Shown piece after piece: positions 1 to 64,000 of a DNA stretch of 64,000 nucleotides. Each line of letters starts with the position of its first letter. Positions within the stretch are counted from its first letter, which is position 1. A model generated the notes under the pieces. The model made no database searches. It was not told the origin of the DNA and saw only the letters and a program-made list of their open reading frames with translations. A program made the translations under genes and the position numbers. Source of the stretch: Candidatus Latescibacterota bacterium (lineage in GTDB: Bacteria > Latescibacterota > UBA2968); NCBI GenBank assembly GCA_965207885.1, contig OZ242311.1, positions 3,552,001 through 3,616,000 of the forward strand, given 5' to 3'.

Positions 1-981
1 TGGATTTGTAATCAGCGCCTTAACCCGCATGGCGTGGATGATATCAAAGTCCTTCTCATCTACCTTTTCCCCAGGCGCTATCATCCGATTGGGTATCCGA
101 TAATCGATTCCCGTCATCTTCGGTCCATCGTGAACCCGATCTCGCAACCAGATGCGGGTCAACCATTTCTGCGAGCATGACCCCGACCAACCGGGAATGA
201 TCAGGCGCAATGGCGCACCGTTCATGGGATGGATCGGTTTGCCATTCTGGGCGAAAGCGATGAGATTGTGCTCATCCATCGCCTTCTCAATCGGCACCCC
301 GCGCGAGAGGGAAAGCTGGCCTTCCTCACCAGAAACGTGGGTATCGGCACCCACATGCGCGGTATAAACCACATTGTCTTTCACCCCAGCCGCCTTGAGA
401 ACATCGGATAGGCGAACACCGGTCCACTCGGAGCAGGCCACAGCACCATAGGTCCACTGACTACCGTCCGCAGAAGGCTCAAAAAAGGCGCGTCCATTGC
501 CACCACACTCCAGTGTCAGTGCCCTGGTCACGACTTCAAATCGCTGTTTGAGATCATCAATGCTGAGTGTCAGGGGATTATCTACCAGACCATCAATCGT
601 CAGTTCCCAGCCCACTGCATCCGTATTCTCTGGCGGAATGCCATTGTTGCGAATAAAATGCCTCTCGGTCGGAGTAATAGGGTCATCGAGCAAGTGCGGA
701 GGCGTCTCGGCATTCAATGGATGGTCATTGAGCACGGTCAAGCCATCTTTGCCCTGAATCATATCCTCCGCAGCGAGCGCGACAGGGATAAAATGAGCCG
801 GAATATTGCGATGAAACGGAATCGCCGCCCCGACCATTGCCCCCATCATCGCCAGCCCGGCCTTCTTCAAGAATCCCCGCCTGTCGGGATGCGTCTCTCG
901 ACCAAACAATAAGTAGTCAGCCTCATCGGGATTGTTCTGATAGAGTTCGAATAATCCTTGTTCTTTAGTGTTTTTGTGCAT
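1..981 (-). CDS. Tat-exported sulfite oxidase family molybdopterin oxidoreductase (SorA/SoxC-like), 3' end runs off the window
   Basis: Not in the ORF track; translated by hand from ATG at 981 (GAGG RBS upstream): MHKNTKEQGLFELY..DRRGFLKKAG (twin-arginine), NAETPPHLLDDPITP..FIRNNG, LECGGNGR (Mo-ligand Cys), NGAPLRLIIPGWSGSCSQKW. Confidence 0.88.
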   Translation of the reverse strand, partial: MHKNTKEQGLFELYQNNPDEADYLLFGRETHPDRRGFLKKAGLAMMGAMVGAAIPFHRNIPAHFIPVALAAEDMIQGKDGLTVLNDHPLNAETPPHLLDDPITPTERHFIRNNGIPPENTDAVGWELTIDGLVDNPLTLSIDDLKQRFEVVTRALTLECGGNGRAFFEPSADGSQWTYGAVACSEWTGVRLSDVLKAAGVKDNVVYTAHVGADTHVSGEEGQLSLSRGVPIEKAMDEHNLIAFAQNGKPIHPMNGAPLRLIIPGWSGSCSQKWLTRIWLRDRVHDGPKMTGIDYRIPNRMIAPGEKVDEKDFDIIHAMRVKALITNP

Positions 982-1083
982 TGTCACTACCTCTTCATCT
1001 ATTCACAGAGTGCCCTCTAATTCTTCAAAGCCTTCGCTCAGAAATTTTTCCAAATAAGCCGTACTGTCGCAGAGATAGGCACA

Positions 1084-1917
1084 TTAAATGGTTTGAAACC
1101 ACTGCTTATTGACAGTAACTTTTTCAACCAACTCAGTGTTCACACCAAGCTGTAAGTCCTTCAACATCCCAGCAAGTGCATTGCCGTCAATGAGATCCAG
1201 CGGCGGCGCGCCATCGCGCTGTGCTTCAGTCCAAGCATCTCGAGTGAACCTTCCCGTGGTTATCAATAAGCCCTTGTCGGCTCGGCCCACCATAGCCCCT
1301 CTAAAATCTCTAACTGTAGATGCCGTCACCGATCCAACATAGCGTTTACATTGAAATATCACATGAAATGAAAGGAGGTTACCAAGTTTGACCACACCAC
1401 GTCCATCAATACCACCGTCGCCAGCTTTCCCCGTGACCTCAACCTGAATAAAACCAGACTCCCGAAGGATGCGTTGACACAGTCTCTCAAAAGCATCTGG
1501 CGAAATGCTCTGAACAACCTGGATAAGCTCATCCTCCCAACTCAAACTATCCTTATCTTCCTCTTCAAGTTTTGCTTCGTCGCGTTCAGCTCTGGCTTGC
1601 TGGAAAAGTTTCTGCACGAATTGCCTGACTTCTGTAGAGTCAACCGTCTCTGTTTGGTGCCCCTGTGGCGTTAGTGCCCAGACACCACGTGCTGAGTTCT
1701 CGAGTAGACCGTAGTTTTTCAGGTAGTTTCTTGCCCATCCAAGACGGTAATTAAGCGTAGTCAGGTTGCCCTTATGTATGGTGTTTATATCTTCTTCCGA
1801 CAACATGAGAATCTGAGCGACACGATTCGACATCTCTGAGATAGAGCAGGAACCGCCAAGTTCGTGTAGAGCCTGCAATACTGGGTTGAACATCTCGTGG
1901 TAAGGTGGTACTGCCAT
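1084..1917 (-). CDS. mrr: Mrr-family type IV restriction endonuclease
   Basis: N-terminal winged-helix (RLGWARNYLK..GLLE..RGVWALT) plus catalytic domain FERLC..GDGGIDG..QCKRY..LLITTG..LIDG; GAGGAG RBS. Confidence 0.92.
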   Translation of the reverse strand: MAVPPYHEMFNPVLQALHELGGSCSISEMSNRVAQILMLSEEDINTIHKGNLTTLNYRLGWARNYLKNYGLLENSARGVWALTPQGHQTETVDSTEVRQFVQKLFQQARAERDEAKLEEEDKDSLSWEDELIQVVQSISPDAFERLCQRILRESGFIQVEVTGKAGDGGIDGRGVVKLGNLLSFHVIFQCKRYVGSVTASTVRDFRGAMVGRADKGLLITTGRFTRDAWTEAQRDGAPPLDLIDGNALAGMLKDLQLGVNTELVEKVTVNKQWFQTI

Positions 1918-3153
1918 GGATTCTCCTCTAACTTTCTAGTTTACCTTGCTCTCATGAATACGCTTACCGACCATCGCATAGTTGTCGGCGTAGATCAGAG
2001 ATTTGTTCTAACGTCGATACGATATCGCTGTCTTGCTAGTCCTGTATTTGTGTGAAAATAATCCAGTTTGATATGATGACTTCCCCTCATTTATAACCCT
2101 ATCTATATTACATGAAAAAACGAAATTGGTAGGGTGTCCGCCTCAGGCTTGGCATACGCTTGACTACCCGCGCGAGTACCTTCGCATAACCCAGAGTAAC
2201 TGGCAGCGGATCATACAGTGAATCATTGTTCCAGTTCATCTTTGAAAGCCCTAACACGGCACGTGCCGTGTCATCCCACACCCCATGGCCAGCATGACGC
2301 ACCAACCTCAAGGGACGAGGAGTACTCCTAGAACCTTTAAAATAGGATCTTCTTTCACTGATGTTTATCACGTCACCATGTGTCCACAGAAGAGCATCTC
2401 GGGACCCAAGGTCAACTAGGGTTCCACGCAAAACTGGGTAAGCAGCAGGATCCCCTTTAACACCACCTGTGGACTCATCAATGCGCACACCGCGCCAACC
2501 CACATCTTCAACTACCTGCACGAGATCAATTGCCTCGCATAGGTGAAATGCCTCCATGCAGCCTTTGACTTCATCCGCCTTGAACTCAGTGGTCTTATGC
2601 ACCATAATCCGTCGAGGTGATCGCCCTGCGTGGTGTCGCCGATAGAGGTCGAGAGACCGGGACATTACCCGAAACATCTCAGTGCGTGATAGAAAGGGGT
2701 TGTCACGTTGCACTTCAACTTCATGGGTATTGTAGGCAATAAACTCCAAACCGGAACCCTCGGCATCGAACACCTGACTGCAGCATGTAACAAAGCGTGG
2801 ATTGTCAGATTCCGTTGGACGAACGGCGTATGAAATACCGATATATGCCGTTTCCGAATCCGACTCTGCCAGCTTCCAAGGGACTCCGCCAGCCTTGACA
2901 TAGAGCGCCAAACCAATACGCCACATGACACTGGCTTGGCACGAGTATGTGAGAGCGCTGTCTTCTCTCACCAGCTGAATGGGTAATCCAAGAGCTGCCG
3001 TTGTTGCCTTCAGGTGATCGTGAAGGTCGAAGTCTTCATCGGATGCTCCGGTATAGCCAGGATTCCATCGCTGAGGGATGTAGACGAACAGGACATCGAA
3101 CTTACTTCTGTACGTCTGCAAACGTTGAATAGCTCGGACCAACCGCTCAGCTA

Positions 3154-4090
3154 GGTAGTGTCTGAAAAGTCGTAAAGTATGTATTTTAGTTGCAGCATAC
3201 GCCCTAAACCAAGGAGTATGATATGCAACGGAGATATGAACTGCGCGACGAGGCTTGGCATCTGATCCAAGACCTGTTCCCACCGCCGAAGAAGATGGGT
3301 CGTCCCCGTCGGGATGATCGTACATTATTCAACGGGATCTTCTGGATATTGTGTTCAGGTGCAGCTTGGCGCGACCTGCCAGAACGATATGGTCCTTGGC
3401 AGACAGCCTTTGACCGATTCTGCAAATGGAAACAGGATGGCACCTTTGATCGCATTGTAGAAAAGCTACATCTCAAATTGGGTGAAGATGGTCTTTTAGA
3501 TTATGCGACCTGGATGATGGATGCAACCCATATTCGAGCCACACAAGCCGCGGCAGGAGCGAAAAAAAAAGGGCAAAAAGGGTGAAGAAGAGCCCCCAGA
3601 TCACGCTTTAGGACGCTCTCGTGGCGGTTTGACCACGAAAATCCATCTTCTTTGCGATGCAGTCGGGCATCCTTTAGCAGTGGATCTTCTCCCTGGTAAC
3701 CAGTCAGAATCCACACAGGCTGAAAGGCTACTGTCAAAGGTATGCATACCCACCAAACGAGGGCGTCCAAGAAACCGACCCAAGTATCTGGTAGCTGATA
3801 AATCTTATGATGTCTCACGCATCAGAGTCTATCTACGCAAACGGGGTATCAAGGCTGCTATCCCAAACAAGGCGATTCCCAAAGGCAGAAAACGGCGTAA
3901 GAGAGGACCACGGCCTAAGTGTGATAAAAGATTATATGCCAAACGCAATATCGTGGAGCGTCTCTTTGGTTGGCTTAAACACTGCCGACGGATTGTGACC
4001 CGATTTGAAAAAAAGGCGACTCATTTTCTCACTATGGTCAAGCTGGCCTGTATCAGACAACTCTTCAAAGCTTACTTTTCAGACACTACC
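3154..4090 (+). mobile_element. IS5-family insertion sequence (IS427-like), 937 bp
   Basis: Perfect 17-bp terminal IRs GGTAGTGTCTGAAAAGT (3154-3170) / ACTTTTCAGACACTACC (4074-4090), flanked by TA at 3152-3153 and 4091-4092. Confidence 0.93.
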
Positions 4091-4093
4091 TAA
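3223..4093 (+). CDS. IS5-family transposase in two frames (orfA 3223-3585; orfB to 4093) joined at an A9 run (3562-3570)
   Basis: orfA: GRPRRDDR..GAAWRDLPERYGPWQT..DATHIRA; orfB: GRSRGGLTTKIH..ADKSYD..RNIVERLFGWLK..RRIVTRFEK. The stop codon uses the target TA. Confidence 0.9.
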
Positions 4094-4464
4094 TACAATA
4101 TGAGGACTCGGAGAATTATTAAATTCGGTCTCAAGTTCCTGGTCAAGCTCAACGTGGCAATCACCACCTGCCGCTCTCATATGCACACCAAAGACACGTT
4201 GAAAACCCGGCCATTCAGGGAGATAATCCTTGCGTTCCTTCGGTATGTGCGTCGAATTAAGGCGCGTCATGAAGCTATATAGATGGTTACTTTCCCCGGC
4301 GGGAGCCAAGGTAGCCACTCGAATTGGATCCGGTAATATCCCCGCGGAGTATGGGCCAAACCGCAACAGCCCACGCAATGGATGAATCTCACTATCTGAA
4401 GTACGATCTGGATGGAAGATTAGGCTTGGCTCCGGTAGCCAGATGTGCGGGGCGATCTCGCTGT

Positions 4465-6207
4465 TCATGATCCTATTCTTCTTGAAAATCCTGTAATGGG
4501 AGAAAGGCGATAGACCGCGTCTATACCACCACTAATATCCAGGGCCCGTAGATCGTCTTGAGGTTGGCCCAAGTGACGACTCCAGAACTCAATCAGATCG
4601 TTGAGTTGTCTGTTATAGCGTTTGACACTGCGTTCTCTACCGAAATCCGCTGAAATCATCTTGTTTTCTTGAGTGATACCATCGAACACGGTTCGTGGTT
4701 CTATCAGCAACCACAAGCGATCATTTGCCCAGTCTAGGCGTATACCGATACCCTCGCGCCAGTGGACCTCGGGGCTACCAGCAACTGTTCCAGTAAGCGT
4801 ACCCACTAGTTTCCTCAACTGTGTCCAGGTACTTGACTCTGGGTCGGTGGGTGCCAATAAGTCCACTCTTCCGCGCCGGACAACCTCCAGACCGCGCTGA
4901 CGTGCGATTGCACGGGTTAGTGCATCTCGAAGGATACCTCGCTCGCTTGATTCATACCTTTGGCGTCTTGTGTCGAATGTATGAAGATCGAAGTCTGTAA
5001 TGTCGTAGAGTTCAAAAGCTGTACGTACATCAGCATTGGTACCAAATGCCAATACGCCGACTTGGGAGCGCGCAGCGATCACGTCGACGCCAGCATGCTC
5101 TATCGCCTTGCGCACTTCAGCGGTACCACCAATGTCACAAACGACGCGTCTGCACACGCTCGGCACATCAGTCACTGGCAAAGCGTTGAAACGCACCACT
5201 GGCCAACCACGCTTACCTGTTGGGCGCGGCGCTGCACTCCAGTGTCGGCGTTCCGAAGCAAAAGCGTCGAGCGTTGTAGTGTCGATGTCATCTATTTGGC
5301 GAATCAGATCCCGCAATGCTTCGTCAAAGTTATCAATTGACACTACGCCCACTTCTATCCCCTTCTCATCTGCTTTGGACAACAATTCACAAACGCGCGG
5401 CAACGGCTGACCTTCCCCGTGATGCAACCAAAATAGTCCCGACGGAAAGGATCCTCGGCGTTGAGTTGCTTCATCAAGAGCATCCATAACAGAATCGTCA
5501 CGACCACTATAGCCAACTACTACAAGTCCAAATCTACTACAGGAATCGATGAAAATATTTCTTAGATGTGTATCCTGATGTCGTAGTTCTTCAGTGGTAT
5601 TCTTGAGTCTCCGTGACTGAAAATCACCATGCAGCTTCACTTCCACCGGCCATCGCTCCTCATGAATTGCCTGCTCCCCTAATTCAGGCGCATCGAGGGC
5701 TACACTCGTCAATGAACCAGTTGTGTCATAAATCTTGGCGCAAGCGTCTGCCACCATGGCATCAAAATTCGTTGTCCATACCAGACGTGTACGATTGGCG
5801 CGCATCAGAGTTGCGAGAGCCAAGTGACCGTACGATGGTTTTGCACCTGCTAGCTTTGCATTAATATAGGCACGCCGATCTCCTTCGGATGGATACACCT
5901 CTTCAAATAGTGCGGCATATTCGCCGGGATCCCCAGCACAAGGCAACCGCTTAAAAGAGTCAATGTAGGTCTGTAATTGCACCTGGATAGCCGGATTTGA
6001 GAGATCTGCCACAGATTGGCGCGATACCTTGCGCTGACTGACAAACAATTCCTGTTTGAATTGCCAGATCATGTCCGTCGCGGTAGGAAGACCAGCGGAG
6101 GCCGAGGCACCAGCACCAAGCAACCACATCAGACTGGACGAACGTATAGAGAAGCGTCTTACGAAGTCGTCCGAGTTGATTTGAGGTAGTAATGACTTAG
6201 TATTCAT
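4465..6207 (-). CDS. SIR2-APAZ NADase effector of a SPARSA-type short pAgo system
   Basis: LLGAGASASAG, WTTNFD, KLHGDF and VVGYSGRD Sir2 motifs; C-terminal APAZ-like region (RFNALP..RYNRQLNDLIEFW); 4-nt overlap with the pAgo start. Confidence 0.88.
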   Translation of the reverse strand: MNTKSLLPQINSDDFVRRFSIRSSSLMWLLGAGASASAGLPTATDMIWQFKQELFVSQRKVSRQSVADLSNPAIQVQLQTYIDSFKRLPCAGDPGEYAALFEEVYPSEGDRRAYINAKLAGAKPSYGHLALATLMRANRTRLVWTTNFDAMVADACAKIYDTTGSLTSVALDAPELGEQAIHEERWPVEVKLHGDFQSRRLKNTTEELRHQDTHLRNIFIDSCSRFGLVVVGYSGRDDSVMDALDEATQRRGSFPSGLFWLHHGEGQPLPRVCELLSKADEKGIEVGVVSIDNFDEALRDLIRQIDDIDTTTLDAFASERRHWSAAPRPTGKRGWPVVRFNALPVTDVPSVCRRVVCDIGGTAEVRKAIEHAGVDVIAARSQVGVLAFGTNADVRTAFELYDITDFDLHTFDTRRQRYESSERGILRDALTRAIARQRGLEVVRRGRVDLLAPTDPESSTWTQLRKLVGTLTGTVAGSPEVHWREGIGIRLDWANDRLWLLIEPRTVFDGITQENKMISADFGRERSVKRYNRQLNDLIEFWSRHLGQPQDDLRALDISGGIDAVYRLSPITGFSRRIGS

Positions 6208-6289
6208 TGATTTGTCAAGGCCCTTTTCCCGATGACGTAAAGCGTATATCCCACTCCGTTAATGAGAAATCTCATTGCTCATCACTCCA

Positions 6290-6586
6290 TCAAACCGTCG
6301 GCTGTAGTTCATAGCGCTTGACCATGATCTGGTCTTCTTTTTTACGCGCTTGCACCAAATTATAAGCGGTCTGACGGCGCAGCCAGAACTCAGCATTAGA
6401 CCATCCGGCCTTCTCCAACCGAATAGCCATCTCCGGTGAAATAGCCGCATGACCGTTCAGTACACGTGAAAGCGTATGACGAGCTACACCCAACACCTTC
6501 GCCGCTTCGGCAATATTCAGACCAAGGGGTTCCAGACAGTTCTTTTTGATACTGAGACCCGGATGAGGTGGATTCTTCATAGACAT
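6290..6586 (-). CDS. higA: HigA-family addiction module antitoxin (HTH), orphan
   Basis: [53 protein letters not shown] signature. Confidence 0.88.
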
Positions 6587-6619
6587 AAATATCCCTGATC
6601 GCCCTTCAATGGATATTCA

Positions 6620-6940
6620 CTATTGGTTCAGGCTTTTCTGGATAGTTCCCAGGTCTCGATTGATGTCTTCGAGATCGTATTGGGCTGGTACTTTTCTGTC
6701 ACGCGCATAGTCCATCATCTCCCATAAGGAAACACTAGCATCGCGAGCAGCTCGTGCCAGTGTGAGCTTTCCATCCCCGTATAGACGGGCATAGTGCTCC
6801 AGCTTCCATTGCTGGATTGCTTTTGACAGCAGGCGCCTCACAGTAGTCGAGCGATCAGACTGCTCGACATCCTCGATGAGTTCCAATTCACGTACTAATT
6901 CCAAGGGGAGCCTCGTTCCTACCATACGTTCCTTTTTCAT
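6620..6940 (-). CDS. UPF0175-family putative antitoxin with N-terminal RHH-like region
   Basis: Start MKKERMVGTRLP at 6940 overlaps the PIN gene stop (GGAGG RBS); LYGDGKLTLARAARDASVSLWEM motif. Confidence 0.72.
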   Translation of the reverse strand: MKKERMVGTRLPLELVRELELIEDVEQSDRSTTVRRLLSKAIQQWKLEHYARLYGDGKLTLARAARDASVSLWEMMDYARDRKVPAQYDLEDINRDLGTIQKSLNQ

Positions 6941-7452
6941 AGCTTCGCCTCCCGTGCGAGTCTCAATACTTCCGCTACAACAGTTGGAGATATCCACAAG
7001 ATCTGACTGAGATCTCGAAGCAGGACCTCCAATTCTCCCAAGTTAAGATGCTGTAGCAAGTATGCTTCCAATAATGTACCGGCAGTGCCCAGATATTCTA
7101 CCCCGGCTGCCTCAGCTACACTGCGAGCCTCCTTATCGTCAACGATTAGCCGCAAGTCACGAATACTCGCCAGTGCGATGGACTCAGATTCTCCTTGATC
7201 CAGACGAGAGCGCCTCGTTAGACGTTGCATCAGGTTGCGCTCCTCAGCGGTCAAACGAACCGTTTGTAACCAATCGGCTTCCAAAGCAGCCTCAATCTGC
7301 TCTACACCCAAGGCATGTATAGCTCTGCCAGCATCAATTGTTTCCGCCTTCACGATAGGTCCGATCAGAACCTTATCATAGAGGTCATTCAAGAGCCGCA
7401 AACGCTGAAGCTTGGCGAGGACGATCAATGGGGAAGCGTCGGCTACAATCAC
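6937..7452 (-). CDS. PIN-domain protein, DUF3368-like (VapC-related toxin)
   Basis: MIVADASPLI..LDQGESESIALA..LIVDDKEAR..GTAGTL; AAGGAG RBS before a GTG start. Confidence 0.85.
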   Translation of the reverse strand: MIVADASPLIVLAKLQRLRLLNDLYDKVLIGPIVKAETIDAGRAIHALGVEQIEAALEADWLQTVRLTAEERNLMQRLTRRSRLDQGESESIALASIRDLRLIVDDKEARSVAEAAGVEYLGTAGTLLEAYLLQHLNLGELEVLLRDLSQILWISPTVVAEVLRLAREAKL

Positions 7453-7663
7453 TTAATCTCCTTACATATCAGGCCATCACTATGGTTTTAAGTTAACAAA
7501 ATTAACAAATGTTTTCAAGGCCAATCTCCAACACAAACCGTTATATATAATTTATGAGAACGAGTGCGTAATCACCCACTTCATGGCCGTGCTTACGATT
7601 AAAACATATCATATTGGTAAAAATATAATAAATGGTTACTTTTTAAGTACCAAAGGAGAAACA

Positions 7664-7864
7664 ATGGATAATGAAAATTACATTGCCGCGAATATTGACC
7701 GGCTACAGCCGAATCAGCAGTTGACCCAAGAGGAATTCGCTCGAAGAGCAGGCCTCGTGCGGCAAGCACTCGAGCAGGAGTACATCTCACTCGGGCGTGC
7801 CGCTGAGCTTCTGGGGCTAAGTCGTGAGGAAATGAGAAGGTATTTACGTGAGTGGGCGGGGTAA
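7664..7864 (+). pseudogene. Internally deleted XRE-HTH / ImmA-IrrE-type regulator remnant (66 aa)
   Basis: AAGGAG RBS and ATG at 7664. The start of an XRE HTH (IAANIDRL..LTQEEFARRAGL) is fused directly to a C-terminal tail (VRQALEQEYISLGRAAELLG) typical of HTH-metallopeptidase fusions. Confidence 0.5.
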
Positions 7865-7877
7865 ATGGCGATGACCG

Positions 7878-8780
7878 TCACTTCATCACCCCGAACAACG
7901 CGAAGGAGAAATTTGGTGCGGGATCAACCAGGTCGCTTCTGTCCTTTAGATAACGGCGTTTTTGCTCCTCGGGCGGAATGGTTTCTATCTCCACAAAGCC
8001 AATGCGCGACATCTCGTCATTCAATTCCTCGGGCGTAAATATGGACAACATCGGCTCCCCGCGGCGAGCCACGAATCGGTCCAACCTGTCGGCAAAAGGC
8101 AAGCTCTCCTCGGGGATAAGATGCCTGGCGAGCTTATAATCGAAAACAATGCGGCTGCCCGGCGCAGCGACATCTGCAACGCGACCAAATGTCTCCCGTA
8201 TCGCGTCCTTGGTGAGATAATAGGTCGTTCCCAACCAGGAAAAAAAAGCGGGCTTCTCTGGATCGAATCCCGCCCGGGTAAGTGCCTCATTCAGTTGGTC
8301 GGTCTCAAAATCAATGGGAACAAATACCAGATTGGACGGAACATCGCCGTTGACCGCGTGCACCTGTTTCTCTTTTGTCGCCTGAGTCGCGGGATGATCC
8401 AACTCGAATATACGCACGCGATCCGCAAGCTCCTTGTGGCGCATAGAAAACGTATCGAGACCGGCACCGAGGATCACATACTGACCGACGCCCTCCGCAA
8501 TCGCCTCCATAAGACGGTCTTCGGCATATCTGGCTCGCAGGATAACCTCGGTGTGTACGGGACGAAAAGACTGGAACACTGTGTGAACAACAAACTGGCC
8601 AATCAGTCTGTTCTTCGCAATCACACGCCAGACAAACGGTATCATGTCAATCGCATAATTATCGGCAAAAACCGGGGATTTGCTCTGCTGATGATGATAC
8701 GCACGTACACTTGCTGCGAGTGCCGCTGTCTTGCTCGTCCTGTGCTTGTGAGCGGATATTCCAGATTGAGGTGAAGACAT
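7878..8780 (-). CDS. Class I SAM-dependent methyltransferase (LCM/TcmP-like)
   Basis: QYVILGAGLDT, FELDHPATQ..K, VPIDFE and WLGTTYYL motifs. Confidence 0.88.
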   Translation of the reverse strand: MSSPQSGISAHKHRTSKTAALAASVRAYHHQQSKSPVFADNYAIDMIPFVWRVIAKNRLIGQFVVHTVFQSFRPVHTEVILRARYAEDRLMEAIAEGVGQYVILGAGLDTFSMRHKELADRVRIFELDHPATQATKEKQVHAVNGDVPSNLVFVPIDFETDQLNEALTRAGFDPEKPAFFSWLGTTYYLTKDAIRETFGRVADVAAPGSRIVFDYKLARHLIPEESLPFADRLDRFVARRGEPMLSIFTPEELNDEMSRIGFVEIETIPPEEQKRRYLKDRSDLVDPAPNFSFALFGVMK

Positions 8781-8781
8781 A

Positions 8782-9753
8782 CTAATCCTTCCAAACCATC
8801 ACCACGGCCATTGTTTCATCAAGGCGCGTGTACAACAAATCAAATGCGTCAGCAGCGTCCTCAAAATCAAAACGATGGGTCACCATTGTCCGCGTCTGGA
8901 TCTTATCTTCCATCAACAACTGGATCGCTGTATCCGACCCTTGTGGCCGGTACGCGCCGTCCAGATATCCTCCAATCAGGCGTTTGCCCTGAATTTTTGA
9001 CGAATCCAGAGGCAAAGGCTCACCCTCATACAATCCCACAACCTGCAACAACCCACCCCCCCGCACCATATCTTGCGCCTGTGCAAATGCCTGCGCGCCC
9101 GCGCGTCCCCCCACAGCTTCAACCACAACATCTGCACCCCTACCATCAGTAAGCTCTTTCACCGCTGCAATCGGATCGGTATCGCCCGCATTCACCACAG
9201 CACTCGCACCCAACTGTTCGGCCAAATCACAGCGCAGGGACAGGGCATCGACCGCGATCACACGGCAATCGTGCAGATGCCGAGCAACTTGCATACAGCA
9301 ACTCCCCACCAGACCCTGTCCCAAAATCGCCATGGTATCGTTCGGACCAGCCCCAGTGTCCCGCATCCACAGCACCGAACTCGTAGCCAGGGGCCAAAAA
9401 GTCGCCGCCTCGGATGTAACCGCATCGGGTAGCGATACCACTGCTGGTTTATGGCGCGAATTGACAACCTCAACAGCCACATACTCGGCATGCGGTGCCA
9501 GAGCCGCTACCCGTTCCCCCATCGAAAAATCATCTACCTGCGCCCCCACCTGCACAATCGTTCCAGCGAGCGAATATCCCATCATCTGGTGATCAATCGC
9601 CTCTTCTCTCACATACCGCCGCCAGATCTCAGATCCCCTGCTAATCAGCGTGCGTTCTGTTCTAATAAGCACCTCTGTCTGTCGAATCTCTGGCAAAGGC
9701 ACATCTTCAATCTCGACATGGTACGCGCCTTCGGGTTTAATCACGCGCTTCAT
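8782..9753 (-). CDS. MDR-superfamily (zinc-binding alcohol dehydrogenase-like) oxidoreductase
   Basis: LISRGSE, GYSLAG, ILGQGLVG Rossmann motif, GADVVVEAVG; start MKRVIK chosen for its GGAGG RBS. Confidence 0.82.
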   Translation of the reverse strand: MKRVIKPEGAYHVEIEDVPLPEIRQTEVLIRTERTLISRGSEIWRRYVREEAIDHQMMGYSLAGTIVQVGAQVDDFSMGERVAALAPHAEYVAVEVVNSRHKPAVVSLPDAVTSEAATFWPLATSSVLWMRDTGAGPNDTMAILGQGLVGSCCMQVARHLHDCRVIAVDALSLRCDLAEQLGASAVVNAGDTDPIAAVKELTDGRGADVVVEAVGGRAGAQAFAQAQDMVRGGGLLQVVGLYEGEPLPLDSSKIQGKRLIGGYLDGAYRPQGSDTAIQLLMEDKIQTRTMVTHRFDFEDAADAFDLLYTRLDETMAVVMVWKD

Positions 9754-9790
9754 GGAACACCTCCCGATGGTAGTGGTTTGTAGCAATCCC

Positions 9791-11710
9791 TCAGTCTCCA
9801 GCCCCCATCATCACCCAATCGTACATCTCCCCAGCCCGTTCGACAGCGCGATCTACATCTTCGCGCAACATCAACTGCTCCTCCACCAGTACCCGAGCTG
9901 CTCGCGCCACACAGTCCAAATACGCTTCGCGGCTACCATAGCGTTTAGCAATCGATAGTCGCGAATCACCCTCGCGCTCATCCTCATCGCGCGCAAATGG
10001 CACCCACATCCCATCCAGGCCAACGAGCGCATCGGTCGCTCCGCGTTGTCGATACCGCCACCCCGTAAACGTACCCAGAGGCGCGACCACCTCTGGCATG
10101 CGAATACCAGCAATCTCATTGCCATCGCGATCGACCTGAGGCACGCGCACCCCAAAAGGACGCCCTTTTTCGGGCGGCTCGATATCGATAATCCCATCAT
10201 CCCACCTATCCCCCCAATTCAATCGCAAAGGCCGCCGCATGCGTCTGGGACTTCGCAAGTCGGGAATAGTGGGAAATTTCAAATCGTCTGCATCTACCAG
10301 AGAACCATCCGCAACACGACCATATCTGCTCTCAGGAGGATCAACGCCCTCACGCACCCAGCGGTCTAACGCAACGAGAAGCGCGCGCTCTGCATAGCGA
10401 AAATTCACGGGATTTGGAGGCACTGTTAGACGCGGCTTTTGGGGCACATCACCCGGACCGTGTTTTGTACTTGCAAAATGATAAACGCGGACCGACGGAT
10501 GAACCTCCACATCCTCTTGTCCGTTCACATCTGTGTGATTCAAAGACGCACCGCGATTCCAGTATTCGGTTGAAGTATTGGTATAAAAAATGCGCGGTGT
10601 CACCCCTGCGGCGTCACAGCGATCCAACAAGCCACCCCTCTCCATGGTTTCGGGATCTGTTTGCGGTAAATCTGTAAACGGAAACCACTCCGTGGGATAC
10701 AACGCATCAAAATGCGCGCTGGCATGCCGCGAAGGCTGTGCAAACCGATGATTAAACGATCCCCGCGCGCCGCCTGCAACATTGGCAAACACCCCATCGA
10801 AAACCTTTCGTCCAGCCTCATCCCCATTAAAGCCCTCATACAACATGTGTCGCAAAAAGCGCCCACTTTGCGACGACCCAAAAGCATAAGCCCGCTCAAT
10901 CGCATTGCCCAGTGGATTGCCATCCGTCCCGTATTTCAAAAACGACACAAAATCCCGGGTCGCGGCAAAACCCGTTCCCATCACAGTTGGATTTTTGCCC
11001 GTATAAACCAGATTGTAAATGCGCCCCGGTTCAAATCCCTGTGGAAATCGGATCGCAGCGCGCCCATCCTCCAACCGATCAAACGCCCATTGATCGCGCC
11101 CAATTTCCTCGGCTTCATCATAAGGATACGCCCGCACAGTGAGCACCGCATCGCCATCTTCCACAGGTTCATAGGGATCGTGATAGCGACTACCCAGAGA
11201 ATGCAAATCCGTCTCTGCATCAACGACAATCTCACACGACACAGGACCCGTAACATCGACCACTGGCGCGTCCAATGTCATCAAATTGATAGCGCCATCT
11301 GATTCAGACGGCACATCGGCCTGCCAACCACACGCGGCAAGCGTGTACCCCTGCCGCATCAAAAAGCTATCGCCAAAATGTGCGGCAGTATCCGGCATAT
11401 TCGATCCCGATGCCAGATTAAACATCGGTAAAATATTTTTTCGCCCGCGATTGACCACATTGTAAAACACAGTACTGTTGCCCCGAGCGACATCAACCGG
11501 CTTGAGCAAATGCACATCGGCTCGAAAAATCACCCGCCCGCTCTCGTCAACGGGCGCGAGATTTAAATCGACAATCGCCTCGTTTTGTTTGTGATTCGGA
11601 TCAAGCGCGAACCACGCACAGCCACACAGCGCCTCATAAGCACCCACAGCACCGTACAACTTGCCGTTGAGCACAGTTTTCCGAGAAGTAATTTCCAATT
11701 GCGTGAGCAT
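9791..11710 (-). CDS. Alpha/beta-hydrolase domain protein
   Basis: NVVNRG, GSSQSG nucleophile elbow, TNTSTEYW, PQVDRDGNEIAGIR. Confidence 0.75.
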   Translation of the reverse strand: MLTQLEITSRKTVLNGKLYGAVGAYEALCGCAWFALDPNHKQNEAIVDLNLAPVDESGRVIFRADVHLLKPVDVARGNSTVFYNVVNRGRKNILPMFNLASGSNMPDTAAHFGDSFLMRQGYTLAACGWQADVPSESDGAINLMTLDAPVVDVTGPVSCEIVVDAETDLHSLGSRYHDPYEPVEDGDAVLTVRAYPYDEAEEIGRDQWAFDRLEDGRAAIRFPQGFEPGRIYNLVYTGKNPTVMGTGFAATRDFVSFLKYGTDGNPLGNAIERAYAFGSSQSGRFLRHMLYEGFNGDEAGRKVFDGVFANVAGGARGSFNHRFAQPSRHASAHFDALYPTEWFPFTDLPQTDPETMERGGLLDRCDAAGVTPRIFYTNTSTEYWNRGASLNHTDVNGQEDVEVHPSVRVYHFASTKHGPGDVPQKPRLTVPPNPVNFRYAERALLVALDRWVREGVDPPESRYGRVADGSLVDADDLKFPTIPDLRSPRRMRRPLRLNWGDRWDDGIIDIEPPEKGRPFGVRVPQVDRDGNEIAGIRMPEVVAPLGTFTGWRYRQRGATDALVGLDGMWVPFARDEDEREGDSRLSIAKRYGSREAYLDCVARAARVLVEEQLMLREDVDRAVERAGEMYDWVMMGAGD

Positions 11711-11764
11711 TAACCCGCTCCAATTCTCAAATATTCTCTACCAGTTCCGATAAAAACCTACAAC

Positions 11765-12700
11765 CTAAAACGCGGTGAGATCAAAGGGATTGGACCACGC
11801 CTTGTCGCCATTTGGTGCAATAATCTCAAAACGCACGTATTTTGAGTCGGGCCGCAGCTTGAAAGTGGCGGTCTCAAACAGCTTACCGCCCTCATAGTAT
11901 TCGGTCCCCCTCGAATCTAATACCGCGGCAATGCGCTGCGCAGGTGAACATTTTACTGTGACTTCAACCGTGCGCCCTTCCCCACTATGCAACCGAATAT
12001 CAAAAATTTGCGGCCCCGTTGACGCATAACCCGCGCCAGATTCCAGGGCTTCAACAATAGCTTCTGGCGACCGTTCCTTCACGCGCACCATAGTCCAGCC
12101 CTGATACGTATCTCGCTCTTCTGAATCAGCCGCGTGGGAATCGTCATTGCCCAGTGCCGGGAGCAATTGTCCGGACAAATCCATCCAATCGTCCCAATGC
12201 ACAGAAGACTCACCGCGTCCGGCGCACCGACATGTCGTATTAAAAACTTCTATACCCGCCAAACCCGTCAGCGGCATTGTATCGCGCAAAATATTGATCC
12301 CGCTCCAGTGCGGATGTGCGAGCCAGATCGAGCCACCCTGTTTTTTTACTTCATCAATCACATGTTGCGGGGGCATAGCCCGCGCATCCATATCCTCTGA
12401 AATATTGAGTGCCACAAAGTGGTGGCGGTCCCCACCAAAGGGATTATCGGGATGCAATTCAGCACCCTGAATAAGCGTGAAATTTTCAGGACAAGTCAGT
12501 GTCTCGACAAATGTGATATTATTGTGATCGGATACACACAAATAATCGTAGCCCTGATTGACATACCCATCCACGCGTTCTTGCGGCGAGACCCGCCCAT
12601 CCGAATTTGTCGAGTGACTGTGCAAATTGCCCTTCAGCCACATATAACCATCGCCATCAGATAAAACAAACGGATTTACCAACCCATTTTCTACGGACAT
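11765..12700 (-). CDS. PHP-domain metallohydrolase (CehA/McbA-like)
   Basis: KGNLHSHSTNSDG, SDHN, AHPHWS, GNDDSH, AWSNP. Confidence 0.85.
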   Translation of the reverse strand: MSVENGLVNPFVLSDGDGYMWLKGNLHSHSTNSDGRVSPQERVDGYVNQGYDYLCVSDHNNITFVETLTCPENFTLIQGAELHPDNPFGGDRHHFVALNISEDMDARAMPPQHVIDEVKKQGGSIWLAHPHWSGINILRDTMPLTGLAGIEVFNTTCRCAGRGESSVHWDDWMDLSGQLLPALGNDDSHAADSEERDTYQGWTMVRVKERSPEAIVEALESGAGYASTGPQIFDIRLHSGEGRTVEVTVKCSPAQRIAAVLDSRGTEYYEGGKLFETATFKLRPDSKYVRFEIIAPNGDKAWSNPFDLTAF

Positions 12701-12724
12701 AACAAACTCCTTTGAATTAATTTC

Positions 12725-13858
12725 TCACCTCTGCCACCAGATCTTCCCCGCCCGGACAGACGCACGACAAACCAACCGCTGCTCGCCCATCAACACCTGC
12801 TGCATTGCATCGGTCAACTCAAATTTACCCTTTTCCAATTCAAATATAGCGACATCGCCCGCAGCACCAACCCTCAGGTGTCCGAGATCATTCTCTCGAT
12901 CAATCACCTGTGCCGGTTCAATGGTTGAGCGTTGAATCACTTCCTCGAGCGACATACCCAAATTCAGGAACTTGGACATCGTCGTCGGCAAGTCGTAAAC
13001 AGGACCATCGATATTGTACGAATGGATATCACTGCTGATGGTATCGGGTGGGAAACCATCTTCCATAGCTGCGCGCCCCACGTCGTAACTAAAACTGCCC
13101 AACCCGTGACCAATGTCAAAAATTACCCCGCGATCGCGTGCATCCCATGCCTCAGAAATCACCTTTCCCCGATTGTCGATAATCGACGCGGGTTGCGTAC
13201 CGTGAAAACAATGGGTCACAATATCGCCGGGGCGCAGAGGCTGAAGCAGGTCGCGCAAAAGCACATCGGCATTGCTGATATGAACCATCAGGGGTTTTTC
13301 GCACCGATTGGCGGCCTCCAGGGCAATTTGCAACAAATCGCGCACATCCGCATCGCCGCCCACGCCTTTGTACAAACGCACCTTAACGCCCAGTGCTGTT
13401 TTCGGGTGATTCAAAACCGTCTGTGCACATTCGCTGGCCGATACATAGCCTTCATACACCATCTCGCCGCGCCGCCAGGGCAACCCGACACCCGACAGAT
13501 TGACATAGGCCAAAATACGCGTTGAAGACGGCGCCATTACATAGCGCTCCAATCCGCGATAATTGATCCATCCCGCCGTTCCCGTATCAACGCTCGTTGT
13601 CACGCCTGTGCGCGGACACAGTTCATCGGCCTCTATGCCAAAACTCGACACATCTTTGTACACATGGGTATGCAAATCGATCAGTCCCGGCGTCACGAGA
13701 CATCCGCTTGCATCAATCACTGAATCGGCCTCACCCAAATCGCGCCCAATAGCTGCTACCACGCCATCCTTCAACGCCACATCCAATGTACCCCGCACCC
13801 CATTAGCCGGGTCTATCACCGTGCCACTTGTTATCAAAACATCGTATTGACCAGCCAT
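12725..13858 (-). CDS. Amidohydrolase / dihydroorotase-like deacetylase
   Basis: PGLIDLHTH, GVKVR, MVHI, THCFHG, DIGHG, ISSDIH; start MAGQ after GAGG. Confidence 0.85.
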   Translation of the reverse strand: MAGQYDVLITSGTVIDPANGVRGTLDVALKDGVVAAIGRDLGEADSVIDASGCLVTPGLIDLHTHVYKDVSSFGIEADELCPRTGVTTSVDTGTAGWINYRGLERYVMAPSSTRILAYVNLSGVGLPWRRGEMVYEGYVSASECAQTVLNHPKTALGVKVRLYKGVGGDADVRDLLQIALEAANRCEKPLMVHISNADVLLRDLLQPLRPGDIVTHCFHGTQPASIIDNRGKVISEAWDARDRGVIFDIGHGLGSFSYDVGRAAMEDGFPPDTISSDIHSYNIDGPVYDLPTTMSKFLNLGMSLEEVIQRSTIEPAQVIDRENDLGHLRVGAAGDVAIFELEKGKFELTDAMQQVLMGEQRLVCRASVRAGKIWWQR

Positions 13859-13865
13859 ACCATCC

Positions 13866-14864
13866 TCACGATCGCTCTGCAATATAAGTTTTGGAATCGA
13901 TTTTTCCCGCAACAATCAATTCGCGGAACAATGCCACAGTTTCAGCCACGCCTTCTGTCAGTGGCTTGTGCGCCACTGTGCCAATCGCAGCTTCTAATCC
14001 ACTCCCATCGACTTCCTGGGGAAATGGCAACTGAATATCTTCAAACGTAATCTTATCCGCAGCTTCAGGTGCTGCCCGATCAATCGCATCCTTCACATCC
14101 TGCATATCGGGTGCAAATCCGCCCAAATTAAACGCTCCTGCCCCCGCGTAATCAGCCCGTGCAGCCTGAATAAACGCGCGCGCCGTATCATCCGCATACT
14201 GAAAAACCGTACGCCCACCATAAGAAATATGATAGGGCAAATTCGCCGCTGCTGCGAGCATTGCCGTCGTTGGCGTAGAAGTAATTCCCTGATCTCGCCC
14301 CACCCCATAGACCACATAGGGACGAAAACCTATAGAAGACACACCCTCGTCGAGCCAATACACATGCGCGGTTCCCTCATTCGCCTGTTTGTACACGCCG
14401 TAATGCGTATGGGGCATCAACGTGGAATCATCTCGCATCACAGCGTCAGGCTCGTAATCCTCGGGCGCACCAAAAACAGCGACAGAGCTCGCATAGACCA
14501 CTTTGTCAATGCGCTCCCGTCGGCGTTTCACAGCTTCAAAAACATTTGCAGTACCCACCACATTGACGCGCGCACCAAGTGGTGGATCGGCCTTGCAAAA
14601 CGGCACTTGAAGCCCGGCCAGATGTATGACATGGGTAATATCATTATCGTCCAGAGCCTCTTCAAAAGCGGACAAATCCGCAATATCTCCTGCAACAAAA
14701 TTTACCTGCGCCAATTCGTCATCTGACAGCAACAATTGCAAACGTAGAGGCTCTGTCGCCAGATCAAATACCGTGACTGGCACCCCTTCCTGCACCAGAT
14801 TGTGCACGGTCCATGCGCCAATACACCCCAATGCACCCGTAACTAAAAAACGCTCGTCAGCCAT
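13866..14864 (-). CDS. NAD-dependent epimerase/dehydratase (extended SDR)
   Basis: VTGALGCIG, HLAG, YASS and YGVYK (YxxxK). Confidence 0.88.
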   Translation of the reverse strand: MADERFLVTGALGCIGAWTVHNLVQEGVPVTVFDLATEPLRLQLLLSDDELAQVNFVAGDIADLSAFEEALDDNDITHVIHLAGLQVPFCKADPPLGARVNVVGTANVFEAVKRRRERIDKVVYASSVAVFGAPEDYEPDAVMRDDSTLMPHTHYGVYKQANEGTAHVYWLDEGVSSIGFRPYVVYGVGRDQGITSTPTTAMLAAAANLPYHISYGGRTVFQYADDTARAFIQAARADYAGAGAFNLGGFAPDMQDVKDAIDRAAPEAADKITFEDIQLPFPQEVDGSGLEAAIGTVAHKPLTEGVAETVALFRELIVAGKIDSKTYIAERS

Positions 14865-14874
14865 AATTCCCTCT

Positions 14875-14913
14875 AAAAAAATCCGTTGGCATACACAATC
14901 ACCAACGGATTTT
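14875..14913 (-). terminator. Intrinsic terminator ending the DUF6785-FtsX-OPT operon
   Basis: AAAATCCGTTGG-loop-CCAACGGATTTT stem followed by a T run on the minus strand, 25 nt after the OPT-like stop. Confidence 0.65.
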
Positions 14914-14938
14914 CGTTATGAAAATAAACCCTTTGCGA

Positions 14939-17383
14939 TCAGAACAACAAGACCGATACCGACTTCTGGATCATGGCAATGGACACAGACGCCATTCCCA
15001 CAAGTGCCATGCCCACGGAAAAGCCCACCGCCAATACTGTCGCGTAAAGGCGCCATTGTTTCTTGCCAAAACGACTCCAAAAATAGTAGCGGGCAATTAA
15101 CGCGCCAATGATCTGAGTGATCATCGTATGCGGAATATTGGTCAAACTTTGCACATATCCAAAGATCAGCAAAATGGGCAACCCAAATATGGACAAAATA
15201 ACAAAGAATACAAGTCCAACGGCAAATCCTGTACCAATAACCCAGGGTTTCAGAGCCTCAAACAAAATGGGCTGATCATCTGACGACTGCAAAAATGCCC
15301 CGTCAAAAGAAGGCACCTGATCGATCTCGTATTGATAGAACAACTCGCGGTCCTGCGGATCCATCGCCCTGGAAATGATCATTTCTGGATTTGGCGTATT
15401 CAGATGCGCGCCATCATCCGCACTGCGTATTTCCGGTGCAGAAGGCAACCCCTGAGCCAGAGCATCGGAAATATCGGGAGGAGCGCGACTCAAAGTTGCG
15501 GGCGGGTATGGCGGAGGCTGTGCCTCATCAAAATTGGTGAAAAAATAAGCAGTACTCGACCACGGGCTATACCTGCGCTCTTCAATGGGTACACTATCCG
15601 GATCATCGGGCGTTGCCCGCACCCGCCAGTACCACCATGCATTATTCGACAAATTGGCCGGAGTCCACGTTACAGTACCCTCTTGTGAATAGTCAACTTC
15701 GCCGCGCATAGTACTGGTAATCCACACACATCTCTGAAGGGCGCGCAACGGCCAGAACAATTGCACGTAAGGATATGCATCGGACGGAATGGGCGCGAGT
15801 TTCCAAATATAGGACCAGTACATAAAACTGGTCAGAAAAACCAGCGGCACCATAAAAATTTCGGCTCTCAGAATGCTCCTGAAGCTGGTACCCGTCAACT
15901 CAATCTCTCGGAAACGCTGCGCCGCTGCGCCGTAGTTATCCAGGCCAAAATCCACAAACCAGATATGAATGCCTCTGAATCCGCTCAGGAAAATAGTAGC
16001 TTCTTTAATGTATGGGATACTCACATTTTGCCCCACCATACCGTCTAAGCGGGCATTGACAAATGAAATGAGAGGCGTATATACAAATGCAAAAATGAAG
16101 AAAAACACCAACAAGGTGGTAGTCACCAACTGCGGAAACAAAATTTTTGATATAACAATGGTGTACAAGCTCGCCAGGCAAAATAATACCACGCAGAACC
16201 AAATTTTAAAATCGCCTCGCCCGGGCGGCGTCTCCCACGATCCCTTCTCGGTCTTTTCAATCCGCGCGGTTCGCACCCCCCGCCACACCTGATAAAACCC
16301 AATGACAGTAATGGCAAATGTAATGCCAATGCCAAAGCTCATCCAGAAATCAATACCCGTCACAAAGTGAGTCTGGATCGTGTCCATCCCCATAAACCAG
16401 TGGGGCATATATCCATGCTTGTGTAAAAGTGGACTTGCAATTGTATGGATGACCACCCCGACAAAGGACCCTATCACCGCCCAGAAGGGAGCGAGAAAAC
16501 CCGTAAAAATGGGGCCCAGGTGCAGGGTGAAACCCAGAGGTGTCGCGGGTAAAAAATATCCCGTATATTGAGTGAAATCGACCCAGGGAATTGGAATAAG
16601 CTGTACAGGCTGTTCCATAAACGCACCCGTAATAGCCGGCACAGCTACATAAACCATCCCCCACACCACGCCGATCACAGCGCCAATAGAAAACATGCGC
16701 CAGCGCCACGTAATATCTCCACTGCTCTCTTCTGCCAATGCCATGGCTCCATGCGCGTTGATGGGTGCAAACGGAAATGGCAGATTCTCGTAATCGGACG
16801 TGATTCGGAATAACACATAGCTGGCGGTAAACCAGGCAATGCGCCCCATAATCGTGCCCATTACCAGGAACGCAATGGGCCAAAACCAATCGGCGTGTAA
16901 AAACGTGCGCTCGATCAGCGCCTCGGAATTTGCAGGAGGTGCCCACCACCACAGCTCACTCAATGACTTTTGTATGCCAAATTGCACGGCTGCGGGCGAC
17001 TGCACAAAATACTGATGCCACAACAGACCTTCAAACGCATTGGACTCCCGATTGACCAGCGAACTCGTCACATAATACAACAGATAGACTTCTTGTCGCT
17101 TGAGTATGGTAAACGAGCGCTTTGCCAGTTCGATGAACAAAATAATCGTGACCCACTGCGCCGCTGCACCGATCGAGCCACCGATCATCAGATCCAGATA
17201 AATATTGCCGGGCACCATCACAATCGACACAAATAACGCACCCACAATGGTTTTGCTATTGAACCCATCGACAAATTCGTCTGGCTCGTCAAGCAGATCG
17301 CGATACTCTTCAATCTCTTCAAACTGCGTATTTTTCTTTGGTTCTTTGTCTTTGTTGCGTCTTAAAAGATTGCCTAAAAGCAT
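14939..17383 (-). CDS. OPT-superfamily-like polytopic membrane protein with an inserted FN3/Ig-like soluble domain
   Basis: Many TM segments; AAAQWVTIILFIE, ENLPFPFAPI and IPYIKEA motifs; hydrophilic ~140-aa insert before the last TMs. Confidence 0.65.
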   Translation of the reverse strand: MLLGNLLRRNKDKEPKKNTQFEEIEEYRDLLDEPDEFVDGFNSKTIVGALFVSIVMVPGNIYLDLMIGGSIGAAAQWVTIILFIELAKRSFTILKRQEVYLLYYVTSSLVNRESNAFEGLLWHQYFVQSPAAVQFGIQKSLSELWWWAPPANSEALIERTFLHADWFWPIAFLVMGTIMGRIAWFTASYVLFRITSDYENLPFPFAPINAHGAMALAEESSGDITWRWRMFSIGAVIGVVWGMVYVAVPAITGAFMEQPVQLIPIPWVDFTQYTGYFLPATPLGFTLHLGPIFTGFLAPFWAVIGSFVGVVIHTIASPLLHKHGYMPHWFMGMDTIQTHFVTGIDFWMSFGIGITFAITVIGFYQVWRGVRTARIEKTEKGSWETPPGRGDFKIWFCVVLFCLASLYTIVISKILFPQLVTTTLLVFFFIFAFVYTPLISFVNARLDGMVGQNVSIPYIKEATIFLSGFRGIHIWFVDFGLDNYGAAAQRFREIELTGTSFRSILRAEIFMVPLVFLTSFMYWSYIWKLAPIPSDAYPYVQLFWPLRALQRCVWITSTMRGEVDYSQEGTVTWTPANLSNNAWWYWRVRATPDDPDSVPIEERRYSPWSSTAYFFTNFDEAQPPPYPPATLSRAPPDISDALAQGLPSAPEIRSADDGAHLNTPNPEMIISRAMDPQDRELFYQYEIDQVPSFDGAFLQSSDDQPILFEALKPWVIGTGFAVGLVFFVILSIFGLPILLIFGYVQSLTNIPHTMITQIIGALIARYYFWSRFGKKQWRLYATVLAVGFSVGMALVGMASVSIAMIQKSVSVLLF

Positions 17384-17404
17384 AGATTGTCCCGTGTCGT
17401 GATA

Positions 17405-20400
17405 CTATCCGCTGACCGTTGCCTTGGAGGCAGAGAGCAATTCCCGCCCTTTTTCCGTGTATTTGACGCGATTGGTCGGATCAACTGTTCGCCAGATCAA
17501 AAATTGTTTGCGAAGCGCGTTCATAAAGCCTTGATTGACCCGCCGCCACGATGCCGCATCGCCCGAAAGTCGGTCTATTGTCAGGGTCATCGCAAAAATA
17601 TTGTGCTCACCCATGGGCACGGCTTCAAAATGCACCTGTTGACTCACGCCCAAATCATAAGGTGCCAACCATATCGTCGTATCAATCGTATATCCCGCGC
17701 CGGTTGCTGCTTCAACCGAACCAAAACGCGCGCCATCTGTATAAAACGCGCCCATGGACTCACCCACATGCGACTCGAAATAATCGACCAGAAATACCGA
17801 CAGCCCAAACACATCCTTGCCACCCACGGTAAATGGAAACTCAAAATGCCAGTGATCACCTTCTGGATCGGGCAATTTCCAGCGGCGCGTCACATCGGGC
17901 ACAGCCATAAGTGACGCCTGACGCGCGGGATAGAGCGACGAAATCAAAACCACCACGATCACCAGCACCGAAGAAATCACCGTTGACAATGCCGAATAAT
18001 TCACATTAAGCCCTTGCAACCACCCCTGCCACAACAAAACTTTAATCACCCCTTGACCGAGCAAATACCCCGATACAGTCCCCAACACGGCATAAACACA
18101 CGCCTCGGCAATAAACAAAAAAGAGATGTGTACAGGTGCCAATCCCACAGAAGAATAAATGCCGATCTCGCGGAAACGCTCGTACACCGATCCCATCATC
18201 GTATTCAGCACAATTAGCGCAGCCACCAGAATGGGAACGAACAAATTGGCCAAGCCGGGCAATGGCCCCCATCCCATCGAACTGTAAATTGACACCTGGA
18301 TTTTGCCATCTGCCATTGGAATGCCCGCAAACACCACCACCGACAACCGCGACACATATTCTTTGACCTGTTCTTCGACATCTACGCCCTCGTGCAAACG
18401 AATCGCCACAGATTGCAGTGGGCTACCCACTTCGCGCAATATATTATAGGGAATAATGGCAATATCGTCGGGGTCAATATGCTCGAATGGCATGTTCTCG
18501 AGCTGAGGTTGTTCCAGACCCTGTTTTTCGCGAGTCTCCTGCTGGGTCAGCCGGGAGACGATCTCATCATCCGTCAGTTTAAAATCCGCCGGACTCAAAA
18601 TTTCGCCGTCCAGGTCCGGATGATTGCGCATTTTTTCCGCGTCAATCAATCCCACAACTTTCAACTGTTTGCCAAATAATCGCACGCTCTTTTTGCCAAC
18701 ATCTTCAGGCTCTACCTTGAGTAATTCGGCTATTTTGCCGGGCAAAATACACGCGATCTCACCCTCTTTAAACCACCGCCCATGGCTCAACAAAGTATCG
18801 ATCCTCGTGACCGCGGGTTCATTGACCGATAGTCCCAATATCCCCAGCACTTTGGTCGCTTTTTCCGGCGTTTCAATCGGCGTCTTTTTCAAGTCTCGAG
18901 TCACATACCAGCTGCGCGGCGCAATCTCACCCTGATCAAAAAAATTAATGCGGGCATAATCATAAGCCGTATCCTCCAGCGGTCCCCAAAACTGGCTGCG
19001 GATCAACAGCCCCGGATACTTACCTTCGGTATCCAGCAGAATTTGATAAAAATCGAGCGTTGTCTTAATCGACGTAAAGGACAATACGGTAAACGTCAAC
19101 AAGACCAGCGTGGCAAACGTCAGGCCAGTGCGCATTTTGCGCTTTTTCATGTTGGCAATGCCCAACTGAAATGCCGCTACCGAAGCACTTATCCGCCCCA
19201 CATCCGTATCGTGCAACAACACCTCTTCTGTACGCAGTTGCCGAATATTGTCGTGAAACCGCCCCGACACAATGGCAATCACAAAAATCGCCAGTGCCAA
19301 AATCACAAAAGCCAGCAAAATCACAAACGGATTGGAAAGATCAAAAGCGGGATGCACCTGCGAAAGCACGATCCAGATCACCATAAAAGCCGCACCAAAG
19401 CCGCCGATTTGTAGGCGAATATCGGAAAAAGTAAAAATCAACCGCTCGACAAAAAACGCGCACGGAATGACCAGTATCATAAAGAAAATCACGCCTCGAA
19501 TCACATCGTTTTGCGTTGCTTTCACGTCTGGATAGGCGCGCGATTCGAGGCCCATGCCCGCACGCGTGTGTTTGACAAACAAATCCCATTTCTTGTCTTG
19601 CATCGACTCTTCGGCCAGATCCAGATGGTATTTGGCCTGCTCGTGCAAATTGGTCATCCGCTGGTTTTCAATCGAATACTTCGCCAATTCGCGTATTCGC
19701 GCCTCATTCAGCGTCCACATATCTTTTGCGGCCTGGAACGAAGAGTGAATAAACGACCCGTGTTGCAAAGTCTGAAACCCATCGCCGCGCGCGACTTCCA
19801 CGCTTTCCGCGCTTTTTGAATTCAGCAACATATAGCGCACGCCTATATCCAGTGACCTGCCCCCCAACCGCATCACAATTTTGACCCGTTCGCCCGGCGT
19901 TGTAAAAATGGTTCCCACCGGTTCTTCTGGACCAAAGCCAATGGCATAGCCGTATTCCTGCGGCGCAGTATTGCCGGGACCGAGTACGCTGATGCTCGAC
20001 AATTTGGATAAATAACGGGGATCGACTGTATCGTAAAAATCCGTTGCAATACACGGGAACAAAATCCGCGTGCGCTTGGATATCCACCAATCCATATTAA
20101 ACTCACCCCGGTATATGCGCGCCTGACGACCGTGATTTGGCGCGTACGTAATTTCACCGCTTTCTGGATCCATATAAAAAGCCTTCACATCTACGCGGCG
20201 TTCGGCAATGCCCGGCATGTAAAATTCGCCATTTTCGTCGGCAATATCGTAGTAGATGCGGCGCACGCCTTTGATCGATTTGTCAACGCCCATTCGCAGC
20301 GAAGCCACGGCACCGGGACGGGGGCGATCAGGGATAATGCTCCGTCGGGGAAATGTGCGCACAAAACCCTGTAAACCGCGCATGCGATCGTCGGGATCCA

Positions 20401-21928
20401 GCTTGTAATCGGGCAAAAAATCCTCGGAATTTAACCCGAGATCAAGCACACCGGCAAGCAGGCGTATCTGTCCGGTGAGATTTTTGAAATTTACATGTTC
20501 GGATTTATCCAGTGGGGTATCTACTCTGAAACGCGCATCGTTGACCGTAATGAGCGACAGTGCCGGTGTACCCGCTTCCAAAACGACCTCGCCATCTGTT
20601 TTCAGGATTTTCCCCGGAATATACATATCCCAGTTCATGCCGCCTTTTGGATTGATTCCATCGATGAGGGCATCGGCTGGGTCCAGGTCAAATCGCTCGG
20701 CTATGGCCTCTGAATAATGTATAAACGACTTGCCAAATGGCGTAAAAAAACGCTTGTAATAATAATTGCGCGTGCTGTTCCAAACCCCGATTTCATCTGT
20801 CTGACTCGTCAAATCCAGAGAAATCAACAGCGGCAACTCGAGGGGTTCGGTCATCAATGCGGCAAAATGCTTTTCCTTGCGCGAATGCCTGCTCAAAAAA
20901 TCGCAAATGCCCCTGAAGCCGAGATGATGCGCGGAAGAGGCGAGAAACAAAAGCGTGTGTTTGGGCGGGTACTTGCTAAAATATTCGACCAACTTCATCA
21001 TGCCCACAATCCCACACGCCATCTCTGCGCCTGGCGCACGCGCGGGCACCACCGACATCGCATCGTAATACGTATTGATCACCACAATTTTTTCGCTCAA
21101 TACGGGATCGGTTCCGCGAATCCAGCCCAAAATATTCCGCGTCTCTTTCTTTTCCCAATCCATTCGCGCCTTCAAAGTGACATTGACCTCATCCTTTTGC
21201 GCGAGCAAAGCTTTGAGCTTTTCGCCGCTTTTCTTATCGATCCAAAAACGCTCTACACTATTGGGCACCTGCAAAAATTTGGTCTCTGACTGCGCGGTAA
21301 ATGTGGAATCGGGTTCAACAAATATTATCTGCTGCGCGCCGAGCATGGCAGCATTGAGCCAGTTGTTCCACGAATTAAATTCCATCAACACCACCGCACC
21401 CTCTACATCGCGCCCATTAAATTCCGATACATCGCCATCGCCACCCCACAAGAGATGTCCCTGCACGCCACTCGTGGGCAAAGTGGTCGTCTTGACCAGA
21501 TTGGGCCACAAACCGTGAATGGTAAAAACCTCACCGGTGTCTTCTACCGTCAGAGTTCCACCATGGTCTATGGGCACGGCCACATCATAGGTCTCGGCTT
21601 CCACGTCTTCCATGCCAAAACGCCGAAATTCAGAAATGATAAAATCCGCGGTTTTTTCGTGCCCCTCATACCCCACTACGCGCGATTCGTGTTGCGTAAA
21701 CTGGTCCATCAACGTGCGAATCCCATCTTCGCGCACAGCATCCAGAACCCGTGTGCCCACTTCTTCTGCACGCGGAACGGGTACAGGAGGAACCTCGCTG
21801 GGCATTTCCAATCCCAACAAAGCAGCTATATGAGGATTTACGCGATAGGGACCGGCAATCAGGAGCGCGGTAATAAAAATCCCCAAGCCAATGAGGCTCA
21901 ATGCGATGAGCTTGTAATATTTATCCAT
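17405..21928 (-). CDS. Large membrane protein: degenerate M28-peptidase-like periplasmic domain fused to FtsX/MacB-like permease domains
   Basis: NILGWIRG..VVINTYYD..APGAE (M28-like); NMKKRKMRTGLT (MacB N-terminal TM) and SVYERFREIGIYSSVGLAP..FIAEA (FtsX). Start MDKYY overlaps the upstream stop. Confidence 0.72.
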   Translation of the reverse strand: MDKYYKLIALSLIGLGIFITALLIAGPYRVNPHIAALLGLEMPSEVPPVPVPRAEEVGTRVLDAVREDGIRTLMDQFTQHESRVVGYEGHEKTADFIISEFRRFGMEDVEAETYDVAVPIDHGGTLTVEDTGEVFTIHGLWPNLVKTTTLPTSGVQGHLLWGGDGDVSEFNGRDVEGAVVLMEFNSWNNWLNAAMLGAQQIIFVEPDSTFTAQSETKFLQVPNSVERFWIDKKSGEKLKALLAQKDEVNVTLKARMDWEKKETRNILGWIRGTDPVLSEKIVVINTYYDAMSVVPARAPGAEMACGIVGMMKLVEYFSKYPPKHTLLFLASSAHHLGFRGICDFLSRHSRKEKHFAALMTEPLELPLLISLDLTSQTDEIGVWNSTRNYYYKRFFTPFGKSFIHYSEAIAERFDLDPADALIDGINPKGGMNWDMYIPGKILKTDGEVVLEAGTPALSLITVNDARFRVDTPLDKSEHVNFKNLTGQIRLLAGVLDLGLNSEDFLPDYKLDPDDRMRGLQGFVRTFPRRSIIPDRPRPGAVASLRMGVDKSIKGVRRIYYDIADENGEFYMPGIAERRVDVKAFYMDPESGEITYAPNHGRQARIYRGEFNMDWWISKRTRILFPCIATDFYDTVDPRYLSKLSSISVLGPGNTAPQEYGYAIGFGPEEPVGTIFTTPGERVKIVMRLGGRSLDIGVRYMLLNSKSAESVEVARGDGFQTLQHGSFIHSSFQAAKDMWTLNEARIRELAKYSIENQRMTNLHEQAKYHLDLAEESMQDKKWDLFVKHTRAGMGLESRAYPDVKATQNDVIRGVIFFMILVIPCAFFVERLIFTFSDIRLQIGGFGAAFMVIWIVLSQVHPAFDLSNPFVILLAFVILALAIFVIAIVSGRFHDNIRQLRTEEVLLHDTDVGRISASVAAFQLGIANMKKRKMRTGLTFATLVLLTFTVLSFTSIKTTLDFYQILLDTEGKYPGLLIRSQFWGPLEDTAYDYARINFFDQGEIAPRSWYVTRDLKKTPIETPEKATKVLGILGLSVNEPAVTRIDTLLSHGRWFKEGEIACILPGKIAELLKVEPEDVGKKSVRLFGKQLKVVGLIDAEKMRNHPDLDGEILSPADFKLTDDEIVSRLTQQETREKQGLEQPQLENMPFEHIDPDDIAIIPYNILREVGSPLQSVAIRLHEGVDVEEQVKEYVSRLSVVVFAGIPMADGKIQVSIYSSMGWGPLPGLANLFVPILVAALIVLNTMMGSVYERFREIGIYSSVGLAPVHISFLFIAEACVYAVLGTVSGYLLGQGVIKVLLWQGWLQGLNVNYSALSTVISSVLVIVVVLISSLYPARQASLMAVPDVTRRWKLPDPEGDHWHFEFPFTVGGKDVFGLSVFLVDYFESHVGESMGAFYTDGARFGSVEAATGAGYTIDTTIWLAPYDLGVSQQVHFEAVPMGEHNIFAMTLTIDRLSGDAASWRRVNQGFMNALRKQFLIWRTVDPTNRVKYTEKGRELLSASKATVSG

Positions 21929-23912
21929 AGCGATGTACCCAATGTCCGCGTTCTGGGAACCAGATGATGTCAATGCCTACTGACAAAGTCACACCGAGAA
22001 TATATCCGACGAGCAGACCGATGAACAGGGGCCTCGATTTGCGATAAACCGTTGGCCCCCCCACTTTTATGATGACAAACTTAATCAACCATGCAAGAAA
22101 AGTTGTAAAGCTGGTGCGCCGGACCAGATAAGAACCCGAAATCGCCAGCCCCACGGGATGCAGCGGCCACCACGCAAAGCGATAGCGCATATAGATCAAC
22201 CCGGCCATCAGCAGACCGCCAATGCCAAAAAATACCGCTTGTTCGGGATGTTCCTCGTAAAACGGTGGCTCGTCGGGTTTTTTAATTACATTAACTGTAC
22301 CCTGGAAATGGCGTTCGGCTGCCCGCGTAATCTCCCAACTGTTGAAATTATAAGCCCCTTGATCGTAACCCAACCACACGGTGAACAACATATTAAACAG
22401 CAAACTGACCATAAACACCAGCCCAATAGCCCCCATCAGCAGCCGCCGCTGATTGCCGGGAACGCCTTCGGAGACGCGCCCTGCATGGGCCAGCGCGGGC
22501 AAAAACAACCCCTTAAAATGCCCGGTAATCAAACCCGAATAGCGGTAAGCGACATGGGTAGCAAGCGGGATATTGCGCCGTCCAAAAAACGGTGCAACCA
22601 TACTCCAGGCACCTATGGGTGTATTGGTAAATGGCATGCCAGTATCGGCCAGGATCTTCGCCATACCCGTATAGACAAAAATCACTGCGAGAAGGAGTAA
22701 AAATCCTTGCAGCGGATCGAAATTCATCTGCGTCAGCCAGACAAACAGATATACCAGGCTGCATAGCAGGCCAATACAAGCGGCGCGATAAGACATCAAT
22801 TCATTGGAGTCATCCACCGTTGAATCTCTCCCAAGTGCCTTCATCAACACATCTCGCAAATGTCTTCTCGCAACCCAGAACGTCGAACACACAAAAACAA
22901 TAAATGCCCCTGCAATCTGCCAGTAATACACCCCCGTGCGATAATAAGGGGTGATGGCTCTATAGCCCCACTTATTGAGCTGACCGCCCTCAAAGATAAA
23001 CAACAAATCAAAAAACCAGATTGAAAACAGAACATCCAGGCTGGCAAAATAAGAAAAAAGTATGGTAAAAATGCCAAAGTATCCCCTGATAGGCGGCCAT
23101 TGCCAATCAATCCAGTACCACCGCGATCGGTAAATGGGAAAACGCGGAAAGCCCGGTACAAAGTAATTGATACAATTCCAGGCCAGCACGCCAAAAGCAA
23201 TGGCAAATCCGATCCAGAACAAGCGGTTGCGCGTAAACTCGGGCAACCATCCCTCGCCATCGCCCGGTTTAGAAACTATATCGATCAACGGCGCCATCGC
23301 GGGAAAAACCAAACGTTCGTTTTGCACCCACTGCTTTCTCAAAATAGTGGCGACACACGCCAGCATCAAAAAAGCCGCCGCCACAACCGTCGTCCACCAG
23401 AACAGGGGCAATACCCAAACGTCCCAGGGGATAGCAGCACCGCTCGGCAAGCCTTCGTAAAACCACGCAACGGCATTGCCCTCGGGACTCGGCAACAGCC
23501 AGTTGGGCAAAAGCGGATGCAAATGCTCAGCCCACTGATTTTCTTCCGTAGCAAAATAATAAGGCGCCGTGATATAGCCGATCAAATATCCCGTCAGGCC
23601 AAAACACGGCAGTGCCGCGCCCACGAGGCCCATCGCCAGAATCGCATGCCATTCGCCTGGTGAGAGCGCCCAGCCGGTCATTTTGGCAACAATGGCGAGT
23701 CCGATCATCAGGATCATCAGCACGATCAGCATGGCCATTGGGATGTGGCTATACGTCATCAGCGGAGCGTGCAAGATGTAGCGCACACAAATAGCCAGCA
23801 GATCGAGAGCAATGACGAGAAATACGCCCAATCCCACAGCGCGCAATGTTACCGCGGGTTGTGAACTCGCATCATCTGATTCCGTCTGAATATTTTGTGT
23901 ATCAAGAGCCAT
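21921..23912 (-). CDS. DUF6785/DUF6784-like polytopic membrane protein (OPT-related putative peptide transporter)
   Basis: RKQWVQNERLVFP, YFASLDVLFSIWFF and RYRFAWWPLHPVG motifs; many TM segments. Confidence 0.65.
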   Translation of the reverse strand: MALDTQNIQTESDDASSQPAVTLRAVGLGVFLVIALDLLAICVRYILHAPLMTYSHIPMAMLIVLMILMIGLAIVAKMTGWALSPGEWHAILAMGLVGAALPCFGLTGYLIGYITAPYYFATEENQWAEHLHPLLPNWLLPSPEGNAVAWFYEGLPSGAAIPWDVWVLPLFWWTTVVAAAFLMLACVATILRKQWVQNERLVFPAMAPLIDIVSKPGDGEGWLPEFTRNRLFWIGFAIAFGVLAWNCINYFVPGFPRFPIYRSRWYWIDWQWPPIRGYFGIFTILFSYFASLDVLFSIWFFDLLFIFEGGQLNKWGYRAITPYYRTGVYYWQIAGAFIVFVCSTFWVARRHLRDVLMKALGRDSTVDDSNELMSYRAACIGLLCSLVYLFVWLTQMNFDPLQGFLLLLAVIFVYTGMAKILADTGMPFTNTPIGAWSMVAPFFGRRNIPLATHVAYRYSGLITGHFKGLFLPALAHAGRVSEGVPGNQRRLLMGAIGLVFMVSLLFNMLFTVWLGYDQGAYNFNSWEITRAAERHFQGTVNVIKKPDEPPFYEEHPEQAVFFGIGGLLMAGLIYMRYRFAWWPLHPVGLAISGSYLVRRTSFTTFLAWLIKFVIIKVGGPTVYRKSRPLFIGLLVGYILGVTLSVGIDIIWFPERGHWVHRYG

Positions 23913-24072
23913 TGGCGCGATTTTTGTGATATGAAGTAAAATTCCTTAGAAAATGTGCGGGAATAATTAACCCCCGCCCCTTGCATTTGTCAAATGGTTT
24001 ATCTGTTTATAATTGTAAGCCTGCATATAGCGCAACATCGCTTCTGTTTGCGAAAAAACGTACGCAAGAACC

Positions 24073-24101
24073 TTGACACCAATCAGCCGTTTTGTTAAAT
24101 T
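24073..24101 (+). promoter_or_regulatory. sigma70-type promoter for tRNA-Phe
   Basis: TTGACA-17 bp-TAAATT with an extended TG, 25 nt before the tRNA. Confidence 0.55.
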
Positions 24102-24126
24102 TTTCAATCTTATCGGGAAAGATGAT

Positions 24127-24202
<76 letters not shown>

Positions 24203-24253
24203 TTTTTTAGTTGACCATACACAGACGTAGATTTTCTCGTACAAGTTCCAATT

Positions 24254-24291
24254 AAAAAAGGGTGTGAACTTATAGAGTTCACACCCTTTTT
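24254..24291. terminator. Bidirectional intrinsic terminator
   Basis: AAAAAAGGGTGTGAACT-TATAG-AGTTCACACCCTTTTT between the convergent tRNA-Phe and FGE genes. Confidence 0.8.
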
Positions 24292-24313
24292 GTTTTTGGT
24301 AAAAAAATTGAAG

Positions 24314-25105
24314 CTATAAACTCTGAGCAACCCGAAACCCCACATAAAGGCTCCCGGCAAAAGTCCTGTGTCGGTCGCGAGCAGCCGAGCGAAGGAAATA
24401 TCCTTCCAGGTACCATGCACCGCCGCGCACCACGCGCGCAGTAGAGTCGCCGACCTCCCACGCAGACCCGTCATTGGGTGCCCCCACATATCTATTATTA
24501 TACCGATCCTGAGTCCACTCCCACACATTGCCGTGCATGTCGTGAAGCCCCCAACTGTTGGCCTCGAACGATCCCACAGGTGCTGACATCTCATTATCCC
24601 ACTGACTGCCGCACCCATTGCAATTGGCGCGGTTGTGGCCGAGATTATTCCCCCAGCTATACCTCGTCGCTGTTCCCGCGCGCGCCGCATACTCCCACTC
24701 TGCCTCACTTGGCAAACGATAGTTTTTCCCCGTCTGTTCCGATAACCAGGCTGTGTACGCCACCGCATCATCCCATGTGACATTGATCACGGGACGCCGT
24801 CCTCGACCAAAACCCCTGCCATCTGCCCGCTCGCGCCCCGTCGCATCCGTGAAGACATCGTATTCCTCAAACGTCACCTCGTACTTCGACAGCGCGAACG
24901 ATGCAAGCGTCACCTCATGCACCGGCCTCTCGGCATTGGTGCAACTTCTCCCCGACACGCACCCCATCTTAAAACGCCCCGCGGGAATCACCACCATCTC
25001 CGGCGGCTTAAAAGAAGCCCCTTCCTCCTGTGAAACCTGAGCGGATGTATCCGTGAAAAACCCCAACAAAAATAGAACGGAAAAGCTACTGATGATTCCC
25101 CGCAT
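24314..25105 (-). CDS. Secreted formylglycine-generating-enzyme (SUMF1/FGE-sulfatase) domain protein
   Basis: Signal peptide; RLPSEAEWEYAARAG, GLHDMHGNVWEW, RGGAW, GFRVA; lacks the core catalytic Cys pair of true FGE; AGGAG RBS. Confidence 0.85.
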   Translation of the reverse strand: MRGIISSFSVLFLLGFFTDTSAQVSQEEGASFKPPEMVVIPAGRFKMGCVSGRSCTNAERPVHEVTLASFALSKYEVTFEEYDVFTDATGRERADGRGFGRGRRPVINVTWDDAVAYTAWLSEQTGKNYRLPSEAEWEYAARAGTATRYSWGNNLGHNRANCNGCGSQWDNEMSAPVGSFEANSWGLHDMHGNVWEWTQDRYNNRYVGAPNDGSAWEVGDSTARVVRGGAWYLEGYFLRSAARDRHRTFAGSLYVGFRVAQSL

Positions 25106-25230
25106 GATATCTCTCCTGTCATTATTACTTAAATGCGCATCACATAGAAAATAAGACAACTTCTTATGGATGAGAAATATATTTTGCACCATATCATCCA
25201 TTCATCGCTCAAATATTAGATTTTCCAGTT

Positions 25231-25995
25231 TCAATGCACATCTCGTTTTACGATGGTCACATTGACCAGGGCACCGGGGCGGACGTACTTTCCCGCATTC
25301 AAAAAAAGACCCGTTACTTTGCATGTCCCATTTTCCGGATCAATAACAGGACTGATCCCGATAACGCGCCCGGGCAGCGCGCGTTTTCCGCCAGCGGTCG
25401 GCACGGCAGACAGCGGCATATTCATTCGGATCGCGTTCAGCCTTTTCTCGGACACAAACAGATGCACCTGAAAGTCCATAGGGTCGATGACCCGCGCGAC
25501 CGCGGAATAGGCCAGCACCCAGTCGCCTACCTTTACATTGACCTCAACCACCATCCCGTCCTGGGGTGCGATGATCGCGGTTCTGTCCAGTTCCATACGC
25601 GCGGCGACCCAGTTATAGTGTGCAACCTCGGCATCAAACCGGACATTTTCGAGCTGTTGGTCGCTGATCAGCTTCTTATCGTGCAACATTTCCAATCGCG
25701 CTTGCAGGTTCTGGGCCTTCTTCAGTGCAATTCGAGCCGCGGCTTCCTTCACGCGCAGATCCCGACGAGTTAATACCATGAGGGTATCCCCTTTTACCAC
25801 CCGGTCTCCCACCTCGAAGTTGACCTGCTGCATCCGCGCGTTCATCCCGGCATAGACCGTCACCGATCGCGCAGGTACTAAAGGTGCTCTCAATATCAGT
25901 TCTTGTGCATTGACCCTTGCGGCAACGAGCATGAGGAACAGACCGCACAAAAACATCGCGTTGTATATCATAGTTGCAAGTGACTGGTGAACCAT
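25231..25995 (-). CDS. RND/MacA-type periplasmic adaptor (membrane fusion protein), no adjacent pump
   Basis: EVGDRVVKGD and IIAPQDGMV lipoyl half-motifs flanking a coiled coil; ISPVIDP..RPG; GGAGG RBS. Confidence 0.8.
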   Translation of the reverse strand: MVHQSLATMIYNAMFLCGLFLMLVAARVNAQELILRAPLVPARSVTVYAGMNARMQQVNFEVGDRVVKGDTLMVLTRRDLRVKEAAARIALKKAQNLQARLEMLHDKKLISDQQLENVRFDAEVAHYNWVAARMELDRTAIIAPQDGMVVEVNVKVGDWVLAYSAVARVIDPMDFQVHLFVSEKRLNAIRMNMPLSAVPTAGGKRALPGRVIGISPVIDPENGTCKVTGLFLNAGKYVRPGALVNVTIVKRDVH

Positions 25996-26048
25996 GGGAA
26001 TACCCTCCTGTATGGGTTGGAATTGAAACTTCGTGCCCTTCATATAGG

Positions 26049-26063
26049 GCAAAAACTGTGCCA
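26049..26063 (-). promoter_or_regulatory. sigma54 (RpoN) -24/-12 promoter
   Basis: The minus strand reads TGGCAC-AGTTT-TTGC, an exact consensus match, 53 nt upstream of the MFP start. Confidence 0.8.
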
Positions 26064-26140
26064 AAATTCACAAAAAACCCGTAACTGATTGCAGGAGAGC
26101 GTGTTGTTAAAAAATGCCGAAAAAAGGATGTGCGGAAAAC

Positions 26141-26198
26141 TGTGTCATATGACACCTTAGGTGTTTCAAATGAAACAGTAAGTGTTCCAAATGAAACA
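26141..26198. promoter_or_regulatory. Three palindromic enhancer-like sites at 21-bp period (bEBP UAS)
   Basis: TGTGTCATATGACACC (26141), TGTTTCAAATGAAACA (26162), TGTTCCAAATGAAACA (26183), about 80-135 bp upstream of the sigma54 promoter. Confidence 0.68.
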
Positions 26199-26243
26199 GT
26201 TGGGATTAGAATGAAATAGGGGGATTACGAAGGAAGATTACAC

Positions 26244-26274
26244 AAAAAATGCCCTGAAGAACACAGGGCATTTT
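26244..26274 (-). terminator. Intrinsic terminator after the beta-helix protein gene
   Basis: AAAATGCCCTG-7 nt-CAGGGCATTTT stem with a T tail on the minus strand. Confidence 0.6.
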
Positions 26275-26347
26275 GAAAGATATTTAGAGCATACCATACA
26301 ACGGGCTGTCATCATCGGTCCTGCGGGCATTGTTTGCGTTTTGCCAT

Positions 26348-28855
26348 TCAATTTCCCTCTCTGATCTGTGTTCTGGCCGCCACAGCTTTTACAGCTTCTA
26401 TGCCCAGGCGGTCTTCGAGTTGTTTCAAGTACAAACTGCGCGGAGAGACCTTCAGCCCGTGTGATTCCCAATATCCATCTTCGCGCCTGTACCAGCCGTC
26501 TCGTTTCTCGCCGATGCAACCAATGGCATAATTTTGTGATGTTGGGGGTTTTTGCACGATAAAGCTCTCTGCTTCGCAATTCCACAATACTTTTTGCGCG
26601 CCCGCCCAACCGTGGCCGGTGCCCGAACCTTGCCGATCCTGAACATTGATGGCATTGCCGTTTACGATTACGTTGTCAAATAGGGTGCAAACAGACCACC
26701 GGTGATGGGGGCCTGAATCATTATGCGCGATATCCGCCGTGCAATCCAAAAACACATTTGGCCCTGGTACGCGGGCGTGTAGCACATAATCGTGGCGACC
26801 CCGCCGGGTATAACACCGTTGCACGAGGGACAATTGCCCGTGGATGGGAAATGAATATCGCCGTCCCCCGGTGATCTGTGATACGGGATCCAGACACTGG
26901 CTATCCTGCACGGTCATCCATTTTGCCAGATTGCCAATGGTTACACATGCATAGCCAAAGTGAACCGAGGTGATATCGCGTGCCCACGCATTCTGCACGC
27001 GTGAAAATACGACGAAATTCCAGGCGTGATCTTCATCGATAAACTCATCCTCCCTACTTTCATCTTTTTCGCTGTCATCAAACTCCGATACACCGCGCAA
27101 GTTCTCGATGCCGACCTGTTCAATGCGCCCGAGATATTCGTATTTGAGAACCCACCCGCCGCCGTATTCGCGTTCAAATGCATTGCCCATGGGCGCGTCG
27201 ATTGTTATCCGGTTGCCTTCTATGGCAGTTATGGTACGGTCAAAGCGAAAGTCGTAAGTGCCCGGTTCCCACTGCCGAACATCGGGATGTGACATCTCAA
27301 TGCGATCCATCCCTATTGCCGCAATCCACTGTGCCGTACTGGGGCGATGCACGAGGATCTCATCGCCAACTGCAAAACCCGAAGCATCTACTATAGAAAA
27401 TATTTTTGCGCCTACGGGGACATAATCATCTACAATGGCCTGTCGCGTTCCCCCTACCTCTTGCCAGAATGATCTGCCTTCAAACTCGATCAATGTGCGC
27501 TGTTCTGTTCCCGTTGCAATCAATACCGTGCCGTTTTCACCTTCGCCTTCACCGCGCAGTACAACGCCACTTGCCCGAATGTACAGGGTCCCACCAATCC
27601 GATATTTTCCGCGCTTGAGTAACAAGGTCCCGCGAAATCCATTGGCGTCCAGTGCGCGCGTAGATACGTCGTCAATTGCCGCTTGCAATCGCGCTGTGTC
27701 GTCTCCCCCGGCCTGTGGCTGTACCGTCATCGCCACTGGCACATCTGGCAGAGCCACACCACCACCCATATAGCCACAATGTGAAAAGTCTGGAATGATA
27801 TTGCCCTTCTCATCTGGTACATAGGCCAGTCGCCCGTCAGGTCCCGAATATACCAGTTTACTGTTCTGAGGTACATAAGATACCGAACTGCTCCGCGTTT
27901 GGATAAAATCTGCAACTTGCGCCCAAATTGGGATAGGATATATGGAGGGGTCACGTGAGGCGATAATATCCCGAGGAATTGGCACGCGGATCCTGGTTGT
28001 TCCCGCCTCGATCGTCTGTGTCAATAAAATCTGCGTTTCGGTTCCCACCACAATGTTTAATGGTTGTGTGGTGGCGTTTTCAAATGTGATGGGTATATAC
28101 CACTGCGTGCCGCCAGATCCGAGCCCAGCGGCAAAAGTGAGGAAATCCCCAAAACCGATTTGTCCATCAGAATCGAGATCGTAGATGGGATCATATCCCG
28201 CATCGGTCTGCGTTGCTCCGAATTTCTGAACAAAGAGGATAAAATCACTAAAACCAACGGCTCCGTTGTCATCGAAATCGAGATGGTCAATGGAATTTAT
28301 TTCCTGTACTGGCGCGTCAACTTGCCATGAAAAGGTCTGATTGACGGTTGCAATATGATCGATGAACAGGCGCGCGTTTGAATTTTGACTGGTTTCTGTT
28401 CTATACGTGATGTATCGCCTGTTGTAATCGGGGTCTCTGCCCCAGATCTCGTGGGGTTTTGCCAGTTCTACAACGGCAAGTTGCCAGCCCTGAGGCGGTG
28501 TTTGTCCCTCCCAGATCGTATATATGGCTTCCCTACCGCCGCCCAGAGGGTGGTTGCGGACCTTGATTTTGAGATCCCTCAGGCCATTGCCCTCTACTTT
28601 CCACCAGAAGCTCAAGCTGTGTCTTTGGGAGATATCCTGCCCCGTGCTAAAAAAATTGTAGGTAAAGAATCCCGTCTGACCCGCTGGTGGGGAAGTAACG
28701 ATGGCAAAGCGACCCTCCTGGGCATCTCTGGATAACTGTACATTGTTGGACCATCCGGATAGATTGTCGCAATAGGTCAGCGTTTGCACCGGATCGCTGG
28801 CAGAGCAAGGACAGGCCCACAGAAATAGAATTGTGCAGGTGATAATTGATCGCAT
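26348..28855 (-). CDS. Secreted multidomain protein: N-terminal CBM-like domain, EF-hand/dockerin-like pair, C-terminal pectate-lyase-like beta-helix
   Basis: Signal peptide; DFDDNGAVGFSDF..DLDSDGQIGFGDF; IPDFSHCGY, DDTARLQAAID, SGVVLRGEG, GPHHRW, GHGWAGA. Confidence 0.65.
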   Translation of the reverse strand: MRSIITCTILFLWACPCSASDPVQTLTYCDNLSGWSNNVQLSRDAQEGRFAIVTSPPAGQTGFFTYNFFSTGQDISQRHSLSFWWKVEGNGLRDLKIKVRNHPLGGGREAIYTIWEGQTPPQGWQLAVVELAKPHEIWGRDPDYNRRYITYRTETSQNSNARLFIDHIATVNQTFSWQVDAPVQEINSIDHLDFDDNGAVGFSDFILFVQKFGATQTDAGYDPIYDLDSDGQIGFGDFLTFAAGLGSGGTQWYIPITFENATTQPLNIVVGTETQILLTQTIEAGTTRIRVPIPRDIIASRDPSIYPIPIWAQVADFIQTRSSSVSYVPQNSKLVYSGPDGRLAYVPDEKGNIIPDFSHCGYMGGGVALPDVPVAMTVQPQAGGDDTARLQAAIDDVSTRALDANGFRGTLLLKRGKYRIGGTLYIRASGVVLRGEGEGENGTVLIATGTEQRTLIEFEGRSFWQEVGGTRQAIVDDYVPVGAKIFSIVDASGFAVGDEILVHRPSTAQWIAAIGMDRIEMSHPDVRQWEPGTYDFRFDRTITAIEGNRITIDAPMGNAFEREYGGGWVLKYEYLGRIEQVGIENLRGVSEFDDSEKDESREDEFIDEDHAWNFVVFSRVQNAWARDITSVHFGYACVTIGNLAKWMTVQDSQCLDPVSQITGGRRYSFPIHGQLSLVQRCYTRRGRHDYVLHARVPGPNVFLDCTADIAHNDSGPHHRWSVCTLFDNVIVNGNAINVQDRQGSGTGHGWAGAQKVLWNCEAESFIVQKPPTSQNYAIGCIGEKRDGWYRREDGYWESHGLKVSPRSLYLKQLEDRLGIEAVKAVAARTQIREGN

Positions 28856-28889
28856 TGTGTGTTCTCCTGACCGCTATTGGAAATAGTCC

Positions 28890-28953
28890 CTATTGAGATA
28901 GACAATTGTAGGATAGTGTCTCTATTGAGACTGACAATTGCAGGATTATGTCT
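28890..28953. repeat. Imperfect 32-bp tandem duplication in the promoter region
   Basis: CTATTGAGATAGACAATTGTAGGATAGTGTCT / CTATTGAGACTGACAATTGCAGGATTATGTCT. Confidence 0.7.
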
Positions 28954-28971
28954 ATAACTGCGTAACATTAC

Positions 28972-29008
28972 AAAATTAAATAGGGCAGACCTTGTGTGGC
29001 CTGCCCTA
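28972..29008 (-). terminator. Hairpin (terminator or REP-like) after the ABC ATPase
   Basis: TAGGGCAGACC-TTGTGT-GGCCTGCCCTA followed by a T-rich tract on the minus strand. Confidence 0.5.
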
Positions 29009-29058
29009 CTATTGGAATTATTTTGCTTCAGGTGAATCCAGAAACGCCTTAACGCTGT

Positions 29059-29838
29059 TTACTCAGCCGTTGGATCAAAGCCTTCAATACGCCCTTCCTG
29101 AATCTCGATCTCATCGCGCCGTCTCACCCGCTCAACCTGTCCATCGCGCAAATCGACCACGCGATCAGATACCCCGAGCATCTTGTGGTCGTGGGTATTG
29201 GTCACAATGGTCACACCGCTTTCGCCCTGCATCTTGAGCAACAACTCGATAATTTCCTGTCCGGTCTTCAAATCGAGATTTCCAGTCGGCTCATCAGCCA
29301 AAATCAAATCGGGATCATTGGCCATCGCTCTGGCAATTGCCACGCGCTGCTGCTGTCCACCCGATAGCTCGTAGGGTTTGTGATGCAGGCGGTCGGAAAG
29401 GCCCACCAGCGACAATTTATGTGCTGCTTTCTCTTCGTAATCTTTGCGCGACATACCCGAAAACACCATGGGCAAAGCCACATTTTCAAGCGCCGTCATC
29501 ACAGGAATCAGGTTAAACGACTGAAAAATATATCCCACACTGTGGCAGCGCAAATAGGCAATTTGCCCCTGGCTCATATCGCCCATATTGGCACCGTTGA
29601 CCAATACAGTTCCCTTCGTGGGTGTATCCAATGCCCCGACCATGTTAAACATCGTGGTTTTTCCCGAGCCAGAAGGACCCATAATGGACAAATACTCACC
29701 GCGAATCACATCGAGGTTCACGCCTTGCAGGGCATGCACTTCCTGGTCGCCCATCCGATAGGTCTTCCAGACCCCTTGAACTTTGATAATATAATCTTCA
29801 GCATCAACCTGTTGTTCAGCAGCCGATTCCTGAGCCAT
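29059..29838 (-). CDS. ABC transporter ATP-binding protein, LolD/MacB/FtsE type
   Basis: GPSGSGKTT Walker A, GYIFQSFNL, LSGGQQQRVAIARA, ILADEPTGNLD, THD; GAGGAG RBS before MAQES. Confidence 0.92.
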   Translation of the reverse strand: MAQESAAEQQVDAEDYIIKVQGVWKTYRMGDQEVHALQGVNLDVIRGEYLSIMGPSGSGKTTMFNMVGALDTPTKGTVLVNGANMGDMSQGQIAYLRCHSVGYIFQSFNLIPVMTALENVALPMVFSGMSRKDYEEKAAHKLSLVGLSDRLHHKPYELSGGQQQRVAIARAMANDPDLILADEPTGNLDLKTGQEIIELLLKMQGESGVTIVTNTHDHKMLGVSDRVVDLRDGQVERVRRRDEIEIQEGRIEGFDPTAE

Positions 29839-30029
29839 TGTGTTCTCCTCTGAAACAATAAAGTTCACCATTGAACTCACGTATGGTAGCGAAAACCCAT
29901 GGGCATGTCAAGCCATTTTAATCGGAATAAAATTCTACGTGATTCCACAGGCGTCTTCTGCTATATTCTAAACCGCATTGTGCTACACACCAGTAGTGTC
30001 TCCAAAACTATGGCAGAAAGGACCATATC

Positions 30030-30854
30030 ATGAAACTCGCAGTATGTAATGAATTTTTCGAAGATTGGAAAATCGAGGACGTCTTTAACTACGCAGCAGA
30101 AATTGGCTGTGACGGCGTGGAAATTGCGCCTTTTACACTCGCGGAAAGCGTCACACAAATCTCTGCAAAACAGCGCAGCGACATTCGCAAAGCCGCGGAA
30201 AAGGCTGGCGTGGAAATCGTTGGCTTGCACTGGCTACTCGCCAGTCCACCAGGGCTTTATCTCACACATCCCGACAAATCCATCCGCGACAAAACTGAGG
30301 ACTATATCAAAGCATTGATCAACTTTTGCGGCGATTTGGGCGGACAGGTTATGATCCACGGCTCACCGGCACAGCGCAACATCCAAAAAGGCTGGGACCG
30401 CGAAGAATGCTGGAAATACGCCGTCGATGTCTTTTCAAACTGCACCGCAGAAATGCAACAAAACAACGTCACCTACTGCATCGAAGCACTCACGGGCAAA
30501 GAAACCAATATCCTGAACTCCATCTCTGAAGCCCTCAAAATGGTCGCCGATGTCGGCCACCCAAATTTCCAGACCATGGTCGATACCAAAGCCGCAGCCG
30601 CCGAAAACAAACCCCATGTAGATGTAATCGCCGAAGCTGGCAAAGCCATGCGCCATGTCCATGTCAACGACCCCAATTTGCGCGGTCCGGGATTTGGCGA
30701 TCTGCAATTTGCATCCATCCTCCGCGCCCTCAAAGACCGCCACTACAATGGTTATGTATCCGTAGAAGTCTTTGACTTCAAGCCCGACCCACAAACCATT
30801 GCCGCACGCAGCATCGGTTATCTCAAGGGTATTTTAGAGGGATTAGAAAATTAG
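30030..30854 (+). CDS. Sugar phosphate isomerase/epimerase (D-tagatose/psicose 3-epimerase-like TIM barrel)
   Basis: GVEIAPF, IEAL, MVDT, HVHVND and YVSVEVF metal ligands. Confidence 0.85.
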   Translation: MKLAVCNEFFEDWKIEDVFNYAAEIGCDGVEIAPFTLAESVTQISAKQRSDIRKAAEKAGVEIVGLHWLLASPPGLYLTHPDKSIRDKTEDYIKALINFCGDLGGQVMIHGSPAQRNIQKGWDREECWKYAVDVFSNCTAEMQQNNVTYCIEALTGKETNILNSISEALKMVADVGHPNFQTMVDTKAAAAENKPHVDVIAEAGKAMRHVHVNDPNLRGPGFGDLQFASILRALKDRHYNGYVSVEVFDFKPDPQTIAARSIGYLKGILEGLEN

Positions 30855-30856
30855 AA

Positions 30857-31687
30857 TCAATGTTCCGGCAACCGCTCTGCCACAAAACCCAATTCTTCTT
30901 TAATTCGACTCACATCGTAAACACTATCGTATTCATGCCCGGGCCGTTCAAAATGCGACAGATCCACCTCATCGCCCCACCAGGCGCGAAAAATCTCCGC
31001 CACGGGTACGGCAACCCACGCCTTTGGACCCGCGGCATTCATAATGCGAACCCCGGGTTTGTGCGGTGACAGTGCAGACAGCGCGAATACCCGAACTGCA
31101 TCTGGCAAATCCATAATGGTCATGGAGCCCAGGCCCCACTGTCGCGTCGGAGAAATATTTCGCAAAGGCGGCAATCCGGCGTGCGGCACCGAAGACAGAC
31201 GCAAATTAATCACATCGATATCGCCATCTTGCCGCGCATAGAACTTTGTGATCTCCTCCATCAAAAATTTTGACAACCCATACCCATTGCGATCCAGACA
31301 TGGGTGCTCATCGGGAATCGGCAATGTCTGCGGACGAAAAGCCTCATTCTGCATCCCAACCGCTGCGATCGAACTCGCCATCACAAATTTGCGGCATCCG
31401 CGATCCATCAAATAGCGCATCAAACACCGCGTACCCTCCACATTGACAATCACCGCATCGCGCTCCGAACAACCGCCGGTCACAGCCGCGAGATGAATCA
31501 CAACATCAATCGACTCATCATTGAGCTGTTGCAAATCTTCAAAAGAGCCAAACTCGCCGTTCACATAGGGCAAATCCAATTCTGGATTATTTCGACTCAT
31601 ACAAATCACCCTGTGATCTTCCGCCATCGAGACCGACAGTGCCCGACCGATAAAACCACTCGCCCCGGTAATCAGTACTGTGCTCAC
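30857..31687 (-). CDS. NAD-dependent epimerase/dehydratase
   Basis: ITGASGFIG, HLAA, MASS, YGLSK. Confidence 0.85.
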   Translation of the reverse strand: MSTVLITGASGFIGRALSVSMAEDHRVICMSRNNPELDLPYVNGEFGSFEDLQQLNDESIDVVIHLAAVTGGCSERDAVIVNVEGTRCLMRYLMDRGCRKFVMASSIAAVGMQNEAFRPQTLPIPDEHPCLDRNGYGLSKFLMEEITKFYARQDGDIDVINLRLSSVPHAGLPPLRNISPTRQWGLGSMTIMDLPDAVRVFALSALSPHKPGVRIMNAAGPKAWVAVPVAEIFRAWWGDEVDLSHFERPGHEYDSVYDVSRIKEELGFVAERLPEH

Positions 31688-31700
31688 AATCCCTCCTTAT

Positions 31701-32933
31701 TTAATCGCTAAAAATATCACTCGCTCCACCTAAAACACCTGCAATGACCTCTCCCTCTTTCATCACCATCCCCACCTGCCGCAAGCAGGCAATATCCTCA
31801 AGCGGATTGCCATCCAGTGCAATCACATCCGCGAACATCCCAACACTAAGGTGTCCAACGCAATCCGCCAGGCCCAACATTTCAGCCGTATTCGTCGTTA
31901 CCGCCTTTAACGCATCCACCTCTGACACGCCCAGCCCAACGAGTTCTTTTGCCTCGCGCCAGAGCGTTGCATGCGTGCTATCGGTCCCCAAACACACTTT
32001 TACACCCGCCCGCACGGCTTCGGGAAGATATTTTGCCGTCAAAGCGCGCGCGCGTTCAACCCGCTCGCGCCACCAATCCCACGCCCACGTATCAAAAGAC
32101 GCAAAACCAACTTCATCGTCGAAAAACAGTTGCAAATTTGGATCGCTCAAATACGCGCCCGATTTCACAAACAAAGCCACATCCTCTTCGGTCAACAAAT
32201 TAGCGTGTTCAATACTATCGATCCCTGCTTCCATCGCCCAGCGCATTGCCGGCCCACCTATCGCGTGTGCGGCCACCGGAATTCCCAGATCGTGTGAAAC
32301 AGCAATCGCCGCATCAATTTCCCGCCTCGAATACGCAGCCACATCTGTCAAATCACCTCGAATATAGTCCTCATAAGAATCGCCCTGGCGAACATTGGTA
32401 ATAAACAACTTGGTCCAATCCGCACCCTGAGAAAAGTTCTCTCGGATCTTCAGCGTCAATTCTTCTTCCCCATCCGCAGGAAAACACAAAAAAGGCGCAG
32501 TCCCGTGACCTGGTCTCAATGCCCGCACACACACCTTCAACCTGGGTCCCACGGCTTCGCCGCGATCAATCGCACCCTGAAAAGCCTTCTCAACACCCAG
32601 CCGATCTCCCAGAGTGCGCATGGTCGTCACACCAGTGCTCAGATCACTTCGCAAATTCATCGCACCGCGCAACACAGCCGTTGTCGCATCCAGATCGAAA
32701 TGCGCACTCAAAGGCAACTGGAACCGATTGTTAATCGTAATATGTACATGAGAATCAATCAACGCTGGCATCACAGTATATGCTGAACAATCCACCACCT
32801 CGGCGTTTGGAGGCACATCTGCTTCAGTTCCGACATCGACCACGCGCCCCTTGTTCACCACGACCATCCCCTGCGGAATAGGTGTACAATCGGGATGAAC
32901 AATCAACAAGTTGGATTTAATCACTTTTGACAT
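31701..32933 (-). CDS. Amidohydrolase family protein (Xaa-Pro dipeptidase-like)
   Basis: PALIDSHVH, GVTTMR, AAHA, SIEH, LGTDS, ADVIALDGNPL. Confidence 0.85.
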   Translation of the reverse strand: MSKVIKSNLLIVHPDCTPIPQGMVVVNKGRVVDVGTEADVPPNAEVVDCSAYTVMPALIDSHVHITINNRFQLPLSAHFDLDATTAVLRGAMNLRSDLSTGVTTMRTLGDRLGVEKAFQGAIDRGEAVGPRLKVCVRALRPGHGTAPFLCFPADGEEELTLKIRENFSQGADWTKLFITNVRQGDSYEDYIRGDLTDVAAYSRREIDAAIAVSHDLGIPVAAHAIGGPAMRWAMEAGIDSIEHANLLTEEDVALFVKSGAYLSDPNLQLFFDDEVGFASFDTWAWDWWRERVERARALTAKYLPEAVRAGVKVCLGTDSTHATLWREAKELVGLGVSEVDALKAVTTNTAEMLGLADCVGHLSVGMFADVIALDGNPLEDIACLRQVGMVMKEGEVIAGVLGGASDIFSD

Positions 32934-33002
32934 ATTTATTTTATTTGTATAATGTAGGTGGAACAACAAAACACCGTCATTTTGATCACCGGAGATCTAT
33001 TC

Positions 33003-34250
33003 ATGCAATTTGGCATCTTTTACGAACACCAGATTCCCCGCCCCTGGGCAGAAGGCGAAGAACACCAGCTTTTCAAAGACGCGCTCGAACAAGTCGAAGT
33101 CGCCGACCGGATCGGCATTGAATATGTTTGGGAAGTTGAACATCACTTTTTGGAAGAATACTCCCACTCCTCAGCCCCCGAAGTTTTTCTCGCCGCATGT
33201 AGCCAGCGCTCGAAAAATATCCGCCTGGGACACGGCATTGTACTCATGCCCCCCAATTACAACCATCCGGCCCGCGTTGCCGAACGCATCGCAACCCTCG
33301 ACCTGATCAGCGACGGACGCGTCGAATGGGGCACGGGTGAATCGGCCTCTCGCGCAGAACTCGAAGGATTCAACGTCCCGCCCGGAGAAAAAAAAGCAAT
33401 GTGGGCGGAAACCGTACGGGAAACCGCCAAAATGCTCGCATCAGACCCGTATCCCGGATATGACGGCGAATTTTTCTCAATGCCCGAACGCAACGTCTTG
33501 CCCAAACCCCTGCAAAAACCCCATCCACCGCTATGGGTCGCCTGTTCCAACCGCGAAAGCATTCGCTGGGCCGGAAAACACGGCATTGGCGCGCTCACCT
33601 TTGCCTTTATTGAACCCGAAGACGCCAAATACTGGGTTGACGAATACTACACCGCATTTGAGAACGAATGTGAACCCCTCGGACAAGCCGTCAACCCCAC
33701 CATCGCCATGGTCGCCGGATTCATGTGTCACGAAAACGGGGAAAAAGCGCGGGCGCAGGGCCTCGAAGGATTCCAATTTTTCGGCTATGCACTCTCCCAT
33801 TACTACCGACACGGGACTCACATCCCCGGCAAATTTGACATCTGGGCAGACTTCCAGCAAAACAAACCCGAACGAAAAAAAGGTTCGGGATCAGGTTGCA
33901 TTGGCACCCCGGACGAGATTCGCGCCCATCTCGAAGCAATGGAAGAAATCGGCGTCGATCAGGTCGTCTTCCTCCAGCAAGCTGGCAACAACAAACACGA
34001 CCATATATGCGAATCGCTCGAATGTTTCGCACAAAATGTATTGCCAGACTTCAAAGCGCGACACGAAATATACGCCGCACAAAAAGCAGAACGACTCGGC
34101 CCCGCCATCGAAAAAGCACTCTCTAAAATTCCACCGATAGACAAACCCAAATCCACACCCTTCGAAGCCTATCCACTCTTAAAATCACCCGACGAAAAGC
34201 AAGAAGACCTCGAAATTGTGGAATCTGTTGCGGGGAAAAAGTCCTCATAA
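33003..34250 (+). CDS. LLM-class flavin-dependent oxidoreductase (luciferase-like monooxygenase)
   Basis: MQFGIFYE, WEVEHHF, HPARVAERIATLD, PKPLQKPHPPLW. Confidence 0.9.
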   Translation: MQFGIFYEHQIPRPWAEGEEHQLFKDALEQVEVADRIGIEYVWEVEHHFLEEYSHSSAPEVFLAACSQRSKNIRLGHGIVLMPPNYNHPARVAERIATLDLISDGRVEWGTGESASRAELEGFNVPPGEKKAMWAETVRETAKMLASDPYPGYDGEFFSMPERNVLPKPLQKPHPPLWVACSNRESIRWAGKHGIGALTFAFIEPEDAKYWVDEYYTAFENECEPLGQAVNPTIAMVAGFMCHENGEKARAQGLEGFQFFGYALSHYYRHGTHIPGKFDIWADFQQNKPERKKGSGSGCIGTPDEIRAHLEAMEEIGVDQVVFLQQAGNNKHDHICESLECFAQNVLPDFKARHEIYAAQKAERLGPAIEKALSKIPPIDKPKSTPFEAYPLLKSPDEKQEDLEIVESVAGKKSS

Positions 34251-35459
34251 TAAATCCAAATCCCCAATCGCCTCGCGCACAGCTTCTATTGTATCTTCAA
34301 TATCCGCCTCTGTATGTGCCAGGGAGAGAAACATCGGATGCGAGGGATGTAAATAAAACCCACGCGCAAGACATCCCCGCAACACCTCCATGCAGCGATC
34401 GCGGTCAGAATCGTCTATCACTGGACGCGGCATTGGCCCGACGCCAATGAGATGATAACTCAGTCCTCCTGCTTCGCAAACAGCGTTGATACCTTCGATC
34501 AATCGGCTTCCAATTTTCCATTGATAGGCAATGCCATTCCGCCTCTGCAGTTCCCCTATCACGACCTCCATAGCCGTCAAACTGAGCGGATCCCCGTGCG
34601 CGGTACCTGTCATCCACACCGACTGACACGCTTTTGCCCCCAGAATCTCGCGCTTCCCGGCAATAAAACTCCCCGCATACCCATTGCAACACGCTTTGCC
34701 AAACGTCGCAATATCGGGTACAACCCCATAATATTCCCCCCCACCGCCCATCGCCACGCGAAAACCCACCTTTGTCTCGTCAAACACGCAGACCGCGCCG
34801 TGTGCATGCGCTAGATCTACACACCCTTGCAAAAACCCATCCGGCGGGCCGCCCCCTTGAATCGTCTCCATCACCACACACGCCACCTGATTGTCATATT
34901 TCTTCAAACACGCTTCCAGAGCGTCTAAATCGCCGTAAGGAACCGCACAGGTCAGCTCACTGACGGATTTCGGGACACCCTCGTCGCCGGGACGCGCCCA
35001 ATCGTGCCAGCCGTGATACCCGCACGTAATCACTCTATCGCGCCCCGTATATACCCGCGACAGGCGCACCGCGCTGGAAGTCGCCGCACTGCCTCCAATA
35101 AAAAACCCCACTATCTCAGCACATGGAATCACTTCAATGAGCAATTCCGCAACCGCCAACTCCCTGGGATACGCCAGACTGTACACCGTGCCATTCGCCA
35201 CCTGCTCGTGTATTGCACGGCACACAGCAGGATCATCATACCCCAGAACAATCGGCCCGAAACCCATTACATAATCCAAAAACTCATTGCCATCCACATC
35301 CCAAAATCGCGCCCCCGACGCGCGCTGTACAAATGCGGGATAGTCCATATCGACCTGGCCAAAAATATTCTTATGCGGAATGTACCCGCGAACCAGAACA
35401 TCGCCATAGCGATTCAGCAGAGCCTTTGACTTTGCAATGGTGTAATTCTTTTTTGACAT
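34245..35459 (-). CDS. Class III aminotransferase (glutamate-1-semialdehyde aminomutase-like)
   Basis: WDVDGNEFLDY, GYHGWHD, VFDETKVGFR, PDIATFGK (PLP Lys). Confidence 0.85.
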   Translation of the reverse strand: MSKKNYTIAKSKALLNRYGDVLVRGYIPHKNIFGQVDMDYPAFVQRASGARFWDVDGNEFLDYVMGFGPIVLGYDDPAVCRAIHEQVANGTVYSLAYPRELAVAELLIEVIPCAEIVGFFIGGSAATSSAVRLSRVYTGRDRVITCGYHGWHDWARPGDEGVPKSVSELTCAVPYGDLDALEACLKKYDNQVACVVMETIQGGGPPDGFLQGCVDLAHAHGAVCVFDETKVGFRVAMGGGGEYYGVVPDIATFGKACCNGYAGSFIAGKREILGAKACQSVWMTGTAHGDPLSLTAMEVVIGELQRRNGIAYQWKIGSRLIEGINAVCEAGGLSYHLIGVGPMPRPVIDDSDRDRCMEVLRGCLARGFYLHPSHPMFLSLAHTEADIEDTIEAVREAIGDLDLL

Positions 35460-35647
35460 TTCGACCTCCTTCGCGCGTAAATTGAACCTCTTTTTCTAAC
35501 AAATGAACTTCTCACACAGACACAAGCACAAAATAGACTGCTTCTGCGCTCCTATTGTACTTGCCCCCCGTCTTTTCTTATCTTATCCTATTTTCAATAG
35601 AGAGATAGTTTTACACTTCTTACTTCTCACTTCTCACCGGAGAATTT

Positions 35648-36682
35648 ATGCCACGCGAACTCATTGCAGACCGGCCGGGACACACGACACTGCGAGAATA
35701 CGATGAAGAACCCTTAAAACGCGATCAAGTGCGTGCAAAAAGCTTGTTTTCGGCGGTAAAACACGGCACGGAGTTCCGGGGTTTTCAGGCCAATACACTC
35801 GATGCGTCCGATATTTTTAGCTGGGAATGGCGCATGCACCTGCGCGGGCAAAAACAGAAAGATGCGTTTCCCAAACGATTGGGCAATATGTATGTCGCCG
35901 ACGTGACAGACGTGGGACAAGACGTGTCAAATATTCGGGTGGGAGAGCGGATTTTTGGTCATGGTCCCGTTCGAGAGACGCATACACTTTCGGAGGATCG
36001 CGTAGAAAAATCTCCGGATGGCGTATCGTGGCAGGCTCTAATGGCTACAGACCCCGCAGGCGTTGCCCTCGGCGGCGTCAGAGATGCCAATATTCGCATC
36101 GGGGATCGCGTTGCGGTCTTTGGTCTGGGAGCAATTGGATTGATGACAGTACAACTCGCCCGCATCGCCGGCGCGCGCTGGGTTGCGGCAATTGACCCCA
36201 TTGAAAAGCGATGCCTGATTTCCGAAGCCTACGGTGCAGACCTCGTCCTGGATCCGCGCGAAGCTGATGTCGGCCTGGTCATTAAACAAGCCACCGCAAA
36301 ACTCGGCGTCGATGTATCCATGGAAACCAGTGGATCGTCCGCTGCAATGACCGATGCACTGCGCTCAACGCGCTATCAGGGCACCGTTGTATCCACAGCC
36401 TATTACAATACCCCCATGCAAAACCTGCATTTGACCGGCGAATGGCACCGCAATCGGATTCGCATTATATCCGTGAGGTCCGACAGCGAACCCTGGCTGG
36501 ATTACGGGTGGGACAAAAAGCGCGGAAATAAAGAAGCCTACGACCTGCTCGTTGACGGCCGTCTAAACGCCGAGGGCTTAATCGATCCCATCGTGCCATT
36601 TAATCGCGTTGCCGAAGCCTATATGCAAATGAATGAACATCCCGAAACTGGGATTAAACTCGGCGTTGATCATTCCCTCTAA
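35648..36682 (+). CDS. MDR-superfamily dehydrogenase
   Basis: KHGTE, VFGLGAIG, GVDVSMETSG. Confidence 0.8.
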   Translation: MPRELIADRPGHTTLREYDEEPLKRDQVRAKSLFSAVKHGTEFRGFQANTLDASDIFSWEWRMHLRGQKQKDAFPKRLGNMYVADVTDVGQDVSNIRVGERIFGHGPVRETHTLSEDRVEKSPDGVSWQALMATDPAGVALGGVRDANIRIGDRVAVFGLGAIGLMTVQLARIAGARWVAAIDPIEKRCLISEAYGADLVLDPREADVGLVIKQATAKLGVDVSMETSGSSAAMTDALRSTRYQGTVVSTAYYNTPMQNLHLTGEWHRNRIRIISVRSDSEPWLDYGWDKKRGNKEAYDLLVDGRLNAEGLIDPIVPFNRVAEAYMQMNEHPETGIKLGVDHSL

Positions 36683-36704
36683 TGGGTGATTTCAACATTT
36701 ACTC

Positions 36705-39170
36705 ATGCCAAAAATTCAGACCATAGCGCTATGTCTATCTGTCCTGTTGACCACCACAGACCTGCTGGCGAGTGAGGGCACAGTACAGCAAGTTTCGGGA
36801 GACCTCGTTTACGTCACGGGCATGAACGGTTTGGCGCCGCTCTGGTCAAATCTCACAGTGCAAAACGGACAGGACACAGGCGCAAAACTCGAAGTCATCA
36901 AAGAATTGCCAGAACTGGTCATAGCAAGAGTCGTAGAGGCCAACGGAACAGCGGTGAATACCGGCGATGCGGTAGTGCTGAGCAGCACACAATCAGATGC
37001 ATCAGCGCGAAAAGCCAGGCGAATCGTTTACGCTACCCGCGTTGACAAAAATCCAAATGTAGATGGCGCACTGGACGACCCCGTATGGTCGCGGGCAACG
37101 CCGATCAGGGGTTTTGTACAGCGCGACCCAAACTACTGGATGCCAAGCCCCGAACAAACGATCGCGCGGATTATTTACACGGACAAGAGCATCTACTTTG
37201 GTTTTGAATGCCTCGTCCCAGACTCCTCTCAATTTATCGCAAACAACATGCGACGAGATTCCGAAATCTCCGGCGATGACAATATTCAAATCCTGCTCGA
37301 CACGTACAATGATCGCCAGAACGGCTTCTTTTTCTTTGTCAACCCTCTGGGGGCGCAAAGCGACTTGATGCTCTCCAACGAGGGGCGAACTTATAATAGC
37401 GATTGGGATTGCAATTGGACCGCCCGTACCAAACACTATCCCGACCGATGGACAGTCGAAATCGAAATCCCGTTTAGCCAACTGCGGTTTAAGCAAGCTG
37501 CCGACGCCACATGGGGCATCAATCTCGCGCGCTATATTGCCCGAAAAAATCTGGCGACCCAGCTCGTCGTCGGCCAGCAGACTTCTTCATCCACAGAGCG
37601 TTACCGCACGGCGGACATCGGTGAACTGCACGGCCTCCAACACATTCGCGCCAGGCGCCCGATATACATCAAACCCTACGCCTTGCCGGGCACGACCATC
37701 GACGATCAGGCAACCGCCCCCTCTGAAAGCCGCACATTTGAAACGGGTCTCGATCTGCGCTATGGCATCACGTCAAACATCTCGCTTGACTTATCCTACA
37801 ACACGGATTTCGCACAGGTAGAAGGCGACCAGGAACAAACCAACCTGACGCAGTTCCGTCTCTTCTTCCCCGAAAAACGCGAATTCTTCCTCGAAGGAGC
37901 CAACCTCTTCCAATTTGGCGAACAAGCGCGAAGAACCGGCAGCGGTACCAGACCTCCCACCCTCCTTTTTTATACCAGACGCATCGGCCTTGAAAAAGGG
38001 AAAAAAATCCCGATTATCGTCGGATCAAAAATTGCCGGGAAAGAGGGACGAACCAGTATTGGAGGCCTCAATGTACTGACCGACGCGGCATTGTTTGCAG
38101 AAGATGGAGACACAGTTCAGGTACACCGCACCAATTACTCGGTCCTCAGCATAAGACGCGACGTATTTGCGCGATCAAACTTCGGTTTCATCATGGTCAA
38201 CAAACAAATCGATGACCCTCACGAGGGATGGAACCAGTACAACCGCGCGGGCGGTATTGATTTCAACTATTCCCCAACTTCAACCTTGAATTTCCAAGCT
38301 TTTGCAGCACGAACATGGGATTCACAAATTGGAGATGCAGACGATGCGCGATTTGTATCTATGAATTATCGCGGCACTAAGTATTGGGCCCGGCTCAAAT
38401 TTCTCGATGTCGAGGAACAATTTGAACCCGCCGTGGGATTCATCAATCGCAGAAGTGGATTGGAAGGTTTCAGGCGCTATGACCTCTATGCGCGCTACAG
38501 ACCCAGGCCAAAATTCGGCAATATTCGCTACATGTCAATCGGCCCCGAAGCGCAAATCTTCACAGACCACAACAACAATGTGAAATACTGGACAGTCGAA
38601 CTCTCGGCATTTACCATTTTTAATACCGGTGACTACTGGCGGAACGAATTAAAACGCACGCGCGATGTGGTCGATAAAGAATTCTCTCCCTCTGCGCGAA
38701 ACAAAGATGTAATCATCCCCCCCGGGGAATATACCTTCACATCATTTATCACGGGACCGCGTCCCAGTCGGACCCGAAAATTGCGCCCCGGTATCACCTT
38801 TGAAGCTGGCACATACTACACAGGAAGACGCTATACCATTCGCTCGGAAAGCGCCTTTCGCCCCTCTGGCCAGCTGTCTTATGAAGTGGAATATCAGGGC
38901 GACTGGGTCCGACTTCCTCAGGGAAACTTTAATGTCCACACACTTAGCAATCGCCTGCAGTACTCCTTTTCCACAGACTTTTTTGTCAAACTCTTTGTAC
39001 AGTGGAACAACGACAAAGAGTTCGCAAGCGCGAATTTTCTCCTCAACTACCGGTATCGCCCCGGCAGCGACATCTTTCTCGTCTTCGACAGCGCTTATGG
39101 CACCGATCCGACTTTAACCCGACGAAACCGCTCAGTGCTCCTCAAGCTCTCCTATCTCCTGGGTCTGTGA
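36705..39170 (+). CDS. Carbohydrate-binding family 9-like / DUF5916 outer-membrane protein
   Basis: VDGALDDPVW, WTVEIEIPFSQLRF, NTDFAQVE, LFFPEKREFFLEG; C-terminal beta-strand KLSYLLGL. Confidence 0.8.
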   Translation: MPKIQTIALCLSVLLTTTDLLASEGTVQQVSGDLVYVTGMNGLAPLWSNLTVQNGQDTGAKLEVIKELPELVIARVVEANGTAVNTGDAVVLSSTQSDASARKARRIVYATRVDKNPNVDGALDDPVWSRATPIRGFVQRDPNYWMPSPEQTIARIIYTDKSIYFGFECLVPDSSQFIANNMRRDSEISGDDNIQILLDTYNDRQNGFFFFVNPLGAQSDLMLSNEGRTYNSDWDCNWTARTKHYPDRWTVEIEIPFSQLRFKQAADATWGINLARYIARKNLATQLVVGQQTSSSTERYRTADIGELHGLQHIRARRPIYIKPYALPGTTIDDQATAPSESRTFETGLDLRYGITSNISLDLSYNTDFAQVEGDQEQTNLTQFRLFFPEKREFFLEGANLFQFGEQARRTGSGTRPPTLLFYTRRIGLEKGKKIPIIVGSKIAGKEGRTSIGGLNVLTDAALFAEDGDTVQVHRTNYSVLSIRRDVFARSNFGFIMVNKQIDDPHEGWNQYNRAGGIDFNYSPTSTLNFQAFAARTWDSQIGDADDARFVSMNYRGTKYWARLKFLDVEEQFEPAVGFINRRSGLEGFRRYDLYARYRPRPKFGNIRYMSIGPEAQIFTDHNNNVKYWTVELSAFTIFNTGDYWRNELKRTRDVVDKEFSPSARNKDVIIPPGEYTFTSFITGPRPSRTRKLRPGITFEAGTYYTGRRYTIRSESAFRPSGQLSYEVEYQGDWVRLPQGNFNVHTLSNRLQYSFSTDFFVKLFVQWNNDKEFASANFLLNYRYRPGSDIFLVFDSAYGTDPTLTRRNRSVLLKLSYLLGL

Positions 39171-39175
39171 TGAAT

Positions 39176-40357
39176 TTAAATTCGTCTAACAGCCAGCGCG
39201 ACGGCTTCGCCTCCGCCAATGCAGAGTGAGGCAATGCCAATGCGCTTGTCGGCGCGTTTCAGAGCGTGAATAAGAGTTACGAGAATGCGCGTGCCGCTCG
39301 CCCCAATGGGATGCCCCAGCGCGACAGCACCGCCATTGACATTGAGTTTTCCCCCCGGAATGCCCAGATCTTGGGCCGCCGCCATTGGAACGCCGGAAAA
39401 GGCTTCGTTGATTTCAAACAGATCGACATCCGAGACCGCAAGGGAGAGTTTGGCCAAAAGTTTGGATATGGCACCGATAGGCGCGAGTGTGAACCACTCC
39501 GGCTCCTGTGCCTGTGTGGCATAACCCAAAATCTCAACTTCGGGAGCAATACCGCAATCTTCTGCTTTTTCGTCTGAAAGGACAATAACAGACGCCGCGC
39601 CATCGTTGATACTCGACGCATTACCAGGCGTCACAGTGCCGTCTTTTGAAAACGCAGGGCGCAGTTGGCGGAGCTTGTCCTCGTCAAATCTCAGAGGTTC
39701 CTCATCCCGGTCTATGGTTGTAATTGTCTTGCCAGAAGGTGCTTCTACGGGTACAATCTCGCTGCGGAATCGACCTTCACTATCGGCGCTAAGTGCTCTG
39801 TTATAGCTACTGATGGCAAAATCATCCTGATCTTCGCGCGAAAAATCGTAGCGTTCAGCACATCGGTCACCACAGGTCCCCATGTGCAGATCATTGTACA
39901 CATCCCATAAGCCATCGCGGATCATTGAGTCAACGAGTTCGCCAGTCCCCAGTCTGTACCCCGTTCGCGCTTTTTCGAGAAGATAGGGCGCGCGGCTCAT
40001 GTTTTCCGTGCCTCCTGCGAGAATCAGGTCGGCATCGCCACACTGGATGGCCTGCGCAGCGAGCATGATGGATTTGAGGCCCGAACCACAAACTTTGTTA
40101 ATCGTTGTCGCCCCCACCGACGTATCGAGACCCGCGCCAATAGCAACCTGACGCGCGACATTTTGACCCAGCCCCGCACTGAGCACATTGCCAAAAATCA
40201 CTTCATCGACATCATCGCCGATTATGCCCGTCTGCGCTATCGAAGCTGCCGCGACCACACTGCCCAATTCAGGAGCAGACACCTCGGCAAAGCCGCCCAT
40301 AAATCCACCAATAGCCGTGCGCTTGCTCCCGGTGATATAAATGTGTTTCATGGTCAT
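39176..40357 (-). CDS. Acetyl-CoA C-acetyltransferase (thiolase)
   Basis: INKVCGSG, EINEAF, GHPIGASG, SLCIGGG. Confidence 0.95.
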   Translation of the reverse strand: MTMKHIYITGSKRTAIGGFMGGFAEVSAPELGSVVAAASIAQTGIIGDDVDEVIFGNVLSAGLGQNVARQVAIGAGLDTSVGATTINKVCGSGLKSIMLAAQAIQCGDADLILAGGTENMSRAPYLLEKARTGYRLGTGELVDSMIRDGLWDVYNDLHMGTCGDRCAERYDFSREDQDDFAISSYNRALSADSEGRFRSEIVPVEAPSGKTITTIDRDEEPLRFDEDKLRQLRPAFSKDGTVTPGNASSINDGAASVIVLSDEKAEDCGIAPEVEILGYATQAQEPEWFTLAPIGAISKLLAKLSLAVSDVDLFEINEAFSGVPMAAAQDLGIPGGKLNVNGGAVALGHPIGASGTRILVTLIHALKRADKRIGIASLCIGGGEAVALAVRRI

Positions 40358-40421
40358 ACCTCCATTTTACTATCAAGATACGTCCAGACCTGAAAATAAT
40401 GCAAGAAATAAGAGGTAAGAA

Positions 40422-40772
40422 GTGAAACATCTAATCGCCATTGCCCTGTGTAGTATTTTATGTGCATTAATCCTCCTGATGGCCTGTTCTGCACCCCCCG
40501 ATGGCAAAACCGTATTTATCGAATCGGGCTGTACAAGATGCCATGAAATCAACGGCTCTGGCGGTTCTCAAGGACCACAATTAGAGGGCTTACAGAGCAA
40601 ATGGACACCCGAATCACTGGAAGAATTTCTGAGTGATCCCCCTGCGTACGCAAAAGATAATGCTCGATTGCTGGCGTATCAAAAAAAATACCCAACGCCA
40701 ATGCCCAGACTTGAAATCACGCCCGCACGGCGAAAAATACTCGTCCAATATCTCCTTAAAAGGTATCCATGA
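40422..40772 (+). CDS. Monoheme c-type cytochrome (lipoprotein-like)
   Basis: Signal with LMAC lipobox, CTRCH heme motif, GPQL, distal MP. Confidence 0.8.
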   Translation: MKHLIAIALCSILCALILLMACSAPPDGKTVFIESGCTRCHEINGSGGSQGPQLEGLQSKWTPESLEEFLSDPPAYAKDNARLLAYQKKYPTPMPRLEITPARRKILVQYLLKRYP

Positions 40773-41089
40773 GAAATCAGATCGATAAAAAATACGAGCG
40801 GATATACAGAGAAGTTGCCAAAATTCCCGAAGGTACTGTGGCAACTTATGGACAGATTGCCGAACGGGTTGGGTGTGGACCGCGCGAAGTGGGCAGGGCG
40901 CTATCGGAATTGCCTCCTCACACATCCTGTCCCTGGCATCGGGTCATCAACGCGCGGGGAATGGTGTCCATTCGCAGCGGGAATCACATGGCACATCACA
41001 ACCAGGAAGCCCGCCTTGAACGAGAAGGCATTGTATTTGTCAATGGCCGCGTCGATCTCGAAATTTACAGGTGGGAGGCAGATTTTTAA
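40769..41089 (+). CDS. Alkyltransferase-like (ATL/YbaZ) MGMT-family protein
   Basis: IPEGTVATYGQIA, PREVGRAL, PWHRV (Trp in place of the catalytic Cys). Confidence 0.88.
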   Translation: MRNQIDKKYERIYREVAKIPEGTVATYGQIAERVGCGPREVGRALSELPPHTSCPWHRVINARGMVSIRSGNHMAHHNQEARLEREGIVFVNGRVDLEIYRWEADF

Positions 41090-41133
41090 GGCCTGAATAC
41101 AATATCACCAGCAAGAGCGTGCAAATTTGTGTA

Positions 41134-41162
41134 TTGACAAGGGTACCCGGTTTTTTTATCAT
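41134..41162 (+). promoter_or_regulatory. sigma70 promoter for the HU gene
   Basis: TTGACA-17 bp-TATCAT. Confidence 0.65.
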
Positions 41163-41213
41163 TCACGCGCTTAGGGGAGAAATACGTCTGCAAATAATGA
41201 GAAAGGGGATGCA

Positions 41214-41510
41214 GTGACCAAAGCTGATATTGTCAATCAGATTGCCGGAGCTACGGGATTGACCAAAACAGATACTTCTGTCGTTGTAGAGGGCTTTCTC
41301 ACCTCGCTCATCGCGGCAATGCAGCAGGGTGAACACATCGAAATTCGCGGTTTTGGCACGTTTAAGGTTGTTCATCGCGCACCGCGCACAGGTCGCAATC
41401 CCAAAACGGGCGAGGTTGTCAAAATTCCCTCGCGCGCAATGCCCGTGTTCAAGCCCTCACGCGAACTGCGTAATTCTATTTCTGAAGCTTCTGTTCTTCC
41501 ATCCGGCTAA
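41214..41510 (+). CDS. HU/IHF-family nucleoid protein
   Basis: TKADIV..IEIRGFGTF..RTGRNPKTGE..PVFKPS. Confidence 0.93.
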   Translation: MTKADIVNQIAGATGLTKTDTSVVVEGFLTSLIAAMQQGEHIEIRGFGTFKVVHRAPRTGRNPKTGEVVKIPSRAMPVFKPSRELRNSISEASVLPSG

Positions 41511-41531
41511 TGCACCCACAGGAGGTAGCTC

Positions 41532-41624
41532 TTGCCCAGCGGAAAAAAGCGCAAACGCGCAAAAATCGCAACGCATAAGCGAAAAAAAAGGCGCCGAAGA
41601 GACCGACATAAAAAGAGAATCTAA
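41532..41624 (+). CDS. 30-aa basic protein, bS22 / AURKAIP1-COX24 (mS38-like) small ribosomal protein
   Basis: Below the ORF-track cutoff. AGGAGG RBS, TTG start, MPSGKKRKRAKIATHKRKKRRRRDRHKKRI*. Confidence 0.85.
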   Translation: MPSGKKRKRAKIATHKRKKRRRRDRHKKRI

Positions 41625-41646
41625 AGGCGACCTACTATACTGATGT

Positions 41647-41748
41647 TATGGATTTAGCCCCTCTGGACCTGGATATGCCGACGTTTTCAGCCACAAACGG
41701 CTGTGATACACGCTGGTATAGACCATAAAGGCAGGGGCCTATCCATAG
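41647..41748 (+). ncRNA. Candidate short 6S-like RNA (rod with central bubble)
   Basis: Nested pairings ATGGAT/ATCCAT and GCCCCT/AGGGGC, an internal bubble, TATGCCGACGT/ACGCTGGTATA and CAGCC/GGCTG; TATACT -10 box at 41636-41641. Confidence 0.45.
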
Positions 41749-41758
41749 TCTGCCCTCT

Positions 41759-41835
41759 GCGGCATTAGCTCAGTTGGATAGAGCACTGGTCTCCGGAACC
41801 AGAGGTCACAGGTTCGAATCCTGTATGTCGCACCA
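41759..41835 (+). tRNA. tRNA-Arg(CCG)
   Basis: GCGGCAT/ATGTCGC acceptor stem, CTGGT-CTCCGGA-ACCAG anticodon arm, GGTTCGAATCC, CCA; 77 nt. Confidence 0.96.
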
Positions 41836-41840
41836 CAACC

Positions 41841-41880
41841 AATGGGGCGAGAGTTACAAACGACTCTCGCCCCATTTTTT
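41841..41880. terminator. Intrinsic terminator between tRNA-Arg and the convergent obgE
   Basis: AATGGGGCGAGAGT-loop-ACTCTCGCCCCATTTTTT. Confidence 0.8.
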
Positions 41881-41900
41881 GCGTCTCACTTCGCTTATGC

Positions 41901-42881
41901 CTATGCGTCTATTTGTCTTATCAGATCCCGTAACTCCTGAATCAGCGCGTCCAGACCCTGACCTGTGACAGAGGAAATTCCCATATCTGTTTGTCCCTGA
42001 AAAAATGGCGCCCTGCGGTGTTCGGGTGGCAACAAATCCAGCTTAGTGGCAATGAGCATCGCGGGTTTCTCGCGCAATTTGGGACTGAAACGATCGAGTT
42101 CTTCTCTCAAAACTGACAGGTCGTATTCGGGATTGGGGCTGGTGACATCGACCATAAAAAGGAGAACGCGTGTGCGTTCAATATGGCGCAAAAACTGAAA
42201 CCCAAGCCCTTTGCCGCGATGCGCCCCTTCAATCAGGCCGGGAATGTCTGCCATAACAAAGCTATCGTAATCGCCGCATTTGACAATGCCCAGATTGGGT
42301 TGCAGGGTCGTAAAGGGGTAATCTGCGATTTTGGGTCGCGCCGCAGATACTCTTGATAGAAGAGTCGATTTACCCGCATTTGGATGGCCGACCAGACCGA
42401 CATCGGCGATGAGTTTGAGCTCGAGCTCCAGATGGCGTTCTCGTCCCGATTCTCCGGGCTGGACATACTCTGGCGCTCTGTTTGTCGGCGTGGCAAAACG
42501 CGCATTGCCACGGCCCCCGCGACCGCCCTCAAGCAAAACAACGCGCTGATCTGATTCAGTCAAATCCGCGAGAATTTCACCCGTTTCTGTATCCTTGATA
42601 AGCGTGCCAACCGGTACGGGAATTTCAGCATCATCGCCCCGCCTGCCCGCTTTCTTTTGCCCCGACCCATGTTCTCCATGCCCCGCGCTCAGGTGTTGTT
42701 GATACCGATAATCGAGCAGCGTGGAAAGGCGCGGGTCTGCAATAAAAACGACATCTCCCCCCTTGCCACCATCGCCGCCATCTGGCCCCCCTCGCGGCAC
42801 ATGCTTTTCTCGGCGAAAACTTTTGCATCCATTGCCGCCGTTGCCCGAACGGGCATAAATTCTGGTTAGATCAACGAACAT
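41901..42881 (-). CDS. obgE: GTPase ObgE/CgtA
   Basis: Gly-rich Obg fold (GGPDGGDGGKGG), GHPNAGKST, YPFTT, DIPG, TKLD. Confidence 0.96.
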   Translation of the reverse strand: MFVDLTRIYARSGNGGNGCKSFRREKHVPRGGPDGGDGGKGGDVVFIADPRLSTLLDYRYQQHLSAGHGEHGSGQKKAGRRGDDAEIPVPVGTLIKDTETGEILADLTESDQRVVLLEGGRGGRGNARFATPTNRAPEYVQPGESGRERHLELELKLIADVGLVGHPNAGKSTLLSRVSAARPKIADYPFTTLQPNLGIVKCGDYDSFVMADIPGLIEGAHRGKGLGFQFLRHIERTRVLLFMVDVTSPNPEYDLSVLREELDRFSPKLREKPAMLIATKLDLLPPEHRRAPFFQGQTDMGISSVTGQGLDALIQELRDLIRQIDA

Positions 42882-42892
42882 GGGAAAATTCG

Positions 42893-43651
42893 CTATGTTG
42901 CGGACTCTGCCTGTGCGCTATTTCTCAAAAGCAGAGCCTCTTCAATGGGGATGTGCTCATCTGCGCTGTTGATGAGGTCCCTCGCCGTATTGTAGGTAAA
43001 GGAAATGACCTCAATGCGCGGTCCCAGAGTTTTAACGAGATCGACCAGAGGTACAAAATCACCGTCACCACTCACGAGAACCACGACATCGAGTTTATCG
43101 ACAAATCTCATGATATCAATGGCCATGCCCATGTCCCAATCGCCTTTAGCCGATCCATCGCTGCGCTGCCGCAAATCTTTTCTTTTTACTTCATAGCTCT
43201 TTTGTTGAAGCATTGAGATAAAGTTGCTCTGGTCAACATCTGGCGATTGCACGACATAGGCAATAGCGCGGATCAAGCGGCGTTTACCCACACTGAGTTC
43301 CAGCAGTTTTTCAAAATCGAGACGCGCATTAAACGGTTTTGCGGCATAAAAGATATTCTGTACATCGACAAATATCCCAACCCGCAATTCCGTCGTGGGA
43401 ATGTCTGTGCGCCGATCTAACCGGGCTCTGGCATTGGCCTGTAGAGCGGCGATACTTTTCTGAATGGCATCGAGAGTAGCAAAAATTTCCCGACGCTCTC
43501 GAGCACCGCTAATAGCTTCTTTATAGACCCTATTCTTAATCTCTCGAAGGTCTCGAATCGAAGCCTGTGCTATGTTAATCTGATCTAATTTTTGCTCAAT
43601 GCGCGCTATTGCCTCTTGTATTTCCACAATCTGATCTTTAAAGTCTGCCAT
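42893..43651 (-). CDS. NYN-domain (LabA/DUF88) protein with an N-terminal coiled coil
   Basis: IFVDVQN, KGDWD, LVSGDGDF, LINSADE; heptad-rich first ~80 aa. Confidence 0.85.
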   Translation of the reverse strand: MADFKDQIVEIQEAIARIEQKLDQINIAQASIRDLREIKNRVYKEAISGARERREIFATLDAIQKSIAALQANARARLDRRTDIPTTELRVGIFVDVQNIFYAAKPFNARLDFEKLLELSVGKRRLIRAIAYVVQSPDVDQSNFISMLQQKSYEVKRKDLRQRSDGSAKGDWDMGMAIDIMRFVDKLDVVVLVSGDGDFVPLVDLVKTLGPRIEVISFTYNTARDLINSADEHIPIEEALLLRNSAQAESAT

Positions 43652-43654
43652 TTG

Positions 43655-44509
43655 TTATGGAGTCTCCGATATTAGTTTGTGTAACCCTGCGCCAAGGGCA
43701 AGGGCAAATCTGCTCGCCTGTCCGAGTTCTTCGCGATCTCGTTTTGGCAACCGCGCAGTATCTATACCGAGAAATATGGGATATTCCTCAAGGCTGAGAC
43801 TGGCTGGTGGATCAATAGCCGGTATGTCCCCCGACAGATAAACCCGTTTGCAGGGGCGGTGTGAAGAACTGGCGAGAGAGAACCAGCGTTGCAGACTTGA
43901 AGAATTGGGAACAGTTGTTTCAACACCGATTAAAATACCATTTTCAACGGAAACGTAACAAGACCCATCGGGATCGCTGTGAATAGCCATTTTCCTACCT
44001 GCCTCCCATACGCGAGCGGGTAGGCCAGCACAAAATAGAGCCAGCGGAGCGACGGAGAGATGCAGGTGGGTTTCGCCCAGTGCAGAACACAGGGTTTCGC
44101 ATGCGTCAATCACCCCGTTGCGCACTGCGGTCCAAAAAGCCACGCGGCCCACCGCAATAAAGTCGATCACACTATTGTCAACAGGAGAAATAAGTGCCTG
44201 AGATGCTTCCCAAAAAATCTGCTCTCGGCGGTCTTCTTCTCCCGCGACTTCGAGAGGAATTTTTTGGATGTGATACAGGCCACCCGAAAGACAAAAAGAA
44301 AGCGTGCCAATCGGTTTTGGCAGGCTTTCAAGTGCTTGTCCCAATTCCTCAACAAAGGATTTGGACACTTCTTTTTCGGGATCAAAATCAAAAGCCTCCG
44401 ATACGCGCTGGTTAATAAGACCCCTGAGATAATATGCATTATCCAATTTTTCAAGATGGACCACGCGCAAGGTGTTGCCCGAAATATGAATGCCCGTCGC
44501 TGTGCTCAT
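43655..44509 (-). CDS. Hypothetical protein, divergent PilM-like (actin-fold) candidate
   Basis: N-terminal GIHISGNTLRVVHL, VYLSG and C-terminal FALALGAGL resemble PilM landmarks. Confidence 0.45.
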   Translation of the reverse strand: MSTATGIHISGNTLRVVHLEKLDNAYYLRGLINQRVSEAFDFDPEKEVSKSFVEELGQALESLPKPIGTLSFCLSGGLYHIQKIPLEVAGEEDRREQIFWEASQALISPVDNSVIDFIAVGRVAFWTAVRNGVIDACETLCSALGETHLHLSVAPLALFCAGLPARVWEAGRKMAIHSDPDGSCYVSVENGILIGVETTVPNSSSLQRWFSLASSSHRPCKRVYLSGDIPAIDPPASLSLEEYPIFLGIDTARLPKRDREELGQASRFALALGAGLHKLISETP

Positions 44510-44970
44510 GGCGTACTCATCGTAAGGTGTGGCCGCAAGCGATCTAGGGTTTTGGAACCAATACCCTTGACCTTTGTAATATCGTCAATGCGCTTAAATG
44601 CCCCATTCTCTTCGCGATAAGCCACAATGCGTCCCGCAAGTTGAGGCCCAATACGGGGCAGACGCTCAAACTCTTTTGCTGTTGCCGAGTTGATATCGAT
44701 TAATTCCCCCGCCGGAGAAATTTCTACTTTTTCTTTTTTTTCAGAGGCGTCCTCTTTTCCGCCCGCCTTGGCTGGCGACAGGTATTGGTGAACTTCTACT
44801 TCTTCTCGCGGTGGAACTTCCACAGCATTTTTTCGCACCTCAAAATCGGGAATGCGATCCGGATCTTTACTGTCGAGATAACGGATAACAATCCCCACAA
44901 TAAGAACGCCGCAAAGCATCAACAGAATAATTTGTTCGTTGCGGTTAAAAGTGAACATGGAAAAGTCCAA
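44506..44970 (-). CDS. comEA: ComEA-family helix-hairpin-helix DNA-binding membrane protein
   Basis: N-terminal TM; IDINSAT..LPRIGPQLAGRIVAYREENGAF..VKGIG. Confidence 0.85.
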   Translation of the reverse strand: MDFSMFTFNRNEQIILLMLCGVLIVGIVIRYLDSKDPDRIPDFEVRKNAVEVPPREEVEVHQYLSPAKAGGKEDASEKKEKVEISPAGELIDINSATAKEFERLPRIGPQLAGRIVAYREENGAFKRIDDITKVKGIGSKTLDRLRPHLTMSTP

Positions 44971-47900
44971 TTATTGAAATCCGATTTCACCCCAGAATCG
45001 AAAATCCCAGGTCACATTAGTGAGGTCGCGCAGGTGGTCTTTGCGCCGTTCATGGCGAAACGTAGTCCCGCCTGTAAATCGCGAGCTAAAGGCATATTGC
45101 GTACCCAGGCTAACAGACCAGGATGTCGAGTTTTGACGGATAATGGGTTCGGCTGGCACATCGGGTTCGGCACTTCGGGGCATTTCGGTTTGTGTATTCA
45201 AATTGCGTGAAAAGGAAAGCGTGAGGTCGAGAGTGCGCTGAAATCTTCCGCGCAGTGAATAGCGCACATCTGCTTGCAATGTGCCGTTTTCCGTCAAAGT
45301 GGTTCCGATCAGGCGATCGGCAAGGGTCGGTTGAACAGAAGCTGTATCGGCAGTCACATTGCGCTGATAGCGAATTTCATCGTTGCGGCTCTGGCGGCGG
45401 CTAAATGTCGTATTCATATCGCCCTTCCAGCGCGCACTCCACTGAAAAAGCGGATTGTATGATATTTCTCTTGCATCACTTGTCAGATAACGCGACGAGA
45501 GATTGAGACTGCCATCACCCCGTCGGGTGCGCGATTCCTGGTACCCAAAAGTGGCATTGGAACTGACCCAAAACCAGCCGATCAAAGGCACGCGCTCAAG
45601 ACCGCGCCAACTCGCGTCAAATTTGGGAAAGATGACCTGATCATCTTTGCCGAGTGTATTGCCCGTGCGTTCGTTTTCGGAATAATTGGCAGAGGTGTTA
45701 AAATTCAGCCCCAGGGGCAGCCGAATACCACTGGATACCTGTGCCTGTCTTCGCACATTGCTGGCATTGGTTCTCGTTCCCGTGCTCGCGACCACAATGG
45801 GGACCTGGATCGTATCTTGAAAACCAAATTGATAGGCCAATGAGGGACGGGCCGTGAGACCAAACAAATTATTTGATTTGTTCTGAGAAACACTGCTCGT
45901 CACATTCTGAAGGCGGCCACCCACTTTTCCAATCCACTGCAAAATGGAAAAACCATCGTCTTTACCGGACTTGCGCGTCCAGCGTTGAAACAAGCTGGGC
46001 AAGTTGAGATTGATGCGCGCATTCGCCGTTTGCTGGTTATTGACCGTGAGTCCGCGCCTAACGCTACCGTACTGCACGCGCTCCCCACCGATTTCGAAGC
46101 GATCCGTGTACGTAGCCGAATACGACGGATTCACGGTGATCCAGTTGGAAATACGCGGCGTAAATCTGAAATTGAGCGATTGATTGCGCGATATTTCGCG
46201 TCCAAATTGGAGTTGGGTCAGGGCGTATCCATTTCGCAAATCGCGGTTGAGAGTAAGCGAATAATCGGCATTCAGACTGCGAAATGGCGAGAGTTTAATG
46301 GCATAATTTTCGGTCAGGTTGAAAGTCTCTCGCACTGTATCAATCACATTTGAAGTGTCGCCTGCGATGGCGCGAAATGAGGTCTGATCCGATACTCCGC
46401 GATTAAAGCGCAGATTGTAATTGATGCTGGAGGGCAGGTAAAAAAACTGCGCCTCTTTGAGCGGTTTGTAAAAGGGCACCCACTTGAAAATGGCGAGAGC
46501 TTCGCGCTGAGACCACACCTGATTATAGGTCATATTGCCGTTTAGGTTCTCGTTCAGGCTTCGCCTGCGCTGTGTAATCGCACCCGTTGTCGATGCGTCA
46601 GAACTATAGTTGAGTGACGTGGAGGCTTTGTCAAAAAAAATGCGAGACAGCAGGCTCGGGTCTTCGCGTGCTGGCCGCTTTCTCAGCGAAAGGGTAAAGC
46701 GCGTCTGAGAGCGCACATCGCTTTCGCTGATTTTTTGTTCGGGAGTGAGCACAATATCCGATCCCGGGCGTATGCGGGGGCTTGATGTATAGCGATTATA
46801 GCTGAATCGGACGGGCATGGAGGTATTCCACTCTTTGGGAAAGAATTTGTCGATATTGAACTGGCTGTCAAAGTTGAAGCGCGTGGTGGTGTTGCCCGAA
46901 GCCCTGCCTTGCAGATCTTGGAAATCACCGCTTCGGCGTTCCAAATTGACCGTCAAATTGCCCAAATCGGCCAGGGTTATGCGCGTATCGGCCAGGGCAG
47001 ATAAGGCGGGTTTTTTGCGGATATCATCAACGCGCAATTCATCCATCCAAACTTCGTTTTCGCCAATGAAAATCTCATCGCCGCGGTTGCGAATCCCCAC
47101 AGTAAAGGCTCTGATCGAAGCCAATGCGGGATTGCCGCGCACGATATAGGTGCGACCATCCACATCGATCTCTATGCGATTGCCCTCTTTGTCGTAGCGA
47201 GCGAGAAAATCGCCACGGCGAAGCGACACACTAACGGTATCAGACACTTGCTCGGTGGCTTGAAGACCCAGCAATTGGCCTTTGAGTTGCGACATGACCT
47301 CGAGGTCTAAACGGACGGTATTGGTCTCTTCTGCCCAACCGCGATAAACCCGCGAGCGGTATTCGTAATAGTTGAGAGAATCGTCATTGATGGGGGCAAA
47401 ACGCATAAAAAATTCGATGGGACTGGGGCCCGTAATCAAGGAATCTGCGGCGTCTGAAAAATTGGTGCTATACGTCGGATCGGCCGGGTTGCCGCCATGC
47501 AAAAACAACGTCATAACACCGTATTCGGTATAGTCCTCGCCATTGGCAAAACTGCGGGATGCAGAGATGGATTCGCCCGGGTAGAGATCGACAAATTCGA
47601 GCACCAGAGAATTTTCAGACAAACGAATACCCGTGGTGGGGTCAATTTCTCGCTCGAGACCCGGAGGAGATTCGTAAAAGGAGTTGTTCGTGCCGATAGT
47701 CGAAACCTGAAAATCGCCCGATAACTGCCCGAAAGCGACCGGGTCTTCCTGCCATTCACTGCCGGTCGCACTAAATGTATAGATTTCGACAGAGGTGGTG
47801 TCGTTGTGTTCGAACCAGACGCGCACAAAGTCAATCTCGCTGGCAAATGTGGTGTCGGGACTACCCTCAAAGGTACGGGGCGCGTCTTGCCCTTTGAGGG

Positions 47901-50900
47901 GAATGCGCAATAAACGCCACGGGGGATCTGTAATGCCGCCCAATTCGGGAAAGAGATCGGATTCCGTGCCGGGCACAAGCATAGATGGGCCAGTAAAGGT
48001 GCCCGATGCGAAAGACAGGCCTCTATTGCTGGACAAATCGACGCTGTATCGGATAAAACTGTCGCGCTGGTCGAGAAAACCATTGCCGTTGAGGTCTTCG
48101 GTATCGGGGCGTGATTGACGCTCTGCCCTGTTGCCCTCTGTCCCATTGAGGCCAGAGGGATAGCGACGCAAGATATCCGTCGTGTTTTGATCCACATCTT
48201 CAAAATTATCTCCCGAAGGATCGTTGGGCACAGTTACACCTGGAAATATTTTTCGAAAGATCTCGACTTCTTCGGCGTCGGTCAATCCATCTAGACCAAT
48301 GTCTTCTTCGTCAATGACGATATCGTCTCCTGTGGGCAAGCCGCCGATGGGTTTGTCTTCTGTGCGAAAACCACTTGGAAATCGCTCTCGGTCACTGGGA
48401 TCGTTGTACATGGGGTGATCAAGGGGCAGGCGGACGCGCTCAGAAACATCGCCCAAATCGATGTGCAGATGCCCATCGTCTCCCCGAATCCAGAGTTCGA
48501 GAAATTTAGACCGCGACAAATCGAGACCATTGACATAGCGCATAATCCCCGCCCATGATTGTTGGGGAATGCCATTTTCGTTGTTCTGCGAGCGGACGGG
48601 AAATCCATTACTGCGCGCTGGATCAAATCGCAGTTTGAGAATATCGACAATGTCTTGTTCCGCGCTTATGTCATCGCGGGTCGGCTGAATTCGAGAAAGA
48701 GATGCCCTGTCGCGGTCAATGGGATTATACCACGTCAATCGCCCCTGTGGCAATGTGAGCATTCTGCTGTTGCGAAGGGGAACACTTGCGCGATTCCACC
48801 CTATTTTGCCAATCGCAAACGCCGTGCTGTTCAGAGCGCCTTCAAAATCATCGATATAGGCCACATTTTTGGTATTGGGATTTGGCAAACTCTGCGCGAT
48901 TTCAAAGTCCATATCGATAGACGACGGTGCCTGCGTGTTCACGAGTGGAATGGAATTGACGAGGTCGCTCAACAGTTTGGGTTGCATCCGGAAGCGCGCA
49001 TTGGCATCCCACAAAATAGTGCGCGTGGGTTCCTGCCCAACCCGCACGCGCGGCGAGGCAGTACTTTGACTGCCGTAGAGCAAGGTCAGGCCAATAAGCG
49101 AATACTGATCGTCAAAGGGCCGCTCGAGACGTACGCCCAAAAGGCTTTTGGACTGACCAAAACCAAATTGGTCTTTGGTCTGATACGATATGTCCAGATC
49201 AGAGGAAGGATCCGAAACCTCGTTTTCGGCATCGCCAATAAATTTCAAACGGCCTGTCACATAATTTATCGTGTAGTCTGTATCGCGTGTTAAGGTTCGG
49301 TTGTTGAGCCGAACGACTTCGCTGTTTTCAACCAGTCCGAGAAATCCGAGGTTGTATTCGGTCGATTTGCTCGTCGAACTCACCCGCAACTCATACCGCC
49401 CCGCTTCCTGGCGGTTGGACGTGTTGGTCTCATTGTAAATGCCCGGCACGCGCACCTCGAGGTCGGGTGCCCCCAACCCCTCCTCGCCAAAAGGCTCGAG
49501 AAAGGGAAAGACGAGATGCCCTCTGGCGAGACTCAGCCCGGGAATCTCATTGCCCGTGCCAATATCGATGAGTCGATCTGGAGGAGAAGATTCAGAAGAC
49601 CCGTTGGTGTGCCGGTCGAGGCCAAAAATTTCCAGGTATGATCTGCCCTCCTGATTGTCCTGCGGATTTTCACCCGGCACATTGCGAAAAATGCCGACGA
49701 ACAGGCCCTCGGGACTGATGTTGCGCCCACCCAGGCTATAAACATTGCGCCACGCAAGCCCCCATGTCGGGTCTGTGGGGCGTTGTTGCCTGGCTTTGAT
49801 GAGCTTGAGCTGGATTTTTTTATCTGGATTTCCCGGATCGGGAATAAATTGTATGTCGCCAAAATTTTCACCCGACGCGGTTTGATAAGCCACCGCAAGC
49901 GTGTAGCCCCGCGAAATCCGACCGCGTTCATGGATGAGAAAGCCTTCGGGTAAAGCAGTAAATTCGGAGGGATCAAGCTCGTGAAACGTGCCTTCTTCAA
50001 CGCCCTTGTCAGAACGACGCGACGCACCTTCATCGGGCGATCCATTGTTCCACACGAGGTATGCGATACCGGGAATGGCCGAGTCTTCGAGGTCGTTTTG
50101 CGCGTTGTAGTCGTTTATGAATACGCGCACGCTTTGCTCATTGACGCGATCGCCCGGCGCGGGAAACAAGCCGTTGCGGAAATTTTCTCGATAAATATTA
50201 TCGAGAAAAAAGTAGGTGTTTTCGATGTACCTGTAATCGGGAATTGCATCAGCCCTTCCTTGCCCTTGCCCCGTCTGCCCTTGCCCCGTAAAGGTTTGGC
50301 GACCACTCGACGATTTGTCCTGAGATGTGACAACCGTAAAATTGATGGCACCAACCCGCCCCCGCGTTTTGATGCCAAACAGCCCACCTCTACTGCCGCC
50401 GCTAAATCCAATCAGCCGCGTGCCGGGCAAAGCCAGTGTCGTATTGCCCGCTTCTATGGTTTCAATAATGCCGTCCTCATCGCCTTTGTATTGCAGGCGC
50501 AGGCCCTCGGTCAGATCAAAGCTTTGTCGTTCGCTATCTTGCTCCAGCGAAACCAGGATCCGATCGCCAATGGAGCCTTCAACAGTGAGTCGAGCTTCTT
50601 GCTCAAAATTGATGGTGGGAAAACGCGATGTGCGCGTGAGAGCTGCTTGCGCCTGTCCCAAAGTGTATTGCGAGAGGCCCGACAATTCGATGCGGCGGTA
50701 CCCCCGTATGGTGAGATTGGCAGCCCCTTCCCCAGTAATAGCACTCAACCGCTGGGGGACGCGAATCGGAATTTTGACATCGATTATACCCTCACCTTCT
50801 CTATCCTCATCCATGCGACCTCCCAATCGCTCTTGTGCAAGGCGATGGGTATCATGGTAGAACTTGTAGCGCATAAAGTCGCCCAGACTGATAATCACCG

Positions 50901-51174
50901 GAAGGCCGTAAGGCGTACCGCCCAGATCGCGGAACACCATCAGTGTATATTCGGCTTCTGTTTCTATCAGTTGCGCCGCAGGAGTCGCATATGGGCGTCT
51001 TCTGGGAAAATAAGAAGTGGATCCGGGTGTATCGCGCAAAAAGGCTTCAAGCGTTGCCCCACCTATTTGCGGACGCAAACCCGGCGTGGCAAGAGCAATA
51101 CTCGGGCAGAGCAACGCGAAAAAAAACAAAACACTGAGGCCGCGCGACCACAGGTGAATGTGAATAAACTTCAT
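44971..51174 (-). CDS. sprA: SprA/Sov-like giant outer-membrane barrel (T9SS translocon homolog)
   Basis: ~2070 aa; LQYKGDED..IEAGN..GLFGIK, AYIDDFEG, TEDLNGNG, VWMDELRV; C-terminal Phe-containing beta-strand. Start codon uncertain. Confidence 0.85.
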   Translation of the reverse strand: MKFIHIHLWSRGLSVLFFFALLCPSIALATPGLRPQIGGATLEAFLRDTPGSTSYFPRRRPYATPAAQLIETEAEYTLMVFRDLGGTPYGLPVIISLGDFMRYKFYHDTHRLAQERLGGRMDEDREGEGIIDVKIPIRVPQRLSAITGEGAANLTIRGYRRIELSGLSQYTLGQAQAALTRTSRFPTINFEQEARLTVEGSIGDRILVSLEQDSERQSFDLTEGLRLQYKGDEDGIIETIEAGNTTLALPGTRLIGFSGGSRGGLFGIKTRGRVGAINFTVVTSQDKSSSGRQTFTGQGQTGQGQGRADAIPDYRYIENTYFFLDNIYRENFRNGLFPAPGDRVNEQSVRVFINDYNAQNDLEDSAIPGIAYLVWNNGSPDEGASRRSDKGVEEGTFHELDPSEFTALPEGFLIHERGRISRGYTLAVAYQTASGENFGDIQFIPDPGNPDKKIQLKLIKARQQRPTDPTWGLAWRNVYSLGGRNISPEGLFVGIFRNVPGENPQDNQEGRSYLEIFGLDRHTNGSSESSPPDRLIDIGTGNEIPGLSLARGHLVFPFLEPFGEEGLGAPDLEVRVPGIYNETNTSNRQEAGRYELRVSSTSKSTEYNLGFLGLVENSEVVRLNNRTLTRDTDYTINYVTGRLKFIGDAENEVSDPSSDLDISYQTKDQFGFGQSKSLLGVRLERPFDDQYSLIGLTLLYGSQSTASPRVRVGQEPTRTILWDANARFRMQPKLLSDLVNSIPLVNTQAPSSIDMDFEIAQSLPNPNTKNVAYIDDFEGALNSTAFAIGKIGWNRASVPLRNSRMLTLPQGRLTWYNPIDRDRASLSRIQPTRDDISAEQDIVDILKLRFDPARSNGFPVRSQNNENGIPQQSWAGIMRYVNGLDLSRSKFLELWIRGDDGHLHIDLGDVSERVRLPLDHPMYNDPSDRERFPSGFRTEDKPIGGLPTGDDIVIDEEDIGLDGLTDAEEVEIFRKIFPGVTVPNDPSGDNFEDVDQNTTDILRRYPSGLNGTEGNRAERQSRPDTEDLNGNGFLDQRDSFIRYSVDLSSNRGLSFASGTFTGPSMLVPGTESDLFPELGGITDPPWRLLRIPLKGQDAPRTFEGSPDTTFASEIDFVRVWFEHNDTTSVEIYTFSATGSEWQEDPVAFGQLSGDFQVSTIGTNNSFYESPPGLEREIDPTTGIRLSENSLVLEFVDLYPGESISASRSFANGEDYTEYGVMTLFLHGGNPADPTYSTNFSDAADSLITGPSPIEFFMRFAPINDDSLNYYEYRSRVYRGWAEETNTVRLDLEVMSQLKGQLLGLQATEQVSDTVSVSLRRGDFLARYDKEGNRIEIDVDGRTYIVRGNPALASIRAFTVGIRNRGDEIFIGENEVWMDELRVDDIRKKPALSALADTRITLADLGNLTVNLERRSGDFQDLQGRASGNTTTRFNFDSQFNIDKFFPKEWNTSMPVRFSYNRYTSSPRIRPGSDIVLTPEQKISESDVRSQTRFTLSLRKRPAREDPSLLSRIFFDKASTSLNYSSDASTTGAITQRRRSLNENLNGNMTYNQVWSQREALAIFKWVPFYKPLKEAQFFYLPSSINYNLRFNRGVSDQTSFRAIAGDTSNVIDTVRETFNLTENYAIKLSPFRSLNADYSLTLNRDLRNGYALTQLQFGREISRNQSLNFRFTPRISNWITVNPSYSATYTDRFEIGGERVQYGSVRRGLTVNNQQTANARINLNLPSLFQRWTRKSGKDDGFSILQWIGKVGGRLQNVTSSVSQNKSNNLFGLTARPSLAYQFGFQDTIQVPIVVASTGTRTNASNVRRQAQVSSGIRLPLGLNFNTSANYSENERTGNTLGKDDQVIFPKFDASWRGLERVPLIGWFWVSSNATFGYQESRTRRGDGSLNLSSRYLTSDAREISYNPLFQWSARWKGDMNTTFSRRQSRNDEIRYQRNVTADTASVQPTLADRLIGTTLTENGTLQADVRYSLRGRFQRTLDLTLSFSRNLNTQTEMPRSAEPDVPAEPIIRQNSTSWSVSLGTQYAFSSRFTGGTTFRHERRKDHLRDLTNVTWDFRFWGEIGFQ

Positions 51175-51385
51175 AAGGACTTTGGGAAACAGGCGGAAAG
51201 TTGTATGAGCGTGCGGGTAATAGGTCGTTAGACAAAGTACATAATAGCACAAGCCACATGAAAGTCAAGATAAAATCCGCAGAAATTGGCGGGAGATAAA
51301 CATCGGTAAGCGCGTCTTTTTTTCAGAGGTAAAAAGCCGTATATTCCGTTGATCGTTAAACTCATTTTTTTAAAAAAGGTTCCTC

Positions 51386-52660
51386 ATGCGCTTGCGCCGG
51401 TATGTGATATCCGAACTGATAATGCCGTTTTTATTTAGTTTTTCCGTAATCATCTTCCTTCTCGTCATCGATCTCATTTTGCAAATGCTCGACCGCATTC
51501 TGGGAAAAGGCGTACCCATAGGTGTGGTTTTTGAGTTGTTTTTTTTAAACACGGCCTGGATGATTGCCCTCGCTGTTCCGATGGCTGTGCTGGTCAGTAC
51601 CCTGCTGGCATTTGGTCGCTTGAGTGCTGCGGGTGAAATTGTGGCCATGCGCGCATTGGGCATTGGGATTCATCAGGTTGTTGTGCCGGTTCTGCTTGTC
51701 GCCGCGCTGCTGGGAATTGGGCTGGTGATTTTTAATGATCGCATTTTGCCCGAATTTAATCACCGCGCCCGCGTTTTGATGACAGATATTCACCGCAAAC
51801 GCCCCGCGGTTGCACTCGCCGACAAAGCCGGTGTAATGATTGGCGATTTCAAAAATTACCAGATTTTATTTGATCGCGCTGATGCAGGCGGAAATATACT
51901 CCATGACGTACTGGTATATAGCTTTAATAGCGATGGGTTTCCCGAAACAGCGGTTGCCGATTCGGGCGTTGTCGAATTTGACGAAGCGCGAGACGAGGCC
52001 CTGCTCTATCTCTTTAATGGGGAAATGCACCGCATTGATCCAGACGATCCCACAGTCTATGCGCTCACAACATTTGCCAAAGCCAGATTGCGGCTCGGAG
52101 ATGCGGGCCAACAGTTGTCGCGGTCGTCATCGGCATATCGCAATGATCGAGAAATGGATATCGCCACCATGCAGCACAAAATTGCACAGTACGAAAGCGA
52201 ATTACACCAGGCGAAAGTCAAAAGAGCAAATCTCATGAATGCGTTTGTGCGTGAAGTGTTAATAGATTCTACAGATACAAAACCCGTGCAGTCGCTGCGC
52301 GCTGTATTGGGGCGCGTGGCAGCCGATACGCGAATTGCACGCCATAAGTTGAGAGCAGCAGACCGGTTGCGCGTGGAGGTACACAAAAAATTTTCAATTC
52401 CCGCAGCCTGTGTGGCATTCGTGCTGGTGGGCGCGCCAATCGGCGTGTGGGCGCGCAGCAACAGTGTGGCAATTGGCGCGGCGATCAGCATTGGCTTTTT
52501 CTTGGCGTGGTGGATTTTTCTCATCGGAGGTGAAAAACTGGCTGACCGCGGGGTGCTCATGCCCTGGTTTGCGATGTGGATACCCAATGTATTGACCGCC
52601 CTCGTAGGCGTTGTTCTATCTGCTCGTATTATCTGCGAGTGGGGCGTAAAAAGGAGATAG
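51386..52660 (+). CDS. lptF: LptF/LptG-family LPS export permease
   Basis: AVPMAVL..FGRLSAAGEIVAMRALG, EVHKKFSIP, AMWIPN. Confidence 0.85.
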   Translation: MRLRRYVISELIMPFLFSFSVIIFLLVIDLILQMLDRILGKGVPIGVVFELFFLNTAWMIALAVPMAVLVSTLLAFGRLSAAGEIVAMRALGIGIHQVVVPVLLVAALLGIGLVIFNDRILPEFNHRARVLMTDIHRKRPAVALADKAGVMIGDFKNYQILFDRADAGGNILHDVLVYSFNSDGFPETAVADSGVVEFDEARDEALLYLFNGEMHRIDPDDPTVYALTTFAKARLRLGDAGQQLSRSSSAYRNDREMDIATMQHKIAQYESELHQAKVKRANLMNAFVREVLIDSTDTKPVQSLRAVLGRVAADTRIARHKLRAADRLRVEVHKKFSIPAACVAFVLVGAPIGVWARSNSVAIGAAISIGFFLAWWIFLIGGEKLADRGVLMPWFAMWIPNVLTALVGVVLSARIICEWGVKRR

Positions 52661-52662
52661 CC

Positions 52663-53733
52663 GTGCGTATTATGAGCCGCTATGTCGTCGTCCAATTTGC
52701 AATGCCTTTTGGCCTCAGTTTGCTAGCTTTTACCACTGTTTTTGTCGTAATTGATCTGGTAGATCGCCTCAGCGCGTTTATAGACCGCGAAGTTGGCTTG
52801 GGAACAATTCTATCTTATTATTTCTGCTATTTGCCCTATATTGTTGTCCTCGTGCTTCCAATGGCGGTCTTGCTCGCGGGGTTGTTCTGTATGGGCGGGC
52901 TGATACAGCGCGGGGAATTGCTGGCAATGAAAAGTGCCGGCATAAGTCTTTATCAAGTCGTGATTCCCTTGCAAATACTGGCCCTTGGAATCAGTATTTT
53001 GGCCGCTATAATGGCAGATCAAGTCGTGCCGCGAGCAAATCGGGCGCGATCGAAAATCGAGCAACCGCGCCGATCAGCAGTCGGGCCTCAGTCCATCCGC
53101 GTGAAAATCGCGTTGCGAGATACGGGCAGGCGCGTTTTGTCAATGAGAGAATACGACGCCCAGGCCATGAAAGGACGGCAGGTGTTGCTCGACAAATATA
53201 AAGGCGGGTCACTCGCAGAGCGCGTTCGCGCCGAAGAAGCGGTTTGGACCGCCGAAGAATGGCATTTTATGAATGGAGATCGGCGCGTATTTTCAGATAA
53301 AAAAGAATTTTATCGCACATTTCGCGTGTGGGCGGCAAAAGATATAACACTAACACCTGAAGACCTCGTACGCGATGTCGTGCCCGAAGATCAGATGACG
53401 TATTCTGAACTGACGGATTTTATCCATCGCAAATCGCGCAACGGCAGCCAGACGCTTCGAGAATCTGTGGCACTTCACATGCGTTTGGCATTTCCATTTG
53501 CGAACTTCGTTATCGCCCTTTTTGGCCTGCCTCTGGCCTCTCGCATGCAGCGGACGGGACGCCCCATCCAAATTGGCATGTGCCTGCTAATCTGCTTTGC
53601 ATTTTACGGGTGCATTCAACTCGGGCGCGCTATGGGTTGGAACGATGTGCTATCTCCTGCCTGGGGAGCCTGGGGGGCAAATGCGATCTTTGGCGCAATC
53701 GGGATCATCACGCTTCTCACAACGCGCAAATAG
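52663..53733 (+). CDS. lptG: LptF/LptG-family LPS export permease
   Basis: GTG start after AAGGAG; LPMAVLL..GELLAMKSAGIS, RLAFPFA. Confidence 0.82.
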   Translation: MRIMSRYVVVQFAMPFGLSLLAFTTVFVVIDLVDRLSAFIDREVGLGTILSYYFCYLPYIVVLVLPMAVLLAGLFCMGGLIQRGELLAMKSAGISLYQVVIPLQILALGISILAAIMADQVVPRANRARSKIEQPRRSAVGPQSIRVKIALRDTGRRVLSMREYDAQAMKGRQVLLDKYKGGSLAERVRAEEAVWTAEEWHFMNGDRRVFSDKKEFYRTFRVWAAKDITLTPEDLVRDVVPEDQMTYSELTDFIHRKSRNGSQTLRESVALHMRLAFPFANFVIALFGLPLASRMQRTGRPIQIGMCLLICFAFYGCIQLGRAMGWNDVLSPAWGAWGANAIFGAIGIITLLTTRK

Positions 53734-53760
53734 TTAACACCTTAACATTCGAGGATCCAC

Positions 53761-55212
53761 ATGAAATACAATATTCTCCTGATGATCTCCGATCAGCACA
53801 GCAAATATCACATTGGTGCTTACGGAGACCCCCTCGTGCGCACGCCCCATCTCGACCAACTGACAGAAAACGGTATGCGCTTTACCAGTGCGTATTGCGC
53901 CTCACCCGTTTGCGTGCCCAGCCGCATGTCATTTATGACGTGCCGCATGCCTTCGGCCAATCGCGTGTGGAACAACAATCACCTGCTGCATTCGGGCATT
54001 CCCACCTGGGCACATGCCATGGGATTGGCCGGGTATGAAACATCGCTTATTGGGCGGATGCACTTCAACGGACACGACCAGCGACACGGCTTTGAAAATC
54101 GTCCCTTCGGCGAATACGGTGCCACACATCCGGGTGCAAACAGGCAGGGCGCGCCCCTCTTCAAAAGCATTTCAACGGCGACCACCGGACAAAATCGCAC
54201 GGCCGTCGAAGTTGCCGGACGGGGATATGGCTCATATCACGTTTTTGACGAAATGGTCGCGGAAAAAACCAGCGCGTATTTGCGCGACAAGGCGAAAAAT
54301 CCCGGCGACCGCCCCTTTGCTGCCGTGGCGGGATTTCTGTTGCCTCACTGTCCCTTCATCGCACACAAAGACCTTTTTGATTATTATTACAACCGCGTCG
54401 ATATCCCCCAACACACGCCCAATGAACCCGCAGCCATTCGCAAATTCAAACAACTTCGCGGCCTCTATCCCCCCCTTGACGAAGAACGCATCCGCGTTGC
54501 CCGCGCCGCTTATTTTGGCATGTGCGAATACCTCGACCTGCAAATCGGGCACATCCTTCAGACCCTGCGAGAAACGGGCCTTGACCGCAACACTCTGGTC
54601 ATTTATTGCTCGGATCATGGCGAAATGGCCGGAGAACACGGCTGCTGGTGGAAAAGCAGTTACTACGAAGGCTCTGTCGGCGTTCCCCTCATCACAAGCC
54701 TTCCAGGCGTAATCGCCCCAAATACGGAAAGCAACCAGATATGTAATCTGATGGACATTGGTCCCACCCTGCTCGACATGGCAGATGGAAATCCCTTGCC
54801 GGACATTCACGGGCACTCGCTCTGGCCGTTGCTTACAGGGCGAGATACAGTCGATCACCCCAACGAAACATTCAGTGAACACCTGGGGATAGAACGCACA
54901 CCCTCGTGTATGATTCGAACGGGACCCTGGAAATGTTACACATACCACGACGATACCGCGCCTGTTCTGTACAATCTTGAAGACGATCCCAATGAAATGT
55001 GCGACCTGGGTACCGATCCCAATTATGAACACATCCGCGACCGCCTCATATCCCGCATTTTTGAACACTGGGATCCCGAGTATGTACTCAAAGAATGCGC
55101 GAATATCGACCGCGATATTCGCCTGATTACCCGCTGGGGACAGACCATTCAACCCATCTTGCCCGATAGCGTCTCGGTGCCCGATGACGCTGAAGATATT
55201 GAATGTCTGTGA
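53761..55212 (+). CDS. Sulfatase (choline-sulfatase-like)
   Basis: SDQH, CVPSR (CxPxR), GRMH, PHCP, SDHGE. Confidence 0.92.
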   Translation: MKYNILLMISDQHSKYHIGAYGDPLVRTPHLDQLTENGMRFTSAYCASPVCVPSRMSFMTCRMPSANRVWNNNHLLHSGIPTWAHAMGLAGYETSLIGRMHFNGHDQRHGFENRPFGEYGATHPGANRQGAPLFKSISTATTGQNRTAVEVAGRGYGSYHVFDEMVAEKTSAYLRDKAKNPGDRPFAAVAGFLLPHCPFIAHKDLFDYYYNRVDIPQHTPNEPAAIRKFKQLRGLYPPLDEERIRVARAAYFGMCEYLDLQIGHILQTLRETGLDRNTLVIYCSDHGEMAGEHGCWWKSSYYEGSVGVPLITSLPGVIAPNTESNQICNLMDIGPTLLDMADGNPLPDIHGHSLWPLLTGRDTVDHPNETFSEHLGIERTPSCMIRTGPWKCYTYHDDTAPVLYNLEDDPNEMCDLGTDPNYEHIRDRLISRIFEHWDPEYVLKECANIDRDIRLITRWGQTIQPILPDSVSVPDDAEDIECL

Positions 55213-55377
55213 AGCGAGAGACTGGGACTGGGGAAGACACAGGGACCACTGACGGCTAATCACTTTTGTTTTTAAGTGACAAATGATTCTTTTTTACTTT
55301 ACTTTAACACCCCCAAATTATCCGTTGTCGCATTTGACTGAATAGTTCTTCGAACTATTTTTACAGAGGGCATATTT

Positions 55378-58185
55378 ATGCAACGCAAGTTTTTAATCCC
55401 AACCATATTTGTTATTGTCATCGGGTTCGCGTGGTTATCATCCTATTATACCGACTGGCTGTGGTTCTCGAGTCTCGATTTTCAAGCTGTCTTCTGGACC
55501 ACCCTGAAAGCGCGTTTCCTGTCCGGCATATTTTACGGTCTTATTGCCGCTGTAGTCATTGGCATCAACCTCCATTATGTCGGACGGTTCACCCGCTCCG
55601 CTCTGGAAGCAGACGCCTCACTTTACGAAGGTGAAATGCCTGGCGCAAGCCTGTTGCGCTCAAATACTGGCTATATGTTAATCGCCGCTGTCCTCGTCCT
55701 CATTATGGGCAATGTCGGATCCTCCCAGTGGCCCACCCTGTTGCGTTACTGGTATGGGGGATCATTTGGCACTTCCGATCCCATCTTTGGACGCGACGTT
55801 GGGTTTTATGTCTTTGATTTGCCCTTTTACCAATTTACAGTCGGTTTTCTCATCGGCACAGTAATCGTATCAGCCCTGGCATCAGGGGTTATTTACATGG
55901 CCACAGGCGGTATTCGCTTGCAGGAAAGCATTCAGGTCATGCCGCGCCCCGTCGCACACCTGTCTGCCCTTGCCGGGCTATTCTTGCTGTTTTCGGCTAT
56001 CAATTATTACCTCAAAATCTACGGCCTGCTCTATTCTCCGGGCGATGTCTTTTTCGGTGCTGGGTTTGTCGATGTCAACGTTCAGCGCTGGATATATTGG
56101 CTCCTCATCATTGCCTTTGTCGCAACCGGCATCATGCTCTTGCGAAATATCAAAGCACGTGAAGCGCGCCCACTTCTCATCGGTGTTGGCGTCTTTCTCG
56201 TTGGAACCATAGGACTGGGCAGCATCCCGGGTGCAATTGTGCAAAAACTCATCGTAGATCCCACCGAACTCCAGCGCGAAACCCCTTACATCAAGAATAA
56301 CATCGACTTTACGCGAAAAGCATACGCCCTCGACAGGATTGTGGAACAACCTTTTGAAGCATCCGAGGATCTCACCGCAGCGGACATTGCCGCCAATCCT
56401 TTGACCATCCGCAACATCCGCATCTGGGATGAGCGCCCAATGGTGCAAACCTATCAGCAGGTTCAGGAAATTCGTCCCTATTATGTCTTTCCCAGCGTTG
56501 ATGTTGACCGCTACACTGTTGACGGCGTATATCGACAAGTGATGCTCTCGGGACGCGAACTCGACACCAATCGCCTACCGGCTCAGGCGCGCAACTGGGT
56601 CAATGAAACCCTGCAATATACACACGGATATGGGGTTGCCATGAGCCCGGTTACCCACGTCACCCCCGAGGGTTTGCCAGCGTTTATGATCAAAGATATC
56701 CCCCCGGTAGCCGACGCAGCAGAGCTACAAATTTCCCGTCCGGAAATCTACTATGGCGAACGCACCTACGGCAACGTAGTCGTCAAAACCAGCGCCGAAG
56801 AATTTGACTATCCCCAGCGCGATGGCAATGCGTTTACCACCTACGAAGGCAATGGCGGGGTACCCATGGGGAGTTTCATCAACCGCCTGGCATTTACCAT
56901 TCGCATGATGGATCCCAATTTGCTCTTGAGTACCTACATCCTATCTGAGAGCAAAATCATGTACCACCGGCAGATCGCCCAACGCGCACGCGAGATCGCG
57001 CCCTTCCTCTTCTTCGACTCCGATCCCTATCTCGTTATCTCCGAAGGCCGTCTGTACTGGATTTTAGATGCTTACACAACCACCAACATGTATCCCTATT
57101 CCAAACGCATGGGTCGGTCGCAGATCAACTACATCCGCAATTCGGTCAAGGTCGTCATGGATGCCTATCACGGTTCTGTCACCTTTTATCAGGCTGAGGA
57201 TGAACCCGTGATTGCCGCTTATGCCGCGATATTCCCCACCCTGTTCAAATCAATTGACACCATGCCTGCTGATTTGCGCGCCCATGTGCGGTATCCCGTT
57301 GACCTCTTCCGCATTCAAGCGACGATGTATCGCGAATATCACATGCAGGAAGTGCAGGTGTTTTACAACCAGGAAGACCTGTGGGAAATCCCAAATGAAA
57401 TCTATGGCCAAAACGACCGCACACAACCGATGGAACCGTATTATATCATCGTCAAATTTCCCGGTGAAGAACGCGAGGAATTTCTTCTGCTCGTGCCCTT
57501 CACACCCGCCCAAAAGGACAACATGATCGGCTGGCTTGCCGCGCGATGCGACGGGGAAAACTACGGTGACTTGCTGGTCTATCTCCTGCCCAAAGAAAAA
57601 CTCATCTTCGGTCCGATGCAACTCGAAGCCCGCATCGATCAGCAGCCAGATATATCGAGCCAACTCACCCTGTGGGGACAGGGCGGCTCCGAAGTCATTC
57701 GCGGCAATCTTTTGGCCGTACCCATCGAATCATCTTTCCTGTACGTTGAACCCATCTACCTGCAAGCCCGCCAGGAATCCGAGCAATTCCAACAACAGGG
57801 CTTTGAGGGCGAAGGCGGTGGACAGCCGCAGCAGGGACAACCACCGCGTCAACTCCAGCAAAGCACGGCCATCCCAGAACTCAAGCAAGTGATCGTCGCA
57901 TTTGGCGGACAGGTCATCATGCGCGATACATTTGAAGATGCCCTCAACGAACTGTTTGGTTCTGGTGCGGGGAAAACCCTGGAATCCCCAGGTTCCGACG
58001 AAACATCCACAACAACATCAGAACAACCCGCTGAACGCACCGCAGCAGCGTTGGCCTCAGAAGCAGATATGCAATTCCAGCGCGTGCGGGAATCGCTTCA
58101 AAAGTGGGATTGGACAACCGCGGGTGAAGCGATGAAGCAGTTGGAACAATCGATTCTCGAATTAAAAAAGACACTGGAGCAATAA
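55378..58185 (+). CDS. UPF0182-family membrane protein
   Basis: TDWLWF, DPIFGRDVGFYVFDLP, YTHGYG, NYIRNSVK, VIRGNL..YVEPIY. Confidence 0.92.
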   Translation: MQRKFLIPTIFVIVIGFAWLSSYYTDWLWFSSLDFQAVFWTTLKARFLSGIFYGLIAAVVIGINLHYVGRFTRSALEADASLYEGEMPGASLLRSNTGYMLIAAVLVLIMGNVGSSQWPTLLRYWYGGSFGTSDPIFGRDVGFYVFDLPFYQFTVGFLIGTVIVSALASGVIYMATGGIRLQESIQVMPRPVAHLSALAGLFLLFSAINYYLKIYGLLYSPGDVFFGAGFVDVNVQRWIYWLLIIAFVATGIMLLRNIKAREARPLLIGVGVFLVGTIGLGSIPGAIVQKLIVDPTELQRETPYIKNNIDFTRKAYALDRIVEQPFEASEDLTAADIAANPLTIRNIRIWDERPMVQTYQQVQEIRPYYVFPSVDVDRYTVDGVYRQVMLSGRELDTNRLPAQARNWVNETLQYTHGYGVAMSPVTHVTPEGLPAFMIKDIPPVADAAELQISRPEIYYGERTYGNVVVKTSAEEFDYPQRDGNAFTTYEGNGGVPMGSFINRLAFTIRMMDPNLLLSTYILSESKIMYHRQIAQRAREIAPFLFFDSDPYLVISEGRLYWILDAYTTTNMYPYSKRMGRSQINYIRNSVKVVMDAYHGSVTFYQAEDEPVIAAYAAIFPTLFKSIDTMPADLRAHVRYPVDLFRIQATMYREYHMQEVQVFYNQEDLWEIPNEIYGQNDRTQPMEPYYIIVKFPGEEREEFLLLVPFTPAQKDNMIGWLAARCDGENYGDLLVYLLPKEKLIFGPMQLEARIDQQPDISSQLTLWGQGGSEVIRGNLLAVPIESSFLYVEPIYLQARQESEQFQQQGFEGEGGGQPQQGQPPRQLQQSTAIPELKQVIVAFGGQVIMRDTFEDALNELFGSGAGKTLESPGSDETSTTTSEQPAERTAAALASEADMQFQRVRESLQKWDWTTAGEAMKQLEQSILELKKTLEQ

Positions 58186-58211
58186 CCTCTCCAGTCCATT
58201 TTTCCCGATTC

Positions 58212-58253
58212 AAACATGGATAGGCGGAATAATTCTGTCTATCCGTGTTTTTT
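58212..58253 (+). terminator. Intrinsic terminator after UPF0182
   Basis: AAACATGGATAGGCGGAA / TTCTGTCTATCCGTGTTT stem (with G-U pairs) plus a T tail. Confidence 0.65.
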
Positions 58254-58276
58254 AGGACTCTACTGAAAGGAAAAAA

Positions 58277-59254
58277 ATGGCTGTAAAAGTCGGATTTATC
58301 GGAACTGGCGGCATTTCACGCCCCCACCGGAAACATCTCAAAAATATGGATGACGTAGAAGTGGTCGCAATGTGCGATCTGGAAGAAGACCGCGTCGCAG
58401 AAGCCGCCGAAGAATGGAATGCAACTGTCTATACAGATTACAAAACAATGCTTGAAAACGAAGAAATGGACGCGCTATACGTGTGCATCCCGCCCTTTGC
58501 ACACCAAGAGCAGGAAATCATGGCCGCTGAAAAAGGCATAGCTCTCTTCGTGGAAAAACCCGTGTCTGTCACAATGGAAAAAGCCCGCGAAGTCGATGCG
58601 GCCATTCGCAAAAACAACGTCGTATCATGCGTTGGATTTCAAGGACGCTATTTAGACATTATCGCACAGACAAAAGACCTGCTCAAAGATCGCCCCGTTG
58701 GCCTGGCAATGGGATACTGGATGGGAGGAATGCCGCAAGTGCCCTGGTGGCGGCGCAAAGAAATGTCGGGCGGACAGGCCGTTGAGCAAACCATTCACGT
58801 CACCGATATGGCGCGGTATCTCTTTGGCGACGTAAAATCCGTCTATGCGGCCGGGCGCACGGGTTTAATGACCGACGTGCCCGACTACAACATCGAAGAC
58901 AGCAGCGCAGCCACGCTCGTTTTTGAAAACGGTCTGGCCGCCACCATCTTCTCCGCGTGTTTTCTATCGGGAGGGCGAGGCAGAGGCGGCATTGACATCT
59001 TCACCAAAGACATGAACATCGAATATCGCGAGCGCAGATCCATCACCATCATTCAAAATGGCAATTCGGAACTGGTCGAAGTGCAAAACGATTTCTGGCA
59101 AGACATGGACAATGACTTTATAGATGCCGTGCGAAAAGGCGACGACTCCGCACTCAAAACCACGTATGCCGATGCCGTTAAAACACAGGAAGTCGTCATG
59201 GCCGTAAACCGATCAATAGAAACGGGCGAAGTAGTTCAGATATCGGATATGTGA
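58277..59254 (+). CDS. Gfo/Idh/MocA-family oxidoreductase
   Basis: GFIGTGGI, FVEKP, SGGQAVEQTIH. Confidence 0.9.
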   Translation: MAVKVGFIGTGGISRPHRKHLKNMDDVEVVAMCDLEEDRVAEAAEEWNATVYTDYKTMLENEEMDALYVCIPPFAHQEQEIMAAEKGIALFVEKPVSVTMEKAREVDAAIRKNNVVSCVGFQGRYLDIIAQTKDLLKDRPVGLAMGYWMGGMPQVPWWRRKEMSGGQAVEQTIHVTDMARYLFGDVKSVYAAGRTGLMTDVPDYNIEDSSAATLVFENGLAATIFSACFLSGGRGRGGIDIFTKDMNIEYRERRSITIIQNGNSELVEVQNDFWQDMDNDFIDAVRKGDDSALKTTYADAVKTQEVVMAVNRSIETGEVVQISDM

Positions 59255-59258
59255 GGAA

Positions 59259-60398
59259 TCACAGCAAAAACCGCTCGAGGCGATATCGCCTCAAAAAATC
59301 TATTCGAGCACCATCCAAAATCTCAATCGCCGCGCATTCGCCAATTAAAGGTGCGAGCGTAACCCCGCTGTGTGTCACAGACAAATAGAGATTTGGAACC
59401 CGTTGAGCAAATCCGAGAATCGGGTGTCCGTCCTTTGGAATTGGCCGTCGCCCGCGCCGGACCTCGCGCACGGGCACGCCTTCAATTGCAGGCAAAAAAC
59501 GCGCCACGGCATCGACCACCTGCTGCACTTCTCGATCATCCTGCCCAAGCGAACCGCCATCGTACACCCGACCATGCGCCCCGCCGTGAAGCATCACCGA
59601 ACCGTTGGGCAACTGCCTGAAATTGGTCTGCGGAGGACAATCTCGGGGCGAATGCACCACCGATGCGTTTTCAAAAACAGGTGGCACAGGCTCTGTCAAA
59701 ATCGTACATCCAAACGTGTAATACACAGGCACATCAATATCTGCCATTGCGGCGAGACCCGTCGTATCTGCCCCCCCTGCAAGCACAACTGCATCACACG
59801 CAATCTCTCCCCTGTCCGTCACCACAGCCTCTATATCCGCCCCCGAACGCGCCAGCCCTGTGACGTGTGTCTGAAAAAGAATATCCGCACCCCATTCCTC
59901 CAACCGTTCGACACATGCCCCAACAACAGCCCCTGTATCTGCGTGTCCTTCTATATCCGTATAAGAAGCTGCCGTCACAACGCCCGGCGTCAAACGCGGC
60001 TCTAATGATTCAACCTCCCCCCCATTCAACAGACAGATGGGATATCCCCAAGACTGCAAAACGCCCGCGCGCTTCACAATTTCCCGCGCCCCATCATCCG
60101 TAGATGCCCACCGCAATTCACCGCCCCATGTCGCGCTTTGCGGTATGCCCAGTCGCTCGACAAATCGCGCCCACATATCCAACGAGCGCCGGTTGAAAAG
60201 GTGATAATGTCTGGGATTTTTATCACGCGCATTCATCCATGCAAAGGATACCGCGGTTGCTGGTTGAACTTTTGATTTCTTCCCAGGTTCGCCCGCGTCG
60301 ATCAGCGTGACCTTTGCACCGCGTCTCGCCAGATGAAATGCGATTGATGCCCCTACGATACCCGCGCCAATCACAGCGATATTTGAAAAATTGTTCAT
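59259..60398 (-). CDS. FAD-dependent oxidoreductase (DAO/DadA family)
   Basis: VIGAGIVG, RPIPKDGHPILG, HSGVTLAP. Confidence 0.88.
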   Translation of the reverse strand: MNNFSNIAVIGAGIVGASIAFHLARRGAKVTLIDAGEPGKKSKVQPATAVSFAWMNARDKNPRHYHLFNRRSLDMWARFVERLGIPQSATWGGELRWASTDDGAREIVKRAGVLQSWGYPICLLNGGEVESLEPRLTPGVVTAASYTDIEGHADTGAVVGACVERLEEWGADILFQTHVTGLARSGADIEAVVTDRGEIACDAVVLAGGADTTGLAAMADIDVPVYYTFGCTILTEPVPPVFENASVVHSPRDCPPQTNFRQLPNGSVMLHGGAHGRVYDGGSLGQDDREVQQVVDAVARFLPAIEGVPVREVRRGRRPIPKDGHPILGFAQRVPNLYLSVTHSGVTLAPLIGECAAIEILDGARIDFLRRYRLERFLL

Positions 60399-60419
60399 TT
60401 CCCTTTCACCCTTATAAAG

Positions 60420-60452
60420 AAAACGGGTTCCCCCCAAAGGCGAACCCGTTTT
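60420..60452 (-). terminator. Hairpin between the AGCS and FAD oxidoreductase genes
   Basis: AAAACGGGTTC..GAACCCGTTTT. Confidence 0.55.
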
Positions 60453-60471
60453 ATCTTGCCGCACAGCTCAA

Positions 60472-62010
60472 TTATTTATACACCGTCAACTCACCCGCCT
60501 TGTAACGCGCCCAGTATTCTTTGAGCACCGCCTTGATCTGTGGACTCAAGATAATGCCGCCGATAATATTCGGAAACGCCATACCCAAAATCATCGCATC
60601 GGAAAAATCGAGCACACTCTGTAATGCCGTAACAGCCCCGATAAATACAAAACACACAAAAATAATGCGATAAGCCAGAATAGATTTTATACCAAAGAGA
60701 TATTCCCACGCTCGCTCGCCGTAATAAGACCAGGAGATCATAGTCGAATACGCAAAAAGCATCACGGCAACCGCGAGCACATAACGCGCCCCGGGAATAA
60801 ACGAATCAAATGCCGCAGCCGTCATTTTGGCCCCTACAATAAATCCACCCTGTCCCTGAAATTCAGCAAACTGATAAGCACCTGTAATCATACAAACCAA
60901 TGCCGTCATCAAACAGATAATGATGGTATCGATAAAAGGTCCTATCATCGCCACCATACCTTCACGTGCGGGCTCATCGGTCTGCGCTGCAGCGTGCGCA
61001 AATGCCGCAGAACCCAGACCAGCCTCATTGGAAAAAGCCGCCCTGCGTACCCCCTGGACCAGAACCCCCAGGAAGCCACCATACATAGCTTCAGGTGTAA
61101 ACGCCTGTGAAATGATAGTCGCAATGAGCCCGGGGACTTCTGTAATATTCGTCAGAATAATCAAAATTGCGGTCAGAACATATAGCCCACACATAAAGGG
61201 CACAACGCGCGATGTCACATTGCCAATGCGCTTGATACCACCAATAATGACAACGGCGACCATCGACGCCATAAAAAGCCCGATAACCCAGTTATATGTC
61301 TTAAATCCTTCGGCCACAGTGCCGAGGATTTCAACTGTCTGATTTGCCTGAAACATATTGCCGCCCCCCAGAGAGCCGCCAATCGTCAACAGGGCAAAAA
61401 TGATGGCAAATGGACGCCCCAGTGCCCTGAGACCCTTTCCTCCAAGACCGTGCTCCAGATAGTACATCGGGCCACCCGACACGCGGCCATCGGGATGGAT
61501 TTTCCTGTGCATAACCGCCAGCGTACAGGACGCCAGCTTTGACGCCATGCCAAAAAATGCCGAGACAATCATCCAGAAAACAGCACCGGGTCCTCCTGCA
61601 CTCACCGCAATGGCCACGCCCGCAATATTCCCCAATCCCACTGTGGCAGACAGCGCACTGGTCAATGCCTTAAAATGAGAAATCTCACCCGGATGATCGG
61701 GGTGATCATATCGTCCGCGAATCACATTGAGCGAATGCCGGAATCCCCTCAACGTAATCCAGCCAAAATAAAAAGAGTAATAGATACCCCCCCCGGTCAA
61801 CACAATAATGATCAATGGCAAGTTCAGGCCAAAATCAAAGAAAAAAATCGTAAACAGGAGATTGGCAGCACCGCCCACGTAATCATTCAATATTCCGATA
61901 AACATCTGGATCACTCCAGACGACTCTCCGTATGATGCATCCTGTGCAAACGCGGCACTGGACACAAACGGCCCCACCAGCAAGGCAAATAGACAAAATC
62001 TAAAAGACAT
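60472..62010 (-). CDS. Alanine/glycine:cation symporter (AGCS family)
   Basis: ALSATVGLGNIAGVA, GGPGAVFWM, GGPMYY, FSNEAGLGS; GGAGG RBS before MSFRF. Confidence 0.93.
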   Translation of the reverse strand: MSFRFCLFALLVGPFVSSAAFAQDASYGESSGVIQMFIGILNDYVGGAANLLFTIFFFDFGLNLPLIIIVLTGGGIYYSFYFGWITLRGFRHSLNVIRGRYDHPDHPGEISHFKALTSALSATVGLGNIAGVAIAVSAGGPGAVFWMIVSAFFGMASKLASCTLAVMHRKIHPDGRVSGGPMYYLEHGLGGKGLRALGRPFAIIFALLTIGGSLGGGNMFQANQTVEILGTVAEGFKTYNWVIGLFMASMVAVVIIGGIKRIGNVTSRVVPFMCGLYVLTAILIILTNITEVPGLIATIISQAFTPEAMYGGFLGVLVQGVRRAAFSNEAGLGSAAFAHAAAQTDEPAREGMVAMIGPFIDTIIICLMTALVCMITGAYQFAEFQGQGGFIVGAKMTAAAFDSFIPGARYVLAVAVMLFAYSTMISWSYYGERAWEYLFGIKSILAYRIIFVCFVFIGAVTALQSVLDFSDAMILGMAFPNIIGGIILSPQIKAVLKEYWARYKAGELTVYK

Positions 62011-62200
62011 AGACCCTCCTTCTGTTTCTAATTTATACTCTTCAACGGAACACGGCATGCGACTAACGGAAAACATAATACAAACAAATTGGGGGGATGT
62101 ATAGCACTTTTACACCCTCCGTGACTTTATCCTTGCACTTTCCCTTTGCGTTGAGCAGATTAAATATCCGGATAAAACAACCATACAGTATGGAATACAC

Positions 62201-63973
62201 ATGTCAAATTCACTACTTCATCGCTATCTGCCTTTTCTCAACTGGATTGGAGAACTCAAAGATCGGCACATCCTGCGCGCCGATCTTATTGCGGGCATCA
62301 CCCTGTCGCTGGTATTGATCCCCCAGGCCATGGCCAATGCCCAACTGGCCGAGATGCCGCCCTACTACGGCTTCTATGCATCATTTGTCCCCATCATCGT
62401 CAGCGCCCTCTTCGGGTCTTCTCGCCAACTCTCCACAGGCCCGGTCGCGCTCGTCGCCTTGATGGTCGCCTCTGAATTGGGACAACTGGCGGTTGACGAA
62501 CAGGCGTATATCGCATCAGCTATTCTGCTGGCTCTCATGGTCGGCCTCTTGCAATTTGGGCTGGGCGTATTGCGCCTGGGCGTATTGGTGAATTTTCTCT
62601 CACATCCGGTGGTACTCGGCTTTACCAATGCCGCAGCCATCATCATCGGCACATCGCAAATCGACAAATTATTCGGCGTCACCGTAGAACGCGGCGGCGC
62701 ACATTACGAACGCATGATACGCATGTGGGACGTCATATCAGCGGGCTTTCACTCCCCCACCCTGATCATGGGCCTCTCTGCCATCGCATTATTATTTCTC
62801 TTGCGCCGCATCAGCCCGCAAATTCCCGGTGTACTGATTGTCGCCATCACAACAACAGGCGTCTCGTGGCTCATCGGATTTGAGCAAAATTACGGCGGAC
62901 AGGTCGTGGGCAACATCCCCGAAGGCATCCCCGCATTTGCACTGCCAATAATTGACTGGGGCATCGTACCACATATTCTCAGTGCCACCATAACCATCGC
63001 ACTCATTGGATATCTGGAAACCATTTCAATAGCCAAAGCCATTGCTACGCAAACCCGCCAACGCATTGACGCCAACCAGGAATTGCTCGCACAGGGCTTG
63101 AGCAATATTGCCGGTAGTTTTTTTCAAAGTTTCCCCGTCTCCGGCTCTTTTGTCCGTTCAACCGTCACATTGCGCGCTGGCGGACAAACCGGCTTTGCGT
63201 CTGTCATCGCCGGGCTGGTCGTTATACTTCTTCTGCTCTTCTTCACCCAACTCTTATACCACATGCCCCTATCCACCCTGGCGGCAATTGTCATCGTCTC
63301 TGTCACCGCACTGATTAACGTCAAACCCATTGTAAGCGCGTGGAAAGTACACAAACACGACGGCATTGTCGCCATATCGTCATTTGCGCTCACCCTCATC
63401 TTCGCGCCACACCTCGACCAGGGCATATTGATCGGTGCGACCTTGTCAATCGCCCTCTATCTCTATCGCACGATGAAACCGCGCGTGGCCTTCCTCGCCC
63501 GCCATCCCGACGGTGCGTTTCGAGACGCAGTAGAACACAATCTGGAATTGTGCGATGCAATAGCCACCATCCGATTTGATGGCTCACTGTATTTTGGTAG
63601 CGCGGGTGCTTTTGAAGACACTGTATTGGAACGGATTCGCGATCCCAAATTGCGCTATGTAATTGTCGATGCCGAAGGCGTAAATGAGATTGATGCGACT
63701 GGGAAAGAAATGCTGGTCGGCGTGGTACAGCGGCTCCATGAGGCCGGCATTGAAGTACTCTTCACGCGTACAAAAAAGCAGATCATGGACGCGCTCAATC
63801 GCGCAGGCGTACTCGAAGAAATTGGTTCTGACCGATTTTACACCACCCTCGACCGCGTATTAGCTCATGTTTGGGAGGCATTGGAAGATCAGTATCCCTG
63901 CGACAGATCGTGCCCTGCCGAATGTCCACTCCATCGCCCCAGGCCAGATGGAGACGTATTTTATCGCGTGTAG
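62201..63973 (+). CDS. SulP-family anion permease with STAS domain
   Basis: DLIAGIT..IPQAMA, GSSRQLSTGP, DANQEL, RFDGSLYF, IDATG. Confidence 0.93.
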   Translation: MSNSLLHRYLPFLNWIGELKDRHILRADLIAGITLSLVLIPQAMANAQLAEMPPYYGFYASFVPIIVSALFGSSRQLSTGPVALVALMVASELGQLAVDEQAYIASAILLALMVGLLQFGLGVLRLGVLVNFLSHPVVLGFTNAAAIIIGTSQIDKLFGVTVERGGAHYERMIRMWDVISAGFHSPTLIMGLSAIALLFLLRRISPQIPGVLIVAITTTGVSWLIGFEQNYGGQVVGNIPEGIPAFALPIIDWGIVPHILSATITIALIGYLETISIAKAIATQTRQRIDANQELLAQGLSNIAGSFFQSFPVSGSFVRSTVTLRAGGQTGFASVIAGLVVILLLLFFTQLLYHMPLSTLAAIVIVSVTALINVKPIVSAWKVHKHDGIVAISSFALTLIFAPHLDQGILIGATLSIALYLYRTMKPRVAFLARHPDGAFRDAVEHNLELCDAIATIRFDGSLYFGSAGAFEDTVLERIRDPKLRYVIVDAEGVNEIDATGKEMLVGVVQRLHEAGIEVLFTRTKKQIMDALNRAGVLEEIGSDRFYTTLDRVLAHVWEALEDQYPCDRSCPAECPLHRPRPDGDVFYRV

Positions 63974-64000
63974 AAAAACCCGGTCCTTTTGAGTGTACAA

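Follow-up and report, generated by a model that had tools for sequence, protein, structure and literature searches.

The core of this locus is a conserved inner-membrane pair of genes, g2 and g3: the first encodes what sequence and model indicate is a MacB/FtsX-type permease with a large peptidase-like head, the second a permease whose model has the OPT/Yellow-Stripe fold. One way to understand the pair, together with the upstream gene g1, is as a module that captures probably peptide-like substrates and imports them, driven by an ATPase supplied in trans; we find this reading about evenly poised between right and wrong. The window (the whole 64,000-nucleotide stretch analysed, from a Latescibacterota bacterium) presents the locus as follows.

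21921 to 23912, minus strand: g1, 663 aa, polytopic, DUF6785 and DUF6784, a remote OPT-superfamily relative
17405 to 21928 from ATG (1507 aa), or 17405 to 21973 from TTG, minus strand: g2, an 8-TM protein
14939 to 17383, minus strand: g3, 814 aa, predicted OPT/Yellow-Stripe-fold permease
14875 to 14913, minus strand: intrinsic terminator closing the g1-g2-g3 unit (hairpin 14878-14913, T-run to 14875)
24127 to 24202, plus strand: tRNA-Phe, bounding the unit upstream and marking the edge of a lineage-specific insertion

The three membrane genes form one unit. ATGGATAA is common to the g1 stop and the g2 ATG, an 8-nt overlap that suggests translational coupling; 21 nt lie between the g2 stop (17405) and the g3 ATG (17383), and both junctions are bridged by RNA-library contigs from two studies. 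The terminator hairpin folds at -19 kcal/mol (z -3.92), with 0 of 200 shuffles folding equally well; a consensus terminator scan did not detect it because its loop is 12 nt. The arrangement described in the first-pass annotation (three co-oriented membrane genes of 663, ~1507 and 814 aa, with overlap, gap and terminator) is thereby confirmed by the ORFs and the fold test. The tRNA-Phe is also found upstream of g1 in loci L022, L028, L047 and L058, four of the seven scanned.

The g2 protein runs from an M28/PA-like ectodomain through a beta-sandwich, a helical stalk, three extra TM helices and a MacB-type permease module to a cytoplasmic C-terminal domain.

20891 to 21700, minus strand: M28/PA-like region, residues 92-361 (1522-residue numbering), ligand positions substituted
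20051 to 20386, minus strand: transthyretin-like/CarboxypepD_reg-like beta-sandwich, residues about 530-641
19268 to 19504, minus strand: extra TM helices 824-842, 856-874 and 884-902, preceding the MacB module, highly conserved
18263 to 19066, minus strand: periplasmic Porter/Sabre-type domain between TM1 and TM2
17912 to 18241, minus strand: FtsX domain (Pfam PF02687), TM2 to TM4, with ERFREIG between TM2 and TM3
17408 to 17896, minus strand: cytoplasmic C-terminal domain, about 160 aa, family-specific, highly conserved, fold uncertain

The permease module appears complete, and of the MacB/FtsX (type VII ABC) kind, in both sequence and model. FtsX is matched at 4.5e-15 over residues 1245-1354 (56.2 bits, the cut-off being 25.5); the model shows four TM helices, the first two separated by a large periplasmic domain of Porter/Sabre type, and matches MacB (5gko_A) in Foldseek at E 9e-12, among 53 matches at E<=0.001. 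The Porter/Sabre region superposes on the MacB periplasmic region (3ftj_A; VIA-align Z 13.4, rmsd 3.1, 175 residues), and PF12704 (MacB_PCD) is precomputed on many homologues. The MacB-like permease of the earlier description thus holds up in the FtsX, 5gko_A and 3ftj_A matches. The three extra helices come from a hydropathy scan, are helical in the model and contain many invariant alignment columns. The C-terminal domain has no Pfam match, no credible PDB sequence match and no atlas match; START/Bet v 1-like matches are weak (VIA-align Z about 8).

The head is less conventional. It matches the aminopeptidase 2ek8_A in phmmer (E 3.2e-05, fragment residues 77-346), and PF04389 is precomputed on many g2 homologues; Pfam does not detect M28 in the head of the window's own protein. 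At the M28 ligand motifs, HHD has become YYD, DD has become EM and EE has become HH: the canonical zinc-ligand and catalytic residues (the H in HxD, the bridging D and the EE pair) are absent from the aligned positions, the ligand positions being those generally given for M28 enzymes. The label 'pseudo-M28' was therefore apt. Inactive M28-fold ectodomains, as in the transferrin receptor and nicastrin, are likewise generally described as membrane-borne M28/PA scaffolds whose metal-ligand positions are substituted, and the parallel suggests binding rather than hydrolysis: the g2 head probably holds a peptide or peptide-like ligand and does not cleave it. Since conservation of YYD, GAE and HH reaches 90% or more among 52 family members, an unconventional catalytic site is also possible; the conserved YYD, E and HH, set against those two proteins, may mark a different metal or ligand site. 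The beta-sandwich aligns with 3e8v, 1qmu, 5aq0 and CnaB-type domains (VIA-align Z 8-10, model residues 31-142); with Z values this middling, the assignment is only a lead.

The constant partner of g2 is g3, which carries one insertion of its own.

15284 to 15700, minus strand: inserted beta-rich domain of g3, residues about 562-700, strands in the model

Sequence searches with g3 give no Pfam match at E<=0.1, and 24 of 62 aligned family members match Pfam OPT (PF03169; best 5e-18). The AF2 model (pLDDT 91.0) finds barley HvYS1 in Foldseek, 7wst_A at E 2.9e-08 and 7wsr_A at 1.4e-07 (probability 1.00), with TM-scores by target of 0.65-0.68; these are the sole two matches at E<=0.001. On the model, then, g3 has the OPT/Yellow-Stripe fold, as 'OPT-like' had implied, and its putative role would be proton-coupled uptake of oligopeptides or metal chelates of the OPT/YSL kind. 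The family shares its fold with the OPT/Yellow-Stripe-like proteins (PF03169; HvYS1, PDB 7wsr/7wst) and grades into Pfam OPT; it differs in that g3 itself falls below Pfam detection, has a soluble beta domain, some 140 residues long, and is locked to a MacB-type gene, whereas known OPTs are stand-alone. The beta domain is matched only by immunoglobulin-like chains, weakly; in 10 longer homologues the same loop holds a PDZ domain (1), Reg_prop (4), WD40 (1) or nothing recognised (4).

The upstream protein g1 also belongs with the OPTs, remotely. Pfam assigns it DUF6785 over the whole profile (positions 1-498 of 498; 6.7e-97, 325.5 bits) and DUF6784 (6.7e-22, 78 bits), both above cut-off, and its profile aligns with that of the g3 family at 98.9% probability in hhalign (E 1.8e-17, 578 columns). 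By profile comparison g1 and g3 are remote homologues; that both flanking proteins are OPT-related, as first proposed, agrees with this alignment and with the Foldseek result for g3.

Across 80 related loci, g2 and g3 are adjacent in 75 (72 with the end of a g2-like gene within 400 nt of a g3-like gene, 3 more within 511 nt), at 52-97% identity. Among 151 genomes of the phylum, g3 is present in 136 and g2 in 137; the module occurs in nearly all sampled families, with 2-8 matches per genome to each gene, and both are missing from all 13 genomes of family f10, a shared gap that amounts to a single phylogenetic contrast. Co-localisation and co-occurrence across the phylum are thus supported. The window's own genome holds further pairs: g2''-g3'' (2.10 Mb) and DUF6785-g2' (5.93 Mb). 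One query for a fused g3-g2 protein found none, which is weak evidence. The first-pass annotation had treated all three genes as a set; of this the g2-g3 pair is constant, but DUF6785 stands upstream of g2 in 48 of 67 complete loci and is missing in 19, and so is an accessory, a frequent third member rather than a fixed one. The g2-linked DUF6785 copies fall into two well-supported clades, one of which (support 99) joins g1, its orthologues and the copy beside g2'.

A second perspective has the proteins regulated together but working as physically separate entities: g1 and g3 would be ordinary proton-coupled OPT-type importers, while g2 and a trans ATPase would make up a distinct MacB-like machine in the periplasm, which might for instance process or expel material related to the same substrate, the operon being shared only because all serve one pathway. 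It draws on the 50 DUF6785 paralogues of this genome, g1 among them, 48 of which have no neighbouring g2-type gene, so that these proteins clearly function elsewhere without one; on the stand-alone habit of OPT transporters; and on three g3-like genes with no g2 upstream (L076, L084 and L095). We think it unlikely: g2-g3 adjacency is very tight and old, the two phyletic patterns are near identical, the g1-g2 overlap points to translational coupling, and known MacB systems offer no role for the three extra conserved helices of g2.

A third view is modelled on FtsEX-EnvC. The pseudo-peptidase head would activate or position a hydrolase of the cell wall or surface, whose released peptides the OPT-fold permeases would recycle. 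The FtsEX partner is described in two reports as catalytically dead and peptidase-like (PMC7668044, PMC10214136), and near-universality in the phylum would suit such a role; 2-8 matches per genome, however, fit diversified transport better than a housekeeping machine, and no cell-wall genes were seen in any conserved neighbourhood. This view is very improbable. Nor does the locus resemble a tripartite pump of the MacAB-TolC type in having a conserved membrane-fusion (HlyD/MacA) partner: for the RND_mfp/HlyD gene at 25231-26064, no more than 9 of 80 loci gave an orthologue, and these are close relatives.

A type VII ABC permease normally has a cognate nucleotide-binding domain, fused to it or encoded beside it; the g1-g2-g3 operon encodes no ATPase. 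The first-pass annotation proposed a gene at 29 kb.

29059 to 29880, minus strand: candidate trans-acting ABC ATPase of the LolD/MacB/FtsE type, monocistronic, no neighbouring permease gene

The class is right: NCBIfam gives LolD at 7.3e-70, and also DarD, DevA, FtsE and MacB. A terminator-like hairpin (29010-28979) follows the gene, which lies 5.1 kb upstream of the operon, beyond three genes (inserted, in this genome) and the tRNA; an opposite-strand tRNA gene lies between candidate ATPase and g1 wherever checked. Some linkage exists. Thirteen of 80 loci have an orthologue immediately upstream of g1, coordinates place the ATPase next to the cluster in 17 of 19 genomes of the sister family f2, and the ATPase clade is absent from the same 13 f10 genomes as g2 and g3. 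In two genomes, though, the orthologue is hundreds of kb from the cluster; in the largest family, f3, the best matches are 57-59% identical and unlinked; a cis ATPase is absent from 67 of 80 loci (within 10 kb, 40% coverage, E 1e-10), and 4 more loci have only downstream hits at 26-27%. Adjacency may be neutral, within broadly syntenic regions of related genomes. Moreover, the genome encodes 53 proteins with FtsX domains; 40 of these are duplicated permeases (about 800 aa, two FtsX domains each), and by coordinates most are not near any of the 30 ATPase matches. An ATPase that lacks a permease of its own is therefore not specific to g2, and the 29-kb ATPase could equally serve roughly 40 other ATPase-less FtsX permeases. 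The proposed partnership stands as to class and partial linkage, and is weakened by the intervening tRNA and genes and by these competing clients.

The scarcity of cis ATPases (67 of 80 loci without) and the highly conserved family-specific domain after TM4 admit another account, in which g2 works without ATP as a scaffold or receptor: its FtsX module would be a structural membrane anchor, and the C-terminal domain would replace the nucleotide-binding domain as a regulatory or signalling end. Two points make this quite improbable. The dedicated ATPase clade has the phyletic gap of g2 and g3; and ER.REIG (residues 1265-1271, between TM2 and TM3), whose E, R, E, I and G are invariant or nearly so, sits where MacB is described as having its major coupling helix (PMC5985334). 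The model falls below pLDDT 50 at this stretch, so that coupling-helix geometry is of low confidence there.

The preferred reading, capture followed by import, would then run as follows. The g2 head would capture a peptide or peptide-like ligand without cleaving it; a trans-encoded LolD/MacB-type ATPase, for which 29059-29880 is the best candidate, would dock on the ERFREIG region and power MacB-style mechanotransmission in the periplasm; and the OPT-fold permeases would give the membrane path that MacB-type proteins lack, the head feeding what it captures. Hints of a peptide substrate come from the M28/PA scaffold of the head, the PDZ insert of one g3 homologue, a PqqD-like peptide-binding protein encoded in the operon of a group at 55% identity, and the established chemistry of the OPT family (TC 2.A.67). 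The import direction is suggested by the DUF6785 paralogues, which adjoin SusC-like receptors, sulfatases and sugar-acid enzymes.

Known type VII ABC systems (MacB, LolCDE, FtsEX, HrtBA, YtrEF, YbbAP-TesA) share with g2 the four-helix FtsX module and the Porter/Sabre-type domain between TM1 and TM2. To our knowledge their partners are an adaptor with an outer-membrane duct, a LolA-type carrier or a hydrolase, none of which is conserved here. Like MacB (PMC5985334), g2 also has an amphipathic helix ahead of TM1 and conserves a TM2-TM3 stretch, and like FtsEX-EnvC and YbbAP-TesA (PMC12646458) it is associated with a hydrolase-fold periplasmic element. In g2, by contrast, that element is fused, about 780 residues long and without canonical ligands; no ATPase is fused or operon-encoded; four TMs are additional, an anchor at the N-terminus and three ahead of TM1, as is a cytoplasmic domain; and the constant genetic partner is an OPT-fold permease. 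ADOP-type orphan FtsX permeases (NCBIfam TIGR03434) also mostly lack an adjacent ATPase; g2 matches that model weakly (7.8e-05; 21 bits, the cut-off being 622), and differs from them by its single FtsX module where they have two, by its peptidase-like head and by its OPT-fold partner.

A bolder version makes this a new class of transporter: a type VII mechanotransducer, unable by itself to carry substrate through the membrane, would be physically docked through the three extra TMs to OPT-fold permeases, its ATP-driven, ligand-binding head loading or gating the permease, and the whole serving Latescibacterota and related uncultured phyla as their chief means of capturing nutrients. We hold it doubtful; if true, the hybrid would amount to a secondary transporter assisted by ATP.

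The known work of type VII ABC systems is expulsion, extraction or activation in the periplasm; OPTs are known as importers that stand alone. The first-pass annotation knew of no functional description of such a system, and literature searches found none in print for g1-g2-g3; a MacB-OPT pairing conserved across nearly a whole phylum, with several copies in each genome, points to a kind of transport, or of envelope function, for which we found no described precedent. The neighbourhoods of the DUF6785 paralogues suggest that these proteins are the main inner-membrane importers of Latescibacterota glycan-utilisation loci. Through this locus, three blocks of 'hypothetical' membrane proteins, abundant in metagenomes from sponges, corals and the sea, would be placed in a functional setting for the first time.

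The gene pair g2-g3, in which a MacB/FtsX-type permease with an M28/PA-like head (g2) precedes a permease of the OPT/Yellow Stripe fold (g3), probably acts as a functional unit. In the window's genome (a single contig, C1, of 6.23 Mb; 97% complete), g1, encoding a DUF6785/DUF6784 membrane protein, lies directly upstream of the pair:

21921-23912, minus strand: g1, ORF of 663 aa
17405-21928, minus strand: g2, ORF of 1507 aa from its ATG, or 1522 aa from a TTG further upstream (residue numbers follow the longer form)
14939-17383, minus strand: g3, ORF of 814 aa
14875-14913, downstream of g3: terminator hairpin and T-run (12-bp stem, -19 kcal/mol, z -3.92, 0/200 shuffles as stable)
24127-24202, strand opposite to g1-g2-g3: tRNA-Phe, at the upstream end of the unit

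ATGGATAA contains both the stop codon of g1 and the overlapping ATG of g2, and 21 nt separate g2 from g3; with ORFs, overlap and gap rechecked, the coordinates and distances of the first-pass annotation for this unit are all correct. In the g1 leader, a GC-rich hairpin of 8 bp with a T-rich tail (23957-23977, minus strand) lies about 45 nt 5' of the start codon and may be an attenuator or regulatory element. The largest ORF of the window (2093 aa) lies elsewhere, at 44971-51252 on the minus strand.

Metatranscriptome contigs with 90-99% identity, from two studies, on sponge and coral, cover all three genes and span both the g2/g3 junction (e.g. 16560-17894) and the g1/g2 junction (20904-22373). 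A single transcript is not provable from contigs, and DNA carry-over may contribute. RNA runs X1-X3 give no cover of 24840-28240.

One rival explanation supposes that g1, g2 and g3 are independent transporters, merely co-regulated. Complex prediction for g3 and the part of g2 that has the three extra TM helices and TM1 (residues 815-975) scored 0.02 against a mark of 0.32 in a run without controls, and speaks neither for nor against a complex. Fused g3-g2 proteins are absent from 5072 candidate longer proteins (1426-4070 aa), which is weak evidence. Gene linkage speaks against this rival. With g3 as anchor, 80 loci were fetched from species-representative genomes (558 candidate loci). A g2-like gene ends no more than 400 nt upstream of g3 in 72 of these and 428-511 nt away in three others; one locus has it behind a tandem g3 duplicate, one has it 6.4 kb away, and no g2-like gene was found in three. 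Among 151 genomes sampled from the phylum, 136 have g3 and 137 have the g2 C-terminal half, with 2-8 matches to each in many genomes. Both are missing from all 13 genomes of one family, f10; outside it, the only misses are two small genomes, 57-67% complete. Thus the co-occurrence and co-localisation for which the first-pass annotation proposed a neighbourhood survey are conserved across Latescibacterota: g2 adjoins g3 in 75/80 loci, and the two share the f10 gap.

The association with g1 is looser. Where g2 is complete and adjacent (67 loci), a DUF6785 gene lies directly upstream of it in 48; it is absent there from the other 19, where the upstream sequence runs to thousands of bases in all but one. 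In the window's genome itself, a DUF6785 gene precedes a g2 paralogue of 70% identity, and a second g2 paralogue (36-47%) is followed by the sole g3 paralogue. In a quick maximum-likelihood tree of 65 DUF6785 proteins, the g2-linked copies form two supported clades: the first (support 99) holds g1, its orthologues, the copy beside the g2 paralogue and two unlinked paralogues; the second (support 100) holds the copies from a group of loci at 55% identity. Hence DUF6785 and g2 are specifically associated, through a link that either is very old or arose on two occasions. Downstream of the g2-g3 pair, the loci of the 55%-identity group encode a 332-aa protein and a PqqD-like peptide-binding protein; in the window's genome these last two lie together at 4.64 Mb (C1:4642385-4643848), away from all three g2 loci. 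The genes downstream of them resemble suf iron-sulfur assembly genes, as judged from N-terminal sequences only. Some 15 loci of the same group (L063-L100) have a NusG_II-domain protein and an Hpre_diP_synt_I/ECF-S-like membrane protein upstream on the same strand, before g2 or DUF6785.

The first-pass guess that g1 and g3 are OPT-related is borne out. The g1 protein matches DUF6785 plus DUF6784 over its full length in Pfam, and g3 matches nothing in Pfam or NCBIfam. The g3 family is large (2400 matches in one search; 942 cluster representatives at E<=0.001 in another), and 24 of 62 aligned members match Pfam OPT (best 5e-18). When an AlphaFold model of g3 from the 62-member alignment (pLDDT 91.0) is compared with the PDB by Foldseek, just two entries match significantly, both of Yellow Stripe 1, a barley transporter (E 2.9e-08 and 1.4e-07; TM-score 0.65-0.68 by target); a profile of eight g3 homologues has no match among PDB sequences at E<=1. 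The DUF6785 profile aligns with the g3-family profile over 578 columns (98.9% probability, E 1.8e-17); BLASTP of g1 against g3 finds no similarity (best E 0.66), so that the relationship is visible by profiles only. Both flanking proteins are therefore OPT-superfamily relatives. Residues ~562-700 of g3 form an inserted beta domain. The extra region of ten longer homologues contains a PDZ domain in one, Reg_prop beta-propeller repeats in four, WD40 in one and nothing recognisable in four; because the domains differ, this loop is a variable binding-domain site.

The architecture of g2, which has eight TM helices (hydropathy and model), is as follows, the first four entries also from hydropathy and model:

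residues 22-40: N-terminal anchor helix
~780 residues after the anchor: extracytoplasmic region
residues 824-902: three extra TM helices
MacB-type set: amphipathic helix, TM1 (951-969), periplasmic domain, TM2 (1238-1256), TM3, TM4
transthyretin-like beta-sandwich: structural match, Z 8-10
helical stalk: a further part of g2
cytoplasmic C-terminal domain: 160 residues, many invariant, with no convincing relative

Detected homologues number 708, many with precomputed FtsX, MacB_PCD and Peptidase_M28 domains. The FtsX domain of g2 exceeds the Pfam cut-off, and the model of residues 500-1522 (pLDDT 72.6) resembles MacB, LolC/E, HrtB, YtrF, FtsX and YbbP (lowest Foldseek E 9e-12; highest VIA-align Z 14.2). 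The periplasmic domain matches that of MacB (Z 13.4, rmsd 3.1). An FtsEX-like role in envelope remodelling is a rival reading. Between TM2 and TM3 lies the stretch ERFREIG, which shows little or no variation among 52 family members. A review of MacB (PMC5985334) locates between these two helices the major coupling helix, the element that touches the ATPase. A MacB-like coupling region in g2 is thus no more than suggested, as the model is unreliable in that stretch.

The head of g2 aligns with PA-domain M28 aminopeptidases (2ek8, E 3.2e-05). The M28 motifs concerned (HHD, D-D and EE) comprise the zinc ligands and catalytic glutamate; YYD replaces HHD, E-M replaces D-D and HH replaces EE. This makes the head something other than a canonical M28 enzyme. 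The replacing residues are themselves conserved at 90% or more in the family, and the site may have been re-purposed. For the C-terminal domain, Pfam and the atlas hold nothing, and its profile finds only two designed proteins among PDB sequences, without a qualifying stretch. Its structural matches to START/Bet v 1-like folds (Z ~8) fall inside the tool's stated noise and were set aside.

No ATPase gene lies within the operon, and a second rival makes g2 an ATP-independent scaffold. The best candidate partner is the gene at 29059-29880 (minus strand), which scores best against LolD, DarD, DevA, FtsE and MacB models, the class of ATPases that partners FtsX permeases. It has its own terminator-like hairpin, and its neighbours, a divergent TIM-barrel gene and an 835-aa beta-helix/lyase-like protein, are not permeases; the latter (26348-28855) was rejected as its permease, having no FtsX domain and only weak beta-helix/lyase-like matches. 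A paralogous ATPase at 1.306 Mb was rejected as g2 partner because it adjoins its own short FtsX gene.

In 13/80 loci g1 is directly preceded by an orthologue of the candidate (78-93% identity), with tRNA-Phe in between in all three scanned. Between tRNA-Phe and the ATPase the window has three genes (24314-28855), for an FGE-sulfatase, a 277-aa HlyD/RND_mfp adaptor and the 835-aa beta-helix/hyaluronate-lyase-like protein; they look like an insertion beside the tRNA gene, as they are absent from that position in the 13 related loci. In the sister family f2 the ATPase lies ~5.2-5.8 kb from the g2 C-terminal half in 17/19 genomes (coordinates compared by hand), therefore just upstream of g1; in the window's own genus, distances from 5 kb up to hundreds of kb occur. 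Its clade (E<=1e-75) is present in 133/151 genomes and in 0/13 of f10. Against a specific link, the regions with adjacency are broadly syntenic, and f10 is a single contrast. Two genomes have the orthologue far from the unit, again without a permease beside it. The window's genome encodes 53 FtsX-domain proteins, 40 of them duplicated ADOP-like permeases; most are nowhere near the 30 ATPase matches, and the ADOP-like permeases far outnumber the MacB-type ATPases found. Tandem arrays of 800-aa permeases with two FtsX domains (ADOP-like) occupy C1:480879-501676 and 1801829-1839510.

The direction of transport can be approached through the exactly 50 DUF6785 genes of this genome. A fixed trio precedes about nine of them, made up of a SusC-like TonB-dependent receptor (~1040 aa) and proteins of 750 and 330 aa, the latter two without Pfam matches. 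Examples of the DUF6785 loci are:

C1:1095987-1105239, DUF6785 locus
C1:3913169-3923000, DUF6785 locus
C1:6142513-6153000, DUF6785 locus

Other DUF6785 genes adjoin sulfatases, Gfo/Idh/MocA oxidoreductases, enolase-superfamily (MR_MLE) enzymes or FG-GAP/ASPIC proteins. Two DUF6785 copies are nearly identical (C1:46277-48391 and 5851594-5853708; tree branches of length 0 and 0.003), and pairs of FtsX genes are mirrored (C1:34372-36865 and 5859986-5862479), which points to a large inverted duplication or to an artefact of assembly.

The first-pass annotation knew of no functional description of such a system, and none was found among the papers listed on DUF6785, Latescibacterota, MacB/type VII ABC proteins and FtsX with M28 and OPT (subscription journals and supplementary files lay outside the scope). 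The DUF6785 neighbourhoods resemble polysaccharide-utilisation loci (PULs) and so argue for import; they suggest that, in the PUL-like loci of this phylum, DUF6785 proteins serve as importers in the inner membrane. For the unit as a whole, the pseudo-peptidase head of g2 would capture a ligand, an ATPase encoded in trans would drive mechanotransmission, and the OPT-fold permeases would receive the ligand, so that peptide-like substrates are imported. This specific mechanism is supported more weakly than the g2-g3 unit; as worded, the whole has about an even chance of being right.
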